Shown: one piece after another, positions 1 through 64,000 of the stretch
Layout of the letters: the number at the start of each line of letters is the position of its first letter
Numbering within the stretch: position 1 is the stretch's first letter
NCBI GenBank assembly: GCA_028716065.1
Contig: JAQUQN010000001.1
Span: 13,266 to 77,265, forward strand
DNA length: 64,000 nt
Origin: Candidatus Omnitrophota bacterium
GTDB taxonomy: Bacteria; Omnitrophota; Gorgyraeia; 2-01-FULL-45-10
Direction: 5' to 3'
Notes under the pieces: generated by a model
What the model was told of the DNA's origin: nothing
Database searches by the model: none
Seen by the model: the letters and a program-made list of their open reading frames with translations, nothing else
Made by a program: the position numbers and the translations under genes

Positions 1-492
1 AAGCGCCTTTACCGCAGAGACGGCTGGTACGAAGGTGATACCGTAAATTACGCCATCGGACAGGGTTATCTTCTGGTGACACCCATACAGGTACTGGAGA
101 TGATGACGATAATAGCGAATGACGGGATGGGCGTGAAACCTTTTGTCGCGAAGAAGGTCGATACGACAAATATATCCGCCGCTGGCAGATACAGGATCCC
201 CGTAAAGGCCGAGACGTTCAAAAGGGTGAAAGAAGGATTATACAAGGCGATCAATTCCGAAAGTGGCACTGCAAGAATGGCCAGGGTCGATGGCCTTTCC
301 GTAGCCGGAAAGACGGGGACCGCCCAGAATCCAGGCGGCAGGACGCACGCATGGTTCGCTGGATTCGCCCCGCTGGAGAATAGTAAGATCGCCGTGGTCG
401 TCTTCCTGGAACACGGCGGACATGGCGGAGGCGAAGCTAGCGAGATCGCGAAAAAGATCTTCGAAAAGGCGCGGGATAAAGGATATATTTAA
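1..492 (+). CDS. mrdA: Penicillin-binding protein 2 (transpeptidase), C-terminal fragment; the gene starts upstream of the window
   Basis: Frame 1 is open from position 1. PBP transpeptidase C-terminal motifs are present (GYxxVTPIQ, KTGTAQ). rodA follows immediately. Confidence 0.8.
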   Translation, partial: KRLYRRDGWYEGDTVNYAIGQGYLLVTPIQVLEMMTIIANDGMGVKPFVAKKVDTTNISAAGRYRIPVKAETFKRVKEGLYKAINSESGTARMARVDGLSVAGKTGTAQNPGGRTHAWFAGFAPLENSKIAVVVFLEHGGHGGGEASEIAKKIFEKARDKGYI

Positions 493-1590
493 ATGTTCGA
501 TAAAAGATTGCTGAGGGAACTGGATAAGGCGCTCATCGTGGCCGTATTTTTGATAGCCGTAATAGGGATCATCACTATCTACAGCGCCACGCACGCAAGA
601 GGATCGACCCCTTACGAAAGTTACGTATTTAGGCAGATGAATTGGCTCCTGATCGGAGGCCTCTTACTGATCGTGATGATCCAGATATCATATCAGAGGT
701 TCATAGATATGGTTTACCTTCTCTACTCGTTCAATGTCATTCTTCTGGCGCTTGTTCTGGTGATGGGAAATGCCAGGCTTGGCGCCCAGCGGTGGTTTTC
801 GCTGGGATCTTTCGCTTTTCAACCGTCAGAATTCATCAAACTGAGCCTTATACTGGCGTTATCCAGTTATATCGGTTCTAAAAAAGAAGAGATGGAGCAT
901 GCCGGAAGCCTTGTCGTGCCTCTATTGTTGCTTTTCATTCCGTTCATTTTGGTCCTGATGCAGCCGGACCTCGGAACGGCGCTCATGCTCATTCCGATAA
1001 CGCTTGTCATGCTTTTCGTAGGCGGGGTGAGAATCAAATATCTTCTGACGCTCACGGCCCTGGGATTATTATCGCTGCCGGTATTCTGGCATTTTTTGCG
1101 CGATTATCAAAAACAGAGGCTTTTGGTCTTCATCGATCCCAATATCGATCCGCTCGGAGCCGGTTACACGATAATACAGTCAAAGATCGCCATAGGTTCG
1201 GGGGGTCTCTTCGGAAAAGGGTGGCTGAGCGGTACGCAGAACAAGCTTAACTTCCTTCCCGAGCGGCACACGGATTTCATATTCTCCGTGATAGGCGAAG
1301 AGTGGGGTCTCTTCGGAGCGATGGCGCTCGCCCTCTTATATATCTTTATCGTAAAGAGGGCGCTCAATATAGCCTTTCTGACAAATGACATGTATGGCAG
1401 GCTGGTGGCTACTGGCGTAGCGTTATTGATATCTTTTCAGGTGATAATCAATATCGGGATGACGATAGGCCTCATGCCCGTCGTAGGCATCCCTTTGCCA
1501 TTGGTAAGTTACGGCGGCTCGAGCATGCTCTCTACATTCATAGCTGTCGGATTATTGTTAAGCGTAGGCATGCGGCGTTCAAAATTTTAA
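493..1590 (+). CDS. rodA: Rod shape-determining protein RodA (FtsW/RodA/SpoVE family)
   Basis: 365-aa polytopic membrane protein with the typical SEDS motifs. Its ATG sits 1 nt after the mrdA stop (TAAATG). Confidence 0.85.
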   Translation: MFDKRLLRELDKALIVAVFLIAVIGIITIYSATHARGSTPYESYVFRQMNWLLIGGLLLIVMIQISYQRFIDMVYLLYSFNVILLALVLVMGNARLGAQRWFSLGSFAFQPSEFIKLSLILALSSYIGSKKEEMEHAGSLVVPLLLLFIPFILVLMQPDLGTALMLIPITLVMLFVGGVRIKYLLTLTALGLLSLPVFWHFLRDYQKQRLLVFIDPNIDPLGAGYTIIQSKIAIGSGGLFGKGWLSGTQNKLNFLPERHTDFIFSVIGEEWGLFGAMALALLYIFIVKRALNIAFLTNDMYGRLVATGVALLISFQVIINIGMTIGLMPVVGIPLPLVSYGGSSMLSTFIAVGLLLSVGMRRSKF

Positions 1591-1608
1591 AATCATAATG
1601 ATAAACAA

Positions 1609-3366
1609 ATGACCGAGTTGAACCAGCTCCTATTAACGGTGCAGAAACCGGCCAGATATATCGGAGGTGAATGGAACGCGGTCCGGAAGGAATGGAACGC
1701 CGGTACCGTAAAGGTCCTGCTCGCCTTCCCGGATGTATATGAAGTGGGCATGAGCTATCTGGGGCAGAAGATACTCTACGGCATATTGAATGAAAGAGAA
1801 GACTGCCTGTGCGAACGCGTCTTTTCGCCATGGCCGGATTTTGAAGATGTTTTAAGGAAGAATGATATTTCCCTCTTCAGCCTCGAATCACGTAAACCGA
1901 TAAAAGAATTCGACATCATCGGTTTCAGCCTCGCCTACGAACTTAACTACACAAATGCCCTGAATATATTAGACCTCGGCGGCATTCCGAAAAAGTCTTC
2001 CGAAAGGACCAATGGCGACCCGCTTATCATCGCAGGAGGGCCTTCCTGTTACAATCCTGAACCCATGGCCGAATTCATCGACGCATTCGTAATAGGCGAC
2101 GGGGAAGAAGCGATCGGAGATGTCATTGATACGTATAAGAGAACGCAGTACGCTGTACGCAGTACGCGGTACGAGCTACTAAAAGAACTGGCGAAGATAG
2201 AAGGGGTATATGTGCCGTCGTTATACGAAGTCAATTATAATGATGATGGTACAATAAAAAAATTTTCTCCTTTGTCGGGCCAGGCCCCCGAGAGAATCAA
2301 GAAAAGAATACTTAAAGATATAGAGAACTCTTACTATCCCACCAAGCAACTTGTACCTTATATACAGATCGTCCACGACAGGATAGCTCTGGAGATAATG
2401 CGTGGATGCGTTCACAACTGCAGGTTCTGCCAGGCGGGAACTACTTACAGGCCATGCCGGCAAAGGTCTGAGGAGAGAGTGATGAGACTTGCCGAGGAGT
2501 CTTATGGCACGACCGGTTATGAAGAGCTATCGCTATTATCTTTATCGAGCGGTGACCATCCGAAGATAAAGGAGATAATAAAAGGGCTCAACCGAATATT
2601 CGAAGGCAAGGCCGTTTCTATCTCCGTGCCTTCCTTGAGGATAGAGGATATCCTGGGAGATCTCCCGGAACTTATATCCCGGGTGAAGAAGACGGGCCTG
2701 ACATTCGCTCCCGAGGCGGGAAGCGAATGCCTGAGAAAGAGGGTGAATAAGAACATCGACATAGAGAAGCTTTATGAGGCCGTTTTGAAATCTTTCCATT
2801 CCGGATGGCGCAGGATAAAATTATATTTCATGATAGGGTTACCCGCGGAGAATGATGAGGACCTTACAGCTATCGGGGAGCTCGTAAAAAAGATTTCTGA
2901 CCTGAAGAAAAATATAGACGGACGGCCCGGCCACGTCACGGCCAGCATAAACGCTTTCGTTCCCAAGCCACATACCTCTTTTCAGTGGGAGGCCATGGCG
3001 AGCATGGAAGAACTCGGCCGTAAAAAAGGGATTTTGCTGGGCAGTGTGAGATCCCGGAACATAGAACTTGATTTTCACCCGTTTGAGAGAGGGTTTGTAG
3101 AGGCAATATTTTCACGCGGCGACAGAAGGTTATCGGAAGCGATCTATAACGCCTGGCGTTCCGGATGCCGTTTTGACGGATGGAGGGATTTTTTTAATTT
3201 CGGGGCCTGGATGAATTCTTTTAAGAATAGCGGAATAGACCCCTTTTTCTATGCATATCGCAAAAGGTCCGGAGACGAGATACTCCCCTGGGATTTTGTC
3301 GATATAGGTATAGGGAAGGACTATTTTCTGAAGGAGGCGAAGACCGCCGGAAATACGGCAGTTTGA
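1609..3366 (+). CDS. B12-binding-domain radical SAM protein (TIGR03960-like)
   Basis: CxxxCxxC motif (RGCVHNCRFCQAG) and an N-terminal B12-binding-like region. This family normally sits next to DUF2344 and rng. Confidence 0.75.
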   Translation: MTELNQLLLTVQKPARYIGGEWNAVRKEWNAGTVKVLLAFPDVYEVGMSYLGQKILYGILNEREDCLCERVFSPWPDFEDVLRKNDISLFSLESRKPIKEFDIIGFSLAYELNYTNALNILDLGGIPKKSSERTNGDPLIIAGGPSCYNPEPMAEFIDAFVIGDGEEAIGDVIDTYKRTQYAVRSTRYELLKELAKIEGVYVPSLYEVNYNDDGTIKKFSPLSGQAPERIKKRILKDIENSYYPTKQLVPYIQIVHDRIALEIMRGCVHNCRFCQAGTTYRPCRQRSEERVMRLAEESYGTTGYEELSLLSLSSGDHPKIKEIIKGLNRIFEGKAVSISVPSLRIEDILGDLPELISRVKKTGLTFAPEAGSECLRKRVNKNIDIEKLYEAVLKSFHSGWRRIKLYFMIGLPAENDEDLTAIGELVKKISDLKKNIDGRPGHVTASINAFVPKPHTSFQWEAMASMEELGRKKGILLGSVRSRNIELDFHPFERGFVEAIFSRGDRRLSEAIYNAWRSGCRFDGWRDFFNFGAWMNSFKNSGIDPFFYAYRKRSGDEILPWDFVDIGIGKDYFLKEAKTAGNTAV

Positions 3367-3391
3367 CAACTCGTATTTTATAGAGTATACT
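3363..3391 (+). promoter_or_regulatory. Sigma70-type promoter TTGACA-N17-TATACT for the GGDEF-pilT operon; overlaps the stop of the upstream gene
   Basis: TTGACA at 3363-3368, a 17-nt spacer, TATACT at 3386-3391. A GGGAGG RBS and ATG 3427 follow. Confidence 0.45.
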
Positions 3392-3426
3392 TATCCTAAT
3401 ATTACATTATAATGGGAGGTAATCAT

Positions 3427-4842
3427 ATGAGAGGCATCTTCAAGAGCTTGGCCCTTATCCCCAAGGGATTGAGGTATAAATTGATGCTCGCCTTCAGCCT
3501 CATGTCCATCATACCGCTTCTTGTCTCCGTCTATCTTATCAATTTGTATATTTTTCCGCGATTGGATAATTTTGCCGACGTCAGTTTGGCAGTTCTATTT
3601 TCAGTATTGATAGCCTTGCTGGGCCTGATCCTGGCCAAGAAGCTCATCGACCCGATCATAGAGATAGCCATCGAAGCGAAGGTGATAGCAGGCGGCGGAT
3701 ATGATAAAAAGATCGCGGTTTCGAGCGATGACGAGATAGGTGTTCTGGGGGAATCGATAAATATCATGACGCAGAAGATAAAATCGAATCTTGACGAGCT
3801 CAAGAACTATGGCCAGAAGACAAGGGAGATAAATCTGGAGATACACAAAAAGGTCCTGGCGCTCACCAATCTTCTGCAGGTAGGAGACATGATATCGGCC
3901 GGTTCCATAGAGATAGACCGTGTTCTCGAATTGGCCGTTCAGAAGGCATCCGCCACCTTCGATAACGGTTACGGAATAATATACATGCCCAGGGATGGGG
4001 AAGGTGATTTTTATGTAAAGGCGTCCAGCAATATCGAGCAGGAGGCGTTGGCGGACCTCGTGATCAAAAAGAGAGGGCATAATCTTCTGGAAAAGGCGTT
4101 ATTCAACCGTTCCATGCTTATCATCGACAGCGGAGTGAAAGAATCGAAAGAGGTAGAGCATTTCAGATCTGCCTACAATGTGAAGAACATGGTAGCCTTA
4201 CCGTTATATTCCTCGAACACGGATCTGGCGGTATTGGTAATCGGAAACAGAGAGGACGATTTTAAATTCAGAAATGAAGATCTGGACCTGATCAAGGTCT
4301 TTGCCAAGCAGATCTCCATCGCCATAGAAAATGAGGTACTCTTCAGAAAGAACAAGGAACTCGTCATCAAGGACGAGTTGACGGGGCTTTATAATAAAAA
4401 CTATATTCTGCCCAGGATGGAGGATGAGATCAGGCGCGCGGTATTCTGTCAGAGGCCGTGTTCTTTTATGATCTTCAACATCGATGATTTCAAGAAGATG
4501 ATGGAACAGGGCGGAGAGCTTGAGGCCGAAGAGATAATAAAGAAGGTGGCCAAACTCATAAAGGACAATACCTCGCCGATAGGCAAGATAGCGAGGATAG
4601 GCGGAGACGAGTTCGCGGTCCTCCTGCCCGAAAAGAATAAAAAAGAGGCCATGGAGGCGGCGGAGGGTATAAGAATAGCCGTGGAGAAGACCTTTTCAAA
4701 AGACGGCAAGCCTTATCTTACGGTAAGCGCCGGAGTGAGCGAGAACCCCATAGACGGTGCCACGCAAGATGAGATACTGAAAAAGGCCCTTGAGGCTCTG
4801 CGTCAGGCAAAAAGTTCCGGAAAAAATAGAGTCTCGGCTTGA
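3427..4842 (+). CDS. Membrane-anchored HAMP-GAF-GGDEF diguanylate cyclase
   Basis: Two N-terminal TM helices, a HAMP-like segment, a GAF domain and an intact GGDEF motif (RIGGDEFAVLL). The GGGAGG RBS lies 6 nt upstream of ATG 3427. The ORF track's 3412 start would include the RBS. Confidence 0.8.
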   Translation: MRGIFKSLALIPKGLRYKLMLAFSLMSIIPLLVSVYLINLYIFPRLDNFADVSLAVLFSVLIALLGLILAKKLIDPIIEIAIEAKVIAGGGYDKKIAVSSDDEIGVLGESINIMTQKIKSNLDELKNYGQKTREINLEIHKKVLALTNLLQVGDMISAGSIEIDRVLELAVQKASATFDNGYGIIYMPRDGEGDFYVKASSNIEQEALADLVIKKRGHNLLEKALFNRSMLIIDSGVKESKEVEHFRSAYNVKNMVALPLYSSNTDLAVLVIGNREDDFKFRNEDLDLIKVFAKQISIAIENEVLFRKNKELVIKDELTGLYNKNYILPRMEDEIRRAVFCQRPCSFMIFNIDDFKKMMEQGGELEAEEIIKKVAKLIKDNTSPIGKIARIGGDEFAVLLPEKNKKEAMEAAEGIRIAVEKTFSKDGKPYLTVSAGVSENPIDGATQDEILKKALEALRQAKSSGKNRVSA

Positions 4843-4859
4843 AAAAAAAGGAGAGTAAA

Positions 4860-5924
4860 ATGGCTCATGACCTGAAAAAACTTTTAAAGGAGATGGTTGA
4901 AAAAAACGCCTCGGACGTTCACATAACGGTCCATTCTCCTATAAGGATGAGGATAGATGAAAAACTCATCTCCATAGATAATCATGACCTAACACCCGAA
5001 GAGACGAAGGAGATATCTTACAGCATCCTGAATAAACAGCAGATAGAGAGGTTTGAGAATGAGCTTGAACTTGACATGTCCTTCGGCCTTGAGGGCGTGA
5101 GCCGTTTCAGGGTCAACATATTCAAACAGAGAGGCTGTATAGGATGTTCCATAAGATTGATCCCCTATGAGATATGGACCTTCGACCAGTGCGGACTACC
5201 CGTCGATGTGGTGACCAATCTTTGCAATAAACCGAAGGGGCTGGTCCTCATAACCGGCGAGACGGGAAGCGGAAAATCCACGAGCCTGGCCTCGATGATA
5301 GACTGGATAAACAAACACAAGGCATGCCACATAATAACCGTGGAAGACCCCATAGAGTTTGTCCATAATAATAAGCAGTCGATCGTCGATCAACGCGAGG
5401 TGTACAGCGATACCTATTCGTTTTCGGCGGCCCTGAAACATGTGTTGAGACAGGATCCCGATGTCATACTGATAGGCGAGATGAGGGACCTGGAGACGAT
5501 AGAGTCCGCTTTGATAATCGCCGAAACGGGACACCTGGTATTGGCGACGCTGCATACTTCCGACTGCGTCCAGACAATAAACAGGATCATAGATGTCTTC
5601 CCGTCGCATCAGCAGCAGCAGATAAGGACCCAGCTCTCATTCGTTCTAATAGGGGTTTTGTCGCAGCAATTGATACCCAAGATAAAAGGCCCCGGCCGCA
5701 TCCTCGCGACGGAAGTATTGATAGTAAACCCGGCCGTCAGAAGCCTGATAAGAGAGACGAAGATACATCAGCTCTATTCCGTGATACAGACATCGCAGAG
5801 AGAGGGCATGAAGACGATGAATCAGGCTTTGTACGAACTCTATCAGAAAAAACTCATATCCTATGAAGAGGCCTTCGCGAGATCGACGGATCCGGATGAC
5901 CTCTCGAGGATCTTTAAAAGGTAA
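4860..5924 (+). CDS. pilT: Type IV pilus retraction ATPase PilT
   Basis: Walker A GETGSGKST, the PilT-specific AVRSLIRE motif, and a length of about 354 aa. The AAGGAG RBS lies 6 nt upstream of ATG 4860. The gene is tightly packed after the GGDEF gene. Confidence 0.85.
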   Translation: MAHDLKKLLKEMVEKNASDVHITVHSPIRMRIDEKLISIDNHDLTPEETKEISYSILNKQQIERFENELELDMSFGLEGVSRFRVNIFKQRGCIGCSIRLIPYEIWTFDQCGLPVDVVTNLCNKPKGLVLITGETGSGKSTSLASMIDWINKHKACHIITVEDPIEFVHNNKQSIVDQREVYSDTYSFSAALKHVLRQDPDVILIGEMRDLETIESALIIAETGHLVLATLHTSDCVQTINRIIDVFPSHQQQQIRTQLSFVLIGVLSQQLIPKIKGPGRILATEVLIVNPAVRSLIRETKIHQLYSVIQTSQREGMKTMNQALYELYQKKLISYEEAFARSTDPDDLSRIFKR

Positions 5925-5933
5925 GATATAGAT

Positions 5934-6383
5934 ATGATTCCCATAAGGCGAATAGTCTCCAAACAACTGGGTGAGCTTCTTCTTGAAAGGAATATAATAA
6001 ATAAGGCCCAGCTCGAGAAGGCCCTTCAGATACAGAAGGAAAAAGGCGGGCTGATAGGGCAGGTGCTTGTCATGCTGGGTTACGCCACCGAAGAACAGAT
6101 AGCCCAGGCCCTTACCGTACAGTATGGGTTTCCGTACCTGCCGCTCGATAACTATGAGATAAATACCGAAACCATCAAGATAATCTCGGAAAATGTCGCA
6201 AAACAATATAATCTGATAGCGATAGACAAGATAGGCGAACTCATGACCATCGCGATGTCGAACCCGTTGAATTATCAGGCCATCGAAGATATAGAGATGA
6301 TCACCAAGTGCAAGGTCCAGGTATTTGTGAGCACGATGACAGATATCAATAACGCGATAAAAAAATATTATACCAAGAGATAG
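5934..6383 (+). CDS. Stand-alone GspE/MshE N-terminal (T2SSE_N/MshEN-like) domain protein; putative c-di-GMP receptor
   Basis: 149 aa matching the N-terminal domains of the two downstream PilB proteins. Contains the MshEN-type motif QLGELLLERNIINKAQLEKALQIQ (RLGxxLxxxGxIxxxxLxxxLxxQ pattern). Confidence 0.65.
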   Translation: MIPIRRIVSKQLGELLLERNIINKAQLEKALQIQKEKGGLIGQVLVMLGYATEEQIAQALTVQYGFPYLPLDNYEINTETIKIISENVAKQYNLIAIDKIGELMTIAMSNPLNYQAIEDIEMITKCKVQVFVSTMTDINNAIKKYYTKR

Positions 6384-8123
6384 ATGATAGCTACATTAAG
6401 AGAACGCCTGACGAAGATACTTATCGAGAAGAAACTCGTAAAAGAGAAAGACCTCTCGAACGCCCTTGCCGCCCAGAAGGAAAGAGGGGGGTCCTTAAGC
6501 GACATACTCGTCGGCATGGGCCTTGTCTCCAAGGGCGACCTCATGATAACCCTGAGCCAGGAACTCGGTATCCCTCCGATAAATCTTTCCAGATGCAAGG
6601 TAGACCCGCAGGTGATCAAATTGATACCGAAGAAGACAGCCAAGCATTATAATATCCTGCCCATATCCAAGATGGGAGGGACCCTTACCGTTGCCGTGTC
6701 CGATCCGCTGAATATACTGGCGATCGACGATATAAAGACGCTTACCGGATTTAAGATAAATCTTGCGATAACCACCGACAAGGATATCAGGGACGCCATC
6801 GGGCAATATTATGAAGAGACGGCGTATATCGCAATCGAAAAGATCGTAGAGGGCATGCAGGAGGAATCGGATATAAAGATGATCGAAGCGCACGAAGGCG
6901 AGTCATCGGTTGCTTCATCGGAATTGTTGAAACTGACCCAGGAAGCGCCTGTCGTGAAGATCACCAATCTCATCCTTTCCGAAGCCGTCAGCCTGAGGGC
7001 AAGCGATATACTCATCGAACCCACCGATAACGCGCTTCGTATAAGATACAGGGTCGACGGTATCCTGCAGGAGGCCGAGAAACATCCGCCCAAAGTGCTG
7101 CATGGCGCTATAATCTCCCGCCTGAAAGTAATGTCCACTCTGGATATCGCCGAGCGCCGCCTGCCGCAGGACGGAAGGTTCAAGATAAAATTACACGGCC
7201 GCATCGTGGACTTCAGGGTATCGGTCCTGCCTTCAAGCAAGGGCGAAAAGGTCGCGTTGAGGATCCTGGACAAGTCACAGGCCATGCTCAACATAGATTC
7301 ACTCGGGTTCGATAAAAGGTCAGTGGACGAGATAAAACGATGCACGACAAGGCCGCATGGCATGATATTGATATGCGGGCCTACCGGCTGCGGAAAGACG
7401 ACGACCCTATATTCTATTCTCAATCACATAAATTCTCCCGAAGACAATGTCGTTACAGTAGAAGATCCGGTGGAATATCTCATAGAAGGCGTGAACCAGG
7501 TCACATCCAGGCCGGATATAGGGCTGACATTTGCCGGGGCATTAAGGTCGATCCTGAGACAGGATCCCGATATCATCATGATCGGCGAGATAAGGGATCT
7601 CGAGACGGTCGACATTGCCATAAAGGCCGCTTTGACGGGGCATCTCGTCCTGAGCACTCTTCACACCACGACTGCTCCCGGTTCGATAATAAGACTGGTT
7701 AACATGGGAGTGGAACCTTTTCTCATGACATCATCCCTTATCATGGTAGGCGCGCAGAGGCTCGTGAGAAAGATATGCCCGAATTGCAAGGAGCCGCATG
7801 AGTTGAGTGACGAGGTTCTGAAAAAACTTAAAATAAAACAGTCCGGTAAAAAAGCTGTATTCTATAGAGGCAAGGGATGCAATGCGTGTTTAAATACCGG
7901 TTATAAAGGGCGTGTCGGGCTCATAGAGGTGCTCGTCTTAAGCCCGTCTATCAGGGCTCTCATTCTGGAGGGTGCGCAGGAATACAGAATAATGGATCAG
8001 GCCAGGCGTGAAGGCATGATGAGCTTGAGAGAAAACGGTTTACAGGCCGCGCTGTACGGGATAACGACCCTGGACGAGGTTTTGCGCGTGACTGTAGGTG
8101 ACCAGGAGATAGAGGCGAAATAG
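6384..8123 (+). CDS. pilB: Type IV pilus assembly ATPase PilB/GspE, paralog 1
   Basis: N-terminal T2SSE_N domain, Walker A GPTGCGKTTT, Asp/His boxes, and a tetracysteine motif (CPNCKEP...CNAC). Confidence 0.85.
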   Translation: MIATLRERLTKILIEKKLVKEKDLSNALAAQKERGGSLSDILVGMGLVSKGDLMITLSQELGIPPINLSRCKVDPQVIKLIPKKTAKHYNILPISKMGGTLTVAVSDPLNILAIDDIKTLTGFKINLAITTDKDIRDAIGQYYEETAYIAIEKIVEGMQEESDIKMIEAHEGESSVASSELLKLTQEAPVVKITNLILSEAVSLRASDILIEPTDNALRIRYRVDGILQEAEKHPPKVLHGAIISRLKVMSTLDIAERRLPQDGRFKIKLHGRIVDFRVSVLPSSKGEKVALRILDKSQAMLNIDSLGFDKRSVDEIKRCTTRPHGMILICGPTGCGKTTTLYSILNHINSPEDNVVTVEDPVEYLIEGVNQVTSRPDIGLTFAGALRSILRQDPDIIMIGEIRDLETVDIAIKAALTGHLVLSTLHTTTAPGSIIRLVNMGVEPFLMTSSLIMVGAQRLVRKICPNCKEPHELSDEVLKKLKIKQSGKKAVFYRGKGCNACLNTGYKGRVGLIEVLVLSPSIRALILEGAQEYRIMDQARREGMMSLRENGLQAALYGITTLDEVLRVTVGDQEIEAK

Positions 8124-8126
8124 AAT

Positions 8127-9842
8127 ATGGCCGAATCTTTTAAAAATAAACTCATAGAAATTCTTATCAAAAGCAAGGGCCTGAAGGAATCAGACCTCAA
8201 TAAGGCGCTCGAGACCCAGAAGAAGTCCGGCGGGAGCCTTAGCAAGATAATGGTAGACAACGGGTTCATCACGCAGAAGTCATTGATGCTCGTCTTGAGC
8301 CAGCAGCTGAGCATTCCTCCCATCAACCTATCCAAATTCAAGATCAACAAGGAAGTCCTCGGCCTAATACCTGAGAAAATGGCAAGGCAGTATTCGCTCA
8401 TACCCATATCAAAGATCGGGAACGTCCTTACGGTAGCGATGGCGGATCCGCTGAATATCTTCGCCCTGGATGACCTGAAGATGATAACGAAATTCAGGAT
8501 AGATCCGGCAATATCCACCGAGAATGATATAAGGGAAGCCATAGATAATTATTACGGGCTCCATGCCCAGGACATATCGAAGGTATTTGAAGAGGCGCCC
8601 ACCGCGGATGTTGAGCTGGTGGAAGAAGAGCGTGTGGACGTGAGCGAGGCCACGGAAGAGAGCCAGAAGGCCCCGATAGTCAAGGTGGTAAATCTGATAC
8701 TGGACGAGGCCCTCAAGAAACGGGCGAGCGATATTCATATCGAACCTTGCGAGAATTTTTTGAAAGTGAGATACAGGATAGACGGCAGCCTTCATGATAT
8801 TCTCACGCTTCCCAAGAGCAATCAGAACGCCGTCCTGGCCAGGCTCAAGATAATGTCGAGGCTCGATATCACCGAGACGCGCCTTCCGCAGGATGGAAGG
8901 TTCATGATAAATTTCGAAGGCAAGCCGATAGATTTCAGGGTATCCGTCCTGCCGGTAGTTTTCGGAGGAAAGGTCGTGTTGAGGGTCCTGGATAAATCCA
9001 GCCTGAGCATCGGGCTGGAAAAGTTAGGATTTTTACCGGGGCCGCTGGCCACGTTCAAGACCGCGCTTGAAAGGCCTTATGGGATGATACTCGTTACGGG
9101 TCCTACGGGAAGCGGAAAGTCGACCACATTATATTCCATCATCAACCAGCTTAACAAACCCCAGCGCAACATAATCACCCTGGAAGATCCGGTCGAATAT
9201 GAACTGGACGGTATCACGCAGATACCGGCACGGCCGGAGATAGGCTTGACTTTCGCCAACGGCCTGCGTTCGGTGCTCAGGCAAAGTCCCGATATCGTGA
9301 TGGTGGGCGAGATCAGGGATTTTGAGACGGCAGATATAGCCATAAAGGCTTCTTTGACGGGACAGTTGATATTGAGTACGCTCCATACAAATGATTCTGC
9401 CGGAGCGATCACCAGGCTCATCGACATGGGTGTGGAGCCGTTCCTGGCCGCTTCCAGCCTCGTGTTGCTGACCGCTCAAAGGCTGATGAGAAAGATATGC
9501 CCGAGCTGTAAGACCGAAGAAGGTGTCCCGGCAAATGTCCTAGAACGCATAGGGTTGAAACATCAGGAATTGATAAAAAAAGGGACCAGGAAGTTCTATA
9601 AAGGAGCGGGTTGCGCAAGATGCAACAAGACCGGATATTATGGAAGGATCGGCATACTGGAGGCCTTCCTTGTCGATGACCACGTAAGGGACATGATAAT
9701 GAAAAAGGTTTCGAGCGACGACATAAAGGATTACGCCGTCAAAGAACTGGGCATGAAGACATTGAGAGACAACGCGGTGGAAAATTTCATGAATGGTCTC
9801 ACGACGCTCGAAGAAGTTTTCAGGGTTACCTCGGAGGATTAG
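8127..9842 (+). CDS. Type IV pilus assembly ATPase PilB/GspE, paralog 2
   Basis: Same architecture as paralog 1, with Walker A GPTGSGKSTT and CPSCK...CARC. Confidence 0.85.
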   Translation: MAESFKNKLIEILIKSKGLKESDLNKALETQKKSGGSLSKIMVDNGFITQKSLMLVLSQQLSIPPINLSKFKINKEVLGLIPEKMARQYSLIPISKIGNVLTVAMADPLNIFALDDLKMITKFRIDPAISTENDIREAIDNYYGLHAQDISKVFEEAPTADVELVEEERVDVSEATEESQKAPIVKVVNLILDEALKKRASDIHIEPCENFLKVRYRIDGSLHDILTLPKSNQNAVLARLKIMSRLDITETRLPQDGRFMINFEGKPIDFRVSVLPVVFGGKVVLRVLDKSSLSIGLEKLGFLPGPLATFKTALERPYGMILVTGPTGSGKSTTLYSIINQLNKPQRNIITLEDPVEYELDGITQIPARPEIGLTFANGLRSVLRQSPDIVMVGEIRDFETADIAIKASLTGQLILSTLHTNDSAGAITRLIDMGVEPFLAASSLVLLTAQRLMRKICPSCKTEEGVPANVLERIGLKHQELIKKGTRKFYKGAGCARCNKTGYYGRIGILEAFLVDDHVRDMIMKKVSSDDIKDYAVKELGMKTLRDNAVENFMNGLTTLEEVFRVTSED

Positions 9843-9843
9843 G

Positions 9844-11058
9844 GTGGCAAATTTTAAATATGCTGCGAAGGATAGTTCAGGCAAGACGATCACTGGTATG
9901 CTGGAAGCCAAGGACCGCGCAGGAGCCATGGAAATTTTACGGAGCAAGGAATTTATCATCGTTTCGCTGAATGAGACTTCCGGCGCATCCAAGGGTTCTT
10001 TTAGTTTCTTCAGTAAGTCCAAGGTCAAGCTGGACGACCTTGTCATTTTTGCCAGGCAGCTGGCGACGATGGTAGACGCCGGTATACCCCTGGTAAGCGC
10101 GCTCGATATATTGAGCGAACAGATAGAGAACAAGACTTTCGGCGACGTTATCATCAACGTGAGACAGGATGTGGAAACAGGATCGAGCCTTTCGGAGGCG
10201 ATGAATAAGCATAAAAAAGTTTTTTCAGCCCTATTTGTAAACATGGTAAAGGCCGGTGAGTCGAGCGGCATGCTCGACGAGATACTCGACCGTCTGGCGG
10301 CTTACCTGGAGAAGACGAGCGCGCTTCAGAAGAAGATCAAGTCTGCCCTCATGTATCCGGCCGTAGTTACCAGCATGGCCATAGGCATAACGCTGCTTTT
10401 ATTGTTAAAGGTCATACCGATATTCAAGGAGATATTTTCTGGTTTCGGGGCGGACCTGCCCGTGCCAACACTCATACTGATCACCATCAGCGATTCTTTG
10501 CGCAAGTATTTTGTTATTGTGGTGATCCTCCTCGCCGGGGCGGGATATCTCTTTTCGAGATATCTCAAAACGGACAAGGGCCGGTATCAGTTTGACGGTT
10601 TTTTGCTCAACATGCCGGTTTTCGGGATATTATTCAAGAAAGTGGCCATCAGTAAATTTACCAGGACATTATCGACTTTGATCAAGAGCGGCGTACCGAT
10701 CCTCGGAGCGCTGGAGATAGTCAGTAAGACCGCGGGTAATAAAGTTGTCGAGGCCGCGGTGGATAAGGTGCGCATGAACGTCAGGGAAGGCGAAAATGTA
10801 GCGGAACCTCTGGCCAAATCGAAGATATTTCCCCCCATGGTCGTGAGGATGGTGTCCGTGGGCGAGCAGGCGGGGGAACTGGAGAAGATGCTTTCAAAGA
10901 TAGCCGATTTTTATGATGAACAGGTCGATACGGCGGTCAGCGGATTGACCAGTATGATAGAACCTCTCATAATAGCCTTTCTGGGGGTGGTTATCGGTTC
11001 CATAGTCATATGCATGTTCCTGCCGATATTCAAGATCACTTCCATAGTAAGCGGATAA
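9844..11058 (+). CDS. pilC: Type IV pilus platform protein PilC (GspF family)
   Basis: Two GspF repeats on a polytopic membrane protein. GTG 9844 lies directly after the pilB2 stop. The ORF-track start at 9793 overlaps pilB2. Confidence 0.85.
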   Translation: MANFKYAAKDSSGKTITGMLEAKDRAGAMEILRSKEFIIVSLNETSGASKGSFSFFSKSKVKLDDLVIFARQLATMVDAGIPLVSALDILSEQIENKTFGDVIINVRQDVETGSSLSEAMNKHKKVFSALFVNMVKAGESSGMLDEILDRLAAYLEKTSALQKKIKSALMYPAVVTSMAIGITLLLLLKVIPIFKEIFSGFGADLPVPTLILITISDSLRKYFVIVVILLAGAGYLFSRYLKTDKGRYQFDGFLLNMPVFGILFKKVAISKFTRTLSTLIKSGVPILGALEIVSKTAGNKVVEAAVDKVRMNVREGENVAEPLAKSKIFPPMVVRMVSVGEQAGELEKMLSKIADFYDEQVDTAVSGLTSMIEPLIIAFLGVVIGSIVICMFLPIFKITSIVSG

Positions 11059-11087
11059 AACGCTGAAATAATCTCTGGCGCAGCCCC

Positions 11088-11116
11088 TTGACAATACGCG
11101 ATTTACCAGGTATACT
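11088..11116 (+). promoter_or_regulatory. Sigma70-type promoter TTGACA-N17-TATACT upstream of the major pilin
   Basis: TTGACA 11088-11093, a 17-nt spacer, TATACT 11111-11116. The AGGAGG RBS at about 11208 precedes ATG 11226. Confidence 0.5.
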
Positions 11117-11225
11117 TTAACACAAAAGGTCTACGCTGAAGTATAAATATATATATATTATCCGCTTCAGAGTAGGCCTTACAAGTCAATACCCAATTCT
11201 GGGAAGAAAGGAGGGGAAAAGTAAA

Positions 11226-11555
11226 ATGTTAAGAAGAAAGGGCTTTACGCTCGTTGAAATTATGATAGTAGTCGCAATTATCGGTTTATTAGCGGCGATA
11301 GCCATTCCTAACTTCATCAAGGCGAGAGAGACGGCCGAGAAGAACGCTTGTATCGCGAACCTGAAACAGATCCAGGGAGCGGTCCAGGTATGGGCGATAG
11401 ATAACGGCAAGACCAGTAGCGATACGCCCACGACCGGCGACCTCGTTCCGAATTACATTAAGGCATGGCCTAAATGTAAAGGGACGGCTTATGCCGTACC
11501 TGCTGTTAGCGCGGATCCGGCTTGTCCAGGTACTATATCCGGACACACGTTATAA
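11226..11555 (+). CDS. pilA: Type IVa pilin (prepilin, class III signal)
   Basis: MLRRKG|FTLVEIMIVVAIIGLLAAIAIP N-terminal methylation motif. C-terminal Cys pair. 109 aa. Confidence 0.85.
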   Translation: MLRRKGFTLVEIMIVVAIIGLLAAIAIPNFIKARETAEKNACIANLKQIQGAVQVWAIDNGKTSSDTPTTGDLVPNYIKAWPKCKGTAYAVPAVSADPACPGTISGHTL

Positions 11556-11596
11556 GATAGGAAGGTTACTGACGTTTATATTTAGTTAACGAGCGG

Positions 11597-11631
11597 CCCC
11601 ACACTCAGCTTGCTGGGTGTGGGGTTTTTTT
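11597..11631 (+). terminator. Rho-independent terminator after pilA
   Basis: 13-bp GC-rich stem (ccccacactcagc / gctgggtgtgggg), a 3-nt loop, then TTTTTTT. Confidence 0.7.
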
Positions 11632-11706
11632 GCGCATTTTGAGCTAAGTATTTTCATTCCTAACCTTGACAAAGTCCTCTTTATATGATAAATTCTTTTT
11701 AATAAG

Positions 11707-12180
11707 ATGAAAATTTGTTTTAAATATTATCGTAATGCATTTACCCCGTTAGAGAAAACCACCGATTTTAATCAGTGGTTATATCCGGATAAAGCTAACC
11801 CCGTTAGAAAAGATTTTTCTAAGGCGGTAAAAGAACCGCTAAATTCTCTAACGGGGTTTACGTTAGTTGAAATAATGATCGTTGTTGCCATAATAGCGAT
11901 CATAATAGCGATAGCCCTTCCGAATTATCTCAAAACGAGCACAGTTTCCAAAAAGACCATCTGCATAAATAATCTGAAACAGATAGACGCTGCCATAGAC
12001 CAGTGGGCCATGGAGAACGATATTCCCAAGGGCGCTCAGGCAACGGAAGAAGTCTATGATTATGTAAACGGCTCCAGGATAACTTGTCCGTCAGGAGGTG
12101 TATATACGTTACATTCGGTGGGAAGCAAGCCGCAGGTCACATGCAGTTTGGAAAATGAGGGGCATAAACTTCCGGAATGA
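11707..12180 (+). CDS. Second pilin-like protein with an unusually long 52-aa leader
   Basis: The mature part, G|FTLVEIMIVVAIIAIIIAIALPNY..., is homologous to pilA. ATG 11707 is the only in-frame start before it. Palindromic-element half-sites are embedded in the leader-coding DNA. Confidence 0.65.
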   Translation: MKICFKYYRNAFTPLEKTTDFNQWLYPDKANPVRKDFSKAVKEPLNSLTGFTLVEIMIVVAIIAIIIAIALPNYLKTSTVSKKTICINNLKQIDAAIDQWAMENDIPKGAQATEEVYDYVNGSRITCPSGGVYTLHSVGSKPQVTCSLENEGHKLPE

Positions 12181-12181
12181 T

Positions 12182-12592
12182 ATGCGTTTAACAGGCAAAA
12201 AGGGTTTAACGCTGGTAGAGAGTATCGTAAGCATTTTTTTGTTAAGTACTTTTTTGGTCAGCCTGCTAGGCGCTTTTTTTATTTCGCGGCTTAGTTTAGA
12301 TCTGGCTAAACATAGATTTATAGCGATGAGCGTGATAAAAAAATATATAGAGGAAGAAACGAGTTTTGGATTCAACGAAGGAACTTACGGCACAGTAACT
12401 TCGTCCGCTGACATAGCCATTCCGGAGTTAAGTGATGTGGGTGGTATTATCAGACCGGAGCCATATCCGCCTACCATAATGACCGTGGATTCGAGCTCTT
12501 TCCGCATTATAGGTTTTGCGGTAGAATGGCAAGAGAAGCTTATTAATAAGGCAAGCCCGTGGAGAGAAAAGGTTGTTGTATATGTTCAGTAG
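12182..12592 (+). CDS. Minor pilin/pseudopilin (prepilin-type N-terminus)
   Basis: MRLTGKKG|LTLVESIVSIFLL N-terminus. The ATG lies directly after the upstream stop. The ORF-track start at 12098 overlaps the upstream gene. Confidence 0.6.
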   Translation: MRLTGKKGLTLVESIVSIFLLSTFLVSLLGAFFISRLSLDLAKHRFIAMSVIKKYIEEETSFGFNEGTYGTVTSSADIAIPELSDVGGIIRPEPYPPTIMTVDSSSFRIIGFAVEWQEKLINKASPWREKVVVYVQ

Positions 12593-13238
12593 CGGCTCCG
12601 CGAAAAAAAAAGCTTTTACCCTGACAGAGACCATAGTCGCCATGGCGTTGATAGTCTATGTATTTTCCGGAGCGTGGCTTACTTATGCAACGATATGGAC
12701 ATGGTGGCATGAGATAGCGCCAAAGATAGAGGCGCAGCGTCTGGTGAAGGTGGCGCTTTCAAAGATTATGACGGGCGAGACAGATACCAGCGCCGGGACA
12801 GACTCGATAGAAGGCACGACATATAACAGGCGGGACGGCATTGGATGGGCCTCTACTCTTCTTGATGAAGATTTGGCGGTGGATGATGACGGTGATGGAA
12901 GCATCGATAGATTGATCTGGGAAAATAACAGGATAGATTTCCGGCTGGCAAGCGATAGCGCAGGGGACATAAGGTCTTTCTACGTGGCACAGGAGGATAT
13001 TTCAGGAAAGAACTGTATTTATTATTATTACATGATCACGCGAAACGGCATAGTTACCGAAGAGACACGACCTATAGTCAAGATGCCCAATTCCCGGGAC
13101 ATCATAAATATCGATTTCGAGTTCATAACGCAATATAGTATGCTGGTGGCCACAGTTACTTTACAAAAGAAACTCGATACAGCTACAGGCGAGTATACGA
13201 TAGCGCTCAATGATTACATGCATTTAAGGAATATCTAA
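12573..13238 (+). CDS. Minor pilin-like protein (PilW/GspJ-like)
   Basis: KKKA|FTLTETIVAMALI prepilin-like N-terminus with Ala at -1. The exact start is uncertain (12573 or 12582). Confidence 0.5.
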   Translation: MLYMFSSGSAKKKAFTLTETIVAMALIVYVFSGAWLTYATIWTWWHEIAPKIEAQRLVKVALSKIMTGETDTSAGTDSIEGTTYNRRDGIGWASTLLDEDLAVDDDGDGSIDRLIWENNRIDFRLASDSAGDIRSFYVAQEDISGKNCIYYYYMITRNGIVTEETRPIVKMPNSRDIINIDFEFITQYSMLVATVTLQKKLDTATGEYTIALNDYMHLRNI

Positions 13239-13242
13239 AAAA

Positions 13243-14595
13243 GTGGAAACAAAAAAAGGTTTTGTCCTGATCATAGTATTGGCGTTTTTAGCGGTGGTGT
13301 CTCTCATGGCAGGCGTTATTATATATATCGGCGTGAATGAGCTTTCGCAGGCGACAAGGAGGAATGATTTCGAAAGGGCTTATTATCTCGCCATATCGGG
13401 AGCTCAGATGCAGTATTTATACTATATAAAACAGGGCACATCCGATCTGGCCGAACAGGAAGTGTTGATAGATACGGTAGACGGTAAACAGGTCAAGGGA
13501 TATTTTAATCCTCGCGCCTATCCTCTAGAGCAAGATGGCGAAGTGGATATAGTATCGGTCGGATGCGTAAATAAAGGCGCGTTTAACGAGTGCCGTGTTA
13601 CCATGGTAGTTAAATATTATCAGTCCCCATCGATAGCGTCGCCGGGCATGATAACGATGACGGGACATAAAACATTGATCTTTATATCCAGAGTTACCGT
13701 GAATGAAAGCGTGGGAAGCAACACTGGTATAAATCCCATCCAATATGTGTCGCTCCCGGAATATAGAAAAGTAGCAAACCCCGATCTTACAGCACTTTCT
13801 TACTGGATAGACGCGAGTGATCCATATAACGTGAAAGCGCTCTATGACACGAATGGAAACGGAGCGCGTATCACGGATCAAAATACGGATGGGACGATTA
13901 CAATAGACGACGCCATACTTCAGGGGCAGGGAGATCCTATTCTGATAGAGCAGTGTAAATCTATATTCAGGGCGGACAATCCCTATCATCCGGGAGGCGG
14001 TGAAGAATACGGCGCGATAGACGACCTCGATGCCTTTTACGAATATTATACTCACGATTTGAATTATAAAGATCCCAGCCATCCACTGCAGGTAGCTCCG
14101 GGCGAGCTAAATTATTATCAGGGGGATCAGACTTTTGATCCGTGGTTTCATCCGAATAATAAAGAGATAACTTTCGTTGATGGCAATGTCACCATCTGGT
14201 TCAGCGATGAAAATTGGTCCGGAGACCCCAAAGACCACACGATAGTATCCACCAAAAATATCGCGGTTAATTATCTCACTAACCGCGCTAGCGATAGATT
14301 AACGCTCATAGCGTATGGTAACGTTACGTTTGATTACGGTATAAGTTTTCTTCAGGTAAACGGGGACGTGGTAGTGCAGGCCGGAGGCAATTTTATCGCG
14401 AAGTACGGCGGTCAGACAAACGGGACAATGTTTGCCAATACTGGCATAACAGTCGACACGATAGGTTCGATAGGCCTGATCTTTAACCGTATCCTTAATA
14501 ATGAAAAGTTTGACCGCTCCGATCCGGATCAGATACCTTTAGGATTGCATCCGGACTATCCTAAGCCTAGACAATCATTATGGCAGAGGCCTTGA
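13243..14595 (+). CDS. PilX/GspK-like large minor pilin
   Basis: N-terminus KKGFVLIIVLAFLAVVSLMAGVI is PilX_N-like. Large periplasmic C-terminal domain. Confidence 0.55.
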   Translation: METKKGFVLIIVLAFLAVVSLMAGVIIYIGVNELSQATRRNDFERAYYLAISGAQMQYLYYIKQGTSDLAEQEVLIDTVDGKQVKGYFNPRAYPLEQDGEVDIVSVGCVNKGAFNECRVTMVVKYYQSPSIASPGMITMTGHKTLIFISRVTVNESVGSNTGINPIQYVSLPEYRKVANPDLTALSYWIDASDPYNVKALYDTNGNGARITDQNTDGTITIDDAILQGQGDPILIEQCKSIFRADNPYHPGGGEEYGAIDDLDAFYEYYTHDLNYKDPSHPLQVAPGELNYYQGDQTFDPWFHPNNKEITFVDGNVTIWFSDENWSGDPKDHTIVSTKNIAVNYLTNRASDRLTLIAYGNVTFDYGISFLQVNGDVVVQAGGNFIAKYGGQTNGTMFANTGITVDTIGSIGLIFNRILNNEKFDRSDPDQIPLGLHPDYPKPRQSLWQRP

Positions 14596-14601
14596 GCTTT
14601 T

Positions 14602-15153
14602 ATGCAGAATAGAAGTATTCTTTTTATAAATATAATATTAGGCGTATGTTTGGTTATTATCGTTACGGTGATATTTTACAAGGAATTGCGGGTGGCGTTG
14701 TCGAGAAACGTAATTTCCGAAAAGAAGCCCCTGGAGGAGGGGACGGACGGTTATAATTTCCACGGCAGGGTTGAAAGAAAGTCCCAGACTGATCTTAAAA
14801 AAATAATAAGAGAGAAGATTGCTTCCGAAAAACGCAAAATGGCCGGAAAACCATTATCCAGAGGTACTGGTTTATCGGCGCAGTCCACGGATAAGGATGT
14901 GGGTGAAAATATGATGAGGCGGTGGGCGAAAGTAAGCCCGGAAGATAAAGAGAATTTCATTAAAAGTCTGGATGAGCAGATTTTAAAAGCCAAGGGTGTT
15001 TTAAAGTTGAATCCCGAGGACACGGAAGCAAAAAACGAGCTGTTTATGAGTGAAACCACAAAGAAGCTGGTCATGAGTGGTTTTGATTACAGGTCCATAG
15101 AGGCTGCGATAAAGGGTGAGGAAGATTTCTCCAAAGTCCAAATTAAAAAATAG
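14602..15153 (+). CDS. Hypothetical membrane-anchored protein inside the pilus locus
   Basis: One N-terminal TM helix and a charged, Lys/Glu-rich body. No recognisable domain. Confidence 0.4.
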   Translation: MQNRSILFINIILGVCLVIIVTVIFYKELRVALSRNVISEKKPLEEGTDGYNFHGRVERKSQTDLKKIIREKIASEKRKMAGKPLSRGTGLSAQSTDKDVGENMMRRWAKVSPEDKENFIKSLDEQILKAKGVLKLNPEDTEAKNELFMSETTKKLVMSGFDYRSIEAAIKGEEDFSKVQIKK

Positions 15154-15162
15154 GGCGCTATT

Positions 15163-16173
15163 ATGATATCGAAGCCGCAACTTAAATTAATAAATCGTGT
15201 AGGCCTAGACATAGGAAGTTCGTCTATCAAGTTGATGGAGGTTTCAGGCGCCTCCGGCGCGCAAAAGATAACGGCGCTGGGAACGAAAAAAATAAGGGAT
15301 CTTTCCAGACAATCGCTTACAAATTCTATTAAGAGTTTAACGCAGGAAATAAAAGTGAATTCAAGCGAGGCGGTTCTGTCCGTCTCCGGCGCATCGGTAA
15401 TAGTAAGGTTCATCTCGATGCCCAGAATGAGCGAAAAGGAACTTAAGGGCGCCGTCAGGTTCGAAGCTGAGAAATTCATCCCTTTCGATATAAAAGACTG
15501 CATGATCGATTTTCATATTTTAAGCCGGAACGAACGCGAAAATAAGACAGATGTTGTCCTGGCGCTGGCCAAGAAAGATCTTGTTGAGCAAAGGGTCAAG
15601 GCCGTGGAAGACGCGGGTTTCAGCGTAGGCGTGATGGATGTAGATTCGTTCGCCGTGACAAACGCGTTTTTGAAGAATTTTCCTTCTTTAGAGAGCGACA
15701 ATACGTGCGCCATTATCAATGTCGGAGCCAGTTATACTAACTTAAGTCTTGTAAAAGGGGGTCTACTCTGTTTCGTAAGGGATATAGCCATAGGCGGCAA
15801 CGAGTTTAACGCAGCCATGGCCAGGGAACTAGGGATGGATGAGTCAGGCTGTGAAGCTTTAAAGATCAGCCCCGGCCAGAAGGCTAAAGGCGTGAAGGAT
15901 TCCTTAAAAAATATACTCGGTAACCTGATAGACGAGATCAGGTTATCGTTCAGTTATTATGAAAACCAGTTCGGCAGGAACGTCGGATCGATCTATCTGT
16001 CCGGAGGAAGTTCGCGGCTTGTCGGTTTAGGCGATGCATTCGAAGATGCTTTCGGGCTTAAACCGGAGATCTGGGATCCGCTTAAGTTTTTAGATGTTTC
16101 TTCGATGGATGTAAAAAAACTGGAAGAATTGAGAAGTTCCATGGCCGTGGCGGCCGGTTTGATGCTGAGGTAA
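15163..16173 (+). CDS. pilM: Type IV pilus assembly protein PilM (actin-like ATPase)
   Basis: N-terminus IGLDIGSSSIKLMEV and an FtsA/actin fold signature. pilN follows. Confidence 0.85.
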   Translation: MISKPQLKLINRVGLDIGSSSIKLMEVSGASGAQKITALGTKKIRDLSRQSLTNSIKSLTQEIKVNSSEAVLSVSGASVIVRFISMPRMSEKELKGAVRFEAEKFIPFDIKDCMIDFHILSRNERENKTDVVLALAKKDLVEQRVKAVEDAGFSVGVMDVDSFAVTNAFLKNFPSLESDNTCAIINVGASYTNLSLVKGGLLCFVRDIAIGGNEFNAAMARELGMDESGCEALKISPGQKAKGVKDSLKNILGNLIDEIRLSFSYYENQFGRNVGSIYLSGGSSRLVGLGDAFEDAFGLKPEIWDPLKFLDVSSMDVKKLEELRSSMAVAAGLMLR

Positions 16174-16183
16174 ATTTAAATAG

Positions 16184-16861
16184 ATGATAGAGATCAATCT
16201 GTTACCGGAACAACGCAAGAAGAAGACAAGACAGGCCCAGCTGCCCAAATTGGATTTAGGGCAAATACCTGTTCTGAAGATCATGGCGGGGTTTCTTGTA
16301 ATACTTTTAGTTTTACAGACAGCCTTATTTTTTATCGGTATTTATTGCAGGATCAACCTTACTTCGTTGAACGCCAAATACAAGAAGATCCTGCCTGAGA
16401 AGCAAGAAGCCGATAGATTGAAAGCCATGACCGATTCGATGAGCAAGAAGGTGAAGAGCATCGATGACCTCATGGAGAACCGTCTGGATTGGGCCAGGAA
16501 ATTAAGCGACCTGGATGATTGCCTGACGCCCGGGGTGTGGTTGAGCGCGCTTAGCTATGATGAAGAGGCCGTTGAAAGGCCCATTGCTTCCGGCAGTGTG
16601 GCGATTACCGGTAAGGCAAAGGAAGGTAAGATAAAGACCGAAAGCGCCGTTGTAAGGCGTCTATTATTGTCGGGGTACGCGCTGACCATGGGCGAGGAAG
16701 GTACATCATTAATAGGCAGGTTCATCAAAAGCCTCAAAGATAACAGCGATTTTTATTCAGATTTTGGTAAGATAGAACTCGGATCAATAAAGAGAGACAG
16801 GTTTGACAAACAGGAAGTCATGAATTTCAGGATATTGTGTTTCTTCAAGGAGAATAGATGA
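16184..16861 (+). CDS. pilN: PilN
   Basis: MIEINLLPEQRKKK N-terminus and a single TM helix, typical of PilN. Confidence 0.8.
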   Translation: MIEINLLPEQRKKKTRQAQLPKLDLGQIPVLKIMAGFLVILLVLQTALFFIGIYCRINLTSLNAKYKKILPEKQEADRLKAMTDSMSKKVKSIDDLMENRLDWARKLSDLDDCLTPGVWLSALSYDEEAVERPIASGSVAITGKAKEGKIKTESAVVRRLLLSGYALTMGEEGTSLIGRFIKSLKDNSDFYSDFGKIELGSIKRDRFDKQEVMNFRILCFFKENR

Positions 16862-17451
16862 TAGATATTCTTGAGAGGTTAAATAAGAACAAAAAACAGG
16901 CCATGATATTTTTCATCGCGGCCTTTGTCATAGTCGTCATACTGTATTTTTATATATTGCTCTTGCCGCAAATAATGGCCTTGACGGATATCCTGGGTCA
17001 GACGGGCAAGCGGGTTTTCGAGTTGAAAGAGGCCCAGGCTGCCGTATCCAATATAGATAATCTTAAAAAGGCCGTGAAGGTCTATAATGAAAAGATAGAT
17101 ATTTACGAGAAGAGGCTGCCCGCGGAAAATGAGATCCCGACTTTGCTTGAAAGCCTTTCGATCATGGCAAGGGATTCCAACGTGAAGATAATCGGCATAA
17201 CGCCCGTGACACTTTTCGGTGATCAGAAAAAGCCAAGGGGCCGGATATATCAGGAATTCCCGATCCAGGTAAGCGCCAAGGCGGGATATCATGAGCTGGG
17301 GTGTTTTTTAGGCCGGCTCGAAAATGCGGACCGTTTCATGAAGGTTATAGATATAAATATAAATGCCGACGCCGCTACGCCAAAAAAACATGATGTGGAG
17401 CTTGTAGTCGCTACGTATATATTACTTAAAGAGGCCGGTAAGACGAGATGA
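16858..17451 (+). CDS. pilO: PilO-like protein
   Basis: Position after pilN with a 4-nt overlap. One TM helix, a coiled coil, and an appropriate size. Confidence 0.6.
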   Translation: MIDILERLNKNKKQAMIFFIAAFVIVVILYFYILLLPQIMALTDILGQTGKRVFELKEAQAAVSNIDNLKKAVKVYNEKIDIYEKRLPAENEIPTLLESLSIMARDSNVKIIGITPVTLFGDQKKPRGRIYQEFPIQVSAKAGYHELGCFLGRLENADRFMKVIDININADAATPKKHDVELVVATYILLKEAGKTR

Positions 17452-17834
17452 GGACAAAATATATCTGTTTGATGATAAGCATTTTCACTTTTGTCAGCGT
17501 AAATATACATGCCGGTAAGGCGCCCTTCAAATATGAAGCAAGGGGAAGGCGCGATCCGTTCATTCCCTTGATAAGCACCGACCGGTCGTCGCAGATCTCG
17601 CTGAAAGACGTCGTTTCCGTGGATGAATTAAAACTGGAAGGCATAGCCACTACCGGGTCCGGAGGCAAGAGATTTGCCATCATGAACGGCGAGATGCTCA
17701 AGGAGAATGAAAAGATAGGCAATGTAAAAATCAAACAGATATCCAATGCAGAAGTTCTATTGACGATATCTGAAAAGGAATATATAATCAGTTTACCTAA
17801 AAAAGAGGAGGGTCTGAAGAGTGGGAAAGAATAA
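17448..17834 (+). CDS. pilP: PilP-like lipoprotein
   Basis: Signal peptide, an RRDPF motif (PilP hallmark), and position between pilO and pilQ. Confidence 0.6.
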   Translation: MRTKYICLMISIFTFVSVNIHAGKAPFKYEARGRRDPFIPLISTDRSSQISLKDVVSVDELKLEGIATTGSGGKRFAIMNGEMLKENEKIGNVKIKQISNAEVLLTISEKEYIISLPKKEEGLKSGKE

Positions 17835-19476
17835 ACTTATTAGTTTCGGTTTGTTGTCCGTGGCGCTTTTTGTTTTTACCTCCATGGTTACGTCTTCGGC
17901 AGATGAAGGTCCCGCAACGCCGATGGCGGAAGAGGCCGAAGGAGCGGTTACTGAGCCGGCGGCAGCCGTTGAAGGAGCAGGATCTCAGTCTCCTGCCTCG
18001 GACGCGGAAATCGCCTCCGAAACGAACGAACCGGAAGAGGTTTCCAAATTAGAGCCGGGTTATATCACGGTCAATTTCAAGGGAGCGGATATAAGGACAG
18101 TGCTCGCCTATATAGCCGAGGTCTCCGGGATAGATATAGTTCCGGCGCCTGACGTCAAGGGCGTCGTCGATCTGAAGCTTACAAACAAGCCCTGGAAGGT
18201 GGCCATGGACCTCATAGCCAAAAACTATGGCCTGGCATATGAAAAGGAGGGCGACATAATAAGGGTCGTGACGCTCGACAAGATAAAGCAGGAGGAGCTC
18301 ATTACCCAGGCCTTTACGCTGAACTACGGAAAGGCGAAGGATATAGTCTCTTCGATACAAAATATCGTCAGCGAGAGAGGCAAGGTGATGTATGATGACA
18401 GGACCAACATCCTGCTTGTCACCGATATTCCAACCAACTTATATAAGATAGGCGAGATCATTGGCAAACTTGATAAAAAGACCGATCAGGTCCTCATCGA
18501 GGCCAGGGTAATTGAGACAGTGCTGGGCGAAGATGAAAAACTCGGCATAGACTGGAATATCAAATTCACGGCTACCGGAGCGAAGCGGCCGACCACACTG
18601 CCGTTTGAAGCGTTCAAGACACCTTTCAATACTAAGTCAGGCGAAATGCAGGCGTATTTCCCGCAGGTCCAGGTAGCGGCTCCGACGAGCACGACCGAGA
18701 CCGTTGGAGGCGCCACAGTGTCGACCGAATCGGCGCTATTCCCTTCCTCGGCTACAGGTGTTTTCAGCTTTCCATATGCAGCGGCAAGCGATTTTTCATT
18801 CGGCACTTTGGATTTTTCACAATTTCAGGCCGTTTTGGAAATGATAAAATCAAGGTCTGACACTGATCTCGTTTCCAATCCGAGGATAGCGACCCTGAAT
18901 AATACCGAAGCCTTAATCAACGTGGGGCAGACGATAAACCTGCCGACGTATGAACGGAATTCCACGACCGGTAAGATGGAGATAACCGGGTATGACGCCA
19001 AGGACCTGGGCATAATACTCAAGGTTACCCCGCACATAAACGATTCCGGAGAGATAGTCGTGGATCTCTTCCCGGAAATAAGCGATCTCATAAGATATGA
19101 CACACTGGATGCGGCCTCCGGGATCGTAGCGCCCGTATTCTCCGCAAGGCAGGCAAAGACCCAGGTGATGATAAAGGACGGCGATACGATATTCATAGGC
19201 GGCCTCATAAAAGAGAACAATGTGAACACGAAAAAGAAGATGCCGTTCTTCGGGGATATCCTGGGAGATGTCCCTTACCTGGGGCTCTTATTTACAAAGA
19301 AAGAGATAACAAAACGGAAGACAGAACTGGTATTCTTCATAACCGTCAACCTCATGAAGACGGGGAAAGAGATCAAGACTTCCCCCAAGCCGGAAAAGTC
19401 GTATCAACCCACGTTCGTCGCTACGCAGGAACCGGATAAGACTCCGAAAAAGAGAATGAAGAAGATGATGTTCTGA
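17821..19476 (+). CDS. pilQ: Type IV pilus secretin PilQ
   Basis: Signal peptide, an acidic low-complexity linker, an N0/Secretin_N domain, and a C-terminal secretin domain (NPRIATLNNTEALINVGQ..., GGLIKEN..., PFFGDILGDVPYLGLLF). Confidence 0.85.
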   Translation: MGKNKLISFGLLSVALFVFTSMVTSSADEGPATPMAEEAEGAVTEPAAAVEGAGSQSPASDAEIASETNEPEEVSKLEPGYITVNFKGADIRTVLAYIAEVSGIDIVPAPDVKGVVDLKLTNKPWKVAMDLIAKNYGLAYEKEGDIIRVVTLDKIKQEELITQAFTLNYGKAKDIVSSIQNIVSERGKVMYDDRTNILLVTDIPTNLYKIGEIIGKLDKKTDQVLIEARVIETVLGEDEKLGIDWNIKFTATGAKRPTTLPFEAFKTPFNTKSGEMQAYFPQVQVAAPTSTTETVGGATVSTESALFPSSATGVFSFPYAAASDFSFGTLDFSQFQAVLEMIKSRSDTDLVSNPRIATLNNTEALINVGQTINLPTYERNSTTGKMEITGYDAKDLGIILKVTPHINDSGEIVVDLFPEISDLIRYDTLDAASGIVAPVFSARQAKTQVMIKDGDTIFIGGLIKENNVNTKKKMPFFGDILGDVPYLGLLFTKKEITKRKTELVFFITVNLMKTGKEIKTSPKPEKSYQPTFVATQEPDKTPKKRMKKMMF

Positions 19477-19499
19477 AATCCGACCCTGCCGAGCCGGAA

Positions 19500-19808
19500 G
19501 TGAGCGTTCAAAAATTGAAAGTTGTATTCTCTAAATCAGGAGAGATGATCTTCATATCGCATCTGGACCTGGTCCGGCTTTTTCAGAGGGCATCACGGCG
19601 TTCCGGACTTCCCGTGGTCCTGACACAGGGGTTCAATCCGCACTACAAGATCAGCATAATGAAGGCATTGAAACTCGGCGTTGAAAGCAATGGTGAGGTT
19701 GCGACCTTTTACATGAATGAAAAGGTCGGGCCTGATCTGTTTATAAGACACATGAATGAAAAATTACCCGATGGGATAAGGATCATCGGGGCTGAGGAGA
19801 CAGTATAA
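19500..19808 (+). CDS. DUF2344 (TIGR03936-like) radical-SAM-associated protein, short form
   Basis: FISHLDLVRLFQRASRRSGLPVVLTQGFNPH motif with a GTG start. Only about 100 aa versus about 200+ typical. It directly precedes rng, as in the conserved neighbourhood. Confidence 0.55.
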   Translation: MSVQKLKVVFSKSGEMIFISHLDLVRLFQRASRRSGLPVVLTQGFNPHYKISIMKALKLGVESNGEVATFYMNEKVGPDLFIRHMNEKLPDGIRIIGAEETV

Positions 19809-19809
19809 T

Positions 19810-21330
19810 ATGGCCAGAGAGATATTCATTAATGTCACTCCGCAGGAAAAGCGCGTCGCGATCCTGGAGAATAAAAAGCTGGAGGAGTTTTACATAGAAC
19901 GGCCGGACTCCGTAAATCTCGTGGGCAATATCTACAAGGGGAAAGTGGAGTCTGTCCTTCAGGGCATAGACGCGGCGTTCGTGGATCTCGGCCTCGAGAA
20001 GAACGGTTTTCTGTACGTGTCCGATGTCGTGACGAGCGCCTCGAGTTATGAAAAATTACTTGAGGAACCCGATGAGGAGTACAAGGCGCAGATCGAGAAG
20101 GAGAAGGCGCTTCCGTCGATAACCGAGGTGCTGAAAAAAGGCGACGAGGTGCTGGTGCAGATCGTGAAGGAGCCCATACGGTCGAAGGGCGCGAGATTGA
20201 CCACGCATATAAGCATACCCGGCCGGTTTCTTGTGATGATGCCGTTCGATCCGAACATAGGCATCTCAAAAAGAATAGAGGATAAGCGCGAGAGGGCGAG
20301 GATACGAAAGATAATCGATGACCTGAAACTGCCGAAAGAGATAGGCTTCATCGTGAGGACCGCCGCGCAGGGGGCCACTCAAAAAGAATTTTTCCGGGAA
20401 GTGCGCTATCTCATGGGGTTATGGGGGAATATCAAATACAAGGGCAAGAAGGCCAGGGCGCCCCAGCTTGTCCACGAAGAGTATGACCTGATTCTGAGGA
20501 CGGCGCGCGATATTTTCAGAAGCGGCACTTCGAGGCTGGAGATCGATTCGAAGGTGGAATTCAAAAGGGTTTTAAGGTTTTTGAATATATGCGCCCCCCA
20601 GATGAAGGGGTCTCTAAAATTATACCACGAGAAGATGCCTCTATTCGAAAAGTACGATATCGAACGCCAGATAGAGAAGGTATATAACAGAAATGTCCAG
20701 TTGAAGAGCGGCGGTTACCTGGTCTTTGACGAGACCGAGAGCCTGGTTGCCATCGATGTCAATTCGGGCAAGTCCGTGAGGGGAAGGAATCTGGAGGATA
20801 CGGCCTTCAGGACCAACCTGGAAGCGGCCTCGGAGATAGCCAGGCAGCTCAGGCTTCGCGACATAGGCGGTATAATAATAATAGACTTCATAGACATGGA
20901 GATACACGGCCACCGCAAGACGGTCTTCAGGGCCCTGGAGAGGGCCCTTGAAGAAGACAAGGCAAAGACAAAGATATTGAACATATCGAGTATAGGGCTT
21001 GTCGAGATGACCCGCCAGCGGGTAAGGCCGAGCGTGGCAGGTAAGCATTATCAGAAGTGCCCCTATTGCAGCGGCAGGGGGGCGGTCAAGTCCGCGGAGA
21101 CGATATCGATAGAACTCATGAGAAAGCTGGGCGCCGTCCTTGCGGAGTCCTCGAGAGTAAGAGAGTTATTCGTCTTCCTGCACCCGGAAGTCGCTTCCTA
21201 CATCTGTGCGCCGGATAAGATCAGGAGCATGATAAAGCCGCTTGAGAGGAACTTCAGGAAGAATATACGCATAATAGAGGAACCCAGCCTTCACATGGAG
21301 GATATAAAGATCGAGCAAGGAAGGTCTTGA
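19810..21330 (+). CDS. rng: Ribonuclease G/E family (Rne/Rng)
   Basis: S1 domain plus the RNase E/G catalytic core, with a CPxCxGxG zinc link motif. Confidence 0.85.
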   Translation: MAREIFINVTPQEKRVAILENKKLEEFYIERPDSVNLVGNIYKGKVESVLQGIDAAFVDLGLEKNGFLYVSDVVTSASSYEKLLEEPDEEYKAQIEKEKALPSITEVLKKGDEVLVQIVKEPIRSKGARLTTHISIPGRFLVMMPFDPNIGISKRIEDKRERARIRKIIDDLKLPKEIGFIVRTAAQGATQKEFFREVRYLMGLWGNIKYKGKKARAPQLVHEEYDLILRTARDIFRSGTSRLEIDSKVEFKRVLRFLNICAPQMKGSLKLYHEKMPLFEKYDIERQIEKVYNRNVQLKSGGYLVFDETESLVAIDVNSGKSVRGRNLEDTAFRTNLEAASEIARQLRLRDIGGIIIIDFIDMEIHGHRKTVFRALERALEEDKAKTKILNISSIGLVEMTRQRVRPSVAGKHYQKCPYCSGRGAVKSAETISIELMRKLGAVLAESSRVRELFVFLHPEVASYICAPDKIRSMIKPLERNFRKNIRIIEEPSLHMEDIKIEQGRS

Positions 21331-21383
21331 CGGAAAAAGAGCTCTGTGATATAGTATTCGTCCTAACTTTATGGAGGTAATAG

Positions 21384-21704
21384 ATGTTCGCGATAGTTGA
21401 GACAGGCGGAAAACAGTATAAAGTGGCCAAGGATACTGTAATACTGGCAGAGTTAATAAAAGCGAAAGATGGCCAGTCGATAAAGCTTAATAAGGTGCTG
21501 CTTGTCAAAGAAGGCAACTCCGTTCATGTCGGGACGCCATATATCAAAGGCGCAACCGTGACATGTGAGGTATTGAGCCATTTGAGGCAGGATAAGGTAG
21601 TGGCCTTCAAGTACAGGAAGCGAAAGAGCAGCAAGAAGAAAATCGGCCATCGGCAGAATCTTATCAAGCTGAAAGTAAAAGAGATAGAGATAGCGAAGGG
21701 GTGA
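21384..21704 (+). CDS. rplU: 50S ribosomal protein L21
   Basis: MFAIVETGGKQYKV N-terminus. Confidence 0.9.
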   Translation: MFAIVETGGKQYKVAKDTVILAELIKAKDGQSIKLNKVLLVKEGNSVHVGTPYIKGATVTCEVLSHLRQDKVVAFKYRKRKSSKKKIGHRQNLIKLKVKEIEIAKG

Positions 21705-21710
21705 TTAGCA

Positions 21711-21941
21711 ATGGCTCATATGGTAAACGGCAGGATAAGCAAGCCCAAGTGGCTCGGCGTCAAGACATACGGCGGCGAGACGGTGAGGGCCGGAAATATA
21801 ATCCTCAAGCAGAGAGGCTTGCAATTTAAAGCGGGCCTCAATGTGGGTACGGGTAAAGATCATACTCTGTTTGCGCTGGTTGACGGCAAGGTAAAGTTCG
21901 ATCCCCGAAAAATAGTGAGCGTTATTCAGAGCGCTAAATAA
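21711..21941 (+). CDS. rpmA: 50S ribosomal protein L27
   Basis: MAH...LGVK..GG..V.AGNII.RQRG...[13 protein letters not shown] motif. Confidence 0.9.
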
Positions 21942-22915
21942 TGTTTATAGATGAGGTCAGAATATTCGTCAAGGCCGGCGACGGCGGCGACGGATGCGAC
22001 AGCTTCTACCGCGACAGGTTCAACAGGTGGGGCAGGCCCGATGGAGGTTATGGCGGTAAAGGCGGGGATATAGTATTCGCGGCGGATGAAAACGTCCAGA
22101 CGCTACTCGATTTTCAATACAGGCAGCATTTCAAGGCCCAGCGAGGCGGCCACGGCAGCTCCAATCATAAAAAAGGCAAAAGCGGAGAGGATCTTCATAT
22201 CAAAGTCCCGCCAGGTACATTGATAAAAGACGCCGATAATGACCTTCTTTTACGGGAACTTTTAAGGCCCGGTGATTCCGTGATCATAGCAAGGGGCGGG
22301 GCCGGAGGCAAGGGAAATTCAAAGAATTATCCGGCCGATCTCGGAGTAAAGGGCGAAGAAAAGATATTGTTCCTTGAACTCAAACTGATAGCCGATGCGG
22401 GAATAATCGGTTATCCAAACGCCGGAAAATCCACTCTCGTATCGAAGATATCAAGCGCCAAACCAAAAATAGCCAATTATCCATTTACCACAAAAGAACC
22501 GGTGCTTGGAGTGGTGAGACTCTATGATAGCGCGTCATTTGTCATCGCTGAGATACCGGGTTTGATAGAGGGCGCGCACAGGGGCAAGGGCCTCGGAGAT
22601 AAATTTTTAAGACACATAGAAAGGACGAAGGTCCTTGTTCATCTGATAGACGCCTCCGCTTGCGATGGCCGTTCTCCAGGCGAGGACTATGTGAAATTGA
22701 ACAAGGAACTCGAACTTTACAGCAAAGCGCTTGCCAAGAAGACCCAGTTCATAGTATTGAATAAAAGCGATCTGCCCACAGCCAGGGAGAATATCAAAAT
22801 ATTCAAGAAGAATTTCCCCAGGAAGAAGATATTCACGGTATCCGCTTTGAACGGCGAAGGCATAAAGGAGCTCCTCTCCGCCATTCATAAAAAATTAAAA
22901 GGCAAGAGCCAATGA
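21941..22915 (+). CDS. obg: GTPase Obg
   Basis: Glycine-rich Obg fold (GDGGDG..., GGxGGxGG) followed by a G domain. Confidence 0.9.
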   Translation: MFIDEVRIFVKAGDGGDGCDSFYRDRFNRWGRPDGGYGGKGGDIVFAADENVQTLLDFQYRQHFKAQRGGHGSSNHKKGKSGEDLHIKVPPGTLIKDADNDLLLRELLRPGDSVIIARGGAGGKGNSKNYPADLGVKGEEKILFLELKLIADAGIIGYPNAGKSTLVSKISSAKPKIANYPFTTKEPVLGVVRLYDSASFVIAEIPGLIEGAHRGKGLGDKFLRHIERTKVLVHLIDASACDGRSPGEDYVKLNKELELYSKALAKKTQFIVLNKSDLPTARENIKIFKKNFPRKKIFTVSALNGEGIKELLSAIHKKLKGKSQ

Positions 22916-24027
22916 GCGCGAAAAAGATCAGAAGGCTGGTAATAAAGATCGGAACAAAGGTCCTGACATCCGCCGACAAGACGCTGGACAGAGAGCGGAT
23001 CAAGGAGATCGCCGAACAGGTCTCAACACTTAAAGATAGGGGTATGGATGTGATGCTCGTGACCTCGGGCGCGATCGGCGCCGGCATGTCCATGCTTGGT
23101 TTCAAGAAAAGGCCCGTGAAGCTGGAGGAGCTTCAGGCGTCGGCATCCGTAGGACAGAATCGGCTCATGCACGTCTACAGCGAATCTTTCAGGGCGAAAG
23201 GGTATGCCGCCGGCCAGATACTACTCACGCAAGAAGATTTCAATGACAGGAGAAGGTACCTAAATATCAAGTATACCATCGAGAGCCTTTTGAAGAATAA
23301 GGCGGTACCGATAATAAATGAGAACGATACGGTCTCGACCGAAGAGATAAGATGCGGGGACAATGACCGGCTCGCGGCCCTGGTGGCGGATCTCTGCGGC
23401 GCGGATAAACTCATAATATTGACGGATGTGGACGGCCTGATCGGCGAAGACGGAAAGATAGTAAATGTCGTTAGTGTCTTTACGCCCAAGGTGTATAAAC
23501 TTGCCCGCGCGGTCAGTTGCGACATGGGGACCGGAGGGATGGCCACCAAGCTGGAGTCCGCCGAAAGAGTCACGCAGGCAGGCATAGAGTGCGTCATAGC
23601 GAACGGCAGGAAGAAAGGCAATATAATAAAGATAATCGAAGGCGAAGATATCGGGACGACGTTCAAGAGCGCTAGCGTGAAGATATTGGCCAGGAAGAGG
23701 TGGATAGCATTTTCCTCCAGGCCCAAAGGGGCTCTTCATGTGGATGAGGGCGCGAAAGAGGCGCTATTGAGCGGTAATAAGAGCCTTCTCGCATCAGGCG
23801 TTCTGGGCTCAAACGGGAATTTCGCATCCGGCGATGTCGTGAAGGTGGTCGATAAAGATTCCAGGGAGATCGCAAGGGGAGTCGTTAATTATTCATCGTC
23901 GGAGATAGCCAAGATAAAGGGTCTGAAGACAGGAGAGTTCAAGGCATTGGTAGCCCGCAAGGGCCGCGATGAGGTGATACATAAGGACGACCTGGTGATT
24001 TTATCCGCCTTCGCAATCAACACGTAA
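22912..24027 (+). CDS. proB: Glutamate 5-kinase with PUA domain
   Basis: AAK-family kinase motifs plus a C-terminal PUA domain. proA follows. Confidence 0.9.
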   Translation: MSAKKIRRLVIKIGTKVLTSADKTLDRERIKEIAEQVSTLKDRGMDVMLVTSGAIGAGMSMLGFKKRPVKLEELQASASVGQNRLMHVYSESFRAKGYAAGQILLTQEDFNDRRRYLNIKYTIESLLKNKAVPIINENDTVSTEEIRCGDNDRLAALVADLCGADKLIILTDVDGLIGEDGKIVNVVSVFTPKVYKLARAVSCDMGTGGMATKLESAERVTQAGIECVIANGRKKGNIIKIIEGEDIGTTFKSASVKILARKRWIAFSSRPKGALHVDEGAKEALLSGNKSLLASGVLGSNGNFASGDVVKVVDKDSREIARGVVNYSSSEIAKIKGLKTGEFKALVARKGRDEVIHKDDLVILSAFAINT

Positions 24028-24068
24028 TAGGCTAGGTGCTTCGGCGGATGTCACACTAAAGCAGGTAG
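24001..24068 (+). repeat. Copy A of a 68-nt duplicated segment (proB 3' end plus the proB-proA spacer)
   Basis: 62 of 68 positions (91%) match copy B at 25993-26060; the mismatches are two clustered 2-nt changes. Confidence 0.7.
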
Positions 24069-24070
24069 GC

Positions 24071-25324
24071 ATGAAGAGAGAAGATATTAAAAAATTATGC
24101 CGGAGGGCTAAGGCGGGATCCAGGAAGCTTGCCCTTCTTGACTCAGAGACGAAGAGCCGTATCCTGATAGCCATGTCCAAGGGACTGATAAGAGGGCTGC
24201 CGACGATACTCAAGGAGAACGAAAAGGATGTGGCCTCCGCCAGAAAAAGGTCTTTACCCGGCGCCCTGATAGACAGGTTGACGCTCAATCCATCCCGGAT
24301 AAGATCGATGGCCGATTCGTTGTTGAAGATAGCGGCTCTCAAAGACCCCGTGGGAGAGGTAACCGAGACCGTAAAAAGGCCCAACGGGCTTATTATCAAA
24401 AAGGTGAAAGTTCCCATAGGCGTGATACTCATCATTTATGAATCGAGGCCCAACGTGACCAGCGACTGCATAGGGCTGTGCCTGAAATCCGGGAACTCTG
24501 TCATCTTAAGAGGCGGCAGCGAAGCCATAAGGTCCAATATCGCCATATTCGATGCCCTGAACAGGGCGGCCCTCAGGCGCGGTCTTCCCGAGGATGCCAT
24601 GACGATGATCAAGGATACCGATAGAAAGCTGGTGAACGAGCTGTTAAAACAGGAGGGCTTAATAGACCTGGTCATGCCGCGCGGAGGAGAGTCGCTCATA
24701 CGCGAAGTTTCAGCAAATTCCCGCATACCAGTTATCAAGCATTATAAAGGGGTATGTCATACCTACATCGACAAGGACGCGGATCTAAAGATGGCCGAGG
24801 ATATCGCCTTCAACGCGAAGGTCCAGCGGCCCGGTGTCTGTAACGCCATGGAGACGATGCTGGTGCACAAGGATGCGTCAAGGGACTTCCTGCCGGTGAT
24901 GATAGAGCGGTTTAAACACGCCGGCGTAGAGATAAGAGGCTGTCCGAAGACCAGAAAGATAGTCAAAGGAATCCTAGCGGCCAGGGAGGATGACTGGTAC
25001 GCCGAATATCTTGATCTCATACTGTCCGTCAAGGTCGTCGAAGATATCGACGAGGCTATCGAACATATAATGCGTTACGGCTCGTATCATTCGGACACGA
25101 TCGTCACGGATAATGAGGCTGCTGCATCGAAATTCCTTAAAGAGGTAGACTCGGCTTGCGTATATGTCAATGCGTCCACGCGTTTTACGGACGGAGGTGA
25201 GTTTGGTAAAGGGGCCGAGATAGGAATATCGACCGATAAGATACACGCGCGCGGCCCGATGGGGTTAGAGGAGCTCACGTCGTATAAATATCTGGTTTAT
25301 GGGAACGGACAGATCAGGAAATGA
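24071..25324 (+). CDS. proA: Gamma-glutamyl phosphate reductase
   Basis: Aldehyde-dehydrogenase-family ProA signature. Position after proB. Confidence 0.9.
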   Translation: MKREDIKKLCRRAKAGSRKLALLDSETKSRILIAMSKGLIRGLPTILKENEKDVASARKRSLPGALIDRLTLNPSRIRSMADSLLKIAALKDPVGEVTETVKRPNGLIIKKVKVPIGVILIIYESRPNVTSDCIGLCLKSGNSVILRGGSEAIRSNIAIFDALNRAALRRGLPEDAMTMIKDTDRKLVNELLKQEGLIDLVMPRGGESLIREVSANSRIPVIKHYKGVCHTYIDKDADLKMAEDIAFNAKVQRPGVCNAMETMLVHKDASRDFLPVMIERFKHAGVEIRGCPKTRKIVKGILAAREDDWYAEYLDLILSVKVVEDIDEAIEHIMRYGSYHSDTIVTDNEAAASKFLKEVDSACVYVNASTRFTDGGEFGKGAEIGISTDKIHARGPMGLEELTSYKYLVYGNGQIRK

Positions 25325-25331
25325 GTTTACG

Positions 25332-25901
25332 ATGCGAATAGGAATATTGGGAGGCACGTTCAATCCGATACACATAGGGCACCTGATCCTTGCGGAAGAG
25401 GCCTGTTTCAAGCTTAAGCTCGACAAGGTGATATTCGTGCCGACATTCATTCCTCCACACAAAGAGATAGCGCCCAGCGTAAAGCCAAAGGACCGCCTTA
25501 AGATGGTAAAGTTGGCCATAGAAAAGAACCCTGCCTTTGAGGTATCCAGGTATGAGATAGACTCAAAGAAGAAATCGTATTCGATAGATACTTTAAAGGA
25601 GTTCAGGAAGAAATACGGAGAGGCAGCTCAACTATTCTTCATAACGGGGTCCGATTCGCTCAAGGACCTTTTTTCATGGAAAGACGTGAATGACATTTTC
25701 AAGATATCCAAGTTCATAGTGGCCAATAGGCCCGGCTACCCGGTCAGGGAAGTTCCGAAGGAAGTCGAGACGGTTGTGATAACGCCCATTGAGGTCTCTT
25801 CGGAAGATATCAGAAAGAGGCTCAAAGAGGCAAGGTCGATAAGGTATCTCGTTCCCGAAAAAGTTAGGAATTATATCATCAACCGCAATCTATATAAGTA
25901 A
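25332..25901 (+). CDS. nadD: Nicotinate-nucleotide adenylyltransferase
   Basis: MRIGILGGTFNPIHIGHL (HxGH motif). ATG 25332 follows the proA stop. The ORF track's 25299 start overlaps proA. Confidence 0.85.
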   Translation: MRIGILGGTFNPIHIGHLILAEEACFKLKLDKVIFVPTFIPPHKEIAPSVKPKDRLKMVKLAIEKNPAFEVSRYEIDSKKKSYSIDTLKEFRKKYGEAAQLFFITGSDSLKDLFSWKDVNDIFKISKFIVANRPGYPVREVPKEVETVVITPIEVSSEDIRKRLKEARSIRYLVPEKVRNYIINRNLYK

Positions 25902-25902
25902 A

Positions 25903-25931
25903 CCCCGTTAGAAAAATCTTTTCTAACGGGG
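25903..25931. repeat. 29-nt perfect palindromic element CCCCGTTAGAAAAATCTTTTCTAACGGGG (copy 1)
   Basis: 13-bp arms around a 3-nt centre, starting 2 nt after the nadD stop. An identical copy lies at 35616-35644, and split half-sites lie in the pilA2 leader (11747-11857). Confidence 0.65.
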
Positions 25932-25951
25932 TAAAAGAGATCCTTATTCCC

Positions 25952-25980
25952 TTGACCGTATGCGTTTCGTAGTGTATAAT
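25952..25980 (+). promoter_or_regulatory. Strong sigma70 promoter (TTGACC-N17-TGTATAAT) driving the structured leader and the small zinc-ribbon gene
   Basis: TTGACC 25952-25957, a 17-nt spacer, extended -10 TGnTATAAT at 25973-25980. Confidence 0.5.
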
Positions 25981-25992
25981 TTTATAAAATTT

Positions 25993-26060
25993 TATCCGCC
26001 TTCGCAATCAACGTGTAATAGGCTAGGTGCTTCGGCGGATGTCACACTGAAGCGGGTAGG
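25993..26060 (+). repeat. Copy B of the 68-nt duplicated segment
   Basis: See copy A at 24001-24068. The differences are two clustered 2-nt changes. Confidence 0.7.
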
Positions 26061-26062
26061 CG

Positions 26063-26152
26063 GATACCCCCACTGTTAGATTTGCGAAGCAAATCTGGTG
26101 GGGGTTGGCAGATACCCCCACTGTTAGATTTGCGAAGCAAATCTGGTGGGGG
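26063..26152 (+). repeat. Two tandem 42-nt imperfect-palindrome (hairpin) units separated by 6 nt
   Basis: Unit gataCCCCCACtgttAGATTTGCgaaGCAAATCTggtgGGGGG at 26063-26104 and 26111-26152, period 48. A further GTAA-tetraloop hairpin lies at 26166-26183. Confidence 0.7.
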
Positions 26153-26211
26153 TAAAGAAAGGAATCACGGGCGTAAGCCCGTGGGGTTCCATGAAAGAGG
26201 AGGTGATTTAA

Positions 26212-26355
26212 ATGGCAGAGACGGGATATTGCGTAAAATGTAAGACGAAGAAGGAGATGAAGGACACAGAGAAAGTCACGATGAAGAACAAGAGACAAGC
26301 GATGAAGGGTAAGTGCGTGACCTGCGGTACAGGCATGTATAAGATAATGAAATAG
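26212..26355 (+). CDS. Small zinc-ribbon protein (47 aa, CxxC...CxxC; DUF5679-like), not in the ORF track
   Basis: MAETGYCVKCKTKKEMKDTEKVTMKNKRQAMKGKCVTCGTGMYKIMK. A strong GAGGAGGTGA RBS lies 7 nt upstream. Confidence 0.55.
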   Translation: MAETGYCVKCKTKKEMKDTEKVTMKNKRQAMKGKCVTCGTGMYKIMK

Positions 26356-26399
26356 CAGCGAGAAGAGTAAAACAGCTTCATTAAAAACGGAGAGGTGCT

Positions 26400-26798
26400 A
26401 TAGAAGCGAAGAGAAAAGCAGGGGCTATAGCCCGGGCTGCCTCCAGCAAAAAGGCGCTTGATATAGTCATTATAGATATGCGGAAGATGCCGGGTATCTG
26501 CGACTTTTTTTTGATAGCGAGCGGCACGTCAACAACGCAGGTCAGGGCTATATCGGACAACATACAGAAAAAGCTCAAAGAATCCGGCGGAAAGCTTTAT
26601 CATATAGAAGGCGAAAAAGAAGCATTGTGGGTTCTTTTGGACTACGGCGATGTCGTCGGTCATGTCTTTTATGACCCGACACGCCGTTTTTATGATTTGG
26701 AGCGGCTATGGGCCGATGCCCCTCAGCAACATTTTAAAGAGAGAGTAGGGAAGAAGATTCGTCATGCCAAAAGGAAAAAGAAAAAAAGGCGCTCATGA
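26400..26798 (+). CDS. rsfS: Ribosome silencing factor RsfS (Iojap); start uncertain
   Basis: ALDIVIIDMRK...FFLIASGTSTTQVRAISDNI is the RsfS core. The homology extends upstream of the track's ATG 26478 as far as the in-frame stop at 26382. No canonical start codon lies in that stretch, and the 26400 start used here is a non-canonical ATA codon chosen only for its position after a GGAGAGG RBS. Confidence 0.6.
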   Translation: MEAKRKAGAIARAASSKKALDIVIIDMRKMPGICDFFLIASGTSTTQVRAISDNIQKKLKESGGKLYHIEGEKEALWVLLDYGDVVGHVFYDPTRRFYDLERLWADAPQQHFKERVGKKIRHAKRKKKKRRS

Positions 26799-27888
26799 CC
26801 TTCACAGGGTAGAGAGAACCTTAAGGAGCCGTTTAGACGAACTCACCGCTCTATACGAGGTATCCAAGTCCATAACCTCAGCCGTGAATCTGGATAAGAT
26901 GCTCAGCCTTATAGTGAGCAAGGTTGCCAGCATCATGAAGGCTGAGGTATGCATGATCCATCTCATAAACAAGGGGGACCTGAGGCTCAGGACCTCCTAT
27001 GGCATAACCGCGCGTCTGGCTGAGCTGAAGAATCCCCTGCCGGTAGACCATACCGTCGTCGACCAGGTCATAAGGACGAAGATGCCTGTAAGGGTCGAGG
27101 ACCTGCAGAAACATTCTAAAAATATATTTTTCCATGTAGCCAGGAAGGGCCGCCTTCACTCGCTCCTAATAGTGCCTTTGATAGAAAAGGGAGAGCTGAT
27201 AGGCGTGCTCAGCGTCATGAGCAAGCGCCGCGCGGCATATAGCATATCCGACGAAAAAGAATTGACGCTCTTCGCAAGCCAGGCCGCGGTGGCCATAGAG
27301 AATGCCAGGCTCTTTGAAGAAGTGAGGATCAATTATCTGAACACGATGAGGCTCCTGGCATGCGTGATAGACGCCAAGGATACATATACCGAGGACCATT
27401 CCGAGCGCGTCATGCGTTCGGCACTGGCGATCGCGGACTATCTGAGCCTGTCCGCAAAGCAGAGGTCGGTCATAAGGTACGCGAGCCTTCTTCATGACAT
27501 AGGAAAGATAGGCATAGACATGAGTGTCCTGCGCAAGCCGACGACCCTTAGCAAAGAAGAATGGCGGCAGATGAAACAGCATCCAAAGATAGGCGCGGAT
27601 ATCATCAAACGCGCCGGATTTCTCGATGATCTTGTACCGGCGATCCTGTATCATCATGTCAAATATTCCGGCGGCGGTTATCCGATCACGAAAAAGACTA
27701 AAGAGGACCTGCCGGTAGAGGCCAGGGTGCTGGCGGTGGCCGACGCCTATGAGGCGATGGTGACGGACAGGCCTTACAGGCGCCGCATGACGAAAGACCA
27801 GGCGATAGCGGAACTGAAGAGGTGTTCCGGTTCGCAGTTTGACCCGAAAGTGGTCAACGCTCTATTAAGATATTTAACCAATACCTAG
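26764..27888 (+). CDS. GAF-HD-GYP c-di-GMP phosphodiesterase
   Basis: GAF domain plus HD (LLHDIGK) and GYP (GGGYP) motifs. Confidence 0.8.
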   Translation: MPKGKRKKGAHDLHRVERTLRSRLDELTALYEVSKSITSAVNLDKMLSLIVSKVASIMKAEVCMIHLINKGDLRLRTSYGITARLAELKNPLPVDHTVVDQVIRTKMPVRVEDLQKHSKNIFFHVARKGRLHSLLIVPLIEKGELIGVLSVMSKRRAAYSISDEKELTLFASQAAVAIENARLFEEVRINYLNTMRLLACVIDAKDTYTEDHSERVMRSALAIADYLSLSAKQRSVIRYASLLHDIGKIGIDMSVLRKPTTLSKEEWRQMKQHPKIGADIIKRAGFLDDLVPAILYHHVKYSGGGYPITKKTKEDLPVEARVLAVADAYEAMVTDRPYRRRMTKDQAIAELKRCSGSQFDPKVVNALLRYLTNT

Positions 27889-27897
27889 AATGCAAAA

Positions 27898-29580
27898 ATG
27901 TATTATGGCGGAATCGAAAACAATATTATCTCTTTTCTCGAAAAGTCCAGCCGGTCTGTATTTTCGGACCTGAAAACGGTTCAGCTGCCGCCTCACGAAT
28001 TCAAACCCGAACTGGAAATCCCGAAAGACAAGATACACGGAGACCTCGCGACGAACATAGCGATGCGGATATGCAAGTTCTCCGGTACCAACGCCATGGC
28101 CTTCGCGGATCTGTTGCGGCAGAAGATGACAGAAGGCCTTTCGGCCACTCCCCTTGCCCGCGTGATAGATAGATTGGAAGTCAAGCCACCGGGTTTCATA
28201 AACTTTTTCTTCTCCAAGGATTATCTCGCCAGATCGCTTCTGGAGATAAAGCGCAAGAAGACCGAATTCGGCCGCGCGGCCGTAGGCAGGGGCACGAAGC
28301 TCCAGATAGAATTCGTAAGCGCCAACCCCACCGGGCCCCTTACCATAGCGCATGGCAGGCAGGCGGCAATAGGGGATTCCCTGGCGAGCATTCTGAAATT
28401 TCTCGGTTACTCCGTCGCCAAAGAGTATTATATAAACGATGAAGGCACGCAGATGGATATCCTCGGCAACTCCATCAGGATGCGGTATCGCGCACTTTGC
28501 GGCATCAAGGAAGATTTCCCCGAGGAAAGTTACAAGGGCGCTTATGTTCTTGATATAGCCAGGGCCTTCAAGGCAAAGCATAAGAAGAAATATTTAGACA
28601 CGGCCGATCTTAAGGTCTTCAGGGATTTCGGGTTGAAATGGATGATGGATGACATAAGAAAGGACCTTAAAGATTTCGGAGTGAAGTTCGATGTGTGGTA
28701 TAGCCAGAAGGCCCTCGCGAAGTCCGGCAAGGTCGAAAAGGCCATCCGTTTTTTAAAAGAGAAGGGGTATATATACGAAAACGAAGGCGCCGTATGGTTC
28801 AAATCAACGGCCTTCGGCGATGACAAGGACAGGGTGGTATACAAATCAGACGGAAAACCGACATATCTGGCGCCTGACATAGCGTACCATCTCGATAAAT
28901 ACAAAAGAGGGTTCAAGAAACTGATCGATATATGGGGGCCCGACCATCACGGATATATCCCGCGGATGAGATCGGCGATAAAAGCGCTCGGCTATTCGCA
29001 GGATTCCTTATCGGTGATAATAGTCCAGCTGGCCACGTTACTGAGAGGCGGACAGCCCGTTTCGATGTCCACCAGGCAGGGCGAGTTTATAACACTCAGG
29101 GAGATCATGGATGAAGTCGGAAAGGATGTCACGCGGTTCTGCTTTCTCATGAGGAGGGTATCGAGCCATCTTGACTTTGACGTGGAAGTGGTGAAAAAAC
29201 AATCATCGGAGAACCCCGTATACTACATCCAATACGCTCACGCGCGTATCTGGTCGATACTGGAATATTCTAGAAAGAAGAGCCTTTCGACAAAATTTGA
29301 TTCCGGCCTCCTGAAAGAGGCCGAAGAGATATCGCTTTTGAGGTTATTGAGGCAGTTTCCGATGGTAGTGAGTTTGAGCGGAAAATCATTGGAGCCGTAC
29401 ATGGTCCTTCAGTACCTGCAGGACCTGGCAGCGGTCTTTCATTCTTTTTACAATAAACATAGAGTAGTCAACGATGACCCGGAGCTTACAAGGGCGCGCC
29501 TGGTGCTGGTAGATTGCGTGCGCATAGTCCTGGCAAACGGCTTGCGATTACTCGGTGTCTCCCTTCCGAAGAAGATGTAG
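27898..29580 (+). CDS. argS: Arginine--tRNA ligase
   Basis: HIGH-like (ANPTGPLTIAHGR) and KMSK-region class I aaRS motifs. The DALR anticodon-binding C-terminus is typical of ArgS. Confidence 0.9.
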   Translation: MYYGGIENNIISFLEKSSRSVFSDLKTVQLPPHEFKPELEIPKDKIHGDLATNIAMRICKFSGTNAMAFADLLRQKMTEGLSATPLARVIDRLEVKPPGFINFFFSKDYLARSLLEIKRKKTEFGRAAVGRGTKLQIEFVSANPTGPLTIAHGRQAAIGDSLASILKFLGYSVAKEYYINDEGTQMDILGNSIRMRYRALCGIKEDFPEESYKGAYVLDIARAFKAKHKKKYLDTADLKVFRDFGLKWMMDDIRKDLKDFGVKFDVWYSQKALAKSGKVEKAIRFLKEKGYIYENEGAVWFKSTAFGDDKDRVVYKSDGKPTYLAPDIAYHLDKYKRGFKKLIDIWGPDHHGYIPRMRSAIKALGYSQDSLSVIIVQLATLLRGGQPVSMSTRQGEFITLREIMDEVGKDVTRFCFLMRRVSSHLDFDVEVVKKQSSENPVYYIQYAHARIWSILEYSRKKSLSTKFDSGLLKEAEEISLLRLLRQFPMVVSLSGKSLEPYMVLQYLQDLAAVFHSFYNKHRVVNDDPELTRARLVLVDCVRIVLANGLRLLGVSLPKKM

Positions 29581-29606
29581 TTAATTTTCAACATCCCGCG
29601 TACGAT

Positions 29607-31505
29607 ATGTTCGACTCAATCAAAATATACCTTAATGAAGAGATAGACGTGGAGAAGCTGTCGGCGGACCTCGTCGATTACGGATATCGCCATTGTAAGC
29701 GCGTCGCCGAAGAAGGCGATTTTTCCCGTCTGGGAGATACGATAACGATATACCCGCTCACATTTGAGTATCCCCTGAGGATCGAGCTTGAACATGATAA
29801 GGTCGAAAAGATACGAAGCGTCGATCCGATAACCTATGAAGTTGCCGAAGAACATAACGTAGCCATAATACTTCCCATAAGGGGCATTGCCAGGACCAGG
29901 ATACGGCGTAAGACGGCCTTAAGCGGCGAAGAGTCGCCCATAGATAATTTCGTGGACATCGAACCCGGCGACCACGTGGTCCACATAGACCATGGGATCG
30001 GGTTATATCTGGGCATAGAGAAGATAAAGGTAGATAAAAATTACGCCGACCACCTCGTCGTGGAATACTCGGGCGGCGACAGACTATATGTCCCGTTTTC
30101 CGACCTAGACAAGATACAGAAATATCTCGGTTTCGAAAAGAGGCCGCCGAGACTTTATAAGCTGGGGTCCAAACTATGGAAGAGGGCCAAGGACGCGGCC
30201 AGGTCCGGCGTGTACAAGGTGGCGGTCGAACTTCTGGAACTCGAGGCCAGGCGTAGCGCCGCGGAAGGTTTTAAGTTTTCCTACGACAAAGAGTGGCAGA
30301 CGGATTTCGAAAAGGAATTTCCTTATAAGGAGACGCCGGACCAGGCTCGTTCAACGCTTGAGGTAAAGAGCGACATGGAGTCGGCCAAGCCGATGGACAG
30401 GCTCCTCTGCGGTGATGTGGGATACGGAAAGACCGAGGTGGCGCTTCGCGCGATCTTCAAGGCGGTCATGGATAATAAGCAGGTCGCGATGCTGGTGCCC
30501 ACGACGATACTGGCGGAGCAGCATTACAATACATTTACGGCCAGGATGAAGAAATATCCGGTGAATGTGGAGATGCTTTCGAGATTCCGTTCCAGGGAGG
30601 AACAGTCGAGGACCGTGGAACGCATCGCAGGCGGTCAGGTGGATGTCGTCATAGGAACGCACCGTTTGTTGTCGGGAGATATAAAGTTCAGGGACCTTGG
30701 CCTGGTGGTAATAGACGAAGAACAGCGTTTCGGCGTGCGGCACAAAGAACACCTGAAGCGCCTCCGCGCGACCGTGGATGTCCTGACTCTTACGGCCACG
30801 CCCATACCGAGGACGCTCTATCTGGCCCTCATGGGCGGAAGGGATATATCGATAATAAACACGCCTCCTTCCGAAAGGCAGCCCATCGAGACGCAAGTGG
30901 CCAATTATGACGAATCCCTGATAAGAGACGCCATATTGAAAGAGAAGAAGAGAAGGGGGCAGGTCTTTTTCGTCCATAACAGGATAGAGGGAATAGAAAG
31001 AATAGCCGAAAATATATCCCGGCTTGTTCCGGAAGTGAGTGTGGCGGTGGGGCACGGCAGGATGCCCGAGAAGGCCCTGGAGAAGACCACCTTGAGTTTC
31101 ATGAAAGGCGATATCGACTGCCTGGTATCGACGACCATCATCGAATCCGGCATAGACATTCCCAATGCCAATACCATCATAATCAACAGGGCCGACACGT
31201 TCGGACTGGCCGACCTTTATCAGTTAAGGGGCAGGGTGGGCCGCTTCAACCGCGCCGCGTACGCCTATCTACTGATACCTAAAAAATTTGTCCTGAGCGC
31301 CGAATCCCAGAAGAGGCTCTCCGCCATAAGGAAGTTTCAGGAACTCGGTTCCGGATTTAAGCTCGCGATGGAGGACCTCCAGATACGCGGAGCCGGGAAC
31401 ATCCTCGGCACCGAACAGCACGGCTATATTTATGCCGTAGGTTTCGATCTCTACTGCCGGCTGCTCAAGGGCGCTGTCGAGAGCTTCAAGAAAAATACGA
31501 AGTAG
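29607..31505 (+). CDS. mfd: Transcription-repair coupling factor Mfd, short form (lacks the N-terminal D1 region and C-terminal D7)
   Basis: Partial UvrB-homology module, CarD/RID domain (IDNFVDIEPGDHVVHIDHGIGLY), RecG-like SF2 helicase (GYGKTEVA, DEEQRFGV), and the TRG region ending ...GFDLYCRLLKGAV. Only 632 aa. Confidence 0.75.
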   Translation: MFDSIKIYLNEEIDVEKLSADLVDYGYRHCKRVAEEGDFSRLGDTITIYPLTFEYPLRIELEHDKVEKIRSVDPITYEVAEEHNVAIILPIRGIARTRIRRKTALSGEESPIDNFVDIEPGDHVVHIDHGIGLYLGIEKIKVDKNYADHLVVEYSGGDRLYVPFSDLDKIQKYLGFEKRPPRLYKLGSKLWKRAKDAARSGVYKVAVELLELEARRSAAEGFKFSYDKEWQTDFEKEFPYKETPDQARSTLEVKSDMESAKPMDRLLCGDVGYGKTEVALRAIFKAVMDNKQVAMLVPTTILAEQHYNTFTARMKKYPVNVEMLSRFRSREEQSRTVERIAGGQVDVVIGTHRLLSGDIKFRDLGLVVIDEEQRFGVRHKEHLKRLRATVDVLTLTATPIPRTLYLALMGGRDISIINTPPSERQPIETQVANYDESLIRDAILKEKKRRGQVFFVHNRIEGIERIAENISRLVPEVSVAVGHGRMPEKALEKTTLSFMKGDIDCLVSTTIIESGIDIPNANTIIINRADTFGLADLYQLRGRVGRFNRAAYAYLLIPKKFVLSAESQKRLSAIRKFQELGSGFKLAMEDLQIRGAGNILGTEQHGYIYAVGFDLYCRLLKGAVESFKKNTK

Positions 31506-31647
31506 GGCATTCTGCTTCGCCCTTCAAGTAGCAATAGATGGTAGGGCTTCGCAGGAATGTCCCTACAAAGCCATACCCGAATTTTACGTGTTGATTGGCG
31601 AAGTAGGACAACTTTATCGGTTGATAACAACGGATTTTCGTGGTATT

Positions 31648-32535
31648 ATGAATTACATGAAATACAAAATATCGATATTATTACTGATAAGCGTGATCGG
31701 CGTATCGCTGTGGACCGGTTGCGTGAAAAAACCTTCGCCCGATGATAAGGTCCTGGCGGAGGTGAGCAGCAAATTTATCACGGTAAACGACCTGAAGAAG
31801 AGGATAAGTAAATTACCTCCCTATTATCAGGATATAATCAACAAAAATAAGAAAAAATTCCTGGACGAGACGATCGTGGAGATACTTTTTTACGAAGAGG
31901 CCATCAGAAAGGGCCTTGACAGGGATAAGGAATTCAAGGAGATCATGTATGAGGCAAAGAAGAAGATCCTTATAGCCAAACTCATAAAGACGGAGGTCGA
32001 GGACAAGATAACCGTTTCCGATGAGGAGGCACGGAAGTTCTACGAGGCCAACAAGGAGAATTTCAAATCACCGGAACTCTGGCGGGCCTCGCACATTCTC
32101 GTCGCTACGGAAGGCGAAGCGAAAGAGATCCAGAATGAACTGGCGAAAGGCGCCAGTTTTGAAGAACTTGCCAGGACGCGCTCGATGGACGCCACTGCCA
32201 GCCGCGGAGGAGATGTCGGGTATTTCCGGATGGGCCAGGTCGTTCCGGAGTTCGAAAAGGCCGCCCTCAAGTTAAAACCCGGCGAAGTGAGCGGTATAGT
32301 GCAGACCCAGTTCGGTTACCATATTATAAAACTTACGGATAAGAAAGAACCCGGCGTAGAGACTTATGATAAGGTCAAGCAGGCCATCGAGGATGAATTG
32401 AAGAAGCGCAGGCGAAGCGAGTTATTCGATGAGCTCGTGGAGAAGCTGAAGAATAAATACAGGGTATCGATCAAAGAGAATGTTTTTAACGCCCTGGAGG
32501 ACCTGGAAGGCGGTAAAAGAGTGGATGAGAAATGA
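31648..32535 (+). CDS. PpiC-type peptidyl-prolyl isomerase lipoprotein (SurA/PrsA-like)
   Basis: Lipoprotein signal ...LWTGC, a SurA_N-like region, and a PpiC domain (GDVGYFRMGQVVPEFE, FGYHIIK). The start could be 31648 or 31657. Confidence 0.7.
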   Translation: MNYMKYKISILLLISVIGVSLWTGCVKKPSPDDKVLAEVSSKFITVNDLKKRISKLPPYYQDIINKNKKKFLDETIVEILFYEEAIRKGLDRDKEFKEIMYEAKKKILIAKLIKTEVEDKITVSDEEARKFYEANKENFKSPELWRASHILVATEGEAKEIQNELAKGASFEELARTRSMDATASRGGDVGYFRMGQVVPEFEKAALKLKPGEVSGIVQTQFGYHIIKLTDKKEPGVETYDKVKQAIEDELKKRRRSELFDELVEKLKNKYRVSIKENVFNALEDLEGGKRVDEK

Positions 32536-33491
32536 AGAGTGTTAAGAAGGCCGTAAACTGCGCGCTATTCATCTTTTTCATGACTGCGTCCTGTCTATCG
32601 TTCGGCGATGTCATAGATAAGATAGCTATCGTCGTGAACAACGAAGTGATAACGCAGAGAGAGATAGATTCGATGCTTCAGCCGGTATACGAACAGTACC
32701 GGACGATATATTATGGCGATGAATTGATCAAAAAGCTGGAAGATGCCAGAAAGAGGATAGTGAACCAATTGATAGAGGATAAGCTCATATTCAGCGAGGC
32801 CAAGAAGTTGAACATGGAAATAGGCGAGAAAGAGATAGACGCCAAGGTCCAGGAGACGATAGAACGCGTTGGCGGAAACAGGCAGTTCGAGGCGTTGCTG
32901 AGAGAACAGAATATCACATTGAAGAGCCTGAAGACCCGTTATGCGGAACAGCTGATGGTGAGGCGCCTGGTAGACCAGAAGGTGGGTTCGACGATCGTCG
33001 TCTCTCCACTCGAGATAAGCGAATATTATGAAAAACATAAAAGCGAATTTATACAGCCGCATGAAGTAAAATTGAGCAATATATTGGTAAGGCCGAAACC
33101 CGGCGCCGAACCGGCCGAAGCGCTGAAACTCGCCAGGGACATCCACCAGCGGCTGCGTGACGGCTGCGACTTCGCGGGCCTGGCCAAGGAATATTCCGAA
33201 GGGCCGAACGGGTCCGGCGGCGGTTCGATGGGCTACGTGAAGAAAGGCGACCTGATGCCGGAAATAGAAGAGACCGTATTCAAGCTTAAAGAAGGCGAGA
33301 TATCCCCAGTCATACAGACGAGCGTGGGTTACCACATATTCAAGGTAGACCAGAGAAAGGACCGGGCCTTCAGGCAACTTTCGGAAGTCCGCCATGAAGT
33401 AGAGAACGCGTTGTTCAGAGAGAAAGTAAAAGAGAAGCTCAAAGGCTGGCTTGAGAATCTGAGAAAAAATGCCTACATCGCCTTCAAGTAG
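32532..33491 (+). CDS. SurA-like chaperone/PPIase, second paralog
   Basis: Signal peptide, a SurA N-terminal domain, and a PpiC domain (GGSMGYVKKGDLMPEIEE, VGYHIFK). Confidence 0.7.
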   Translation: MKSVKKAVNCALFIFFMTASCLSFGDVIDKIAIVVNNEVITQREIDSMLQPVYEQYRTIYYGDELIKKLEDARKRIVNQLIEDKLIFSEAKKLNMEIGEKEIDAKVQETIERVGGNRQFEALLREQNITLKSLKTRYAEQLMVRRLVDQKVGSTIVVSPLEISEYYEKHKSEFIQPHEVKLSNILVRPKPGAEPAEALKLARDIHQRLRDGCDFAGLAKEYSEGPNGSGGGSMGYVKKGDLMPEIEETVFKLKEGEISPVIQTSVGYHIFKVDQRKDRAFRQLSEVRHEVENALFREKVKEKLKGWLENLRKNAYIAFK

Positions 33492-34434
33492 ACGGGCCGT
33501 CTTAGTAACGATAGGTGATCCCGCGGGTATCGGCCCTGAAGTCACGCTGAAAGCCATCTCAAAGATAAAACCCTCCTTAAAGAAACGCCTCCTCGTCATC
33601 GGAGACAGATTCGTGGTCGATGAGGCCAAAAAAGTCCTGGGCCTTAGGATCGACATTCCGTTATTGGACATCTCAAACATATCACCCAAAGATTTTACCT
33701 ACGGGGTCTCCCGGCCGGAATTCGGCGCCGCTTCTATGGAATATATCGACAGGGCCCTGGAGATACTGAAAAAGGGCGGGGCCGGCTCTTTGGTCACGGC
33801 GCCGGTGAATAAATATTCGATAAGCTCCGCGGGATACGCCGATTTCCAGGGGCATACCGAATATCTGGCCGGCAAGACATCCACCAGGGATTATGCCATG
33901 ATGTTCGTGGGCGAAAAGTTGAAAGTTGTATTGGCGACGAGGCACATCCCTTTAGGAGATGTGCCTAAAACGCTTTCCGTAAAATCTTTATCCGCATCGA
34001 TCGCGCTGGCGCACGAGAGTTTAAAGAGATATTTCGGCATACGTGATCCTAGGATCGCAATTTGCGGGCTCAATCCCCACGCCGGAGAAGGCGGTAAGTT
34101 CGGCGATGAGGAAAAGACCATCATCAAACCGGCCATGCGTCTCGTCTCAAGGAAAGGGGGGAAGGTTTACGGTCCCTATCCTTCCGATACCGCTTTTTAT
34201 CAGGTGCTTCAAGGGAGGTTTGACGCGGTGGTCGCGATGTATCACGACCAGGGGCTCATCCCTTTCAAGATGCTCTATTTCACGACCGGCGTGAACATGA
34301 CGCTGGGGCTTCCGTTCATCCGGACATCACCCGACCACGGGACCGCGTTCGACATAGCCGGCAAGGGCAAGGCCGATCCCGCCTCCATGGCGGCAGCGAT
34401 TGGGCTAGCCTGCCGCCTGACATTCAAAGAATAA
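33469..34434 (+). CDS. pdxA: 4-hydroxythreonine-4-phosphate dehydrogenase
   Basis: VTIGDPAGIGPEV N-terminal motif and a PdxA-family core. Confidence 0.85.
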   Translation: MPTSPSSRRAVLVTIGDPAGIGPEVTLKAISKIKPSLKKRLLVIGDRFVVDEAKKVLGLRIDIPLLDISNISPKDFTYGVSRPEFGAASMEYIDRALEILKKGGAGSLVTAPVNKYSISSAGYADFQGHTEYLAGKTSTRDYAMMFVGEKLKVVLATRHIPLGDVPKTLSVKSLSASIALAHESLKRYFGIRDPRIAICGLNPHAGEGGKFGDEEKTIIKPAMRLVSRKGGKVYGPYPSDTAFYQVLQGRFDAVVAMYHDQGLIPFKMLYFTTGVNMTLGLPFIRTSPDHGTAFDIAGKGKADPASMAAAIGLACRLTFKE

Positions 34435-34435
34435 C

Positions 34436-35275
34436 ATGCTGAAAGAGAGCGAACTGAAAACCCTGTTTTTGAAGCACGGTTTCAAACCCCTTAAAAGGTT
34501 CGGCGAAAATTATCTTATCGACGGGAACATAAAGGACAAGATAATAAAAGAAGCCGGGGTCAAAAAAGGTGAGACGGTCCTTGAGATAGGGCCGGGCATG
34601 GGCGAGCTGACCATGGACCTGGCGGAGAGCGCGGCAGATGTATACGCCGTCGAGAAGGACCCGAAGGCCTTTCTGATACTGAAGGGACTGACAGGCGTCG
34701 TCCGCCCGAATTTAAAGATCTTTCAGCAGGATATCCTGGATTTCAGTTTCAAGTCCATCTCTTCGCCCAAAAATGTCAGGGTGATAGGGAACCTGCCGTA
34801 CTATATCACGACTCCTATAGTAGAATATCTCATCCGGAATAAAAGATATATAAAGGACATACTCATCACCGTGCAGAAAGAAGTGGCCGACCGCCTGCTC
34901 GCCTCTCCCGGAAATAAAGATTACGCCTCCATAAGTTGTTTTGTTCAATATCATACCAGGCCAGCCTATATCTACACGATAAAACGCACCTCTTTTTACC
35001 CGGAACCGGGCGTGGATTCCAGCCTCATACGGCTCGATGTGCTCGAGAAGCCATCTGTGAGCGTGGATGATGAAGAGTTATTCTTCAAGATAATCAGGGG
35101 CGCGTTTAACCAGAGAAGAAAGACGGTCATCAATTCGCTTTCCCGCCGCGATGTTCTCGACATGCCTAAAGAAGAACTGGCTAAGATCCTCCGCGAGGCT
35201 GAAATAGACCCTACCCAGCGCCCCGAACATTTGAGCCTCGCAGATTTCGCCAGGATCGCGAACGCCGTGGCGTAA
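34436..35275 (+). CDS. rsmA: 16S rRNA (adenine1518/1519-N6)-dimethyltransferase
   Basis: KsgA/Dim1 motifs (VLEIGPGMGELT, VIGNLPYYITTPI). Position after pdxA as in many genomes. Confidence 0.9.
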   Translation: MLKESELKTLFLKHGFKPLKRFGENYLIDGNIKDKIIKEAGVKKGETVLEIGPGMGELTMDLAESAADVYAVEKDPKAFLILKGLTGVVRPNLKIFQQDILDFSFKSISSPKNVRVIGNLPYYITTPIVEYLIRNKRYIKDILITVQKEVADRLLASPGNKDYASISCFVQYHTRPAYIYTIKRTSFYPEPGVDSSLIRLDVLEKPSVSVDDEELFFKIIRGAFNQRRKTVINSLSRRDVLDMPKEELAKILREAEIDPTQRPEHLSLADFARIANAVA

Positions 35276-35388
35276 TATTATTTTTGTATCTCCTCGCTTA
35301 GCGGCTTCTCGATAAGGTTCCCCCTCTTAAAACCGAGTGCATCGCCCGAACATTATATGGCCACGAGGCCAGGACCCTTCGCCTAATT

Positions 35389-35417
35389 TTGCTCTCATGA
35401 ATTTTGGCTACTATAAT
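35389..35417 (+). promoter_or_regulatory. Candidate promoter TTGCTC-N17-TATAAT inside the long rsmA-gatC spacer
   Basis: Located at 35389-35394 and 35412-35417. It would give a roughly 550-nt untranslated leader before gatC. Confidence 0.35.
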
Positions 35418-35615
35418 AGGTAGTTATAGAGTTATTTTGGCCTTACGCTAACGAAGTCGCTAATTTGCTTTAGGAGGTAATTAAGTACTTAGCAAAATTT
35501 TACGGCTCAGGGCCCATGGCCTCATGGCCACCTAAAGTATGCTCTGCTACATCGGCCTTAAAGGGGACCCCTTTTAGCGAAGAAGCCACCCTCGACCCGG
35601 ACATAAAATATCTTA

Positions 35616-35644
35616 CCCCGTTAGAAAAATCTTTTCTAACGGGG
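35616..35644. repeat. 29-nt palindromic element, copy 2 (identical to 25903-25931)
   Basis: Exact match CCCCGTTAGAAAAATCTTTTCTAACGGGG. Confidence 0.65.
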
Positions 35645-35664
35645 TGAACTTGGGGAACTGGGGT

Positions 35665-35897
35665 GGGAAATTTACGGGTGACACGACTAAGACTTTTGCG
35701 CGCACAAGCGAAGCGCGGGATGGGGGTGTCCGCCGTTTAGGATTACCGAAAAAACGCGTATACGTTTTATATAGTCGGACGTTCCGTTAATCCTGGCGGA
35801 CATACAGACACCAAGTGTCTATTGCCGGTCTATTGTGAACCCCGCGCGGAGTGCGGAGCACAAAAGTCTTAGTAGTGGCAGGACCCGTAAATTTCCC
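35665..35897. other. 233-nt element closed by 14-bp perfect plus 11-bp terminal inverted repeats: candidate structured ncRNA or MITE-like mobile remnant
   Basis: GGGAAATTTACGGG (35665-78) pairs with CCCGTAAATTTCCC (35884-97). TAAGACTTTTG (35688-98) pairs with CAAAAGTCTTA (35861-71). Several internal hairpins (for example GTCCGCC..AGGATTA / TAATCCT..GGCGGAC). Confidence 0.4.
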
Positions 35898-35974
35898 ATA
35901 TAAGACTTGCGGAGAATTTGACTTTGGCGGGGAAGTGTGGTAAGTTATACAAAAAGGCGGCTAAAGTGACGAAA

Positions 35975-36268
35975 GTGATTGATAAAGCTACGGTTAAGCA
36001 TGTGGCGCTGCTTTCAAGGCTGGCACTCGATGAAAGAGAAGAGACCACCTATTCGACGCAATTAGCATCTATTTTATCATATATAAATAAATTGAATGAG
36101 TTGGATACTAAAGATACGCCTCCGACCAGCCATGTCCTGTCCAATTTAAGGAACGTGGATAGGGCAGATGTTTTAAAGGAGTCGCTCAAGGCCGAAGAGG
36201 CGCTCGCCAACGCGCCTGAAAAGGAAGGGGATTTCTTCAGGATCCCCAAGGTCATCGAAGGAAAGTAA
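35975..36268 (+). CDS. gatC: Asp/Glu-tRNA(Asn/Gln) amidotransferase subunit C
   Basis: VIDKATVKHVALLSRLALDEREE from a GTG start. It directly precedes gatA. The track's 35918 start adds a non-homologous N-terminus. Confidence 0.75.
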   Translation: MIDKATVKHVALLSRLALDEREETTYSTQLASILSYINKLNELDTKDTPPTSHVLSNLRNVDRADVLKESLKAEEALANAPEKEGDFFRIPKVIEGK

Positions 36269-36275
36269 TTTATAG

Positions 36276-37727
36276 ATGGAGAATCTCTACGATCTGCCGG
36301 CTAATCGGCTGGCAGAAAAGCTGAAGTCCAAAACCCTCAAGCCCTCCCATGTTGTCGAAAAGATCATCCAGAGAATAAAAGAATTAAACGGCAGGATAAA
36401 TTCATTCGTATTCATAGATGAGCCGCAGGCTTTAAAAGCCGCCAAGGCGGCCGACGGTTCGGACCTGAAAGGAGACCTCTCGGGGATCCCGATAGCCGTC
36501 AAGGATAATATTTGCGTGAAAGGTCAGGATACTACCTGTTCATCCAGGATATTAAAGGGCTTCAGGCCGCCTTACGACGCCACGGTCATAAAAAAGATAC
36601 GCGAGAATGGCCTCATCCTCGTAGGCAAGACGAACATGGACGAATTCGCTTTCGGCTCTTCATGCGAGACGTCCTGTTATGGCCCGACGAAGAATCCGTG
36701 GGACCCGGACAGGATCCCGGGCGGTTCCAGCGGCGGTTCGGCAGCGGCGGTCGCGAGCGGCCAGATAGTGATGGCTATCGGTTCCGATACGGGCGGTTCC
36801 ATAAGGCAGCCGGCGGCAATGTGCGGAGTGGTCGGCATGAAGCCGACATACGGGCTCGTCTCCCGGTACGGACTCATCGCCTTCGCTTCGAGCCTCGACC
36901 AGATAGGGCCGATCACCAAAGATGTCACGGACGCGGCGGCGCTTCTCGGGGTAATAGCGGGACACGATGAGATGGATTCGACATCCGCGGATATCGAAAC
37001 ACCCGATTATCGCAAGTCCCTGGTGAATGATGTAAAGGGATTGAAGATAGGGATACCGAAAGAATATTTCATAGAAGGGATAGAGCCGGACGTGCTGAAG
37101 GCCGTTAAGGAAGCGATAGAGCTTCTTAAAAAGATGGGTGCTCAGATAAAAGAGATAAGCCTTCCGCATACGGAATACGCGGTCAGCACCTATTACATCA
37201 TCGCCCCGGCCGAGGCAAGTTCGAATCTCGCCAGATTCGACGGCGTGCAGTATGGTTTCCGCGCTCCGCATCCGAAAGATATAATAGATATGTACACGAA
37301 GACGCGTTCGCAGGGCTTCGGCGAGGAGGCGAAGAGAAGGATATTATTGGGAACCTACGTCCTCTCTAGCGGCTATTATGAAGCCTACTACCTCAAGGCG
37401 CTCAAGGTCAGGACGAAGATAAGGGTTGATTTCACGAGGGCATTCAAAGAGGTCGATTGCATCGTGACGCCGACCTCACCCACGACGGCGTTCAAAATAG
37501 GCGAAAGAATAGATGACCCGTTAAGCATGTACCTGTCGGACATCTTTACGATCCCCGCAAATCTGGCGGGGATACCGGCGATCTCCATACCATGCGGTTT
37601 TGACGGCAAGGGCCTGCCGATAGGCCTTCAGATAATCGCAGACGCGTTCAAGGAAGAGAATATATTCACCGCCGCCTATGCGTACGAACAGAATACGGAT
37701 TGGCATTCAAAGCGGCCGGGGATATGA
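36276..37727 (+). CDS. gatA: Glutamyl-tRNA(Gln) amidotransferase subunit A
   Basis: Amidase signature ([12 protein letters not shown]), 483 aa. Confidence 0.9.
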
Positions 37728-37744
37728 GTATATTTTTAGGAAGT

Positions 37745-37858
37745 AATATTGGTAATGGTAAGGGTTACGAAGCCCGTATCGGTTACGGTAAAGGTTACGT
37801 AAAGACGAATAACGTAGCCGAATTACGAAACGGGCATCGTTACCGTTACCCAACAACG
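37745..37858 (+). promoter_or_regulatory. Imperfect long inverted repeat with GGTTACG direct repeats between gatA and gatB
   Basis: ttggtaatggtaagggttacgaagcccgtatcg... is mirrored by ...cgaaacgggcatcgttaccgttacccaa. Confidence 0.3.
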
Positions 37859-37865
37859 TGAATTT

Positions 37866-39296
37866 ATGAAATACGAACCTGTGATAGGACTGGAAGTTCA
37901 TCTGCAGCTCAAGACTAAGACGAAGGCCTTCTGCGGTTGTTCGACTCTTTTCGGGCAGAGGCCGAATTCTCAAAGTTGCCCCGTCTGCCTGGGCCTTCCG
38001 GGATCGCTTCCCAAACTGAACCATGAGGCCTTCGGCCATTCGATAAAAGTAGCCCTTGCCCTCCATTGCTCCGTACAGAAAGAGATAAAATTCGACAGAA
38101 AGAATTACTATTATCCGGACCTGCCGAAGAACTTTCAGATATCCCAATATGACAAGCCGGTAGCGCATGACGGTTTCGTGGATATATCATCATGCGGGAA
38201 GATCAAAAAAATACGGATAAAGAGGGTCCATCTCGAAGAGGATGCTGGAAAACTCATACACCAGACCGGAGGGCCTTACAGTCTCTTCGACTGCAACAGG
38301 GCTGGCATGCCGCTTCTGGAGATAGTGACGGAACCGGATATAAATTCTCCGGAAGAGGCCTATGATTATCTGACAGGTCTCAAGTCTATCCTGAAGTATC
38401 TTGAGGTATCGGACTGCGACATGGAAAAGGGGAGCCTGCGTTGCGACGCCAATATCTCGGTCAGGCCCGCGGGAAGCGATAAACTGGGTTCGAAGGTAGA
38501 ACTTAAGAACATGAACTCTTTCAAGGCCGTGAGATTGGCGCTGGAGCATGAGGTCTCCAGGCAGATGGAGGCCGTATCGGCCGGCGAAAAGTTACAACAG
38601 GAGACGCGCCTCTGGGACGCCGGCAAGGCCGTGACGTTATTGATGCGTACCAAGGAAGAGGCGCACGACTACAGGTATTTTCCGGAGCCGGACCTCGTTC
38701 CTTTTGTCCCCGACCCTTCTTACGTGGAAGATATAAGGAAGACTATTCCAGAGATGCCTGATGCGAAGGCAAAGCGTTTCAAGGAGCGGTTCAATCTTTC
38801 GGATTATGACATAGCCGTATTGGTGAGCGATAAGGCTGCGGCCGATTATTTCGAGAAGTGCCTGGAGTCATATGATAATCCGAAGACGGTAGCGAACTGG
38901 ATAATGGGCGATATCACGGCTCAATCGAATCTCAAAAATACCGGTATCCGGGAACTGGGGATCTCTCCCCAGGGCCTGGCGGAACTCCTGAAGATGATAG
39001 ACGGGCAGCTGATAAGCGGGAAGATGGCAAAGGAGGTCTTGCTGGAGGCGATCGAAAAGAGATGTGAGCCTGCCCAGATCGTAAGATCGAAAGGACTTGA
39101 GCAGTTAAGCGATAAAGGTGAATTAGAAAAAATAGTAAAGGTCATACTGGGCAGGAACGAAAAATCCGTGCAGGACTATAAAGGCGGCAAGAAAAACGCC
39201 CTGACGTTTATCATCGGACAGGTGATGCGCGAGACGAAGGGCAAGGCGAATCCCGCGGTAATAAACGAGATCTTAAAAAAGAGCCTGGGAGAATAA
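37866..39296 (+). CDS. gatB: Asp/Glu-tRNA amidotransferase subunit B
   Basis: MKYEPVIGLEVHLQL N-terminus, a GatB/YqeY C-terminal domain, 476 aa. Confidence 0.9.
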   Translation: MKYEPVIGLEVHLQLKTKTKAFCGCSTLFGQRPNSQSCPVCLGLPGSLPKLNHEAFGHSIKVALALHCSVQKEIKFDRKNYYYPDLPKNFQISQYDKPVAHDGFVDISSCGKIKKIRIKRVHLEEDAGKLIHQTGGPYSLFDCNRAGMPLLEIVTEPDINSPEEAYDYLTGLKSILKYLEVSDCDMEKGSLRCDANISVRPAGSDKLGSKVELKNMNSFKAVRLALEHEVSRQMEAVSAGEKLQQETRLWDAGKAVTLLMRTKEEAHDYRYFPEPDLVPFVPDPSYVEDIRKTIPEMPDAKAKRFKERFNLSDYDIAVLVSDKAAADYFEKCLESYDNPKTVANWIMGDITAQSNLKNTGIRELGISPQGLAELLKMIDGQLISGKMAKEVLLEAIEKRCEPAQIVRSKGLEQLSDKGELEKIVKVILGRNEKSVQDYKGGKKNALTFIIGQVMRETKGKANPAVINEILKKSLGE

Positions 39297-39299
39297 AAT

Positions 39300-40577
39300 A
39301 TGAGTAAAAGTCTAAGAACAGCGTCCCTTCTGACCGTGGCGGTCATATTGGGTTATTTTGCCATAACCGGAGGATGCAAGGACGTAAAGGACGATAAGCC
39401 GCCGGCGAAGGATGATATCTATTCACAGGTAGAGTTGTTCGCCAACGGCGTGGCCATAGTAAGGGGCGAGTACGTCGACGAGGTCGATTCGAAAAAACTG
39501 ATCTACGGGGCCATGAAAGGAATGCTTTCGGGCCTGGACGATTTCAGCGCCTTCATGGAGCCGGATGAGTATAAGGAGATAAAGGACGAGACGAAGGGCC
39601 AGTTCGGCGGCATAGGCGTGGAGATATCCACCAGGGACGGTATCCTGACGATAGTCGCGCCGATCGACGGCACACCGGCCGACGCAGCAGGCATAAAAGC
39701 GGGCGACAAGATAATAAAGATCGATGACAAGGTGACGAAGAAGATGACATTGAGCGACGCGGTCAAACTGATGCGCGGGGACGCGGGCACCACGGTGAAA
39801 CTTACCATCTGGCGCGAGAAGGACAAGAAGATACTGGATATACCGATAAAACGGGCCATCATAAAGATCAACAGTATCAAGAATGCCGAGTTCATCGAAG
39901 ACAAGATCGGTTATCTGAAACTTGTGGAATTTCAGGAGAATACCCCCCGCGACATGGAGGAGGCGCTGAAGAGACTGGAAAAAGAAGGCATGGACTCGCT
40001 GATACTGGATCTGAGGAATAATCCCGGAGGCCTGCTTGATGTCTCGGTCGATGTTTCCGAGAAATTTTTACCGAAGGAGACCGTCATAGTCTCAACCAAA
40101 TCGAGGACCCCCAGCCAGAACCTGCTCTTTAAATCTTCGGGAAAATACCAGCATCCGGATTATCCGATAGTCGTGCTTGTGAACGGGGGTTCCGCCAGCG
40201 CCTCGGAGATCGTGGCGGGGGCATTGCAGGATAATAAGCGGGCTGTCATAATCGGCACGAAGACCTTCGGAAAGGCATCGGTCCAGACGGTCATACCGCT
40301 CAGGGACGGTTCCGCCATCAGGCTGACGACAGCGTCCTATTTCACGCCCAGCGGTAAATTAATAAGAAACGAAGGCATCATGCCGGATGTGGTGGTGGAA
40401 AGAGAAGAAGCGCCCGCGAAGGATGTCGAGAAGGAAGATGTATTCGAGAAGCTGGAGGAGAAGGAGAAGGTTGGGAAACCTTCTGAGGCCGCTAAGATGG
40501 TAAAAGAAGATAATCAGCTGGAGAGAGCCCTGGATATCATAAAGGCCATAAAGGTTTATAGCCAAGAGAAGAAATGA
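39300..40577 (+). CDS. ctpA: Carboxyl-terminal processing protease (S41, PDZ)
   Basis: Signal/lipobox, a PDZ domain, and an S41 catalytic region (GGSASASEIVAGAL, KTFGKASVQ). Confidence 0.85.
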   Translation: MSKSLRTASLLTVAVILGYFAITGGCKDVKDDKPPAKDDIYSQVELFANGVAIVRGEYVDEVDSKKLIYGAMKGMLSGLDDFSAFMEPDEYKEIKDETKGQFGGIGVEISTRDGILTIVAPIDGTPADAAGIKAGDKIIKIDDKVTKKMTLSDAVKLMRGDAGTTVKLTIWREKDKKILDIPIKRAIIKINSIKNAEFIEDKIGYLKLVEFQENTPRDMEEALKRLEKEGMDSLILDLRNNPGGLLDVSVDVSEKFLPKETVIVSTKSRTPSQNLLFKSSGKYQHPDYPIVVLVNGGSASASEIVAGALQDNKRAVIIGTKTFGKASVQTVIPLRDGSAIRLTTASYFTPSGKLIRNEGIMPDVVVEREEAPAKDVEKEDVFEKLEEKEKVGKPSEAAKMVKEDNQLERALDIIKAIKVYSQEKK

Positions 40578-41443
40578 TCATGAGGCCGAAAACCCTTATA
40601 GTAATAATTTTGTCGCTTCTGATTCTGGCGATGAGTTTGTTCTATCTGAGTAATTTACGAAGACGCGTGAGCGAACTGGAGAGAAGGTATGTCAGCCTTG
40701 AGGAGGAGAAGAAGCCCTCGCCCAGGAAGAAGGTTCCGGTTTTACCCGTAGCGGCGGCGCCTGTGATAACGAAACGTTACAGCAGTCCTAAAGTAGCTAT
40801 TGTCATGGACGATTTCGGATACAACATGAATAATTTAGACACATTTTTCGATATAAAAGAACCGGTGACATTATCGATCCTGCCCAACCAACCATATTCA
40901 CAGAGAATAGCCGAACTGGCAGCGGCCAGGGGTTATGAGGTGATACTTCACCTTCCCATGGAGCCGCATAAGAAAGACGGGACCGAAGAGCGAGGCACGA
41001 TAAATTCCGCCATGAGCGAAGAAGGGGTGAGGGCCATTCTGGTTGCGGACATGAAGAGCGTGCCGGGCCTGAAAGGCGTATCTAATCACATGGGTTCGAA
41101 AGCCACGGAAGAGATGGGCCTCATGTCGGTCATAATGAAAGAATTGAAGCCCAGGGATCTTTATTTTTTTGACAGCCTCACTTCCACGAGGTCCGTATGC
41201 CGTCAGGCCGCCGCCGCCGCAGGCGTCAAGTATGCCAGGAGGGACATATTTCTGGATAATGATAATAATATTAACGCTATAAAGAGAGAGATGATGAAGT
41301 TAAGAAAGTTAGCTTTTAAAAATGGCGCCGTCATAGCCATCTGTCATGACAGGCCCAACACCATAAAGGCGCTTGCCGAAACGATGCCGCAGTTCGCGTC
41401 CGAAGGCATAACATTCGTCCGCCTTTCGGAGATGGAGAAGTGA
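40574..41443 (+). CDS. Divergent polysaccharide deacetylase family protein (YibQ-like)
   Basis: One TM helix, then VAIVMDDFGYN...LPNQPYS...LHLPMEP motifs. Confidence 0.7.
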   Translation: MIMRPKTLIVIILSLLILAMSLFYLSNLRRRVSELERRYVSLEEEKKPSPRKKVPVLPVAAAPVITKRYSSPKVAIVMDDFGYNMNNLDTFFDIKEPVTLSILPNQPYSQRIAELAAARGYEVILHLPMEPHKKDGTEERGTINSAMSEEGVRAILVADMKSVPGLKGVSNHMGSKATEEMGLMSVIMKELKPRDLYFFDSLTSTRSVCRQAAAAAGVKYARRDIFLDNDNNINAIKREMMKLRKLAFKNGAVIAICHDRPNTIKALAETMPQFASEGITFVRLSEMEK

Positions 41444-42486
41444 AGAAGGCGCTCACCCTGGGCATAGAGACTTCATGCGACGAGACGAGCGTATCGCTGG
41501 TGAATGAGGGGCGCGTGTTGTCGAACGTCGTCTCTTCAAGCGTCCATCTGCACAAGAAATACGGCGGCGTGGTGCCGGAGATAGCTTCGAGGTTTCACGT
41601 GGAGTATATACTTGAGGTCCTTTCCAGGGCGCTTGAGGGCGCCGGTAAGGGCCTCGGCGATATAGGCCTCGTTGCCGTGACGAACGGGCCGGGGCTAGTG
41701 GGAGCATTATTGACGGGCATATCGCTGGCGAAATCGCTCAGTTACAGCCTGGATCTGCCGCTCATCGGCGTCAACCATGTATTCGCGCATCTTTACAGCG
41801 CGTTCCTGAATGATGAGAAACCGCGTTTTCCGTTCGTGGGCCTGGCGATATCAGGCGGACACACGGCGCTATTATATTGCGAGGACGTGGATAGGTATAA
41901 ATTGCTGGGGCAGACCCAGGATGACGCTGTCGGAGAGGCCTACGATAAAGTCGCCAAGATACTGGGCCTGGGATATCCTGGAGGGCCCGTGATAGAGAAG
42001 ATGGCGGCGCGTTCGAAAAACCGTAACAACCGGCTTTTCCCTAAAAGTTTCATGGGCGAAAATTCGTTAGATTTTAGTTTCAGTGGAGTCAAAACTGCGG
42101 TATTATATTATGTCAGGGGCAAGGGGCAAGGGTCCAGGGTCCAGGGTAGAGTAAAAAGGAAGATGGCGAAGGATGAGATAAGCGATGTATGCTATTCGTT
42201 TCAGGAAGCCGTGCTGGACATGGTGGTAGAGAAGGCATTTCAAGCGGCTGAGATGAAGGGCGTTAAGGATATAGTGCTCGGCGGAGGCGTGACCGCCAAC
42301 TCAAGGCTGAGGGAGAAGTTTTATGACATGGCAAGATTTTATCACAATAGAAGTGTCCATTTTCCAGATTTTCAGTATTGTCTCGACAACGCGGCAATGG
42401 TAGCCGCTTTGGGCCGGAGGCTTTACGCCAAAGGATATAGATCGGATCTTTTTCTTTCCGCCAAACCTAATCTGGAGGTAAGTTGA
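41440..42486 (+). CDS. tsaD: tRNA N6-adenosine threonylcarbamoyltransferase
   Basis: LGIETSCDETSVSLV N-terminus and a Kae1/YgjD core. Carries a GQGSRVQGRVKRK insert. Confidence 0.9.
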   Translation: MKKALTLGIETSCDETSVSLVNEGRVLSNVVSSSVHLHKKYGGVVPEIASRFHVEYILEVLSRALEGAGKGLGDIGLVAVTNGPGLVGALLTGISLAKSLSYSLDLPLIGVNHVFAHLYSAFLNDEKPRFPFVGLAISGGHTALLYCEDVDRYKLLGQTQDDAVGEAYDKVAKILGLGYPGGPVIEKMAARSKNRNNRLFPKSFMGENSLDFSFSGVKTAVLYYVRGKGQGSRVQGRVKRKMAKDEISDVCYSFQEAVLDMVVEKAFQAAEMKGVKDIVLGGGVTANSRLREKFYDMARFYHNRSVHFPDFQYCLDNAAMVAALGRRLYAKGYRSDLFLSAKPNLEVS

Positions 42487-43160
42487 TGCTTAGCGACTGG
42501 GTCGTCATGTTCAGGCTGCTCCTGGCGGCGGTCTTGAGCGGAGTCGTGGGGTACGAAAGGGAATTTCACGGCAGGGCCGCGGGATTCAGGACCCATATCC
42601 TATTATGTGTGGGTTCAACGCTGGTGATGCTCACTTCCATACATGTATTCGAGGCCTTTTATGATAAAGTGCCATGTGACCCGTCCAGGATAGCGGCCGG
42701 AGTGGTGACGGGCATAGGGTTTCTGGGCGCCGGCACCATCATGCGTTTCAGGGCGTCCGTCCGGGGATTGACTACCGCCGCTAGCCTGTGGGTGGTGGCC
42801 GGCATAGGCCTTGCCATCGGTTCAGGCATGTATTTCGGTGCCATCATGGCAACATTATTGACGGTCGTGGCACTCATGATGTTTTCTAAAATAGAACATT
42901 CCATGATCCGGAAAGACTGGTACAAGACGATGGTGATCGAGATGAGGGAGGGCATGGACCGTTTAAAATATATCAGGGAGGTGCTTGCGGAACACGGGGC
43001 CGAGATAACGGATTTTGAGGTGGAGCGCTCCAGGGACGGGGCCAACATCATATTCAAGGTCGGCCTTAGGCTCCACGTAGTGAAAGACGATGAAGGAATC
43101 CTGAATGATATCGGCCGCCTGGACGGTATCAATTACGTGAAATGGGGAAAAGATTTATGA
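42483..43160 (+). CDS. mgtC: MgtC/SapB family membrane protein
   Basis: LLLAAVLSGVVGYERE...GFRTHILLCVGSTL motif and a soluble C-terminal domain. Confidence 0.8.
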   Translation: MMLSDWVVMFRLLLAAVLSGVVGYEREFHGRAAGFRTHILLCVGSTLVMLTSIHVFEAFYDKVPCDPSRIAAGVVTGIGFLGAGTIMRFRASVRGLTTAASLWVVAGIGLAIGSGMYFGAIMATLLTVVALMMFSKIEHSMIRKDWYKTMVIEMREGMDRLKYIREVLAEHGAEITDFEVERSRDGANIIFKVGLRLHVVKDDEGILNDIGRLDGINYVKWGKDL

Positions 43161-43164
43161 CTGG

Positions 43165-43728
43165 GTGCATAAAAAATGGAGGTGGCATATGCTGAACCGG
43201 AAGGATAAGAAGCAGACGGCGGAGAGAGTCCTCGATGTAGATGCCTCTATGCAGGGCAGCCTGGTATTCAAGGACCCGGTTAATTTAAAGATAAACGGCA
43301 GATTTGACGGCACTCTAAGCACGAAAGGCAACCTCATGATAGGCGAGCACGCAGTCGTGAACGCCGACATCATGGGAGATTCCATAGTCGTGGCCGGCAG
43401 GATCAACGGGAATATCAAGGCCACGAAAGAACTGAAACTGATATCGCCGGCATGCGTTATAGGTGATATAAAGACTCCGCTCTTGAGCGTCGCCGAAGGC
43501 GCGGTGCTGGAAGGTAATTCCAGCATGATCTCCCGCTCGAAACAGGAAACCGCTCCCATCACGAGCATGATGACGGCGGAGGAACTGGCCAAATACCTGG
43601 AAGTGGAGATGTCGATGGTATTCGAATGGGCTAATAACGGCAAGATACCGGGCGTCAGGGACGGGAACAACTGGAGATTCGAGCGGACGAAGATAGACGA
43701 GTGGGTGGCGACGGAGAAGATAAAATAA
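43165..43728 (+). CDS. Bactofilin-domain protein fused to a C-terminal HTH_17 (excisionase-type) DNA-binding domain
   Basis: Central bactofilin beta-helix repeats (VNLKINGRFDGTL...MIGEHAVVNADIMGDSIVVAGRINGNIKAT...VIGDIKTP...EGAVLEGN) and C-terminal MTAEELAKYLEVEMSMVFEWANNGKIPGVR..WRFERTKIDEWV. The start could be 43165 or 43189. Confidence 0.65.
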   Translation: MHKKWRWHMLNRKDKKQTAERVLDVDASMQGSLVFKDPVNLKINGRFDGTLSTKGNLMIGEHAVVNADIMGDSIVVAGRINGNIKATKELKLISPACVIGDIKTPLLSVAEGAVLEGNSSMISRSKQETAPITSMMTAEELAKYLEVEMSMVFEWANNGKIPGVRDGNNWRFERTKIDEWVATEKIK

Positions 43729-43861
43729 GCGTAAAGTGTAAAGCGAAAAGCGCAAAATTTCCCGCTGTGGCGGGATCCCGCAAAAGGCGGGAAAAACTTA
43801 GAGTTTAAAGCGTTTTAAGTTTTACGTTTTAATTTTACGTTTTGCGCTTTGCGTTTTACAC
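43728..43861. promoter_or_regulatory. About 22-bp imperfect inverted repeats (GTGTAAAGCGAAAAGCGCAAAA / TTTTGCGCTTTGCGTTTTACAC) flanking a set of mutually exclusive CCCGC/GCGGG hairpins
   Basis: 43758-43796 reads tttCCCGCtgtgGCGGGatCCCGCaaaagGCGGGaaaa. It lies between two HTH_17 genes, making it a candidate operator or centromere-like site. Confidence 0.4.
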
Positions 43862-43887
43862 TAAAGGTAGTTATAGGGGTATTAATT

Positions 43888-44289
43888 ATGCCTGAGAAAC
43901 TGTTCAATATAAAAGAGGTCGCTCAATATCTGAAACTTCCGGAAGAAGAGGTGAAGCGCCTTGTCGATATCGGAGAGATACCGGCGTACAGGATAGGCGG
44001 GACGTTCCTGCGTTTCAGGAAAGAACAACTTGACGCGATAAAGAGAGAGATCTCTACCATAGAGGAGGCGGAACCCGAACACGCCAAACCCGTCCTCGAT
44101 TCGAAGGGGCATCCGACCCATCCTTATACCGACCTGGAAAGAGAGATAAAGCGTAAAGAGCCCATCACGAGGCAATACGATTATACTTTGTTGGAGAGGT
44201 TGCGGGATTTTTTCTATTTTTATGATTTTTATCTCGTCTGTTTTCTTATAATTGGCGCGTTATTTTACGTGATTTTTTTCAAGAGTTGA
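43888..44289 (+). CDS. HTH_17 (excisionase-family) DNA-binding protein with a C-terminal TM anchor
   Basis: LFNIKEVAQYLKLPEEEVKRLVDIGEIPAYRIGGTFLRFRKEQL, then a hydrophobic C-terminal helix (FFYFYDFYLVCFLIIGALFYVIFF). Confidence 0.6.
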   Translation: MPEKLFNIKEVAQYLKLPEEEVKRLVDIGEIPAYRIGGTFLRFRKEQLDAIKREISTIEEAEPEHAKPVLDSKGHPTHPYTDLEREIKRKEPITRQYDYTLLERLRDFFYFYDFYLVCFLIIGALFYVIFFKS

Positions 44290-44293
44290 ACGA

Positions 44294-45034
44294 ATGTCAG
44301 AAAACATAGAGAGATTACTTAAAGGGGTCAGGGCGGGGCGCCTCTCCACGGACAGGGCGCTCGGCGTATTGAAGGACCTTCCCTATAAAGACCTGGGCTT
44401 CGCGCGGATAGATAACCACAGGGCCTTGCGCCGCGGTTTTCCGGAGGTCATCTTCGGAAAGGGCAAAACTCCCGACCAGATAATAAAGATAGCCAGAAGG
44501 ATCATCTCTAGCGACGGCATACTCCTCATAACCCGCACCGATACAAAGGTCTATTCGCGGCTCAAGAAGATATATCCGAAAATAAAGTTCGACAAGAAAT
44601 CCGGCATCATATACTACAGGACCACGCCGCCTCCGATCAAGACCGGCAAGGTCCTTATCATTACCGCCGGTACCGCGGATCTGCCGGTGGCTGAAGAGGC
44701 GAGGGCCACGCTCGAGATAATGGGCGATCCGGTGGAGATATTGTGTGATGTTGGCGTCGCGGGCCTGCACAGGTTACTGGACAAGATGAAGGCGCTTGGT
44801 GAGGCGGATGTCATAATAGTCATAGCTGGCATGGAAGGGGCCCTGGCGAGCGTCGTCAGCGGCCTGGTGTCCAAGCCCGTCATAGCCGTTCCCACGAGCG
44901 TCGGTTATGGTGCGAGTTTCGGCGGGGTGGCGGCACTCCTTACCATGATGAATTCCTGTTCGCCGGGCGTCTCGGTAGTGAATATCGACAACGGTTTCGG
45001 CGCGGCATATTTCGCGAGCATGATCAATAAATAA
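44294..45034 (+). CDS. larB: LarB (nickel-pincer cofactor biosynthesis carboxylase/hydrolase, PurE-like)
   Basis: PurE-like GKVLIITAGTADLPVAEEA...VIIVIAGMEGALASVV. It directly precedes larC. Confidence 0.7.
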   Translation: MSENIERLLKGVRAGRLSTDRALGVLKDLPYKDLGFARIDNHRALRRGFPEVIFGKGKTPDQIIKIARRIISSDGILLITRTDTKVYSRLKKIYPKIKFDKKSGIIYYRTTPPPIKTGKVLIITAGTADLPVAEEARATLEIMGDPVEILCDVGVAGLHRLLDKMKALGEADVIIVIAGMEGALASVVSGLVSKPVIAVPTSVGYGASFGGVAALLTMMNSCSPGVSVVNIDNGFGAAYFASMINK

Positions 45035-45047
45035 GGTTACCTTTTGT

Positions 45048-46217
45048 ATGCGAATAGCGTATTTCGATTGTATGAGCGGCATAAGCGGGGACATGACCAT
45101 CGCGGCGTTTCTTGATGCCGGATTGAGCATGAAGACGCTTAAGGCGCAACTTGCCAGGCTGAATCTCAAAGGTTATGAAATTAAAGAGAGCAGGACGAAC
45201 AGGGGCTCTATCGATGCGGTAAAATTCGATGTCATCTGTAAAAATGAAAAACACAGCCATAGAAAACTGAAAGATATTTTGAGGCTTATAGATAAAAGCG
45301 CGCTTGATGCGGAGATAAAAAAGACGGCAAAGGATATCTTCAATAATATCGGTAATGCGGAGGCGAAGGTCCACGGCCTATCCAAAAATCAGGAGATAGA
45401 TTTTGACGAGATCGGACAGGTAGATTCCATAATAGATATAGTGGCTGTGGCGATAGCGGTCCATGAGCTGAAGATAGGCGAAGTATATTCCTCGAACATC
45501 ACGTTCGGAAGGTCCTTTACGAAAACGGCCCATGGCAGTCTGCCGATACCCGCCCCGGCGGCCCTGGAACTTCTGAAAGGCGTGCCGGCCAGGATATGCG
45601 AAATCGAGGCCGAACTCGTGACACCCACGGGCGCAGGGATACTCAAGACGCTTGCCAGGGGTTTCGGCGACATGCCGGAACTGAAGATATCGCAGATCGG
45701 TTACGGCGCCGGGACTAGAGTTTTGAAGAACATGCCGAACCTGCTTCGCGTGGTGATAGGTGAAAGGGTTCCTGCCTACATGAAGGACAGGGTAACCGTT
45801 CTGGAAACTAACATAGATGACATGAATCCGCAGAATTTTGAATATCTCTTCGAGAGGCTCTTCAAGGAAGGGGCGCTCGACGTATTCCTGGCCAACATAA
45901 TAATGAAAAAATCCAGGCCAGCGTTTAAGTTGACCGTCCTGGCCGAGCCGGTGTTGGCAGAAAAGATGAAATCGGTGATATTCAGCGAGACCTCGACCAT
46001 CGGGATAAGATATTACGAAGTGAACCGCTCAAAGCTCGAGCGTGAAACCCGTAAGGTCCATACGGGATACGGAGACGTGACCGTTAAATTTTCCTCCGGC
46101 CCCGGCAATTTACGCAATGTCGCTCCTGAGTATGAGGATTGTGTCAGGCTCGCGAAAGCGAAAAAAATACCATTAAAGGTGGTCTATGAAGAAGCTAAGA
46201 AGGCTATTAAAGTTTAG
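45048..46217 (+). CDS. larC: LarC nickel insertase (DUF111)
   Basis: MRIAYFDCMSGISGDMTIAAFLDAGL N-terminal signature, 389 aa. Confidence 0.8.
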   Translation: MRIAYFDCMSGISGDMTIAAFLDAGLSMKTLKAQLARLNLKGYEIKESRTNRGSIDAVKFDVICKNEKHSHRKLKDILRLIDKSALDAEIKKTAKDIFNNIGNAEAKVHGLSKNQEIDFDEIGQVDSIIDIVAVAIAVHELKIGEVYSSNITFGRSFTKTAHGSLPIPAPAALELLKGVPARICEIEAELVTPTGAGILKTLARGFGDMPELKISQIGYGAGTRVLKNMPNLLRVVIGERVPAYMKDRVTVLETNIDDMNPQNFEYLFERLFKEGALDVFLANIIMKKSRPAFKLTVLAEPVLAEKMKSVIFSETSTIGIRYYEVNRSKLERETRKVHTGYGDVTVKFSSGPGNLRNVAPEYEDCVRLAKAKKIPLKVVYEEAKKAIKV

Positions 46218-47169
46218 CGTATTACTGGTTACGAGTTACTGGTTACTGGTTACGATAGTTAACGCCGACACGATATACACCAATGATGGAAAAGAGATAA
46301 AAGGCATCGTCGTGGAAGATTACAAGGACAGACTGGTATTCTCGACGCCCGACGGCGAGATCATGCTGATGAAATCCGATATCCGGGAACTCTATATCGA
46401 CAGCGAAGAGGATAACCTGATAAAGCTCGCGGAACAGGCATTCGAAAGAAAGGACTACGCCAGAAGTTATAGTTATTACGATAAGGCCCACAAATTGAAT
46501 CCGGATTCCAGCCGCGCCAAGGATGGACTGGTTTATGTCAGGTCTTACCTCTATCGGCAGGGTGAGGCGGCCAAGATGGAGGCGATAAGAAGGCAGGCGG
46601 AATTTGAAAAGAGCGGGAAGGCCGTTATCAGGACCGAATATGCCGAAGAGGAAGAGACGCGGATTAAAGAGGAGAAACTCAAGAACTCATTGGGATTTAC
46701 CTTGACCCTCAAGGACGGTTTTCCCGAGGTCGATAATATAGGTAAGGACTCTCCCGCATCCCAGGCAGGTATATCGAAAGGCGACCTCATAGTCTCTATA
46801 TGGGGAAGATTGACCGGTTACATGTCGCTGATCGAAGTGATAGACAGGCTGCTGGAGCGCTCGTCGTTCGAGATAAAGTGCCTAATAGAGAGGACCGTCA
46901 GGGTCGATATAAGCGATAATAGAAATATTCTGTCCGGGCCCAAGGAGCTTATCGGCGCCGAACTCAAGATGGAATTTGACGGCCTGACCATTACCGAGGT
47001 GACAAGAGGCGATACGGATCTAAGAAAGGACGACCTCATCACGGCCATAGACGGCAAATCGACACGCTACATGCCGATAAAGCAGGCGATCGAAATGATA
47101 AAGAATTCAAAGGGCAAGGATATTAAACTGACCATAAGAAGAGAAGTCGTAATATGGAGAAAGGGTTAA
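46186..47169 (+). CDS. Secreted protein with two PDZ domains
   Basis: Signal peptide, then two PDZ-like segments (GFTLTLKDG...ISKGDLIVSIWG; GAELKMEFDGLTITEV...DDLITAIDGKS). Confidence 0.5.
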   Translation: MKKLRRLLKFSVLLVTSYWLLVTIVNADTIYTNDGKEIKGIVVEDYKDRLVFSTPDGEIMLMKSDIRELYIDSEEDNLIKLAEQAFERKDYARSYSYYDKAHKLNPDSSRAKDGLVYVRSYLYRQGEAAKMEAIRRQAEFEKSGKAVIRTEYAEEEETRIKEEKLKNSLGFTLTLKDGFPEVDNIGKDSPASQAGISKGDLIVSIWGRLTGYMSLIEVIDRLLERSSFEIKCLIERTVRVDISDNRNILSGPKELIGAELKMEFDGLTITEVTRGDTDLRKDDLITAIDGKSTRYMPIKQAIEMIKNSKGKDIKLTIRREVVIWRKG

Positions 47170-47172
47170 AAC

Positions 47173-47775
47173 ATGGAAAAAAGAGAAGTCCCTTATATTA
47201 AAAGAAAGAAGTACCTGGTAGCCAAGCAGTTCCAGTTAAAGTACGCCGGCCTCTTTTTGCTCTTCATGTTCCTGACAGGCGCATTATGTTCTTACACGAT
47301 CTATTATACGGTCATGGTGCTGATGGGCGAAAAATTGGCGAGTGTATATCCGCAGGGGCGGCTCGTGGCCATCATAAACACGGTAAATCTGCGTATCCTC
47401 TTGAGCCTCATAGTGGTAGCGCCTTTCGTGGCAATGTTCTCCATATTTTTATCGCATAAGATAGCCGGCCCAATGTACAGGATGGAAAAGTTCCTGACAG
47501 GCATGGCTGAAGGCGATTTCAGTTCGCGCATAACCTTGAGAAAAGGTGACGAACTCATGTCTCTCGCGAATAAGATAAACGGTGTCATCGACAGCCTCAG
47601 GTCCAACATAATAAAACAGAAGGATAGCATCAGGAGCATAGCCTCTGAACTGGACGCGATAAAGAAGGCCATGACCGGCACCAAGCATGACAGGGAAGTC
47701 ATAGTCCAGGATATAGAGAAATTGGCCGGTAATATTGATAACCTTTCCGGCGAGTTAAATAAGTATAAAATATAA
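47173..47775 (+). CDS. Membrane protein with a stand-alone HAMP-like domain
   Basis: Two TM helices, then the HAMP-like AGPMYRMEKFLTGMAEGDFSSRITLRKGDELMSLANKINGVIDSL. Confidence 0.5.
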   Translation: MEKREVPYIKRKKYLVAKQFQLKYAGLFLLFMFLTGALCSYTIYYTVMVLMGEKLASVYPQGRLVAIINTVNLRILLSLIVVAPFVAMFSIFLSHKIAGPMYRMEKFLTGMAEGDFSSRITLRKGDELMSLANKINGVIDSLRSNIIKQKDSIRSIASELDAIKKAMTGTKHDREVIVQDIEKLAGNIDNLSGELNKYKI

Positions 47776-47839
47776 TATCAGTAACTCCTTCAGCATCAAC
47801 GAATTACGGATTTTCCACTCAAAATCCAGTTCCTAACTA

Positions 47840-47867
47840 TTGACAATCAAAAAATCTCGGGTATACT
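47840..47867 (+). promoter_or_regulatory. Sigma70-type promoter TTGACA-N16-TATACT upstream of the HTH_17 gene and lipid operon
   Basis: TTGACA 47840-45 and TATACT 47862-67. The flanks resemble the pilA promoter (TTGACAAT...GGTATACTTT). Confidence 0.45.
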
Positions 47868-47979
47868 TTGTATCACCCTAAGTTAATGGGTCTGTTCTTG
47901 TACATATCGGTATAATGCTGTATTAATGTGTATCAATGGAGGATAGGATATACTAATCGCATAAGAAGGTGGTGGCGCC

Positions 47980-48174
47980 ATGCCCGAAGAAACTCTATTT
48001 ACAGTTGATGAATTGGCCACCTATCTGAGGATGAAGCCTGTTACCATATATAAACACGCTAAAGCAGGCAAACTTCCGGGATTCAAGGTAGGGGCCAACT
48101 GGCGGTTCAAGAAGTCGACTATCGATCGCTGGATCACTGACCAGGAAAAAGAACGAAATCATATCACCAAATAA
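47980..48174 (+). CDS. HTH_17 (excisionase-family) small DNA-binding protein
   Basis: FTVDELATYLRMKPVTIYKHAKAGKLPGFKVGANWRFKKSTIDRWI, 64 aa. Confidence 0.65.
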   Translation: MPEETLFTVDELATYLRMKPVTIYKHAKAGKLPGFKVGANWRFKKSTIDRWITDQEKERNHITK

Positions 48175-48175
48175 T

Positions 48176-48214
48176 ACCCAATTACTATATAGTTAATTGG
48201 GTATTTTAGTTTTA
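48176..48214 (+). terminator. Weak terminator-like hairpin after the HTH_17 gene
   Basis: ACCCAATT / AATTGGGT 8-bp stem with an 11-nt loop, followed by a T-rich run (ATTTTAGTTTTA). Confidence 0.35.
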
Positions 48215-48255
48215 GGGGAGCTGATAAGCGCGAGATACCGATCAGATTATAACCT

Positions 48256-49509
48256 ATGAATAAGAGAATAGTGATAACGGGTATAGGGGTGCTGGCATCT
48301 AATGGTATAGGTAAGAAGGCCTTCTGGGATGCGCTCAAAAAGGGCCGTTCCGGAATAAAACCGGTAACGTTATTCGATACGGGTAATTTGAGGGCAAAGA
48401 CGGCTGGAGAGATCAGCGATTTTAAACCGGAGGACATATTGGGGCCGAAGGGATTACGGAATCTTGATAGAAGCACGAAGCTCGTTCTCAGCGCCTCAAA
48501 ACTGGCGCTGGACGATGCCGGTATAAAATACCCGCTTTCAGAGGACGAGACGGATCTTTTCGGTGTTTCATTAGGTTCGACCATGGGTTCGGTGTGGTCC
48601 ATAAGCGAATTCGATAAGGAAGCGCTACGCGAGGGGCCGCGCTCGGTCAACCCGGCGCTCTTTCCAAATACCGTGATAAATTCGCCCGCGAGCCATGTAT
48701 CGATAAATTTCAATATACAGGGATTTAACGCGACCATCTCGACGGGCTTCTGTTCGAGCGTCGATGCCATCTATTATGCGATGAACATGCTGGAATTATA
48801 TGAATATGAGGTTGTTCTCACCGGGGGCGTTGAGGAATTATGCGAACAGACCTATAAGGGTTTTCATAAGATAGGACATCTGGCCGGCTCAAGGGACGGC
48901 AAGCAAGAGATCAACTGCCCGTTCGATAAACGGAGGAACGGCATCGTCTTTGGCGAAGGCGCCTGCATAGTCGTATTGGAAAAACTAGAGCATGCGCTCA
49001 AGAGAAAGGCCAGGATTTACGCGGAAGTGCTCGGTTATGGCACATCCTTCGACCCCGATAGCAGGAATATCTATAGCCCCAAAGCAAAAGGAGCCGCGGA
49101 GGCGATAAGGGCATGCCTGGCGGACGCGAAAATAGGCGCGGATGATATCGGCTATATAAGCGCGAGCGCAAATTCGACGCTCGATTGCGACGCGATGGAG
49201 GCGAAAGCAGTGACGGACGTATTCGGTGAAAGAGGCAAAAGCGTGCCGATGAGTTCCGTAAAATCGATGATAGGCGAGTCATTTTCCGCCGGCGGCGCGT
49301 TCAATGTCGCGGCAAGCGTGGGCGTATTGGAGGAGAGCTTCCTGCCGCCTACGATAAATTACGAAAAGAAGGACCGGCGCTGCGACGTCGACTGCGTGCC
49401 GAACAAGGCAAGAGACGCGAAGGTCGATAAGATACTAGTGAATTCCTTCAGCCCGACAGGTGTGAATTCGAGTTTATCAATATCAAAATACAATTATCAG
49501 GATAGCTAA
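48256..49509 (+). CDS. Beta-ketoacyl-ACP synthase homolog lacking both catalytic His residues (chain-length-factor-like KAS partner)
   Basis: KAS fold with the active-site Cys context (ISTGFCSSVDA). The HGTxT motif is replaced by SASANSTLD and the GHxxGAAG motif by GESFSAGG. Confidence 0.75.
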   Translation: MNKRIVITGIGVLASNGIGKKAFWDALKKGRSGIKPVTLFDTGNLRAKTAGEISDFKPEDILGPKGLRNLDRSTKLVLSASKLALDDAGIKYPLSEDETDLFGVSLGSTMGSVWSISEFDKEALREGPRSVNPALFPNTVINSPASHVSINFNIQGFNATISTGFCSSVDAIYYAMNMLELYEYEVVLTGGVEELCEQTYKGFHKIGHLAGSRDGKQEINCPFDKRRNGIVFGEGACIVVLEKLEHALKRKARIYAEVLGYGTSFDPDSRNIYSPKAKGAAEAIRACLADAKIGADDIGYISASANSTLDCDAMEAKAVTDVFGERGKSVPMSSVKSMIGESFSAGGAFNVAASVGVLEESFLPPTINYEKKDRRCDVDCVPNKARDAKVDKILVNSFSPTGVNSSLSISKYNYQDS

Positions 49510-50633
49510 TGATAAATAAAGTAGGTTTTATAGGTCATCCAATAGATCTGGAGCATCTATACAAAATGCTTGGACCATGGGCATTTTTTGCCAGGAAGAT
49601 AGCACCTTATCAACTTAATGCGATGCTTAAAAATATTCCGCCATATAGGCTTGTTTCGGTTAAAAATATACGATCCGCTAAGAACGCATTGATTGACTGC
49701 CACACGATTATCTGCCCTCTCATGCCTACAGCTATGGTAAGCCTTGACGAAGAGTTTGTACTTAAGAAAATAACACAAGCGGTAAAAGTTGCCGAGCGGC
49801 TAGGTGCGAAAATAGTTACGCTTGGCGGTTTCACGTCTGTGGTAGGCAATGAAGGTGAAACGGTTTCTAAACGCGTCGGTGTGCCGATTACAAGCGGTAA
49901 TACTTATACCGCGGCCCTTGCCATTGAAGGCATATTAAAGGCCGCGTATTATATGGAGATAGACCTTGCGCGGGCGACGCTTGCTGTAATAGGCGCCACA
50001 GGAGACATAGGTTCGATATGTACGAAGGTTTTATCCAAAAAGATGCAAAAGCTTAATATCGTTGCTCGGAATGAGGAACGGATGAATGTACTAATGCGGG
50101 AAGTGCAACATGATGGCAGGGTTCAAGTTGAGACATTTAAATATTACAAAGACGCCGTTAAAAACGCTGACATAATACTTGCCGTTACAAGTGCCGTTTC
50201 TACTATAATCGAGCCGGAAAATTTAAAGCCCGGTTCTATCGTCTGCGACGTCGCTATCCCGGCGAATATAGCCAAAGAAGTTGTTAATGTAAGGAATGAT
50301 GTGTTTGTCTTTGAGGGTGGATTGGCGAAACTTCCTTATCAACATGAAATAAAGGACAGGGTTTTTAACGAACTTATGCCCTCTGGAAGTATCTATGGTT
50401 GTCTTGCCGAAGGAATGGTTCTTGCTTTCGATGGAAAGTTCGAAAATTACTCTATCGGGCGCGGAAATATAACAGAAGAGAAAATTAATGAGATATCTAA
50501 AATAGCAAGAAAGCACGGCCTTCATCTTGCGGACTTTTTTTGCGGATATAGATTTTATTCCGAAGATGACATGGAATCAATCAAACGAAATGCAAAAAGG
50601 AATATCTTAAGTGGAAAATTCGTTAAAAGATAA
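49509..50633 (+). CDS. Acyl-ACP reductase (AAR) family homolog (fatty aldehyde-forming)
   Basis: Recalled cyanobacterial AAR blocks match: GFIGHPIDLEHL~GLIGHLTSLEQ; IVTLGGFTSVV~ISALGGFTSII; TSGNTYTAAL~TTGNTHTAYV; LAVIGATGDIGS~VAVVGATGDIGS; catalytic-Cys context IYGCLAEGM~MFACFAEAM; GRGNITEEKINEI~GRNQITIEKMEAI. The start overlaps the KAS1 stop by 1 nt. Confidence 0.65.
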   Translation: MINKVGFIGHPIDLEHLYKMLGPWAFFARKIAPYQLNAMLKNIPPYRLVSVKNIRSAKNALIDCHTIICPLMPTAMVSLDEEFVLKKITQAVKVAERLGAKIVTLGGFTSVVGNEGETVSKRVGVPITSGNTYTAALAIEGILKAAYYMEIDLARATLAVIGATGDIGSICTKVLSKKMQKLNIVARNEERMNVLMREVQHDGRVQVETFKYYKDAVKNADIILAVTSAVSTIIEPENLKPGSIVCDVAIPANIAKEVVNVRNDVFVFEGGLAKLPYQHEIKDRVFNELMPSGSIYGCLAEGMVLAFDGKFENYSIGRGNITEEKINEISKIARKHGLHLADFFCGYRFYSEDDMESIKRNAKRNILSGKFVKR

Positions 50634-51354
50634 AGTAGTGGTTGTTACGGGTGGTTCGCGAGGAATCGGCAGAGCGATCGTCTTTGAATTCATATATAAC
50701 GGAGCAAAGGTTGTCTTTACGTATTTAAAGAGCGATGAAGCCGCCGGTGTAGTTTTAGATGAGATAAAGGAATTAAAAGGAGAGGCAGAAGCTATAAAAT
50801 CCGATTCAAGAGATTTTATTGAGGCAAAAAAGGTCGTAGAAGAAACGGTAAAAAAATTTGGGAGGCTCGACATACTCGTAAATTCCGCCGGTATAATCAA
50901 GGATAAGGCATTAATGATGATGGAGCCTTCGGAATGGCAGGAAGTGATTAATACCAACTTAACGGGTTACTTTAATATGGCAAAGGCCTCGATAGTTACT
51001 ATGATGAAGCAAAAGAGTGGTTCGATAATAAATATATCATCAGTCGCGGGAGTCATCGGGACGGCCAGACAGGTAAATTACGCAAGCGCAAAGGCAGGCA
51101 TTATAGGTTTTACAAAATCGTTAGCCAAAGAGGTGGCTTCTTATAATATACGTGTTAATTCTGTAGCACCAGGATATATCGAAACAGACATGACAAAAGA
51201 TTTAAAGCAGAAAGAAAGCTTGCTTAAGATTATACCAGTTGCCCGTTTTGGCACACCTCAGGAAGTGGCGAAAGTGGTAGCCTTCTTAGCCAGCGAAAAG
51301 GCAAATTACATTACCGGTCAGGTAATAAAAGTAGATGGGGGATTAGCAATTTAA
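50611..51354 (+). CDS. fabG: 3-oxoacyl-ACP reductase (SDR)
   Basis: TGGSRGIG cofactor motif, NSAG, and a YxxxK catalytic dyad (YASAKAG). Confidence 0.85.
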   Translation: MENSLKDKVVVVTGGSRGIGRAIVFEFIYNGAKVVFTYLKSDEAAGVVLDEIKELKGEAEAIKSDSRDFIEAKKVVEETVKKFGRLDILVNSAGIIKDKALMMMEPSEWQEVINTNLTGYFNMAKASIVTMMKQKSGSIINISSVAGVIGTARQVNYASAKAGIIGFTKSLAKEVASYNIRVNSVAPGYIETDMTKDLKQKESLLKIIPVARFGTPQEVAKVVAFLASEKANYITGQVIKVDGGLAI

Positions 51355-51369
51355 AAATAGGAGTTATAT

Positions 51370-51624
51370 ATGCCAGAGATTAATTCGCAGAATTTGGAAC
51401 AAGAATTAAGATCGCTCATAGCCAGTATTGTCGAGATAGATGAGAAGAAGATTACACCGGAAGCAAAGTTTATCGAAGACCTGGGAATGGATTCGATGAT
51501 GGCGCTTGAAATATTAGCATCGGTGGAGAAAAAATATAAGATAAGAATACCGGAAGAAAATTTAGCAAAAATGACAAATTTAAATAAAGTTGCTGACCTC
51601 GTGAAAGGATTTTTATCAAAATGA
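51370..51624 (+). CDS. acpP: Acyl carrier protein
   Basis: DLGMDSMMALE phosphopantetheine-attachment motif, 84 aa. Confidence 0.85.
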   Translation: MPEINSQNLEQELRSLIASIVEIDEKKITPEAKFIEDLGMDSMMALEILASVEKKYKIRIPEENLAKMTNLNKVADLVKGFLSK

Positions 51625-52835
51625 AAAGGCGTGTTGTCGTGACAGGATTAGGCGCTGTAACGTCAATAGGAATCGGCAAAGATGAATTTTGGAAGAATCT
51701 TATAGCCGGAAAATCAGGGATAGGTAACGTTACCACATTTAATACATCTGATTATCCAATTAATAAAGGCGGCGAGGTCAAAAATTTTAAACCAACGGAT
51801 TTTATTTCCAAAAATAAGTTAAAAGATATGGCCAGGGCGTCTCAATTTGCTGTTGCTGCGGCAAAAATGGCACTGGAAGATGCGAAATTGAGTATAAATG
51901 AGATAAGGGAACAGAAAACCGGAACTATAATTGGGACAACAATGGCAGATATCCAATCTCTCGAGCAGATTGATAAATACTGGACTAAAAACGGCGAAGA
52001 TGAAGTTTGGCCTATAAATGTTATTAAATATCCAGGTAATGAGTTATCAGAAAATATAGGCTATTTTTTTGATATAAGCGGACCTAATTATACGATACCA
52101 ACTGCATGTTCAGCTGGTAATTACTCTATTGCATATGCATTTGATCTTATTCGTGAAAATAGATCGCATATTATGATTGCAGGAGGTACGGATCCATTTT
52201 CTAGAATTACGTTTACTGGATTTAATCGTCTTTATGCTATGGCGCCGGAAAAGTGCCAACCATTTGATAAAAATAGAAAAGGAATGATGATAGGAGAGGG
52301 TTCTGGTATTTTGATTTTAGAAGAATTGGAAGCTGCTAAAAAAAGAAAGGCAAATATTTATTGTGAGATATTAGGATATGGGTTGAGTTGCGATGCTTAC
52401 AATATGACAATTCCGCGAGTCGAAGGAGTTGTCAAAGTCATGGAAAAAGCAATAAAGAATAGTGGAGTTGCTAAGGAGGACATAGATTATATTAGCGCCC
52501 ATGGAACCGGCACTCCGGCAAATGATAAGACAGAATGTGAAGCTATAAAAAAAGTATTTGGCAATTTAAGCAAAGACTTATCAGTTAGTTCGATAAAATC
52601 GATGCTTGGTCATACTATGGGTGCCGCAAGCGCATTAGAGGCGATAACATGTTGTCTTGCCATTCAAAATTCAACTATGCCCCCAACTATTAACTACGAG
52701 ACACCCGATCCAGACTGTGATTTGGATATTACTCCTAATAATGCCAAGAAAAAGATGCTTAAAGTAGTTTTAAACAATTCTTTTGCTTTTGGTGGAAATA
52801 ATGCATGTGTGGTGTTAGGAAGGTATAGAAATTAA
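51621..52835 (+). CDS. fabF: Beta-ketoacyl-ACP synthase II (complete Cys-His-His triad)
   Basis: TACSAG (Cys), SAHGTGTPANDK (His) and GHTMGAASA (His). Confidence 0.85.
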   Translation: MKRRVVVTGLGAVTSIGIGKDEFWKNLIAGKSGIGNVTTFNTSDYPINKGGEVKNFKPTDFISKNKLKDMARASQFAVAAAKMALEDAKLSINEIREQKTGTIIGTTMADIQSLEQIDKYWTKNGEDEVWPINVIKYPGNELSENIGYFFDISGPNYTIPTACSAGNYSIAYAFDLIRENRSHIMIAGGTDPFSRITFTGFNRLYAMAPEKCQPFDKNRKGMMIGEGSGILILEELEAAKKRKANIYCEILGYGLSCDAYNMTIPRVEGVVKVMEKAIKNSGVAKEDIDYISAHGTGTPANDKTECEAIKKVFGNLSKDLSVSSIKSMLGHTMGAASALEAITCCLAIQNSTMPPTINYETPDPDCDLDITPNNAKKKMLKVVLNNSFAFGGNNACVVLGRYRN

Positions 52836-52840
52836 AAAAT

Positions 52841-53431
52841 ATGAGCACAGAATCTTTATTATTAAATTTAATAAAATCAAGAAGGACGATTAGGAAATAT
52901 AAAAAGCTGGATGTTAAAGATGACTTGATTAATAAAATATTAGAAGCAGCTAGATGGGCGCCGTCGGCGCATAATATACAACCTTGGAAATTTGTTGTTG
53001 TGAAAGATACGAGAGTAATTAATGAAATATATGAGATTATGATGAAAAAGGAAAAACAGTTGTTGGCTGGATTCAATATAGTTTTAAAGGAAACTGCCAA
53101 GTGTTTAATAAACTGTAAATGTGTAATTGTAGCTTATACAGATGGTAGCATATTAAGAAAATTCAATAGATTAGAAGAGCCATATGCGTCTATCGGAAGA
53201 ATATATGAAATTCAATCGGTGTCTTTTGCAATAGATAATATAATGTTGTATGTACATGCCTTAGGCTTAGGCACAGCATGTTTGGGAATGGCTCTATTTT
53301 GCGAAAAAGAAATCAACAAATTACTTAAACAGAAGGGTAATCTTATAGCTCTTTTATCGTTAGGTTTTCCCGATGAGACGCCTGCTGCTAGAGCACGAAA
53401 GTCTTTATTACAAGTTAGCCAAACAATATGA
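52841..53431 (+). CDS. Nitroreductase-family flavoprotein
   Basis: RRTIRKYKK...AARWAPSAHNIQPWKFVVV motif. Confidence 0.75.
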   Translation: MSTESLLLNLIKSRRTIRKYKKLDVKDDLINKILEAARWAPSAHNIQPWKFVVVKDTRVINEIYEIMMKKEKQLLAGFNIVLKETAKCLINCKCVIVAYTDGSILRKFNRLEEPYASIGRIYEIQSVSFAIDNIMLYVHALGLGTACLGMALFCEKEINKLLKQKGNLIALLSLGFPDETPAARARKSLLQVSQTI

Positions 53432-54879
53432 AAATAAGCACTAAATACGATGTGATTATTATAGGTAGTGGGATAGGGGGACTTGTTAGTGGATGCTATT
53501 TGGCAAGGGCCGGCATGAAAGTTCTAGTTGCAGAACAACACGTTAGTCCAGGAGGCTATTGTAGTTCATTTAAAAGAAGAGGATTTACTTTTGATTCGAG
53601 CATTCATTATATAAAATTTAGCGAGAAGGAAAGTTTGCTTGCCAGGATAATAGAAGATTTTAAAATAGAAAAACACATTAGATTTTATAATCTTAATCAA
53701 TCAGATTTAATTATTACACCAGCTGGCCAGTTTTATATTAATAGTGACATATCAAAAACAATAGCCAATTTAATAGATATTTTTCCTAGTGAAGAAAAGG
53801 GAATAAAGGACTTCTTTGATTTTTTGAATACAAAAAATATAGCGTTTTTATATTCTAGAACGAGAAACAGAACATTATTTGATTTGATGAAAATATATTT
53901 CAAGAATAAGGAATTGATAGCAATATTTAATTGTCTTTTAATGAATATAGGTTTGCCTATAGATAGGGTTGATGCACTAAAGGCGTATTTCTTTTTCAAG
54001 GAATTTTTCTTTAATCAAAGTTATTATCCAAGAGGTGGTATGCAAAAATTTGCAGATACATTAGCCTCTGTGTTAATAGGTTACGGGGGAGAAATAATGT
54101 ATTCTAATAGAGTTGATAAAATAATAACGAAAAATAATAAAAGTAACGGCGTGATAATTGACAAAATGAAGATTCGGTCGAATTATGTAATTAGCAATGC
54201 AGATCCTCATAACACATTCATAGAGTTAGTAGGTAAAAACAAAATATCAAAAAAATTATTGAATCGAATAAAGCGCTTAATTCCATCTATGTCCGCATTT
54301 ATTGTATATATAGGGCTAGATAGTAGTGTTAAATCGAATTATTCTATAAATAATAGTATATGGTATTTCCCATCCTCAAACTTTAACAGAACCTATGATG
54401 CGATAAGAAATGGAAAGCCAATAATAAAAGATGATTACTTAATATGCTCGTTTCCATCTTCCTATGATAAAAATCTAGCACCTAGCGGAGGCGTTTCAGT
54501 TGCCATATTTTCTGGCGCCACATTTAATACAAAAAAATATTGGGAAAACCACAGAAGAAAATTTGAAGAAAATATTATAAGGAGAGCCAGAGCCATATTT
54601 CCATGTATCTCCGAACATGTAAAAGTTTTATTATCAGCTACACCCTTTACGCTTTATAGATATACACATAATCTTAAGGGAGCTTGCTATGGGCTTGCTT
54701 CTTTAAGAACACAGATGCGCAAGACTTTTATGCCACAACAGACAGAAATAGAAAATCTTTTTATGGCTGGACATTGGACTACGCATGGAATAGGTCAAGG
54801 TGGGCTATCAATGGCAGCATTTTCTGGAGTTTCCGCCGCCAAGCGTATAATTAAACTAAAACCAGAAGGTAGATTATGA
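53428..54879 (+). CDS. FAD-dependent oxidoreductase, phytoene-desaturase (CrtI/CrtD)-like
   Basis: N-terminal dinucleotide-binding motif DVIIIGSGIGGLVSGCYLARAG...GGYCSS and a CrtI-family length of 483 aa. Confidence 0.75.
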   Translation: MKISTKYDVIIIGSGIGGLVSGCYLARAGMKVLVAEQHVSPGGYCSSFKRRGFTFDSSIHYIKFSEKESLLARIIEDFKIEKHIRFYNLNQSDLIITPAGQFYINSDISKTIANLIDIFPSEEKGIKDFFDFLNTKNIAFLYSRTRNRTLFDLMKIYFKNKELIAIFNCLLMNIGLPIDRVDALKAYFFFKEFFFNQSYYPRGGMQKFADTLASVLIGYGGEIMYSNRVDKIITKNNKSNGVIIDKMKIRSNYVISNADPHNTFIELVGKNKISKKLLNRIKRLIPSMSAFIVYIGLDSSVKSNYSINNSIWYFPSSNFNRTYDAIRNGKPIIKDDYLICSFPSSYDKNLAPSGGVSVAIFSGATFNTKKYWENHRRKFEENIIRRARAIFPCISEHVKVLLSATPFTLYRYTHNLKGACYGLASLRTQMRKTFMPQQTEIENLFMAGHWTTHGIGQGGLSMAAFSGVSAAKRIIKLKPEGRL

Positions 54880-57008
54880 CAATTTACGCATTATCTTCCT
54901 TTTCAGCATCTTTTCTTTTATATTTTCTAGCGCTTTTTGTTTATTTGAATAATAAAAAAAGATTTTTAAATCAAATTTATGCTGTTCAGGCAGTTATAAT
55001 AGGATCTTGGATATTTGGATGCTTTGGGGAAAGCGTTATAAATAACTATCAGTTTATAACCATTTGGGATAAAGCGCTAAATATTTTTGCGATATTTTCT
55101 CCACCCTTATTTTTGCATACTTATTATGCCATTCTAGGAGAAAGGGCCACTAAGCCAGTAAAATTTCTATATGCGCTATCAGTCATTTTACTATTTTTAA
55201 GTTTTAATCCTTTGTATATTAAGAGTGTTGAGTATCGATATGGTGTTAGATTTATTTCTAATCCTGGTCCGCTTTATAGCATTTTTATATTTGCTGTTTT
55301 ATTCGCTTTTTCAATTAGCTTCTATAAAATTTTTAATGCATTAAAGAATGCAGATAGTCAGAAAAAAACACAGCTTAACTATGTAATAATTGCAACAGCA
55401 AGTATGTTTATTGCGGCAGTTATATATTTAGCAATGGTTTTAAATGTAGCAATATCACCTCTTGATAATACTTTAAACTCTATATATGGGCTTCTTATTG
55501 CCTATGCCATTGTTCGTCATCAGTTGATGGATATTTCAGTAATCATAAAAAAGACCCTCGTCTTTGCGGGGCTTTTGGCTTCTGTCTTTGCAATACTGAT
55601 TTTACCTACCTTGATTATACAAGAATACTTGTTAAGAGGAGCAGGGTTTAAGGGTAGGATGATAGGCCTTACCATAAGCGGTATAATAATAATATTAACC
55701 ATGCGCAGGATCGAGAACTTTCTCATTAATATAACCGACAAATACCTCTTCCAGAAGAAATACGATTATAAGGAACTGCTCAAGACATTCACAGCAGAAG
55801 TATTAACAGTTCTAAACCTTGACAGGTTGGTGGACCTTACAATAGACAAATTATCGGATATAATCAAACTAATCTCTGCGGCAGTATTGTTATTCGATGA
55901 TGATAAACAGGAATTTAAGATAGCCGCCTCCCAAGGCATAAAAGACCCATCGCTGACGCTGATAAGGCCTGACGGCATAGTGACATTCTTAGAACAGACA
56001 CATGGTTATTTATTGAGGAAGGAATTGGTTGAAAAGAAGATATTTATACCGGATACCATAAAAGATATCATGGATAAGTTGAATGCAGAGCTCATCATAC
56101 CGATGGTGCTCCACGAAGAAGTAATAGGTGTCTTATCCCTGGGCAAGAAAAAATCAGATGAAGATTACTCTCAGGATGATTTAGATATATTACTGCCCCT
56201 GGCCAGAACCCTTGCCATCGCTATCTCGAACGCAAAACTATTCGCCGAACTCGGTAAGACTCAAGCCGAAGCTGCCCAGAGAGAGAAGATGGCGGTCATA
56301 GGGACGCTCTCGGCAGGGATAAATCACGAAATATGTAATCCGCTGGGAATAGCAAGGGGGCAGTGTGAAGCGTTCTTGTTGAATATTAAGGACGGGCTCT
56401 ATAAAGACAAGAGCCAGGAGGACCTGTTAAAAAAGGCGCAGGAGATCATGACGAAGGTCATCAAGGAGACGGACAGGGCTACGGCCATAACGAAGAAACT
56501 CTCCGGTTTTGCCAAACCCGCTAAGGGTGAAGCTGAAATGATCAATATAGATAAAGAGGTGGACGAAGTTTTGGGCCTCGTCGGTTATGAATTAAAACTG
56601 GAAAAGATAGAGGTTGAGAAACGTATCGAACAAGGCCTCCCGAGCATCTTTGTTGACAGGAAACAACTTCAGGAGGTACTGTTCAATCTCATAAGGAACG
56701 CAGGACAGGCGATAGGCGAGAAAGGCAAGATCACGGTTATAGCTAAGCAGGAGAAGAATACGATATCGATAGACATTAAAGATACGGGCTCGGGTATTCC
56801 GCAGGAGAAGATAAGAGAGTTATTCAACCCTTTCTTTACTACTAAAGAGCCGGGCAAGGGGACGGGGCTCGGGCTCTTCATAGTCCGCCAGGTCGTTGAA
56901 AAGAACGGCGGCCGTATCTATCTTAAAGAGACGAAGGTCGGCGAAGGGACGACGTTCACGCTTGAATTTCCGGCGTCCGTTTCTCAGGAAGCGAGGGTCA
57001 GGGCATGA
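54876..57008 (+). CDS. Sensor histidine kinase with a multi-TM N-terminal sensor and a GAF domain
   Basis: About 7 N-terminal TM helices, a GAF domain, HisKA (GINHEICNPL), and HATPase_c (GSGIPQE...GTGLGL). Confidence 0.8.
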   Translation: MTIYALSSFSASFLLYFLALFVYLNNKKRFLNQIYAVQAVIIGSWIFGCFGESVINNYQFITIWDKALNIFAIFSPPLFLHTYYAILGERATKPVKFLYALSVILLFLSFNPLYIKSVEYRYGVRFISNPGPLYSIFIFAVLFAFSISFYKIFNALKNADSQKKTQLNYVIIATASMFIAAVIYLAMVLNVAISPLDNTLNSIYGLLIAYAIVRHQLMDISVIIKKTLVFAGLLASVFAILILPTLIIQEYLLRGAGFKGRMIGLTISGIIIILTMRRIENFLINITDKYLFQKKYDYKELLKTFTAEVLTVLNLDRLVDLTIDKLSDIIKLISAAVLLFDDDKQEFKIAASQGIKDPSLTLIRPDGIVTFLEQTHGYLLRKELVEKKIFIPDTIKDIMDKLNAELIIPMVLHEEVIGVLSLGKKKSDEDYSQDDLDILLPLARTLAIAISNAKLFAELGKTQAEAAQREKMAVIGTLSAGINHEICNPLGIARGQCEAFLLNIKDGLYKDKSQEDLLKKAQEIMTKVIKETDRATAITKKLSGFAKPAKGEAEMINIDKEVDEVLGLVGYELKLEKIEVEKRIEQGLPSIFVDRKQLQEVLFNLIRNAGQAIGEKGKITVIAKQEKNTISIDIKDTGSGIPQEKIRELFNPFFTTKEPGKGTGLGLFIVRQVVEKNGGRIYLKETKVGEGTTFTLEFPASVSQEARVRA

Positions 57009-57376
57009 ATAAACCGCGGATCATAGCTATAGACGATGAAGCCGAGTTCATAGACATGCTGAAGAATTATTTCGCGCCGAGAGGCTATGATATCGAAGTG
57101 GCCCTGCGCGGAGCGAGCGGCATAGAACTGGTGAAGGATAAGAAACCCGACGTCGTCCTGATGGACCTGAAGATGCCGGGGATAGACGGGGACGAGGTAT
57201 TGAAGCTGCTTAAATCGATGCAGCCGTCGTCGAAGATAATATTCATAACAGCTTACGATGATGGAGGAAAGACTAAGGAGCGCCTTTTAAAGACGGGCGC
57301 TTACGCGTGTTTCGATAAACCGCTCTCATCGCTGCGTGAGCTTGAGGAGACGATCTTGCGCGCAGCCAACGAATAG
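57005..57376 (+). CDS. Single-domain response regulator (CheY-like receiver)
   Basis: IIAIDDE...DLKMPGIDG receiver motifs, 123 aa. Confidence 0.8.
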   Translation: MNKPRIIAIDDEAEFIDMLKNYFAPRGYDIEVALRGASGIELVKDKKPDVVLMDLKMPGIDGDEVLKLLKSMQPSSKIIFITAYDDGGKTKERLLKTGAYACFDKPLSSLRELEETILRAANE

Positions 57377-57378
57377 AG

Positions 57379-57786
57379 GTGGTATGTATGCCAAAACTCT
57401 TGGTTGTTGATGATGAACATGATATCTGTGATTTTGTAAAAAATTTCTTTCAGGAGAGAGGTTTCGAAGTATTCACGGCTTCGAACGGAGATGAGGCATT
57501 GGCCATGGTCAAAGAGGATAAGCCGGACATAGTCCTCCTGGATGTAAAGATGAAGGGCATGGACGGTATCGCGGCCCTGAAGCATATTAAGGACATAGAC
57601 AGGTCATTGAAGGTGATAATGGTGACCGCTCTCGAAGACCAGGATAAGATGGTGGAGGCGTCGAAACTGGGAGCGTGTGATTATATCACGAAGCCGCTCG
57701 TCCTGGACCATCTGGAGCAGACAGTAGATAAGAGGTTAAAAGAGATGCCTGATCAGGGATTAAAGGGAGAATTCAGTGAGCGCTGA
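57379..57786 (+). CDS. Single-domain response regulator (CheY-like receiver), second copy
   Basis: LLVVDDEHD...DVKMKGMDG receiver motifs, 135 aa. Confidence 0.8.
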   Translation: MVCMPKLLVVDDEHDICDFVKNFFQERGFEVFTASNGDEALAMVKEDKPDIVLLDVKMKGMDGIAALKHIKDIDRSLKVIMVTALEDQDKMVEASKLGACDYITKPLVLDHLEQTVDKRLKEMPDQGLKGEFSER

Positions 57787-59173
57787 TAAGAAAGCACCAA
57801 GCTGGGACCAGCTGCATACATGGTTCGTCGACAGGTTGTCGCACCATCCTCATGGTTCGGCCGCTGCGGGCCAGAAAGATGGTTCAGCTCCAGCGCCAGA
57901 CGGTAAGGAACGGTCAGAGCCAAGGCTGGATTATCAGTCATTTCTCGAGCGTGCGTCCAGGACCATGATCCGTTTCAAGAAGCCGGAGCATCTCATAAAG
58001 ATGATAGTCCGGACCATCGACGAACAGCTCAAGGTGACCCATACGGCGGTATTATTATTCAAAGAAGAGAAGCAATCCTTCATATTGATCGATTCGAAGG
58101 GTAGCGAAGGGAAGAAGATACCCGTCGGATTCATAAAATTAACTACGGACAACCCTTTAATAGCCGCGTTCAGCGAAAGACGTTCCTACCTCATATCGGA
58201 TACCGGTATCGTTAATTATCGCGACATAATCGAGAGCTTAAAAAACAGGGATATCTTGGAACGTCAGCCCGATCTCTATGATAGATTGATTGCCATCAAG
58301 AAGCAGATGGATCTGATAAAGGCGAACCTTTGCATTCCGTGCTACTTTAAGAGGGACCTGCTTGGCATATTGGTATTGGGTGAAAAGATATCCGGAGAGC
58401 CGTTCAGCAGGGAAGAGATGGGATTCTTCGTAACGCTGGCCAATGACGCAGCCATGGCGATAGCAAATGCGCTACTCATCGATAACCTTCAGCAGAAGAT
58501 AGAGGAGATAAAGGAACTTTTCATAAAGGAGCACAGGATATTCATACATACCTCCATAGCGCTCGCCGCTGCCATCGATGCCAGGGATCCCTACACACAC
58601 GGCCATACCGAACGTGTCACGAATTTCTGCCTAGCCATAGCGAGAGAGCTGGAAGGCGTGCCCGAAGTATCCAATTATCCTAATTTCAGGGAGACGCTGC
58701 AGATAGCCGCGCTTCTTCATGATATAGGTAAGATCGGTATTCCCGATCATATATTGAATAAGCACGGCCGGCTCACGCCGGAAGAGTTCGAAGAGATAAA
58801 GAAACATTCCGTAATAGGAGCGACTATCCTGTATCCGATCAAGGAGCTGGGAGACGTGGCAAGGGAGGTCCGTTATCACCAGGAATGTTTCGATGGTTCC
58901 GGCTATCCGGATGGCCTTAAAGGTACCGACATACCTTTGGTAGCCAGGATAATAGCCGTGGCTGACGCTTTCGATGCCATGACCACCAATAGGCCCTACC
59001 GCAAGAAGAAGACGATAGAAGACGCTATACAGGAGTTAAAACGCTGTTCCGGAACACAGTTCGACCCTTTAATAGTGAGCGCATTCCTTCTGGCCTACGA
59101 AAAGGGCAGCATCCTCAACGGTGTCAATAGAGCCATTAACGGTTCTACTAATGGTAATGGTATAAAGAAGTAG
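57776..59173 (+). CDS. GAF-HD-GYP c-di-GMP phosphodiesterase (second in the window)
   Basis: GAF domain plus HD (ALLHDIGKIGIPD) and GYP (GSGYPDG). GTG start overlapping the upstream RR gene. Confidence 0.8.
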   Translation: MSADKKAPSWDQLHTWFVDRLSHHPHGSAAAGQKDGSAPAPDGKERSEPRLDYQSFLERASRTMIRFKKPEHLIKMIVRTIDEQLKVTHTAVLLFKEEKQSFILIDSKGSEGKKIPVGFIKLTTDNPLIAAFSERRSYLISDTGIVNYRDIIESLKNRDILERQPDLYDRLIAIKKQMDLIKANLCIPCYFKRDLLGILVLGEKISGEPFSREEMGFFVTLANDAAMAIANALLIDNLQQKIEEIKELFIKEHRIFIHTSIALAAAIDARDPYTHGHTERVTNFCLAIARELEGVPEVSNYPNFRETLQIAALLHDIGKIGIPDHILNKHGRLTPEEFEEIKKHSVIGATILYPIKELGDVAREVRYHQECFDGSGYPDGLKGTDIPLVARIIAVADAFDAMTTNRPYRKKKTIEDAIQELKRCSGTQFDPLIVSAFLLAYEKGSILNGVNRAINGSTNGNGIKK

Positions 59174-59192
59174 GGGACATTTAAATGTCCCC
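59173..59192. terminator. Perfect 20-nt palindrome GGGGACATTTAAATGTCCCC immediately after the HD-GYP stop (no U-tract)
   Basis: 10-bp arms with zero loop. A possible operon-end hairpin or protein site. Confidence 0.3.
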
Positions 59193-59321
59193 GATCCCCA
59201 CCATTAAATAAAACAAACATCAAACTTTTGTATAACCTTACCTACTTTTATAACTTATTGTATTTAAATAAGTTACATTAATCGATTTTATAAAATTCTA
59301 ACTTTCTAAAATTTAACACTA

Positions 59322-59349
59322 TTGCAAGACGATATCTTTGTGCTATACT
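59322..59349 (+). promoter_or_regulatory. Promoter TTGCAA-N16-TGnTATACT
   Basis: Located at 59322-27 and 59341-49, upstream of the RBS AAGGTGA and ATG 59400. Confidence 0.4.
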
Positions 59350-59399
59350 TATATATGCTTACACTCACTTGCACCTTACAAAGAAAGAAGGTGATTAGG

Positions 59400-59639
59400 A
59401 TGAGAGTATTGCTAATTCTAAAAAATAGTCCTGCCCAAAGGTACGTGGTAAATCTCTACACCAAATCTCTAATCAGGGAAGTGAAGGATCTGATAAACCG
59501 GCGCCGGCTAGAACAGGCGATGGAGATGATCGTCAAAAAGGGTAACTTTGAGGGTATGATCTCAGATACGGAACTTCCCACACTTGAGGCGGATTTGATA
59601 CTTTCGAAGACCGCGGCCAGCTGGGACATGACGAAATGA
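59400..59639 (+). CDS. Small hypothetical protein (79 aa)
   Basis: ORF with a good RBS. No recognisable domain. The track's TTG start at 59322 overlaps the promoter. Confidence 0.35.
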   Translation: MRVLLILKNSPAQRYVVNLYTKSLIREVKDLINRRRLEQAMEMIVKKGNFEGMISDTELPTLEADLILSKTAASWDMTK

Positions 59640-59662
59640 CGGGATTTTTAATGCGGGATATC

Positions 59663-60214
59663 TCAGACCGCGGGCGGGCTCATGACAGAGATGAGCACGG
59701 TTTCACCGGTAGCGAGATTCCTGAAATGATGCGGAATGGATGAATTAAAATATAGAGTATCTCCTTTTATCAGATTATGTTTTTCATTTCCTATAACCGC
59801 TTCAATCTTTCCTTCCAGTATATAAATAAACTTTTCGATCCCCGGCTTCGTCTCCTCTTTATGTGTGGCGCCGCCCCTTTGGAGCTTTATCAAGACAGGC
59901 AGCATTTTCTTATTAAGGGCATTGGCAGCCAGCATCTCCGACGAAGATTTCTTATTATGGACGAAAACATCGCTGTGGCTTTTGCCGGTCTTGACTTCAA
60001 CGGTCTTTTTGGAAGGGGCCAGGTCCTTGTAGAGGTCTGGCAGGGTTATGCCGAGCGCTTCGCATATCTTCATGTGAGATTCAAGCGTGCCGGTCATCTT
60101 GCCGTTTTCCATCCGGCTTAACGTGGCGAGGGCAACACCCGACTTATCAGCCAATTCCGCGAGCGTCATCCCTTTTTCTTTCCTCAAATCATGCAGCACA
60201 CTTCCAATTTCCAT
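59663..60214 (-). CDS. XRE-family HTH transcriptional regulator with a C-terminal cupin domain; the only minus-strand gene
   Basis: GMTLAELADKSGVALATLSRMENGK HTH_3 and a cupin fold (GDTLYFNSSIPHHFRN). It has its own TTGACA-N16-TATACT promoter on the minus strand at 60237-60264. Confidence 0.8.
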   Translation of the reverse strand: MEIGSVLHDLRKEKGMTLAELADKSGVALATLSRMENGKMTGTLESHMKICEALGITLPDLYKDLAPSKKTVEVKTGKSHSDVFVHNKKSSSEMLAANALNKKMLPVLIKLQRGGATHKEETKPGIEKFIYILEGKIEAVIGNEKHNLIKGDTLYFNSSIPHHFRNLATGETVLISVMSPPAV

Positions 60215-60309
60215 ATCAATCCTCTTTTTGTTTTAAAGTATACCTTAAGTTTAATAATTGTCAAGGCGGATTTGATTAATATGAAATTTGATAAAAAATC
60301 AAAATTGAC

Positions 60310-60338
60310 TTGACAAATCTGAAAATCAATGATATACT
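60310..60338 (+). promoter_or_regulatory. Sigma70-type promoter TTGACA-N17-TATACT for the leader and adhesin transcript
   Basis: TTGACA 60310-15 and TATACT 60333-38. Confidence 0.5.
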
Positions 60339-60506
60339 TATGGTAGTTTAGAGATAAAAAAGTCAGCTTATATTTCTTGTAAAACTTTTAAAAAAATGCT
60401 ATGCTTAATTTATAAACAAAGGCGTGCTTGGCAGCAAGGAAGCAATGGCCATACCAATTAATCACAAGGCGGTTGTTGTGAGGTTAATCTGGTATTACAA
60501 AAACTC

Positions 60507-60543
60507 AAGCTTATCAGGCCGGGTTGTGTTTAAAACCCGGCCT
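60507..60543 (+). terminator. Intrinsic terminator/attenuator located between the promoter and the adhesin start codon
   Basis: GGCCGGGTT / AACCCGGCC 9-bp stem with a 7-nt loop, then TTTTTCTTTT. It ends 38 nt before ATG 60581. Confidence 0.6.
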
Positions 60544-60580
60544 TTTTCTTTTATGTATTTAAAAACATTTATTTAACGCC

Positions 60581-63500
60581 GAGGTGACCCATGTTACTAC
60601 CAAACAAATTGAAGTTTCTTTTCAGGACGATATCGGTTTGCGTCATCTTTCTCTTTCTCTGGCAGCAGATAACGTGGGCGGCAGGCGCTGATTTATTGAA
60701 TAACACCGTAACTACCACCGAAACCACCTCTGACGGAATGACGCCGGAGGCTCTAAAATCCAGCCAGAATACGGTAGAGTCGATCATAACCACAAAGAAC
60801 GCGATAGAGACATCGAAGGCTTCCTCGACCCCTTCTTATACGTATACTTATTATAAAAGCGGTCTCATCCAGTCCGTCACCTTAAGTTCGCCCGACCAGT
60901 TCGGCAATATCTATTATTATTATCTCAATGAGAACTGGAATGGCCAGGGCCACGGCAGGATCTTCAAAACCAAACGTCAGGACCCATTAGATGGAGAGCT
61001 TTCCTATATATACTATTACTATGGGAAGACGGACAGGATAAGAATTCGCAGGGGCTATGCCACCTCCACCTGGACCAAGTTGTCATCCAACTACTATTAC
61101 AACAACAACGCCGCAAACAGGCTATCATACAGGCAGCTTGCGGCCCCCGATTCTCAAGGCTTTATCTACTACCACTATATAGATGAAGACTTCAACGGCC
61201 AGGGATACGGAAGAGTCGATAAGACAAGGCGTAAAGTTGCCTTAAACGGGGAACTCTCTTATACCTATATATATTATGCCAACTCCGACAGGATCCAGAC
61301 CGCCAGCGCCTATGGTACGGCTTCATGGACCAAACTTCGTTCTACATACACTTATTATAATAATGACAGTAATAGAATAGAGTCGAATACCCTCATAACC
61401 GCCGATAAATCGGGCAATGTCTATTATCACTACCTGGATGAGAATTGGCAGTCCCAGGGTTATGGCAGGGTGGATAAGAAGGTTCGTAAAACCGCCGATT
61501 TGAGCGACGCCAAGTCATATACGTTTATCTATCATCCCGGCATGGACAAAGTGAAGTACGAATATGATTATAGAAACAGCGACTTCACGTCATTGTTCGT
61601 AATAAAGGAGTATAACACGGCCGGAGTTATTATAAAAACGACGCAGGTTTCCGACGGAACTTATACCTTTTACGCCTCAGGCCGATTCGAATCCGTTACC
61701 TATGCTGTTCCGGATGCCTCCGGTAACACCTACTATCACTACTTGGATGAGGACTGGAATGGCCAGGGCTATGGCAGGGTAGACAAGTCCAGAAGACAGA
61801 CCGCATCGAATGGAGAATTAACCTACGCTTATATATATTATGCTGATGGCACGGGAAGACTCAAAGAGAAGAGGTCTTATTCAGATAACAATTGGACGAG
61901 CCTCGTATCCATTTATACCTATTATAACGATTCCAACGGAAGGCTCCAATCAAAGTATGACCCCTCTACAGGCATAACAACCGCTTATTACAATGATTCA
62001 AATAACAGGATAGAGTCAAGAACCTTGGCCACGCCCGATGCTGGAGGTAATATCTATTACCATTATCTGAATGAGGATTGGAATAATCAGGGATATGGAA
62101 AGATAGATAGGCAAGATGCGTCGAATGGCGATTTCGTCACTTTCGAATACTGGTCATCCGGGAATAAAAAGGTGGAGGCTTTCTTTGAACAAGACAGTAC
62201 CTGGCAGAAGACGATCGAATATTGGGAAGATGGTATAACCTTGCGCCGGTACGAGATTGCCGATTATAATCCCAGCCCGACGGGAATAGAAGTCTGTTAT
62301 GATTATGATAATCAAGGGCAACTCATAAAGAAGACATTCGATAACGGTGATTTCATTACCTACGAATACTGGTCTAGCGGAAATGAGAAACAGGAAGCAT
62401 TTTTCGATGTAAACTGGAACTGGCAAAGGACGATTGAGTATTGGGAGGATGGTAGCACCTTACACCACCAGTGGTTTGCCGATTACGATCCTACACCTAC
62501 CAGATACCTTGTTTATTGTGAGTACGATGACCTCGGCAGAGTAATAAATAATAGTTTCGATAATGACGATCGCCTCCTGATTGAATACTGGTTGTCGGGT
62601 AATAAAAAACAAGACGCATTTTTTAAGGAAAACTGGACCTGGCAATATACGATCGAATACTGGGATAACGCTACTTCCATTAAACACTATGAGTGGATCG
62701 CTGATGCAAATACCGGCACCGCAGGTGATATTACTAACTACGAATACGACGAACAGGAAAGGGTGGTGGCCGAAAGATTTGATACTGGTGATTTTGTCCT
62801 TATTGAATATTGGTCTTCCGGCAATAAAAAACAGGACGCATTTTTTAAACAAGATTGGACATGGCAATATACCATCGAATACTGGGATAGCACTACCTCT
62901 ATTAAACATTATGAGTGGATCACCGACGCAAATCCAGGCGCAGAAGGAGATGTAGTCTATTGCGAACATAATTCCACAGGCGCTGCGATAAAGCTGACAT
63001 ATGATAACGGTGAAACATGCGAATACGATGATCAGGGCAGAGTTACAAAGAAAACGCTTCCGAACGGCGATTTTATTCTCACCGAATATTGGTCCTCCGG
63101 CAACAAGAAAATAGATGAATTCTTCAGCGCAGAAAATGTCTGGCAGAAGACGATCAAATACTGGGATGACGCTAATAACTATATTGAATCCGTATCATTA
63201 GCTATACCCGATACCGATGGTAATAGCTATTACCACTATCTAGATGAGAATTGGCAAAATCAGGGATATGGAAAGATAGATAGGTTGCGGAGATCTGATG
63301 CCGATGAGGAAGGCGCTATCGGCTATGAGTACACTTATTATTATAATGGCATGACAACGGGGGATTCGGAGAGTGACGGACAAAATGAGATTATAGCCGA
63401 TTTCGGCTATGACGGCCTTTGGATATATAGAAATAACGAATGGACCCGTCTTTCTACTTATGATGCTGATGCCTGTAGCATAGCAGACGCCACAGGTGAC

Positions 63501-64000
63501 GACAAGAACGATATAATTGTAGATTTTGGAAGCAAGGGTTTCTTTGTATATTCCAACAACGGCTGGACACAACTCTCAACTTATGATGCTGAAGTTTTTA
63601 CAATAGCAGATGCCACTGGTGACGGTAAGAACGACATAATCGTAGATTTTGGAAGCAAGGGTTTCTTTGTATATTCCAACAACAGCTGGACACTGATCTC
63701 AACTTATGATGCTGAAGTTTTTACAATAGCAGATGCAACAGGCGACGGCAAGAACGATATAATCGTAGATTTTGGGAGCAAGGGTTTCTTTGTATATTCC
63801 AACAACGGCTGGACACAGCTTTCCCAATGGGATGTTGAAATATTCAGTATAGCAGACGTCACGGGAGATGATAAGAACGAAATAATAGGAGATTTCGGAG
63901 ACAATGGTTTTTGGGTCTATTCCAATGGTTCATGGAATGAACCTTCTATCTGGGATGCTGAGGCCTTTACAGTGACGGAGGTTACCGGCGACGGTAAAAA
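60581..64000 (+). CDS. Giant secreted repeat protein (adhesin-like): signal peptide, six YYHYLDENWNGQGYGR-type modules, five EYWSSGNKK...WQ.TIEYWD modules, then FG-GAP/VCBS-like repeats; continues past the window end
   Basis: Open in one frame from ATG 60581 to position 64000 with no stop. Absent from the ORF track because no stop is reached. Hydrophobic signal-like N-terminus. Confidence 0.8.

Follow-up and report, generated by a model that had tools for sequence, protein, structure and literature searches.

The window analysed here is a stretch of 64,000 nucleotides from a Candidatus Omnitrophota MAG. On its forward strand lies a run of genes encoding a HAMP-GAF-GGDEF protein, a PilT-type retraction ATPase, a stand-alone MshEN protein, two paralogous PilB ATPases (PilB1 and PilB2) and the platform protein PilC. 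Every feature listed by the initial annotation was recovered, with coordinates that agree exactly or to within a few bases, including the sigma-70-type promoter TTGACA-N17-TATACT at 3363–3391. This promoter matches the consensus at 11 of 12 positions and is among three sites tied for the top score in 20 kb; the TGA stop codon (3364–3366) of the upstream radical-SAM gene falls within its -35 hexamer. TTGACA paired with TATAGTATACT or TATAAT is also found 5′ of the orthologous gene in nine of the 12 relatives checked (L002, L003, L006, L007, L008, L009, L017, L018 and L020). Because these hexamers are kept while the spacer sequence varies, the promoter is more than a chance match.

The genes that follow are closely packed. 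The GGDEF gene (3427–4842, within an ORF of 3412–4842) likely starts at ATG 3427, preceded by GGGAGG, and its stop codon (4840–4842) lies 17 nt before the pilT ATG at 4860, as reported. The pilB1 ATG directly follows the TAG stop codon of the MshEN-only gene, just 3 nt separate pilB1 from pilB2, and pilC probably starts at GTG 9844, after GGAGGA and one base past the pilB2 stop codon. Across the Omnitrophota loci, the junctions of the core block are 0–9 nt or ATGA overlaps. The gene order [HAMP-GAF-GGDEF]-[PilT]-MshEN-only-PilB1-PilB2-PilC-pilin, whose conservation had been left as a question, is shared by about 20 species-level genomes of Omnitrophota; pilT is missing from the block in relatives L011–L016, and the core of MshEN-only, PilB1, PilB2 and PilC is kept in all loci long enough to show it. 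These observations support the view that the block is a single tightly packed, conserved pilus-motor operon, in which one conserved promoter would drive six tightly coupled genes.

The remaining components are those of one pilus machine. PilT (4860–5924) scores 485.6 bits on TIGR01420 (cut-off 319) and has the motifs GETGSGKS (Walker A), TGHLVLATLHT (His box) and AVRSLIRE. PilC (9844–11058, within an ORF of 9793–11058) has two Pfam T2SSF domains, scores 435–440 bits on NCBIfam PilC models and is the only copy in the cluster. The two pilin genes noted downstream are also confirmed. The first belongs to a major-pilin unit (11088–11626) with its own TTGACA-N17-TATACT promoter (11088–11116), a 5′ UTR hairpin at about 11126–11180 (MFE -31.9 kcal/mol, z = -4.15), a 109-aa prepilin with an N_methyl motif (11226–11555) and a terminator (11595–11626). 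The second pilin-like gene (11707–12180) has its N_methyl motif at residues 50–71; its orthologues align only from residue 46–50 on, and its true start is probably some 40–45 codons inside the ORF. Further along lies a single alignment and secretin set (15163–19476), made up of PilM (15163–16173; Pfam PilM_2, 186 bits), a PilN-like protein assigned by position only (16184–16861), PilO (16858–17451; Pfam PilO, 63.5 bits), a small protein (17448–17834) and the secretin PilQ (17821–19476; Pfam Secretin, Secretin_N and STN).

The stand-alone MshEN protein

[quoted passage not shown] The domain is complete and has both 24-residue motifs: motif I (residues 11–34, QLGELLLERNIINKAQLEKALQIQ, 5964–6035) and, after the five-residue spacer KEKGG, motif II (residues 40–63, LIGQVLVMLGYATEEQIAQALTVQ, 6051–6122). 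Among orthologues, G13 of motif I and G42, G49 and Q63 of motif II do not vary, and variation is absent or nearly absent at L12, L27, L31 and Q34 in motif I and at L40, I56 and L60 in motif II. On NF053729.1, the NCBI HMM for the 53-residue c-di-GMP motif (cut-off 38 bits), the protein scores 61.6 bits over all 53 positions. This is level with the proven binders among the domains of Thermus thermophilus PilF, GSPII-B (61.0 bits) and GSPII-C (59.2 bits); GSPII-A, a proven non-binder, scores 52.4 bits. A PDB sequence search matched full MshEN domains, and the AF2 model is likewise a full domain (pLDDT 87), with MshE bound to c-di-GMP (5HTL) as its top Foldseek match (TM 0.79–0.84).

The initial annotation had counted three candidate receptors, the other two being the PilB N-termini. 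Each of these is indeed MshEN-like at the level of the domain, but the key motif glycines are replaced: position 3 of motif I is Thr in PilB1 (RLT) and Ile in PilB2 (KLI), and position 3 of motif II is Ser in both (SLS). In Vibrio cholerae MshE, binding is undetectable in the G11L mutant, G11I abolishes both binding and complementation, and binding is 72-fold weaker with G40I (PMC5013675). On NF053729.1 the two N-termini score 46.1 and 43.4 bits, above the cut-off but below the non-binder GSPII-A. PilB2 orthologues mostly have Gly in motif II, a half-site that could contribute to binding. As judged from sequence and structural models, the 149-aa protein appears to be the sole credible c-di-GMP receptor of the block.

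In known MshEN-T2SSE extension ATPases, such as V. cholerae MshE and Myxococcus xanthus PilB, c-di-GMP is bound in cis (PMC5013675; reviewed in PMC11656802). As in those proteins, the MshEN fold and its 53-residue two-motif site are tied here to a type IV pilus extension ATPase; unlike in those proteins, the motif-competent domain is a separate polypeptide. T. thermophilus PilF resembles the present motor in having several MshEN (GSPII) domains, both binding and non-binding (PMC11731258, PMC12002112), and several domains per motor are likewise seen in (MshEN)2-T2SSE and (MshEN)3-T2SSE proteins of Clostridia and Deinococcus-Thermus. In PilF all domains are fused, whereas in the present motor a conserved stop codon separates the binding-type copy from the rest. 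Reading frames and overlaps at this junction differ from one orthologue to another, and read-through is therefore not a conserved feature. A fused homologue, P0138 (765 aa), does occur elsewhere: its first domain shares 43% identity with the stand-alone protein, and what follows, a second, degenerate MshEN domain included, shares 49% identity with PilB1. Judging by this one fusion, the 149-aa protein may dock on PilB1 like the first domain of a fused (MshEN)2-PilB. It would then serve in trans as the c-di-GMP receptor of the machine, and its docking would gate pilus extension. In Xanthomonas and Pseudomonas, c-di-GMP input similarly arrives in trans, through a small adaptor on a degenerate PilB N-terminus, in the FimX-PilZ-PilB system (PMC8389850; PDB 7LKM, 3HVA). 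In that system an EAL domain acts as receptor and a PilZ protein as adaptor; in the present block, which contains neither a PilZ nor an EAL gene, the candidate receptor is MshEN itself.

It is also conceivable, although in our judgement unlikely, that the 149-aa protein has a structural role in the motor that does not depend on a ligand, for instance as an extra N1-type bridge from PilB to PilM or PilC, or as a decoy that competes for the docking site of the PilB N-termini and thereby limits extension. MshEN_C (N1) domains are protein-docking modules (PDB 2BH1, 4PHT, 7LKM); that of GspE binds GspL, and a degenerate PilB N-terminus binds PilZ. Unlike in MshE, the position-1 arginine is replaced in both motifs, by Gln in motif I and Leu in motif II, and an Asn (N110) stands where MshE and PilF have the guanine-contacting Asp of the C-subdomain. 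The Gln also falls outside the published extended consensus for position 1 (Arg, Lys or Leu). Such an arginine is dispensable in PilF GSPII-B, which has Lys and Leu at these positions and binds 83-fold tighter than MshEN (PMC11731258); the Leu of motif II is shared with this high-affinity domain. Conservation, too, is uniformly high rather than focused on the motif. Homologues of about 149 aa form more than 120 clusters at 76–85% identity, and among close relatives the protein is conserved as well as or better than the ATPases (76–80% versus 69–75% identity). Since this conservation extends along the whole length, that of the motif does not specifically indicate a ligand site. Nor is a conserved motif sufficient, as a GSPII-A mutant restored to consensus still does not bind (PMC12002112). 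Further points in favour of a structural role are the adjoining GGDEF domain, which looks dead (see below), and the presence in L064 of a receiver domain, not a cyclase, upstream of the MshEN-only gene. What speaks for a receptor instead is that the residues critical in MshE and PilF (G11, G40, Q32, Q61 and the leucine triads) are all kept, invariant or nearly so, while the same residues have drifted in the co-resident PilB domains; that the HMM score equals those of proven binders; and that HD-GYP genes lie in the same window.

The two PilB paralogs

PilB1 (6384–8123, 579 aa) and PilB2 (8127–9842, 571 aa) are full-length extension ATPases with 50% identity, and both contain the CxxC...CxxC tetracysteine motif, in line with the initial annotation. 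They score 642.6 and 657.7 bits, respectively, on TIGR02538, and PilB1 matches Geobacter PilB with 561 bits. TadA/CpaF identity, which had been raised for PilB2, is rejected on scores of 40–47 bits for the TadA-family model versus about 650 for the PilB model, and TfpB identity on 443 bits against a cut-off of 850. In the phylogeny that had been called for, the paralogs form two clades (bootstrap 100% for PilB1, 73% for PilB2) with matching internal topologies. Both are of the type IVa PilB type. From these sequences, PilB1 and PilB2 are an old, co-evolving pair.

The Walker A motif of PilB1, GPTGCGKT, had been singled out as atypical. It fits GxxxxGK[ST] (that of PilB2 is GPTGSGKS), and the Cys is present in just 12 of 18 PilB1 orthologues. 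Elsewhere, each paralog has lost three otherwise-invariant residues, different ones in each. The clade-specific changes of PilB1 are H→L in SDIH, T→C before Walker A (18/18) and D→N in RLxDMG (18/18). In PilB2, the first His of the His box (TGQLILSTLHT) is Q or E in 20/20 orthologues, as compared with its retention in 18/18 PilB1 and 28/28 outgroup PilB sequences; SPD or TPD stands in place of DPD; and the conserved Glu five residues before the arginine finger is Gly in 18 of 20 orthologues and Asn or Ser in the other two. The catalytic set is nevertheless complete in both proteins: Walker A lysine, Asp-box and catalytic glutamates, the two arginine fingers, gamma-phosphate histidine and tetracysteine motif. 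Relative to Geobacter PilB, PilB2 keeps the equivalents of T411, H420, E357, E395, R271 and R286, and only H413 is changed. In Geobacter, H413 packs on T411 at an inter-subunit contact (PMC5424180).

The earlier proposal of two motors on one platform agrees with the single PilC and the single PilM/O/Q set. We infer that PilB1 and PilB2 are reciprocally specialised motors sharing one PilC and one PilMNOQ platform. By analogy with Acinetobacter baylyi, where PilB and TfpB are two extension ATPases needed for or contributing to one type IVa pilus (reviewed in PMC11656802), they would most likely be two specialised hexamers taking turns; a mixed PilB1/PilB2 hexamer is less likely. The pair differs from that of A. 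baylyi in that neither member is a TfpB, in that the genes lie side by side, and in the reciprocal way in which invariant residues, among them the equivalent of H413, have been lost.

Alternatively, the paralogs may serve two outputs (two pilins, or extension versus DNA uptake or T2SS-like secretion), with the small MshEN protein being incidental. We find this doubtful. The two separately promoted pilin genes downstream would fit; multi-PilB bacteria often run distinct machines (PMC11656802), and tandem PilB genes also occur in WOR-3 and Planctomycetota. Yet PilC, PilM, PilO and the secretin are each present in the cluster as a single copy, the paralogs are adjacent and co-evolved with the same topology, and both score lower on the GspE model than on the PilB model, falling below the GspE cut-off. 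Moreover, in L062 the MshEN-only gene stands beside a single PilB, which implies that the small protein is independent of the PilB pair.

The GGDEF protein and c-di-GMP supply

The first gene of the block encodes a membrane-anchored protein with Pfam HAMP (69–119), GAF (162–301) and GGDEF (315–468) domains, which the initial annotation took to be a cyclase providing local c-di-GMP. This label was an interpretation rather than an observation. The window copy reads GGDEF at its signature and is recognised by the domain models of both Pfam and TIGR00254, but in an ungapped alignment to PleD it carries D327N (nt 4477), N335M, H340E and D344E and has no RxxD I-site. Using the catalytic residue list of PMC6629876, D327N removes the metal-binding Asp, and N335M and D344E remove both guanine-binding residues. 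Among 16 orthologues, N335 is found in none and D327 in one, and the catalytic acidic residue of the signature is lost in six; their signatures read SGKEF, SGNEF, GETEF, ADDEF, SDDEF or AGDEF. The protein is thus probably catalytically dead, on sequence grounds, and not a credible cyclase. A degenerate GGDEF domain is also a feature of FimX.

The notion of an active cyclase that supplies three receptors can draw on the intact signature, co-transcription with the motor genes, three N-terminal regions above the NF053729.1 cut-off and a canonical GGDEF gene at the equivalent place in a distant relative, but with these catalytic losses, a signature that is not kept, and PilB N-termini that lack the motif-I glycine (in the window copies the motif-II glycine as well) and score below a proven non-binder, we consider it very improbable.

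The block is best explained as the motor operon of a type IVa pilus machine in a lineage-specific 'split' form. With functions assigned from sequence throughout, we somewhat favour the view that in this motor an MshEN sensor acts in trans, two sub-functionalised extension ATPases share one platform, and a pseudo-cyclase serves as regulator. The GGDEF protein would most likely be a GAF-regulated, membrane-anchored partner or scaffold, descended from a once-local cyclase. In the distant relative L062, a canonical TM-HAMP-GGDEF gene (DID..ND..GH, RxxD I-site, GGDEF) overlaps the start of the MshEN-only gene, and its sequence suggests that the ancestral state was canonical. This overlap recalls E. 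coli DgcJ-NfrB, in which a specific GGDEF protein directly contacts an MshEN effector (PMC8669469). Unlike in that system, the GGDEF partner in the window's clade has lost its catalytic residues, and the effector controls a pilus motor instead of a glycosyltransferase.

On this reading, c-di-GMP would presumably be supplied by cyclases encoded outside the block. A point against it is that neither the window nor some 300 kb of related loci, a small sample, yielded a canonical cyclase. The window does encode two GAF-HD-GYP proteins (26764–27888 and 57776–59173), which speak for c-di-GMP turnover in this organism and, together with the canonical GGDEF gene of L062, are consistent with a c-di-GMP link of the block.

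Gene order and conservation of the pilus cluster

Six genes lie on one strand within 3363–11058, separated by very short junctions. The promoter-like sequence TTGACA-N17-TATACT (3363–3391), which agrees with the consensus at 11 of 12 positions and shares the best score in the first 20 kb with two other sites, precedes a gene for a HAMP-GAF-GGDEF protein of 471–476 aa (3412/3427–4842), assigned by its Pfam domains and carrying two hydrophobic helices at its N-terminus. The PilT-family ATPase gene (4860–5924) starts 17 nt after the GGDEF gene, and its product is a PilT retraction ATPase by subfamily score (TIGR01420, 485.6 bits versus a cut-off of 319.1). Another 9 nt separate pilT from the gene for a stand-alone MshEN protein of 149 aa (5934–6383). 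PilB1 (6384–8123) begins directly behind the TAG stop of this MshEN-only gene, PilB2 (8127–9842) follows PilB1 by 3 nt, and the likely start of PilC, a GTG at 9844 preceded by GGAGGA, lies one base past the PilB2 stop. Downstream of the block is a 109-aa prepilin gene with its own promoter of identical type, a hairpin in the 5′ UTR, and a strong terminator. Beyond this first prepilin come a second pilin-like gene, more proteins with N-methyl motifs, and then PilM, PilO and a secretin; the cluster contains a single PilC and a single PilM/O/Q set. With PilC, PilM, PilO, secretin and prepilins around them, PilB1 and PilB2 have the gene context of type IVa PilB ATPases. Every gene, junction, promoter and downstream pilin described in the initial annotation is present in the sequence.

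The arrangement is kept in relatives. Scanning a single genome from each species yielded 22 Omnitrophota loci, and comparing these gene by gene reveals the recurring order PBP2, RodA, radical SAM, (HAMP-GAF-GGDEF), (PilT), MshEN-only, PilB1, PilB2, PilC, pilin, with parentheses marking genes that some loci lack. The core, from the MshEN-only gene through PilB1 and PilB2 to PilC, is found in every Omnitrophota locus long enough to reveal it. The GGDEF gene is absent from three loci, and one subclade has no PilT in the block, so that the GGDEF gene there abuts the MshEN-only gene. Of the block's products, the small protein is the best kept among close relatives (76–80% identity), compared with 69–75% for the ATPases and 54–60% for the GGDEF protein. 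The –35 and –10 hexamers 5′ of the GGDEF gene are kept in nine relatives while the spacer sequence differs, which supports the idea that the promoter is real. The small protein also has more remote homologues (40–43% identity), which occupy similar modules: TM-HAMP-GGDEF, MshEN-only, single PilB and PilC in one related locus, L062; receiver domain, MshEN-only, PilB, PilB and PilC in another, L064.

The pilus cluster as a whole spans 16 kb and is flanked by a radical-SAM protein (Radical_SAM_N2 plus Radical_SAM; 1609–3366) and a DUF2344 protein (19500–19808), the latter followed by RNase E/G (19810–21330); PBP2 and RodA are encoded upstream. In L062, the genes MreB-MreC-MreD-PBP2-RodA stand immediately 5′ of the GGDEF-MshEN-PilB genes. 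Taken together, PBP2 and RodA in the window and the Mre genes in L062 imply that the pilus motor genes sit inside a cell-shape locus across the lineage. The minor-pilin region also contains a 450-aa ORF (13243–14595) that matches nothing in Pfam and has a hydrophobic segment at its N-terminus; in L064 and in a further related locus, L065, a DUF4900 protein is encoded at a similar place. The second pilin-like ORF (11707–12180) carries about 45–49 residues ahead of its prepilin motif, and its orthologues align only from residue 46–50. Its real start is probably internal, so that about 130 nt of 5′ UTR would follow a promoter-like site at 11666–11694. The 5′ UTR of the first pilin (11110–11230; promoter 11088–11116, ATG 11226) forms a long hairpin around 11126–11180, with a minimum free energy of –31.9 kcal/mol (z = –4.15 versus shuffled sequences). 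This hairpin belongs to no Rfam family, its only matches being chance ones to miRNA precursors. No c-di-GMP riboswitch was found: across the 64 kb nothing reached the Rfam gathering thresholds, and searches at E values up to 1, for 3–13 kb, gave nothing but chance miRNA-like matches on a hairpin. Elsewhere in the window, GC content falls to 0.33–0.39 at about 50000–56000, versus about 0.50 in the remainder. This low-GC segment, which may have been acquired horizontally, encodes two beta-ketoacyl synthases, an amine oxidase-like flavoprotein, and the start of a 7TM-GAF histidine kinase.

The stand-alone MshEN protein and the N-termini of PilB1 and PilB2

The 149-aa protein has a 100%-identity match in a hypothetical protein from a Candidatus Omnitrophica MAG, and more than 120 database clusters of about the same length are related to it at 76–85% identity, all of the named ones from Omnitrophota. 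Given the number of same-length clusters, we rejected the reading of the ORF as a pseudogene fragment of a third PilB. The AlphaFold2 model (pLDDT 87) has an N-terminal four-helix bundle and an alpha/beta C-subdomain, with helix 1 starting at residue 12 and no long N-terminal extension. Its top Foldseek match is 5HTL, MshE with c-di-GMP (TM 0.79–0.84, rmsd 2.2 Å), followed by the GSPII domains of PilF. Two 24-residue motifs of the form (R/K/L)LGxxhhxxGhhxxxxLxxxLxxQ are present, QLGELLLERNIINKAQLEKALQIQ (residues 11–34) and LIGQVLVMLGYATEEQIAQALTVQ (residues 40–63), joined by the 5-residue spacer KEKGG. Gly-3 and Gln-24, the counterparts of MshE G11, G40, Q32 and Q61, are found in both motifs. 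G13, G42, G49 and Q63 are invariant among orthologues; Q34 (kept in at least 90%), L12, L27, L31, L40, I56 and L60 are all invariant or near-invariant. Motif I deviates in having Gln at position 1, a residue that the published consensus does not include, and Asn at position 10, as does Geobacter PilB. In the C-subdomain, the Asp through which MshE and PilF contact guanine is an Asn here (N110). Work on Thermus PilF has widened position 1 to Arg, Lys or Leu, and a domain with Lys and Leu at that position binds c-di-GMP 83-fold more tightly than MshEN (PMC11731258). Going by motifs and predicted fold, the 149-aa protein is a full MshEN domain whose two-motif site is intact.

Two points bear on how far these motifs can be read. 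A PilF GSPII-A mutant restored to the consensus still does not bind (PMC12002112), so the presence of the motifs is insufficient for binding. Moreover, because the whole 149-aa protein is highly conserved, conservation of the motifs is not specific evidence of a ligand site. Similar care is needed with profile models. The Pfam MshEN model PF05157, proposed in the initial annotation as the way to profile the protein, spans residues 64–146 only, that is, the C-subdomain, and is blind to the c-di-GMP motifs, a limit also stated in the supplement of PMC5013675. We therefore dropped it as a test of the ligand site in favor of the NCBIfam c-di-GMP motif model NF053729.1 and residue-level checks. On NF053729.1 the product of 5934–6383 passes with 61.6 bits versus a cut-off of 38, aligned over 53/53 positions. 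We calibrated this model with domains of known behavior, their sequences taken from the PDB-search alignments of the 149-aa protein. PilF GSPII-B and GSPII-C, both binders, score 61.0 and 59.2 bits; GSPII-A, a proven non-binder, scores 52.4; and the N-termini of PilB1 and PilB2 score 46.1 and 43.4. All six domains pass, so the cut-off fails to separate binders from non-binders, and we rejected it as a binding test. In the ranking, the small protein groups with the binders, and both PilB N-termini fall below the proven non-binder.

The PilB1 N-terminus reads RLTKIL... and SLSDILV...E, and that of PilB2 reads KLIEIL... and SLSKIMV...Q; Gly-3 is thus replaced in both motifs of both proteins, by Thr and Ser in PilB1 and by Ile and Ser in PilB2. 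Among their orthologues, the motif-I Gly is absent except in one PilB1, and most PilB2 proteins keep the Gly in motif II alone. Previous work on MshE showed that G11L leaves no detectable binding, that G40I weakens binding 72-fold, and that G11I abrogates it and has the worst complementation defect of the three mutants tested; XpsE, which is non-binding, carries G11V and G40L (PMC5013675). On these residues, the N-termini of PilB1 and PilB2 are degenerate as c-di-GMP sites. Of the three c-di-GMP receptors envisaged earlier, the small protein stands as the one with intact motifs, and the two PilB N-termini, having lost Gly-3 and scoring below GSPII-A, do not.

How the small protein relates to PilB1 is suggested by a natural fusion. 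A homologue search covering 1.8 billion representatives found dozens of stand-alone MshEN proteins of 145–190 aa, together with larger architectures containing the same type of domain. One of the latter, the 765-aa protein P0138, has a first domain that shares 43% identity with the stand-alone protein but only 29–34% with the PilB N-termini, with motifs that start RTG and RLG; the rest of P0138, in which a second MshEN domain is degenerate, shares 49% identity with full-length PilB1. The same (MshEN)2-T2SSE architecture has been listed for Clostridia, in a table that contains no complete stand-alone MshEN protein (PMC5013675). Viewed against P0138, the Omnitrophota arrangement reads as a split two-MshEN PilB. 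Read-through fusing the MshEN-only protein to PilB1 would be in frame in the window, but orthologues use ATGA overlaps or other frames, indicating that the MshEN-only stop codon is real. Two further ORFs resemble the small protein in part. In the Omnitrophota locus L023, a 300-aa ORF (1990–2892) is 54% identical to it over the first 148 residues, but its motif-II glycine is replaced by Ser. In a Verrucomicrobiae locus, L049, a 325-aa ORF (9005–9982) immediately 5′ of a PilB gene has a weak C-terminal MshEN-like match (19% identity), and could be a remote equivalent of the stand-alone gene. Finally, a 516-aa protein of an uncultured bacterium (L027, 9995–11545) joins an MshEN-like N-terminal domain to an ATPase that is PilT-like rather than PilB-like.

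The GGDEF protein and the source of c-di-GMP

The GGDEF domain encoded in the window passes family models (PF00990, 110 bits; TIGR00254, 104.8 bits), and its signature reads GGDEF. Ungapped alignment to PleD gives D327N, K332K, N335M, H340E, D344E, R366R, GGDEF, K442K and R446K. Thus, against the reference list of catalytic residues for GGDEF domains (PMC6629876), the metal-binding Asp (D327) and the guanine-binding residues N335 and D344 are all changed. Among 16 GGDEF orthologues, N335 is present in none and D327 in one, and in 11 the signature has drifted to SGKEF, SGNEF, GETEF, ADDEF, SDDEF, SDDDF or AGDEF. Loss of the metal ligand and of both base-recognition residues, along with the drifting signature, points to a degenerate GGDEF domain and makes the intact signature in the window misleading. 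Nor does the protein resemble I-site receptors of the PelD/PopA type: at the I-site (RxxD, five residues upstream of the signature) the R359 and D362 positions hold Ser and Gly, and no orthologue has the Arg. Judged by its residues, the protein is not credible as a cyclase, and the proposal of local c-di-GMP synthesis loses its support. It would instead give GAF-dependent input or membrane anchoring.

In L062, a shorter TM-HAMP-GGDEF protein has DID..ND..GH, an RxxD site and GGDEF, and its gene extends into the beginning of the MshEN-only gene. This overlap of a canonical GGDEF gene with its MshEN-only neighbor suggests that the partnership arose as a local cyclase–receptor pair, and that the enzyme later decayed in the window's clade, where the protein, by then with a GAF domain, seems to have been retained. 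The supposed ancestral state may be likened to DgcJ/NfrB of E. coli, a local cyclase–receptor pair (PMC8669469). We found no canonical cyclase, either in the window or across some 300 kb of related loci, a sample too small to support a conclusion. Two GAF-HD-GYP proteins, at 26764–27888 (Pfam HD_5 E = 7e-33, LLHDIGK...YHHVKYSGGGYP) and 57776–59173 (E = 2e-41, LLHDIGK...YHQECFDGSGYP), are candidate c-di-GMP phosphodiesterases, and the HD...GYP motif in each means that cyclic-dinucleotide turnover probably takes place in the organism.

We consider it likely that there is one trans-acting receptor and no local synthesis in the window's clade, a model that largely replaces that of local synthesis with three receptors. 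The small protein would bind c-di-GMP produced by cyclases encoded elsewhere, would dock on PilB1, by analogy with its fused relatives, and would thereby control pilus extension. The closest functional parallel is FimX-PilZ-PilB (PMC8389850; PDB 7LKM), in which c-di-GMP control is exerted in trans via a degenerate PilB N-terminus; the closest structural parallel is Thermus PilF, in which binding and non-binding GSPII domains are mixed.

All components come from known families. What is new is their combination, conserved across the phylum: a detached sensor, decayed in-cis sites on both motors, a co-evolving complementary motor pair, and a pseudo-cyclase neighbor. Our literature search found no description of such an arrangement in Omnitrophota. 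To our knowledge, MshEN is one of just two broadly distributed c-di-GMP receptor domains, has so far been studied nearly always as a fused N-terminal module, and has an effect on the PilB motor that is unclear even in model organisms. A phylum-wide and strongly conserved stand-alone MshEN beside motors with decayed sensor sites would show that the domain can act in trans, and would offer a small protein for probing that effect. The locus also carries two warnings: an intact GGDEF signature in one genome is not evidence of cyclase activity, and binders and non-binders are not told apart by whether they pass an HMM for MshEN or for the c-di-GMP motif. Because the Omnitrophota are uncultivated, all functional readings given here are predictions.

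Divergence of PilB1 and PilB2

Both ATPases are of PilB type. Their best PDB matches are Geobacter PilB (557–572 bits) and Myxococcus PilB (531–547), ahead of GspE (386–408). TIGR02538 (PilB) is the top family for both, at 642.6 bits for PilB1 and 657.7 for PilB2, just under the equivalog cut-off of 675.65; the GspE model gives 597 and 598 bits (cut-off 630), the TfpB model NF053534.1 gives 443.6 and 443.8 (cut-off 850), and the TadA-family model TIGR03819 gives 46.9 and 39.9 (cut-off 373). Both also contain an MshEN domain and CxxC...CxxC, features that set them apart from TadA/CpaF. Family-model scores and PDB matches together exclude PilB2 as a TadA/CpaF, GspE or TfpB protein, and the grouping of PilB2 with TadA/CpaF that would have undercut the initial annotation does not occur.

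PilB1 and PilB2 are 50% identical to each other. In a neighbor-joining tree of locus-derived sequences that included 28 PilBs from other phyla, they form separate clades (bootstrap 100% for PilB1, 73% for PilB2) with agreeing internal topologies, and Verrucomicrobiota PilBs are the nearest outgroup. The duplication is therefore older than the sampled Omnitrophota, and pilB1 and pilB2 have co-evolved. Each protein has a full ATPase core, consisting of Walker A, Asp box, Walker B with catalytic Glu, His box, two Arg fingers and tetracysteine motif. The Walker A Lys, Asp-box Glu, catalytic Glu, both Arg fingers, second His-box His and tetracysteine are kept in both, as mapped onto Geobacter PilB E357, E395, R271, R286 and H420 via PMC5424180.

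Each clade has fixed three substitutions at sites that are invariant or near-invariant in the other clade and the outgroup. In PilB1, the His of SDIH(I)EP is Leu (17/18), the Thr immediately before Walker A is Cys (18/18), and the Asp of RLxDMG is Asn (18/18). In PilB2, the Glu five residues before the R286-equivalent finger is Gly (18/20), the Asp before Walker B is Ser or Thr (20/20), and the first His-box His (Geobacter H413) is Gln or Glu in all 20 sequences, versus His in 46/46 others. In the window's PilB2 this residue is Gln, the only alteration within the catalytic set. In Geobacter PilB, T411 is sandwiched by H413 and H420 and contacts the Walker A loop of the neighboring packing unit, and the His box was suggested to mediate inter-chain cooperativity (PMC5424180). 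The PilB2 signature (TGE, SPD, GKS) also appears in the distant L064 pair. The Walker A of PilB1 (GPTGCGKT), earlier regarded as atypical, satisfies the P-loop consensus, and its Cys is present in just 12 of 18 PilB1 orthologues; we no longer regard it as functionally important.

The reciprocal loss of invariant residues argues for long-standing sub-functionalization of PilB1 and PilB2, which would share one platform with divided roles. The pair, with its complementary losses, bears on a question raised in a recent review, namely why a machine should have several extension ATPases. For PilB and TfpB, alternating homohexamers have been proposed (PMC11656802); here, the data are compatible with alternating homohexamers and with a mixed ring. 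A more elaborate possibility, which we think improbable as a whole, is an obligate mixed PilB1/PilB2 motor that has a detachable MshEN subunit as its c-di-GMP sensor and is anchored to the membrane by the pseudo-cyclase that once fed it. In such a mixed motor, the reciprocal losses would make the ATP sites non-equivalent. If true, such a motor would be a first for the PilB family in being heteromeric, and its MshEN subunit would be the first receptor of that type to act in trans.

Tandem or near-tandem PilB pairs are also seen in WOR-3 and Lacipirellulaceae genomes (L024, 9965–13443; L026, 366–3802; L040, 10010–15159). Both copies in these pairs have the canonical TGH His box, and the loci have no stand-alone MshEN gene.

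Follow-up and report, generated by a model that had tools for sequence, protein, structure and literature searches.

A MITE-like palindromic element inside a type IV prepilin leader of Omnitrophota, and the recurrence of its family at prepilin cleavage sites

Characterised prepilins carry leaders of about 5–30 aa, and a short basic leader is expected of a type IV prepilin, which raises the question of how the second of two neighbouring pilin genes in the 64-kb stretch of DNA analysed here (the window) came to encode a leader of 50 aa. The type IV pilus cluster around this gene contains genes for a PilT-like ATPase, two PilB/GspE ATPases and PilC/GspF, as well as two pilins, three pilin-like genes, PilM, PilO and a secretin, and a Pfam scan of 28 window ORFs reported no prepilin-peptidase (A24) domain. 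The two pilin genes and the region between them have the following features (slashes mark cleavage sites or junctions):

11226–11555 (+): first pilin gene, 109 aa, with a normal 6-aa leader (MLRRKG/FTLVE) and PF07963 over residues 1–27
11595–11626 (+): hairpin with T-run resembling an intrinsic terminator, the putative end of the first pilin transcript, with equivalents 5′ of the orthologous promoters in L001–L004
11666–11694 (+): promoter-like site TTGACA-17-TAAATT with TG, kept as TTGACAAA...TATGATAAAT in four orthologous loci
11707–12180 (+): second pilin ORF, 157 aa, consisting of a 50-aa leader and a 107-aa mature pilin

An earlier note on this DNA gave ATG 11707 as the only in-frame start, and a reading of the codons agreed, as there is no other ATG, GTG or TTG before the methionine of the EIM sequence (11875). 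In-frame stops (TGA TAA) lie upstream at 11686–11691, 11707 is the first such codon after them, and it aligns with the starts of short-leader orthologs. Initiation at a non-canonical codon further downstream, which the earlier note had also considered, was not borne out, with ATT at codon 3 being the only CTG, ATT, ATC or ATA in the leader, and an ATA directly preceding the EIM methionine. The Pfam N_methyl domain (PF07963) matched residues 50–71 of the ORF with 26.6 bits (cut-off 21.2), and the leader therefore comprises 50 aa with Gly50 as the cleavage glycine; the long leader first noted is thus real, but its length of 52 aa had to be corrected. The product contains the class III motif (Gly-1, Phe+1, Glu+5 and a hydrophobic helix; G50/FTLVEIMIVVAIIAIIIAIALP), with cleavage predicted at G50/F51, and the mature part is intact through the conserved C-terminus CSLENEGHKLPE, which is common to the homologs. 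A homolog search returned an identical 157-aa NCBI protein (P0001) from an Omnitrophota MAG.

The leader can be divided into an ancestral part and a palindromic insert with the following components:

11707–11739 (+): ancestral short leader MKICFKYYRNA, aligning with MLKYFQKA and MIIFLRKA of uninserted orthologs
11740–11743 (+): left target-site duplication TTTA, formed by the ancestral Phe+1 codon and the first base of Thr+2
11744–11856 (+): MITE-like palindromic element, 113 nt, which alone folds to -45.2 kcal/mol
11744–11756 (+): left terminal inverted repeat CCCCGTTAGAGAA, 13 nt, encoding (T)PLEK
11757–11780 (+): internal hairpin 1, AACCACCGA-TTTTAA-TCAGTGGTT, kept in the subfamily copies L017, L042, L039 and L086
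11799–11827 (+): internal degenerate copy of a 29-nt palindrome, with its own local hairpin and an equivalent inner arm in P0121
11844–11856 (+): right terminal inverted repeat TTCTCTAACGGGG, 13 nt, encoding (N)SLTG and giving Gly-1
11857–11860 (+): right target-site duplication TTTA
11854–11871 (+): rebuilt cleavage motif G/FTLVE, with GGG from the element, TTT-A from the duplication and the remainder ancestral

The DNA reads GCA TTTA/CCCCGTTAGAGAA...TTCTCTAACGGGG/TTTA CG TTA GTT GAA, and in terms of the ancestral prepilin the insertion point lies between Thr+2 and Leu+3. The terminal inverted repeats are perfect over 13 nt, this copy is flanked by TTTA on both sides, and at 113 nt the element has no coding capacity for a transposase. 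Element and 4-nt duplication together lengthen the gene by 117 nt, equal to 39 codons without an in-frame stop, so that the insertion preserves the ORF. A dead copy of the old site remains at the left junction (NA-FT-PLEK...), and the right arm encodes ...SLTG immediately 5′ of FTLVE, just as the earlier note had read it. In the subfamily copies L017, L042, L039 and L086, internal hairpin 1 shows changes on both strands of the stem.

Three arm sequences had been placed at 11747, 11798 and 11845; all three are present, but they start at 11744, 11799 and 11844, with the outer arms at 11744–11756 (+) and 11844–11856 (complementary) and the inner arm CCCCGTTAGAAAA at 11799–11811 (+). The proposal that they are the arms of a 29-nt palindrome found twice elsewhere in the window also held, since that palindrome is perfect (CCCCGTTAGAAAAATCTTTTCTAACGGGG) and the similarity exceeds chance: the window contains 8 arm matches with ≤2 mismatches where 1.7 were expected, none of 100 shuffles reached 8, and all seven matches to the 10-mer arm at ≤1 mismatch were exact. 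The window holds three copies of the family, two of which are short forms outside the pilin gene:

25903–25931 (no strand assigned): 29-nt short form with flanks TAAA/TAAA, the left of which overlaps the TAA stop of the nadD-like ORF 25299–25901
35616–35644 (no strand assigned): second 29-nt short form, intergenic, with flanks CTTA/TGAA, a duplication that is not exact

Comparison of the 5′ regions of orthologous pilins, one of the checks proposed in the earlier note, revealed empty sites with short leaders. Most of the best 120 homologs of ORF 11707–12180 are about 116–119 aa with short leaders, by which an ancestral long leader was rejected, and the leaders of the orthologs are 8–11 aa. Four other 'long' homologs (P0022, P0027, P0081 and P0118) are extended upstream of the basic residues and have no element arms, and therefore look like upstream start calls. 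With the N-termini lined up, P0003 reads MLKYFQKAFTLVE, P0019 reads MIIFLRKAFTLVE and the window protein reads MKICFKYYRNAFT-[PLEK...NSLTG-FT]-LVE; the corresponding DNA of the empty sites is GCATTCA/CGCTAGTCGAG in L003 (P0003, 75% identical) and GCCTTCA/CGCTGGTTGAG in L004 (P0019). Two other orthologous loci are filled at the same prepilin position, L001 (P0005) by another 113-nt member of the family, and L002 (P0007, a close relative of the empty-site protein P0019) by an unrelated 26-nt palindrome, CCCAGCCCCTGCGTGCAGGGGCTGGG, with a duplication of TTCA. In all five loci the promoter is conserved and the ATG lies in register, and ATG 11707 is therefore taken as the ancestral start.

The element in the pilin gene is one of a subfamily (CCCCGTTAGAGAAAGCCACCGA...) of which the inner arm is a conserved part, also present in P0121, and among the matches listed it is closest to copies at the non-orthologous loci L017, L029, L042, L039 and L086, not to that in L001. 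As the window gene is closer to P0003, which has no insert, than to P0005, which has one, and the window and L001 inserts are of different subfamilies, separate insertions are the parsimonious reading, and L001 and L002 were apparently filled in events distinct from that in the window. On these alignments, the long leader is the product of a 117-nt insertion in an ordinary short-leader prepilin gene. The suggestion that insertion of a palindromic element had created the 5′ end of the gene is thus well founded, given the inverted-repeat ends, the duplication, the empty and filled orthologs and, as described below, more than 100 similar cases.

A scan of genomes with the pattern CCCCGTTAGA-N78-108-TCTAACGGGG, which requires exact 10-nt arms and covers elements of 98–128 nt, identified at least 120 stretches carrying the family; as both collection scans needed exact 10-nt arms and the matches listed are a partial set, the frequencies obtained from them are no census. 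The 80 titled loci among the matches listed comprise 16 from Omnitrophota, 39 from CPR/Patescibacteria, 9 from Planctomycetota and 7 of Desulfobacterota type, and the remainder include Edwardsbacteria, Stahlbacteria and Spirochaetia. Among the 124 copies listed, an exact 4-nt duplication was present in 65 and a 5-nt duplication in none, so about half of the long copies have no exact duplication. The consensus of the duplication is TNNA (TTTA/TAAA in 23 copies, TGAA/TTCA in 14 and TCAA/TTGA in 9 of the matches listed), and the modal perfect inverted repeat of the 124 listed copies is 13 nt, with ends that start with CCCCGTTAGA. Among the matches listed, the 10-nt ends are identical across phyla and the interiors differ between genomes. 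Most of the long copies listed from the genome scan have no open frame across them, which suggests that the majority is non-coding or lies between genes. When the translated insert was searched exhaustively against proteins, a single relative, P0121, was returned, and the interiors are too variable for detection at the protein level.

Copies are dispersed, and empty and filled sites occur in related genomes. By these sequence characteristics, the family is a non-autonomous, MITE-like mobile palindromic element. A search of the 1.58 Mb of fetched loci, both for arm pairs with matching flanks at distances of 0.4–4 kb and for single arms beside large ORFs, yielded no autonomous copy or transposase with the same ends, and none of the pairs surrounds an ORF of transposase size (the collection scans themselves span ≤600 nt). 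The arm pairs with matching flanks proved to be neighbouring small elements in adjacent pilin genes, and the remaining candidates were copies with one decayed arm. In viral contigs the long form gave no matches and the short hairpin gave 21, mostly terminator-like stems with T-runs and without a duplication, so that carriage of the family by phages was not established.

The prepilin site is a recurrent target of the family. Among the matches listed from the genome scan, L017 and L070 have the element at the same [GA]-F-T/L site of other pilin-like genes; prepilin-site copies thus make up 2 of the 122 copies in the genome-scan loci listed, compared with 0.034% of TTYA sites (p = 8e-4). A metagenome scan designed for pilin junctions only, with the right junction TCTAACGGGG followed by TTY ACN YTN NTN GAR, identified at least 120 stretches with an element at this prepilin site, and nearly all of the matches listed read M..K[GA]FT/PLE...[FS]LTG/FTLIE. 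The elements at pilin sites are 26–326 nt in length among the metagenome matches listed, and several genes have been hit two or three times in tandem, with TTTA on both sides of each insertion (L218, L194 and L176). We attribute the repeated hits to a combination of target preference, abundance and tolerance, since the site fits the target preference of the family (TNNA, most often TTTA or TTCA), pilin-like genes are numerous in these phyla, and the site is probably among the few coding positions that tolerate an insertion.

If the insert is translated, its length and reading frame should matter at pilin sites, and this is what the matches listed indicate. For copies with exact duplications, the length of the element plus 4 nt is divisible by three in 66 of 75 pilin-site copies (88%), compared with 43 of 85 copies elsewhere (51%; chi-square, p about 1e-6). 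Of the in-frame pilin-site copies listed, 62/66 (94%) are free of stops, versus 38 of 170 orientations (22%) in the same frame elsewhere, or 19/138 for copies of ≥98 nt. An in-frame ATG precedes any upstream stop in 117 of the 124 complete pilin junctions listed (94%), giving leaders with a median of 26 aa (range 5–68 aa) when counted from the nearest ATG, and the few out-of-frame pilin-site copies have an in-frame ATG inside the element. The difference in frame and stop content between pilin sites and other sites therefore places translation through the element under selection. The patterns of frame, ORF and upstream ATG are, at the level of sequence, those expected for upstream translation through the element, and not those expected for pseudogenes, ribosome hopping or excision.

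These figures bear directly on the possibility that the insertion killed the gene, with the 157-codon ORF still open by luck, pilin 2 being a recent pseudogene and pilin 1 the working copy. A second pilin with a normal leader does lie directly upstream, and 39 stop-free codons would arise by chance in about one in five copies, going by the 38/170 found elsewhere among the matches listed. Such an origin does not account for pilin-site inserts that are predominantly in frame, stop-free and preceded by an ATG, nor for the intact mature part and the intact, conserved promoter of the window gene. Open inserts are also kept in diverged gene pairs, as in L126 and L130, which apparently retain the same 62-nt insert at 85% identity in genes with 78% identity to each other. 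Although the insertion in the window could be of recent date and decay of its gene already under way undetectably, we consider loss of function an unlikely explanation for this locus.

The same data allow for a co-opted leader, in which the basic-rich peptide of the element would have a function of its own, for instance to delay or regulate processing or, by way of the mRNA structure, to tune pilin stoichiometry. Compared with same-frame translations from other sites, the peptides encoded at pilin sites are more strongly basic (net charge +0.088 vs +0.032 per residue, K+R 17.7% vs 11.7%), inserts outlast the divergence of their genes, and tandem copies accumulate. However, sequence and length of the insert are free to vary (26–326 nt among the matches listed) with conservation limited to the ends, a filter that keeps the N-terminus cytoplasmic would account for the charge bias equally well, and the nearest orthologs manage without an insert, which together make co-option improbable.

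An RNA switch or thermosensor had been put forward in the earlier note, with two upstream arms competing for one downstream arm and so gating pilin translation. The presence of three arms within 113 nt and the unusual degree of structure are in keeping with this, as the region 11700–11900 folds to -61.9 kcal/mol (z = -6.9). However, the mutually exclusive helices that such competition implies did not appear in partition-function and constrained folding, which gave a single dominant fold: the outer arms pair with a probability of 0.97–1.0 at 12 of 13 positions and 0.73 at the innermost, pairing between inner and right arm has a probability of 0.0, and a fold in which the left arm is kept open is 12.1 kcal/mol less stable. 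The bases of and around the start codon (11701–11714) are 0.8–1.0 unpaired, with the helix beginning 37 nt 3′ of the ATG, and a helix of -45 kcal/mol would not melt at physiological temperatures. Rfam gave no match at the gathering score for the whole window, and only chance-level matches by E-value for 11560–11960. With the start not sequestered, the alternative helix at a probability of 0.0 and no Rfam family, a riboswitch or RNA thermometer is not supported, and the inner arm belongs to the conserved make-up of the element subfamily instead of acting as a regulatory competitor. The same architecture occurs in intergenic regions of many phyla with target duplications, which is the mark of a mobile element, and uninserted orthologs lack the structure, so that gating of translation by competing arms is very unlikely. 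We attribute the strong hairpin, in RNA or DNA, to the inverted repeats of the element and not to a designed switch, and any effect of it on mRNA stability or elongation would be possible but secondary.

The identical TTT codons at 11740 and 11857, which flank a stable hairpin, would permit the ribosome to hop from one to the other, or the hairpin to be excised between the TTTA repeats, restoring a short leader, but the chance of this is minimal, as neither bypass nor excision needs the frame and ORF conservation that is so strong at pilin sites, no stop follows the take-off codon, and assemblies from many independent samples contain the insert; programmed bypass of the gene 60 or byp type was rejected likewise, its segment being constrained in frame and stop-free in spite of the matching TTT codons.

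We thus regard it as highly probable that a mobile palindrome inserted at the TTTA of the pilin gene and rebuilt the G/FTLVE site, and that the resulting peptide is removed with the leader, making the insertion nearly silent. The sequence and the orthologs show that the element entered the TTTA across the Phe+1 and Thr+2 codons of an ordinary type IVa-like pilin gene and duplicated it. As the added 117 nt are exactly 39 stop-free codons, the frame set by the ancestral ATG 11707 continues through the insert. The last six bases of the element, ACG GGG, supply Thr-Gly, and the duplicated TTTA with the next base Phe-Thr, so that a complete G/FTLVE peptidase site is formed before the unchanged hydrophobic helix. 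Translation from ATG 11707 would then yield a prepilin with a 50-aa cytoplasmic leader, of which the hydrophobic helix enters the membrane while the basic leader stays in the cytoplasm. Prepilin peptidase would cut after Gly50 and discard the element-encoded peptide together with the leader, leaving a mature pilin that is the same as that of the uninserted gene and rendering the insertion nearly silent. 'Silent' may be too strong a word, as expression could be lowered by a helix of -45 kcal/mol that begins 37 nt downstream of the ATG. Removal of the extra peptide with the leader is apparently also the reason why more than 100 pilin-like genes in metagenomes have been hit.

A further step would be that the family is adapted to this niche, with ends shaped to rebuild Gly/Phe-Thr at the TTYA-C cleavage codons and with the host peptidase excising the product. 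This possibility is tentative and on balance doubtful, although it would explain the tandem pile-up at the rebuilt site and the presence of an unrelated palindrome in L002. The in-frame copies residing in pilin genes may be the source copies of the family, which would explain the excess of lengths of 2 modulo 3 outside pilins (43/85; 54/124 among the matches listed). If such adaptation were true, the family would be a protein-level counterpart of intron and intein self-splicing.

The highly probable course of events, insertion followed by removal with the leader, accounts for an odd type of annotation, the prepilins with leaders of 30–70 aa that are found at at least 120 metagenome loci and several genome loci of uncultivated phyla. 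Annotators should not trim such starts, nor call these genes broken. The loci also form a natural experiment on the tolerance of prepilin peptidase and of pilin membrane insertion to the leader, with at least 120 variants of 8 to about 60 extra residues, tandem inserts included. For selfish DNA in a coding region, this would be a distinct route of survival, in a segment that the host discards and with the cleavage site rebuilt on landing. The occurrence of a MITE-like family with identical 10-nt ends in Omnitrophota, CPR, Planctomycetota and Desulfobacterota further implies a cross-phylum spread which needs explaining.

Several known systems share part of these properties. The attC sites of integrons have the core-site order 5′-RYYYAAC...GTTRRRY-3′ and lie in cassette arrays; they were excluded because the order in the present family is reversed (5′-GTTAGA...TCTAAC-3′), its copies are scattered and target duplications are present. 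The 29-nt short forms resemble REPs in being perfect palindromes that are usually intergenic, with one directly after a stop codon. REP/REPIN sequences are mobilised by RAYT transposases (PMC3733652) and have a GTAG or CGTC head and no target duplication; a REP/RAYT origin was excluded as the arms start with CCCC, TNNA direct repeats flank the copies and the GTAG/CGTC head is absent.

Long leaders as such occur in type IVb prepilins, with about 13–30 aa in TcpA, BfpA and CofA. The likeness lies in a long basic leader that is removed by prepilin peptidase after Gly-1, which is a prediction for ORF 11707–12180, but the mature part of its product is type IVa-like (F+1, E+5, about 107 aa), and the extra 39 residues are mobile DNA, not an inherited leader of the type IVb style. 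With inteins, group I and II introns, T4 gene 60 and the mitochondrial byps, the element shares the principle that an insert stays quiet since its product is removed or skipped; it differs from these in that neither self-splicing nor hopping takes part. Removal is predicted to be left to the host leader peptidase, which demands an insert that keeps the frame open, in agreement with the copies at pilin sites.

The closest structural relatives are the classical bacterial MITEs, for which Correia/CREE, ERIC, RUP, Nezha and Chunjie have been reviewed (PMC3184786, PMC10969869). Both these and the present family are small and non-coding, with terminal inverted repeats, duplications, stable predicted hairpins, empty and filled sites and occasional ORF fusions. 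As far as its sequences tell, the present family conforms to the MITE characteristics tested, the parent insertion sequence apart. With its CCCCGTTAGA ends, 4-nt TNNA duplications, sizes of 26 to >300 nt and nested or tandem copies, it matches none of the reviewed MITE families (Chunjie, for instance, has 21-bp inverted repeats and 9-bp duplications; PMC3184786), and it differs from them in its identical ends across phyla with differing interiors.

The closest functional parallel is formed by the Rickettsia palindromic elements (RPEs), which to our knowledge are confined to Rickettsia. According to the summaries in PMC10969869 and PMC3184786, RPEs (Ogata et al. 2000) are in-frame palindromic repeats of about 100–150 nt that are translated and tolerated. 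Like the present family, they are palindromic, insert in frame into coding genes and are translated as an extra segment. RPEs occur in many unrelated mature proteins, where the peptide stays, whereas the present family prefers the prepilin cleavage site and its peptide is predicted to be removed; it also rebuilds the cleavage motif, has clear 4-nt TNNA duplications and occurs in several phyla. As the hosts are Omnitrophota, CPR, Planctomycetota and others, the likeness is a functional one only. Literature searches by arm sequence, peptide motif and topic found no earlier description of palindromic elements in prepilin leaders.

The prepilin cleavage site of the second pilin gene (pilin 2, G|FTLVE) is an insertion spot also used by a second palindrome family, which was found at one orthologous locus:

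L002, 503-536: palindrome of 26 nt, CCCAGCCCCTGCGTGCAGGGGCTGGG, accompanied by a TTCA duplication, unrelated to the element family of the pilin-2 leader and located at the same prepilin site.

The product of this gene reads KAFT-QPLRAGAG-FTLVE, and L004, a close relative of L002, has the same prepilin site without an insert. Repeated insertion was also detected within single prepilin genes, some of which carry two or three tandem inserts with TTTA around each unit (L218 at ~5440-5590, L194, L176 and L215), and three contigs (L146, L215 and L221) each contain several adjacent pilin-like genes with an insert in each.

The pilin-2 promoter (TTGACAAA...TATGATAAAT, window 11666-11709) is kept across five orthologous loci (the window and L001-L004), and a Shine-Dalgarno sequence was absent at all five. 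The end of the −10 box precedes the ATG by only 12 nt in the window, compared with 21-24 nt in the orthologs, which implies that the window pilin-2 mRNA is almost leaderless, with a predicted 5′ UTR of ~5-6 nt.

The 29-nt short form of the element lies on the stop codon of a nadD-like gene (window 25899-25935), where the TAA stop is part of the left TAAA duplication, and the end of the ORF is thus unaltered by the insertion. The other short form in the window, at 35616, adjoins a long-range inverted repeat (35679-35701/35858-35880) in the ~620-nt gap separating a ksgA-like gene from a gatC-like ORF (35280-35915). This gap gave no Rfam, tRNA or tmRNA match, and may represent either a structured RNA that has escaped recognition or a further repeat element. 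A 23-nt inverted-repeat pair at 43735-43862 (arms 91% complementary, 82 nt apart), with a further palindrome after it at 43758-43793, may represent a second MITE-like element unrelated to that of the pilin leader. Separately, the GC content drops to 33-39% at ~50000-56000, versus ~45-51% across the remaining window, suggesting a horizontally acquired island.

An element length of 2 mod 3 plus the 4-nt duplication maintains the reading frame. In the copies fetched (L005-L244), such lengths are over-represented even away from pilin sites, at 43/85 and 54/124 in two counts among the matches listed, where one-third is expected. Two copies are located at proteins with twin-arginine-like signal peptides, adjoining the 5′ side of the N-terminus or inside it:

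L091, 1253-1353: element copy, protein motif ..NRREFL..
L104, 974-1095: element copy, protein motif ..NRRNFL..

At both loci an open frame runs through the element, which may be tolerated by other cleaved signal peptides too.

What the first reader, a model, noticed from the sequence alone, without database searches (positions are those of the whole stretch)
25952..26355. Strong promoter plus a 230-nt repeat-built structured leader in front of an unannotated 47-aa zinc-ribbon gene
Downstream of a near-consensus extended -10 promoter lie, in order: a 68-nt segment that duplicates the proB 3' end and the proB-proA spacer (62/68 positions match 24001-24068, 91%); two tandem 42-nt strong hairpin units (7-bp plus 8-bp stems, period 48); and a GTAA-tetraloop hairpin. 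A strong RBS and a CxxC...CxxC mini-protein that is too short for the ORF track follow. The density of structure suggests a cis-regulatory RNA (riboswitch or attenuator) or an sRNA. The duplication of a proline-operon junction is unexplained. It may reflect a shared regulatory element, or a segmental duplication or rearrangement scar.
Basis: seen in the sequence. Interest (0 to 1): 0.6.

Follow-up and report, generated by a model that had tools for sequence, protein, structure and literature searches.

The report
Private repeat insertions in a gene leader
The promoter, ribosome-binding site and 47-aa zinc-ribbon gene are real and conserved across Omnitrophota, but the long hairpin-rich leader is a genome-specific insertion of repeat DNA, also inserted at the proB/proA junction, and not a conserved regulatory RNA.

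Summary
The window comes from a Candidatus Omnitrophota MAG. The 47-aa ORF is a DUF5679 (PF18930) zinc ribbon. It is highly conserved across the phylum and is the first gene of a conserved DUF5679-rsfS-argS arrangement. In all 79 orthologous loci scored, a strong sigma-70-type promoter sits upstream, and the median leader is 40 nt.

The window's 225-nt leader is the longest and most structured of the set. If 197 nt (25995-26191) are removed, the leader aligns collinearly with the 21-47-nt leaders of the relatives it was aligned with. The "duplicated proB end" is not proB sequence. All 14 relatives checked end proB at ...LVI(L/I)* next to the proA start, most with a TTATGA stop/start overlap. 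The window carries a 68-nt insertion there, which adds 7 codons to proB and breaks the overlap. Both reconstructed empty sites read ATTTTA^TGAA.

Neither the 67-nt module nor the 48-nt hairpin unit occurs elsewhere in the window, the 88 related loci, or the viral, metagenome, phage and plasmid collections. Rfam gives no credible hit, there is no U-tract terminator, and the SD is not sequestered.

Verdict: lineage-specific insertion of palindromic repeat DNA that rides in a 5' UTR. It is ordinary in kind. The shared 10-nt target is a mild curiosity.

The parts
25902..25932 (.). Perfect 14-bp palindrome ACCCCGTTAGAAAAATCTTTTCTAACGGGGT immediately after the nadD stop. It belongs to a small palindrome family in this window and is terminator-like in shape, but has no U-tract on the + strand.
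   Evidence: -20.7 kcal/mol, z = -6.1. Other copies lie at 11798-11828 and 35613-35645.
25952..25980 (+). Sigma-70-type promoter TTGACC-17-TATAAT (11/12). It is conserved in position and sequence in orthologous loci. The predicted TSS is about 25987.
   Evidence: all 79 loci score >=9/12 upstream of DUF5679; collinear alignment with close relatives. The TSS is inferred, not measured.
25995..26061 (+). 67-nt module (TCCGCC...GGTAGGC), leader copy. It is the first part of the 197-nt leader insertion (25995-26191).
   Evidence: 69/73 identity including the shared ATTTTA flank. Absent from all relatives. Weakly structured. Its last 28 nt resemble a collapsed hairpin unit (shuffle test 14/2000).
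24004..24071 (+). 68-nt insertion of the same module at the proB/proA junction, between ATTTTA and TGAAGAGAG. It adds the codons SAFAINT* to proB and separates the ancestral overlapping stop/start (ttATGA).
   Evidence: 14 relatives end proB at ...LVI(L/I)* overlapping or abutting the proA ATG. Reconstruction.
26062..26157 (+). Two tandem 48-nt units, each a 17-bp bulged hairpin (26066-26105 and 26114-26153) with a GAA loop.
   Evidence: (D10). No other copy in the window, 88 loci, viral or metagenome contigs.
26161..26190 (+). GTAA-tetraloop hairpin GGAAUCACGGGC-GUAA-GCCCGUGggGUUCC, the last module of the insertion.
   Evidence: -19.6 kcal/mol, z = -3.75. Absent from relatives.
26192..26211 (+). 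Ancestral 3' part of the leader, with SD GAGGAGGTGA (26197-26206).
   Evidence: aligns with ...gaaaGGAGGTGAtt..aaATG of relatives. SD unpaired probability about 0.5.
26212..26355 (+). 47-aa DUF5679 zinc-ribbon gene (CxxC...CxxC).
   Evidence: PF18930, 50.4 bits; 788 homologs; 28 of 47 columns invariant; AF2 pLDDT 86, four-stranded zinc ribbon; conserved DUF5679-rsfS-argS order.

Best explanation
The conserved functional unit is simple. A strong constitutive-type promoter, a short unstructured leader of about 30 nt and a perfect Shine-Dalgarno sequence drive a highly conserved 47-aa DUF5679 zinc-ribbon protein, followed by rsfS and argS.

In this genome only, 197 nt of non-coding repeat DNA has been inserted into that leader at ATTTTA^TGAA. 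The insert has three parts:
- a 67-nt module;
- two tandem copies of a 48-nt bulged hairpin;
- a GTAA hairpin.

The same 67-nt module, plus one base, is also inserted at an ATTTTA^TGAA site 2 kb upstream. That site is exactly the ancestral proB-stop/proA-start overlap. The insertion gives proB seven new C-terminal codons and uncouples proA.

The leader insert is a passenger. Because it lies between the conserved promoter and the SD, it must be transcribed as 5' UTR. It leaves the promoter and SD intact and is not predicted to occlude the SD. Any effect is most likely generic, such as altered mRNA half-life or RNase III-type processing at the long helices, rather than ligand- or attenuation-based control.

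Shown here: both insertions relative to all relatives, the identical inferred target, the lack of conservation and the lack of known RNA-family signatures.

Inferred: transcription through the insert, its neutrality, and how it spread. It spread either as a small target-specific non-autonomous element or by microhomology-mediated local copying. The order of events cannot be resolved from two copies.
For: - Orthologous proB/proA junctions: 14 of 14 relatives lack the segment, and 11 of them have overlapping or directly abutting stop/start codons.
- Orthologous leaders: the promoter is conserved in all 79 loci; the median leader is 40 nt; the window is the extreme at 225 nt and -103.5 kcal/mol.
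- After deleting 25995-26191, the window aligns collinearly with the relatives' leaders.
- Both reconstructed empty sites read ATTTTA|TGAA. That 10-mer occurs only once more in 64 kb, against 0.38 expected.
- No other copy of either module exists in the window or 88 loci, viral contigs, JGI metagenome contigs, or phages and plasmids.
- No Rfam family matches and there is no tRNA or tmRNA.
- SD accessibility is unchanged by the insert, and the + strand has no U-tract terminator.
- Independent precedent in the phylum: L010 carries an unrelated insertion of about 210 nt at the same proB/proA junction. It has perfect 11-nt terminal inverted repeats and two tandem G/C hairpins, and it also extends proB by 7 codons.
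- 20 of 79 leaders carry unrelated hairpins. These short spacers therefore repeatedly accept palindromic DNA.
Against: - Only two copies of the 67-nt module and one tandem pair of the hairpin are available. All are within 2 kb in one MAG, so mobility is not demonstrated.
- The rest of the source genome could not be searched.
- The two inserts have different right ends (...GGTAGGCA versus ...GGGGTTCCA). This is awkward for a single transposase-recognised element.
- No target-site duplication longer than 1 nt is seen, and no transposase was found among the 10 small ORFs tested.
- Hairpins close to the SD recur in 20 of 79 lineages, which could instead reflect selection for 5' UTR structure.
- No expression data exist, so an acquired regulatory role in this lineage cannot be excluded.
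Confidence: 0.7

Rival explanations
1. The insert is adaptive 5' UTR structure. The stable hairpins protect or process the mRNA of a very highly expressed gene (a 5' stabiliser or RNase III site), or they act as binding sites for a protein, possibly the basic DUF5679 zinc ribbon itself (autoregulation).
For: Twenty of 79 orthologous leaders carry some stable hairpin, usually ending 1-25 nt before the SD. Two identical bulged hairpins in tandem look like a duplicated binding site. The protein is basic and folds as a zinc ribbon of the kind found in nucleic-acid-binding proteins.
Against: Fifty-nine of 79 lineages, including 8 of the 11 relatives aligned, have no such hairpin. The hairpins that do occur are unrelated in sequence and shape, whereas the protein is nearly invariant. 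The hairpins start about 75 nt from the predicted 5' end, which is not where 5' stabilisers act. The 67-nt module also sits at proB/proA, where no such role applies.
Confidence: 0.15
2. The leader is a genuine cis-regulatory RNA (riboswitch or transcription attenuator), and a related sensor sits in front of proA.
For: Very low folding energy (z = -8.3). A weak alternative hairpin at 26096-26123 is followed by TTAGATTT. The same 67-nt module precedes two different start codons.
Against: No Rfam hit. No homolog of any module in any relative or collection. The 67-nt module itself folds no better than shuffles (z = -0.14). The alternative hairpin (10 bp) competes with a 17-bp hairpin that is transcribed first. 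The SD is not sequestered. The two hairpin units are identical, so there is no covariation to assess.
Confidence: 0.06
3. The promoter drives an independent small RNA made of the repeat modules.
For: A strong promoter is followed by about 200 nt of stable structure.
Against: No intrinsic terminator lies between the promoter and the ORF. In all relatives the same promoter is 21-60 nt from the DUF5679 start and clearly serves that gene.
Confidence: 0.03
4. The inserts or their copy number are artefacts of metagenome assembly.
For: The source is a MAG, and repeats are error-prone in short-read assembly.
Against: The two 73-nt copies differ at 4 positions. The proB copy preserves an open frame with a new stop and an intact proA ATG. 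Both inserts sit at precise, homologous positions relative to intact flanks.
Confidence: 0.04

Closest known systems
MITE-type small insertion elements that land in 5' UTRs (e.g. Neisseria Correia elements; comparison from general knowledge)
   Same: A short non-coding insert, absent from orthologous sites in relatives, placed between a promoter and a start codon and co-transcribed. It forms long hairpins that could be RNase III substrates, and the same short target sequence is used at both sites.
   Different: No target-site duplication. Terminal inverted repeats are seen only as an 8-nt ATCCGCCT/AGGCGGAT pair in the leader copy. Only two copies are known, against hundreds for Correia. The two copies have different right ends.
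REP/BIME palindromes and RAYT (IS200/IS605-like Y1 transposase) systems
   Same: G+C-rich imperfect palindromes with a bulge, arranged in tandem in a transcribed spacer. Insertion 3' of a fixed short sequence without duplication is what single-strand Y1 transposition produces. GTAG/GTTG lies 7 nt 5' of each hairpin foot.
   Different: Not high-copy: no other copy in 64 kb. No RAYT or TnpA was found among the ORFs tested. The GTAG spacing differs from E. coli REPs. The resemblance is drawn from memory and was not tested.
Rickettsia palindromic elements (RPE), which insert into coding sequence
   Same: The proB copy becomes part of the ORF: seven new codons and a new stop.
   Different: It replaces only the last base or so of the gene at the stop/start overlap rather than inserting in-frame inside a protein. 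It is also much shorter.
DUF5679 (Pfam PF18930) small zinc-ribbon proteins
   Same: The 47-aa product is a full-length member (positions 1-40 of the 40-position model, 50.4 bits).
   Different: Nothing. The function of the family is unknown.
Riboswitches and leader attenuators
   Same: A long structured 5' UTR downstream of a strong promoter.
   Different: No conserved aptamer, no expression platform and no conservation in orthologs.

Membership tests
DUF5679 (PF18930) | Score above Pfam's gathering threshold over the full model | tested here: met
   50.4 bits against 27, E=2.5e-13, model positions 1-40 of 40.
DUF5679 (PF18930) | Two CxxC pairs forming a zinc-ribbon fold | tested here: met
   C7, C10, C35 and C38 are invariant in 28 sequences. 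The AF2 model has four strands and pLDDT 86. Metal binding itself was not tested.
Any Rfam RNA family (riboswitch, leader, sRNA) | Covariance-model score at or above the gathering threshold | tested here: not met
   Zero hits at gathering in 64 kb. The best sub-threshold hits are miRNA models and wcaG at 23-25 bits, against thresholds of 41-50.
Riboswitch / cis-regulatory leader (generic) | Structure conserved in front of orthologous genes | tested here: not met
   No homolog of any module in the 88 loci. Leaders of the relatives aligned are 21-47 nt.
Riboswitch / attenuator (generic) | Expression platform: an intrinsic terminator or an SD-sequestering helix | tested here: not met
   No hairpin with a proper U-tract on the + strand; the only candidate is a 10-bp alternative helix followed by TTAGATTT. 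SD unpaired probability is 0.52 with the insert and 0.45 without it.
MITE / small non-autonomous insertion element | Presence/absence polymorphism: empty orthologous sites in relatives | tested here: met
   Fourteen of 14 proB/proA junctions and all orthologous leaders lack it. These relatives are distant, though: nadD identity is <=85%.
MITE / small non-autonomous insertion element | Terminal inverted repeats and a target-site duplication | tested here: inconclusive
   An 8-nt ATCCGCCT...AGGCGGAT pair bounds 25994-26065 in the leader copy only. There is no TSD beyond a single ambiguous A.
MITE / REP (dispersed repeat) | Multiple dispersed copies in the genome | tested here: inconclusive
   Two copies of the 67-nt module 2 kb apart and one tandem pair of the hairpin, with none elsewhere in 64 kb.
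IS200/IS605-derived or RAYT-mobilised element | Insertion 3' of a fixed short target without duplication | tested here: met
   Both copies directly follow ATTTTA, and the inferred empty sites are both ATTTTA^TGAA. The sample is only n=2.
IS200/IS605-derived or RAYT-mobilised element | A cognate Y1 transposase in the genome | not testable with these tools
   None among the 10 small ORFs of the window scanned with Pfam. The remaining ORFs and the rest of the genome were not examined.

The most novel reading that the evidence does not exclude
The 67-nt module, perhaps together with the hairpin units, is a so-far undescribed miniature mobile element of Omnitrophota. It integrates site-specifically at ATTTTA^TGAA without target duplication, by a single-strand Y1-transposase- or RAYT-like mechanism. 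It can rewire compact operons: here it uncouples proB and proA translation and remodels the 5' UTR of one of the phylum's most conserved small genes.
Probability: 0.2. Interest if true: 0.5.

Novelty: new member of a known kind. Interest (0 to 1): 0.25.

Why it matters
Three points, all modest.

- It is a clean example of dense RNA structure next to a strong promoter not implying a regulatory RNA. Comparison with orthologous loci resolves it as inserted repeat DNA.
- The two insertions share a rare 10-nt site. One of them splits an ATGA stop/start overlap that is conserved in relatives. This is a natural experiment on translational coupling and a hint of target-specific mobile DNA in a streamlined, uncultured phylum.
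- The gene behind the leader deserves attention. DUF5679 keeps 74-94% identity across loci where the adjacent RsfS and ArgS are only 35-54% identical. It always has a near-consensus promoter and SD, and it sits directly before the ribosome-silencing factor gene. This pattern suggests an abundant protein bound to a conserved machine such as the ribosome (inference).

Tried and rejected
- **Rfam.** Gathering thresholds on the whole window and E<=10 on 25800-26500 gave nothing credible. ARAGORN on 23500-26800 found nothing.
- **Other copies of the modules.** blastn-short against the window and 80 loci, exact 19-20-mers against viral contigs and JGI metagenome contigs, and blastn against phages and plasmids all came back empty. 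Exact-match scans would miss diverged copies.
- **Reaching the rest of the source MAG.** The window's exact DUF5679 protein and the NCBI nadD call (P0121, 100% identical) are not on record for contig look-up.
- **Closest relatives.** By DUF5679 (98%, 94%, 91%) and by nadD (85-83%) they all have different, shorter leaders. No strain-level relative exists in the collections.
- **Attenuator idea.** Rejected: no U-tract, and the competing helix is weaker and forms later.
- **SD-sequestration idea.** Rejected.
- **Integron attC idea.** GTTAGAT matches GTTRRRY, but the GTT is a bulge, there is no inverse core, and there is no cassette array.
- **Small ORFs in the insert.** The 39-aa ORF at 25960 starts upstream of the -10, and the 53-aa TTG ORF has no SD. 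Both rejected.
- **Literature.** Searches for DUF5679, PF18930 and Omnitrophota MITEs gave no functional information.

Full report
**1. What is in the sequence**

The region lies in a compact run of + strand genes: rng, rplU, rpmA, obg, proB (22912-24027), proA (24071-25324), nadD (25299-25901), the finding, rsfS, an HD-GYP-type gene, argS and mfd. Homologs of both the 47-aa ORF and nadD come from Candidatus Omnitrophota MAGs. One NCBI MAG protein is 100% identical to the window's nadD and sits on an 87.8-kb contig, so that MAG is the likely source.

- **Promoter.** TTGACC-17-TATAAT at 25952-25980, 11/12 matches. It is not a canonical TGn extended -10.
- **Repeat.** 73 nt shared between 23998-24070 and 25989-26061, 69/73 identical.
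- **Tandem units.** Two 48-nt units, each a 17-bp bulged hairpin with z = -4.9 and -5.8.
- **GTAA hairpin.** 26161-26190.
- **SD.** GAGGAGGTGA at 26197-26206.
- **ORF.** 47 aa with CxxC...CxxC at 26212-26355, a full-length DUF5679 / PF18930 member.

The leader as a whole folds far better than shuffles (z = -8.3). That signal comes from the hairpin modules. The 73-nt repeat itself is not unusually structured (z = -0.14 and -2.0).

**2. What is conserved and what is not**

I collected 80 genomic loci encoding DUF5679 from one genome per species. I added eight more loci through the closest DUF5679 and nadD homologs.

| Feature | Result |
|---|---|
| DUF5679 protein | 28 of 47 columns invariant in 28 sequences; 74-94% identity over the 80 loci |
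| Adjacent RsfS and ArgS | 35-49% and about 50% identity outside the nadD-linked subgroup (57-82% and 58-72% within it) |
| Gene order | rsfS follows in 77 of 80 loci, argS in 72 of 80 |
| Upstream gene | nadD in only 20 of 80 loci |
| Promoter | Sigma-70-like site scoring >=9/12 (mostly 10-11/12) in all 79 loci scored |
| Leader length | Median 40 nt from the predicted TSS to the ATG |
| Window leader | 225 nt, -103.5 kcal/mol: the longest and most stable of the set |

Eight of the 11 relatives aligned share the motif cccTTGACc...tagtgTATAAT (L003, L004, L006, L007, L009, L018, L029, L082). The 11 aligned leaders are 21-47 nt.

**3. The leader is an insertion**

If 25995-26191 (197 nt) is deleted, the window reads TATAATTTTATAAAATTTTA|TGAAAGAGGAGGTGATTTAAATG. 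This aligns collinearly, without further gaps, to the relatives' leaders. The closest match is L018...tttaaTGAAAAGGGGGTGATTCAAAATG.

None of the three modules of the insert has a match in any of the 88 loci.

**4. The "proB 3' end" is the same insertion**

In all 14 relatives that keep the proB-proA-nadD synteny, proB ends ...HK(D/N)NLVI(L/I)*. In 11 of them its stop overlaps or directly abuts the proA start, typically as ttATGA. L002 and L007 have short spacers, and L010 has an unrelated insert.

The window reads GTGATTTTA[68 nt]TGAAGAGAG. Removing 24004-24071 restores GTG ATT TTA TGA, that is V-I-L-stop with the overlapping ATG. So the shared segment is not proB sequence copied into the leader. 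It is foreign to both sites. At proB it supplies seven new codons (SAFAINT), a new stop, and a 43-nt gap between that stop and the proA start. This breaks the inferred translational coupling.

**5. A shared target**

Both reconstructed empty sites are ATTTTA^TGAA: proB/proA is ATTTTA|TGAAGAGAG and the leader is ATTTTA|TGAAAGAGG. The 10-mer occurs only once more on either strand of the 64 kb, against 0.38 expected. Two random insertions would not share it.

Two mechanisms fit:

- **(a) A small element with target specificity.** It would insert 3' of ATTTTA without target duplication, as IS200/IS605- or RAYT-type single-strand transposition does. This mechanism is cited from general knowledge and was not tested.
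- **(b) Local copying** between two fortuitously similar sites 2 kb apart, through flanking microhomology.

Against (a):
- The two inserts have different right ends.
- Only these copies are known.
- No transposase was seen among the ten small ORFs checked.

Against (b):
- The 129-nt hairpin block then needs a second event.

The last 28 nt of the 67-nt module (GGCGGATGTCACACTGAAGCGGGTAGGC) align to a hairpin unit with its inner stem deleted (14 of 2000 shuffles score as well). The modules therefore appear related. The order of events is unresolved.

**6. Tests of the regulatory-RNA reading**

- Rfam: no family at gathering in the whole window. At E<=10 only miRNA models and wcaG match the hairpins, at 23-25 bits against thresholds of 41-50.
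- No tRNA or tmRNA.
- No intrinsic terminator on the + strand. The one flagged site (26096-26123) is the 10-bp helix between the two units. It competes with a 17-bp hairpin that is transcribed first, and it is followed by TTAGATTT rather than a U-run.
- The SD is about half-unpaired both with and without the insert (0.52 versus 0.45).
- Exact-word scans for each module found nothing in viral contigs or JGI metagenome contigs. blastn found nothing in phages or plasmids.
- The two hairpin units are identical in their paired parts, so they offer no covariation.

It is not met for the ORF.

**7. A recurrent phenomenon**

Twenty of 79 orthologous leaders carry some hairpin at or below -8 kcal/mol, all of unrelated sequence. 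Fifty-nine carry none.

L010 has an independent insert of about 210 nt at the very same proB/proA junction. It has perfect 11-nt terminal inverted repeats (TGTCCAAATTA/TAATTTGGACA) and two tandem G/C hairpins, and it also extends proB by seven codons.

These short spacers in compact Omnitrophota operons therefore repeatedly acquire palindromic DNA. This fits a passenger or selfish interpretation. It leaves open a generic benefit of 5' UTR hairpins.

**8. The protein**

AlphaFold2 with the 28-sequence alignment gives a four-stranded zinc ribbon (pLDDT 86).

- No PDB relative was found by sequence.
- Foldseek against PDB gave no significant match. The best hits, at E about 0.3-2, are zinc ribbons from large-subunit ribosomal proteins of about 91-105 residues in eukaryotic and archaeal ribosomes. 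From memory of chain labels this is probably eL42. RNA polymerase I subunits and RNase P Rpp21 also appear.
- This supports only "generic nucleic-acid-type zinc ribbon".
- There is no phage or defence signal and no literature on function.

Taken together, the extreme conservation, the near-consensus promoter and SD, and the fixed position before rsfS suggest an abundant translation-associated factor. This is inference.

**9. Verdict**

The interpretation as a riboswitch, attenuator or sRNA is not supported. The best explanation, at about 0.7 confidence, is a lineage-specific insertion of palindromic repeat DNA into the short leader of a conserved, strongly expressed gene. A sister copy of its first module sits at the proB/proA overlap, and both copies are at ATTTTA^TGAA.

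It is a new member of a known kind: small palindromic or MITE-like insertions. Interest is low to moderate. The most novel reading still open is a target-specific miniature mobile element in Omnitrophota, at about 0.2 probability.

Noticed in passing
window 11744-11861, 25902-25932, 35613-35645: A family of near-identical palindromes, ACCCCGTTAGA(A/G)AA...TTCTCTAACGGGGT. One copy follows the nadD stop and one is intergenic. At 11.8 kb an inner copy is nested within an outer pair inside the 5' part of a prepilin-like ORF (11707-12180). There the 3' arm TCTAACGGGGTTTACG encodes S-L-T-G-F-T, the prepilin cleavage motif.
   Followed up: partly
window 26385-26480 (rsfS start): Homology to RsfS of relatives (…AIEAKRKAGAIARAASSKKALDIVIIDM…) extends about 28 codons upstream of the first in-frame ATG (26478). 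There is no ATG, GTG or TTG in that frame after the stop at 26382. An ATA codon at 26400 follows a GGAGAGGTG SD-like sequence. Possible explanations are a non-canonical start, a sequencing error or an N-terminally shortened RsfS.
   Followed up: partly
L010 737-945: An independent MITE-like insertion of about 210 nt at the proB/proA junction of another Omnitrophota genome (RIFCSPLOWO2_01_FULL_45_10). It has 11-nt perfect terminal inverted repeats and two tandem hairpins (CCCTCTCCCCT/AGGGGAGAGGG and TCCTCTCCCCC/GGGGGAGAGGA). It extends proB by ENHSCPN*.
   Followed up: partly
L001-L088, DUF5679-rsfS-argS: DUF5679 is 74-94% identical across loci where the adjacent RsfS (35-49%) and ArgS (about 50%) have diverged strongly. 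The order DUF5679-rsfS-argS is kept in 77 and 72 of 80 loci, whatever lies upstream. This suggests an abundant partner of a conserved machine. One NCBI record names a 49-aa member 'isoleucyl-tRNA synthetase'.
   Followed up: partly
L051, L052, L054 leaders (about 50 nt before the SD): A sub-lineage shares a hairpin (G)CG(C)-TTAACTTAC...GTAAGTTAAGCG(C)T directly before tcATTTAAAGGAGG. Hairpins of other sequence followed by the same (c)tcatt(t)aaagg motif occur in L021, L026, L039 and L074. This could be a locally conserved 5' UTR element unrelated to the window's insert.
   Followed up: no
window 61360-63915: Several families of long direct repeats (periods of 123 nt and about 219-222 nt, 63-87% identity) at the right end of the window. 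They are probably a repeat-domain protein gene (families D1-D4).
   Followed up: no
window 5446-9512: Three paralogous ATPase-like genes in a row (6384-8123, 8127-9842 and upstream) share conserved blocks (families D5 and D8). They lie next to an MshEN-domain ORF and pilin or T2SS-like genes, forming a large type IV pilus / type II secretion cluster.
   Followed up: no
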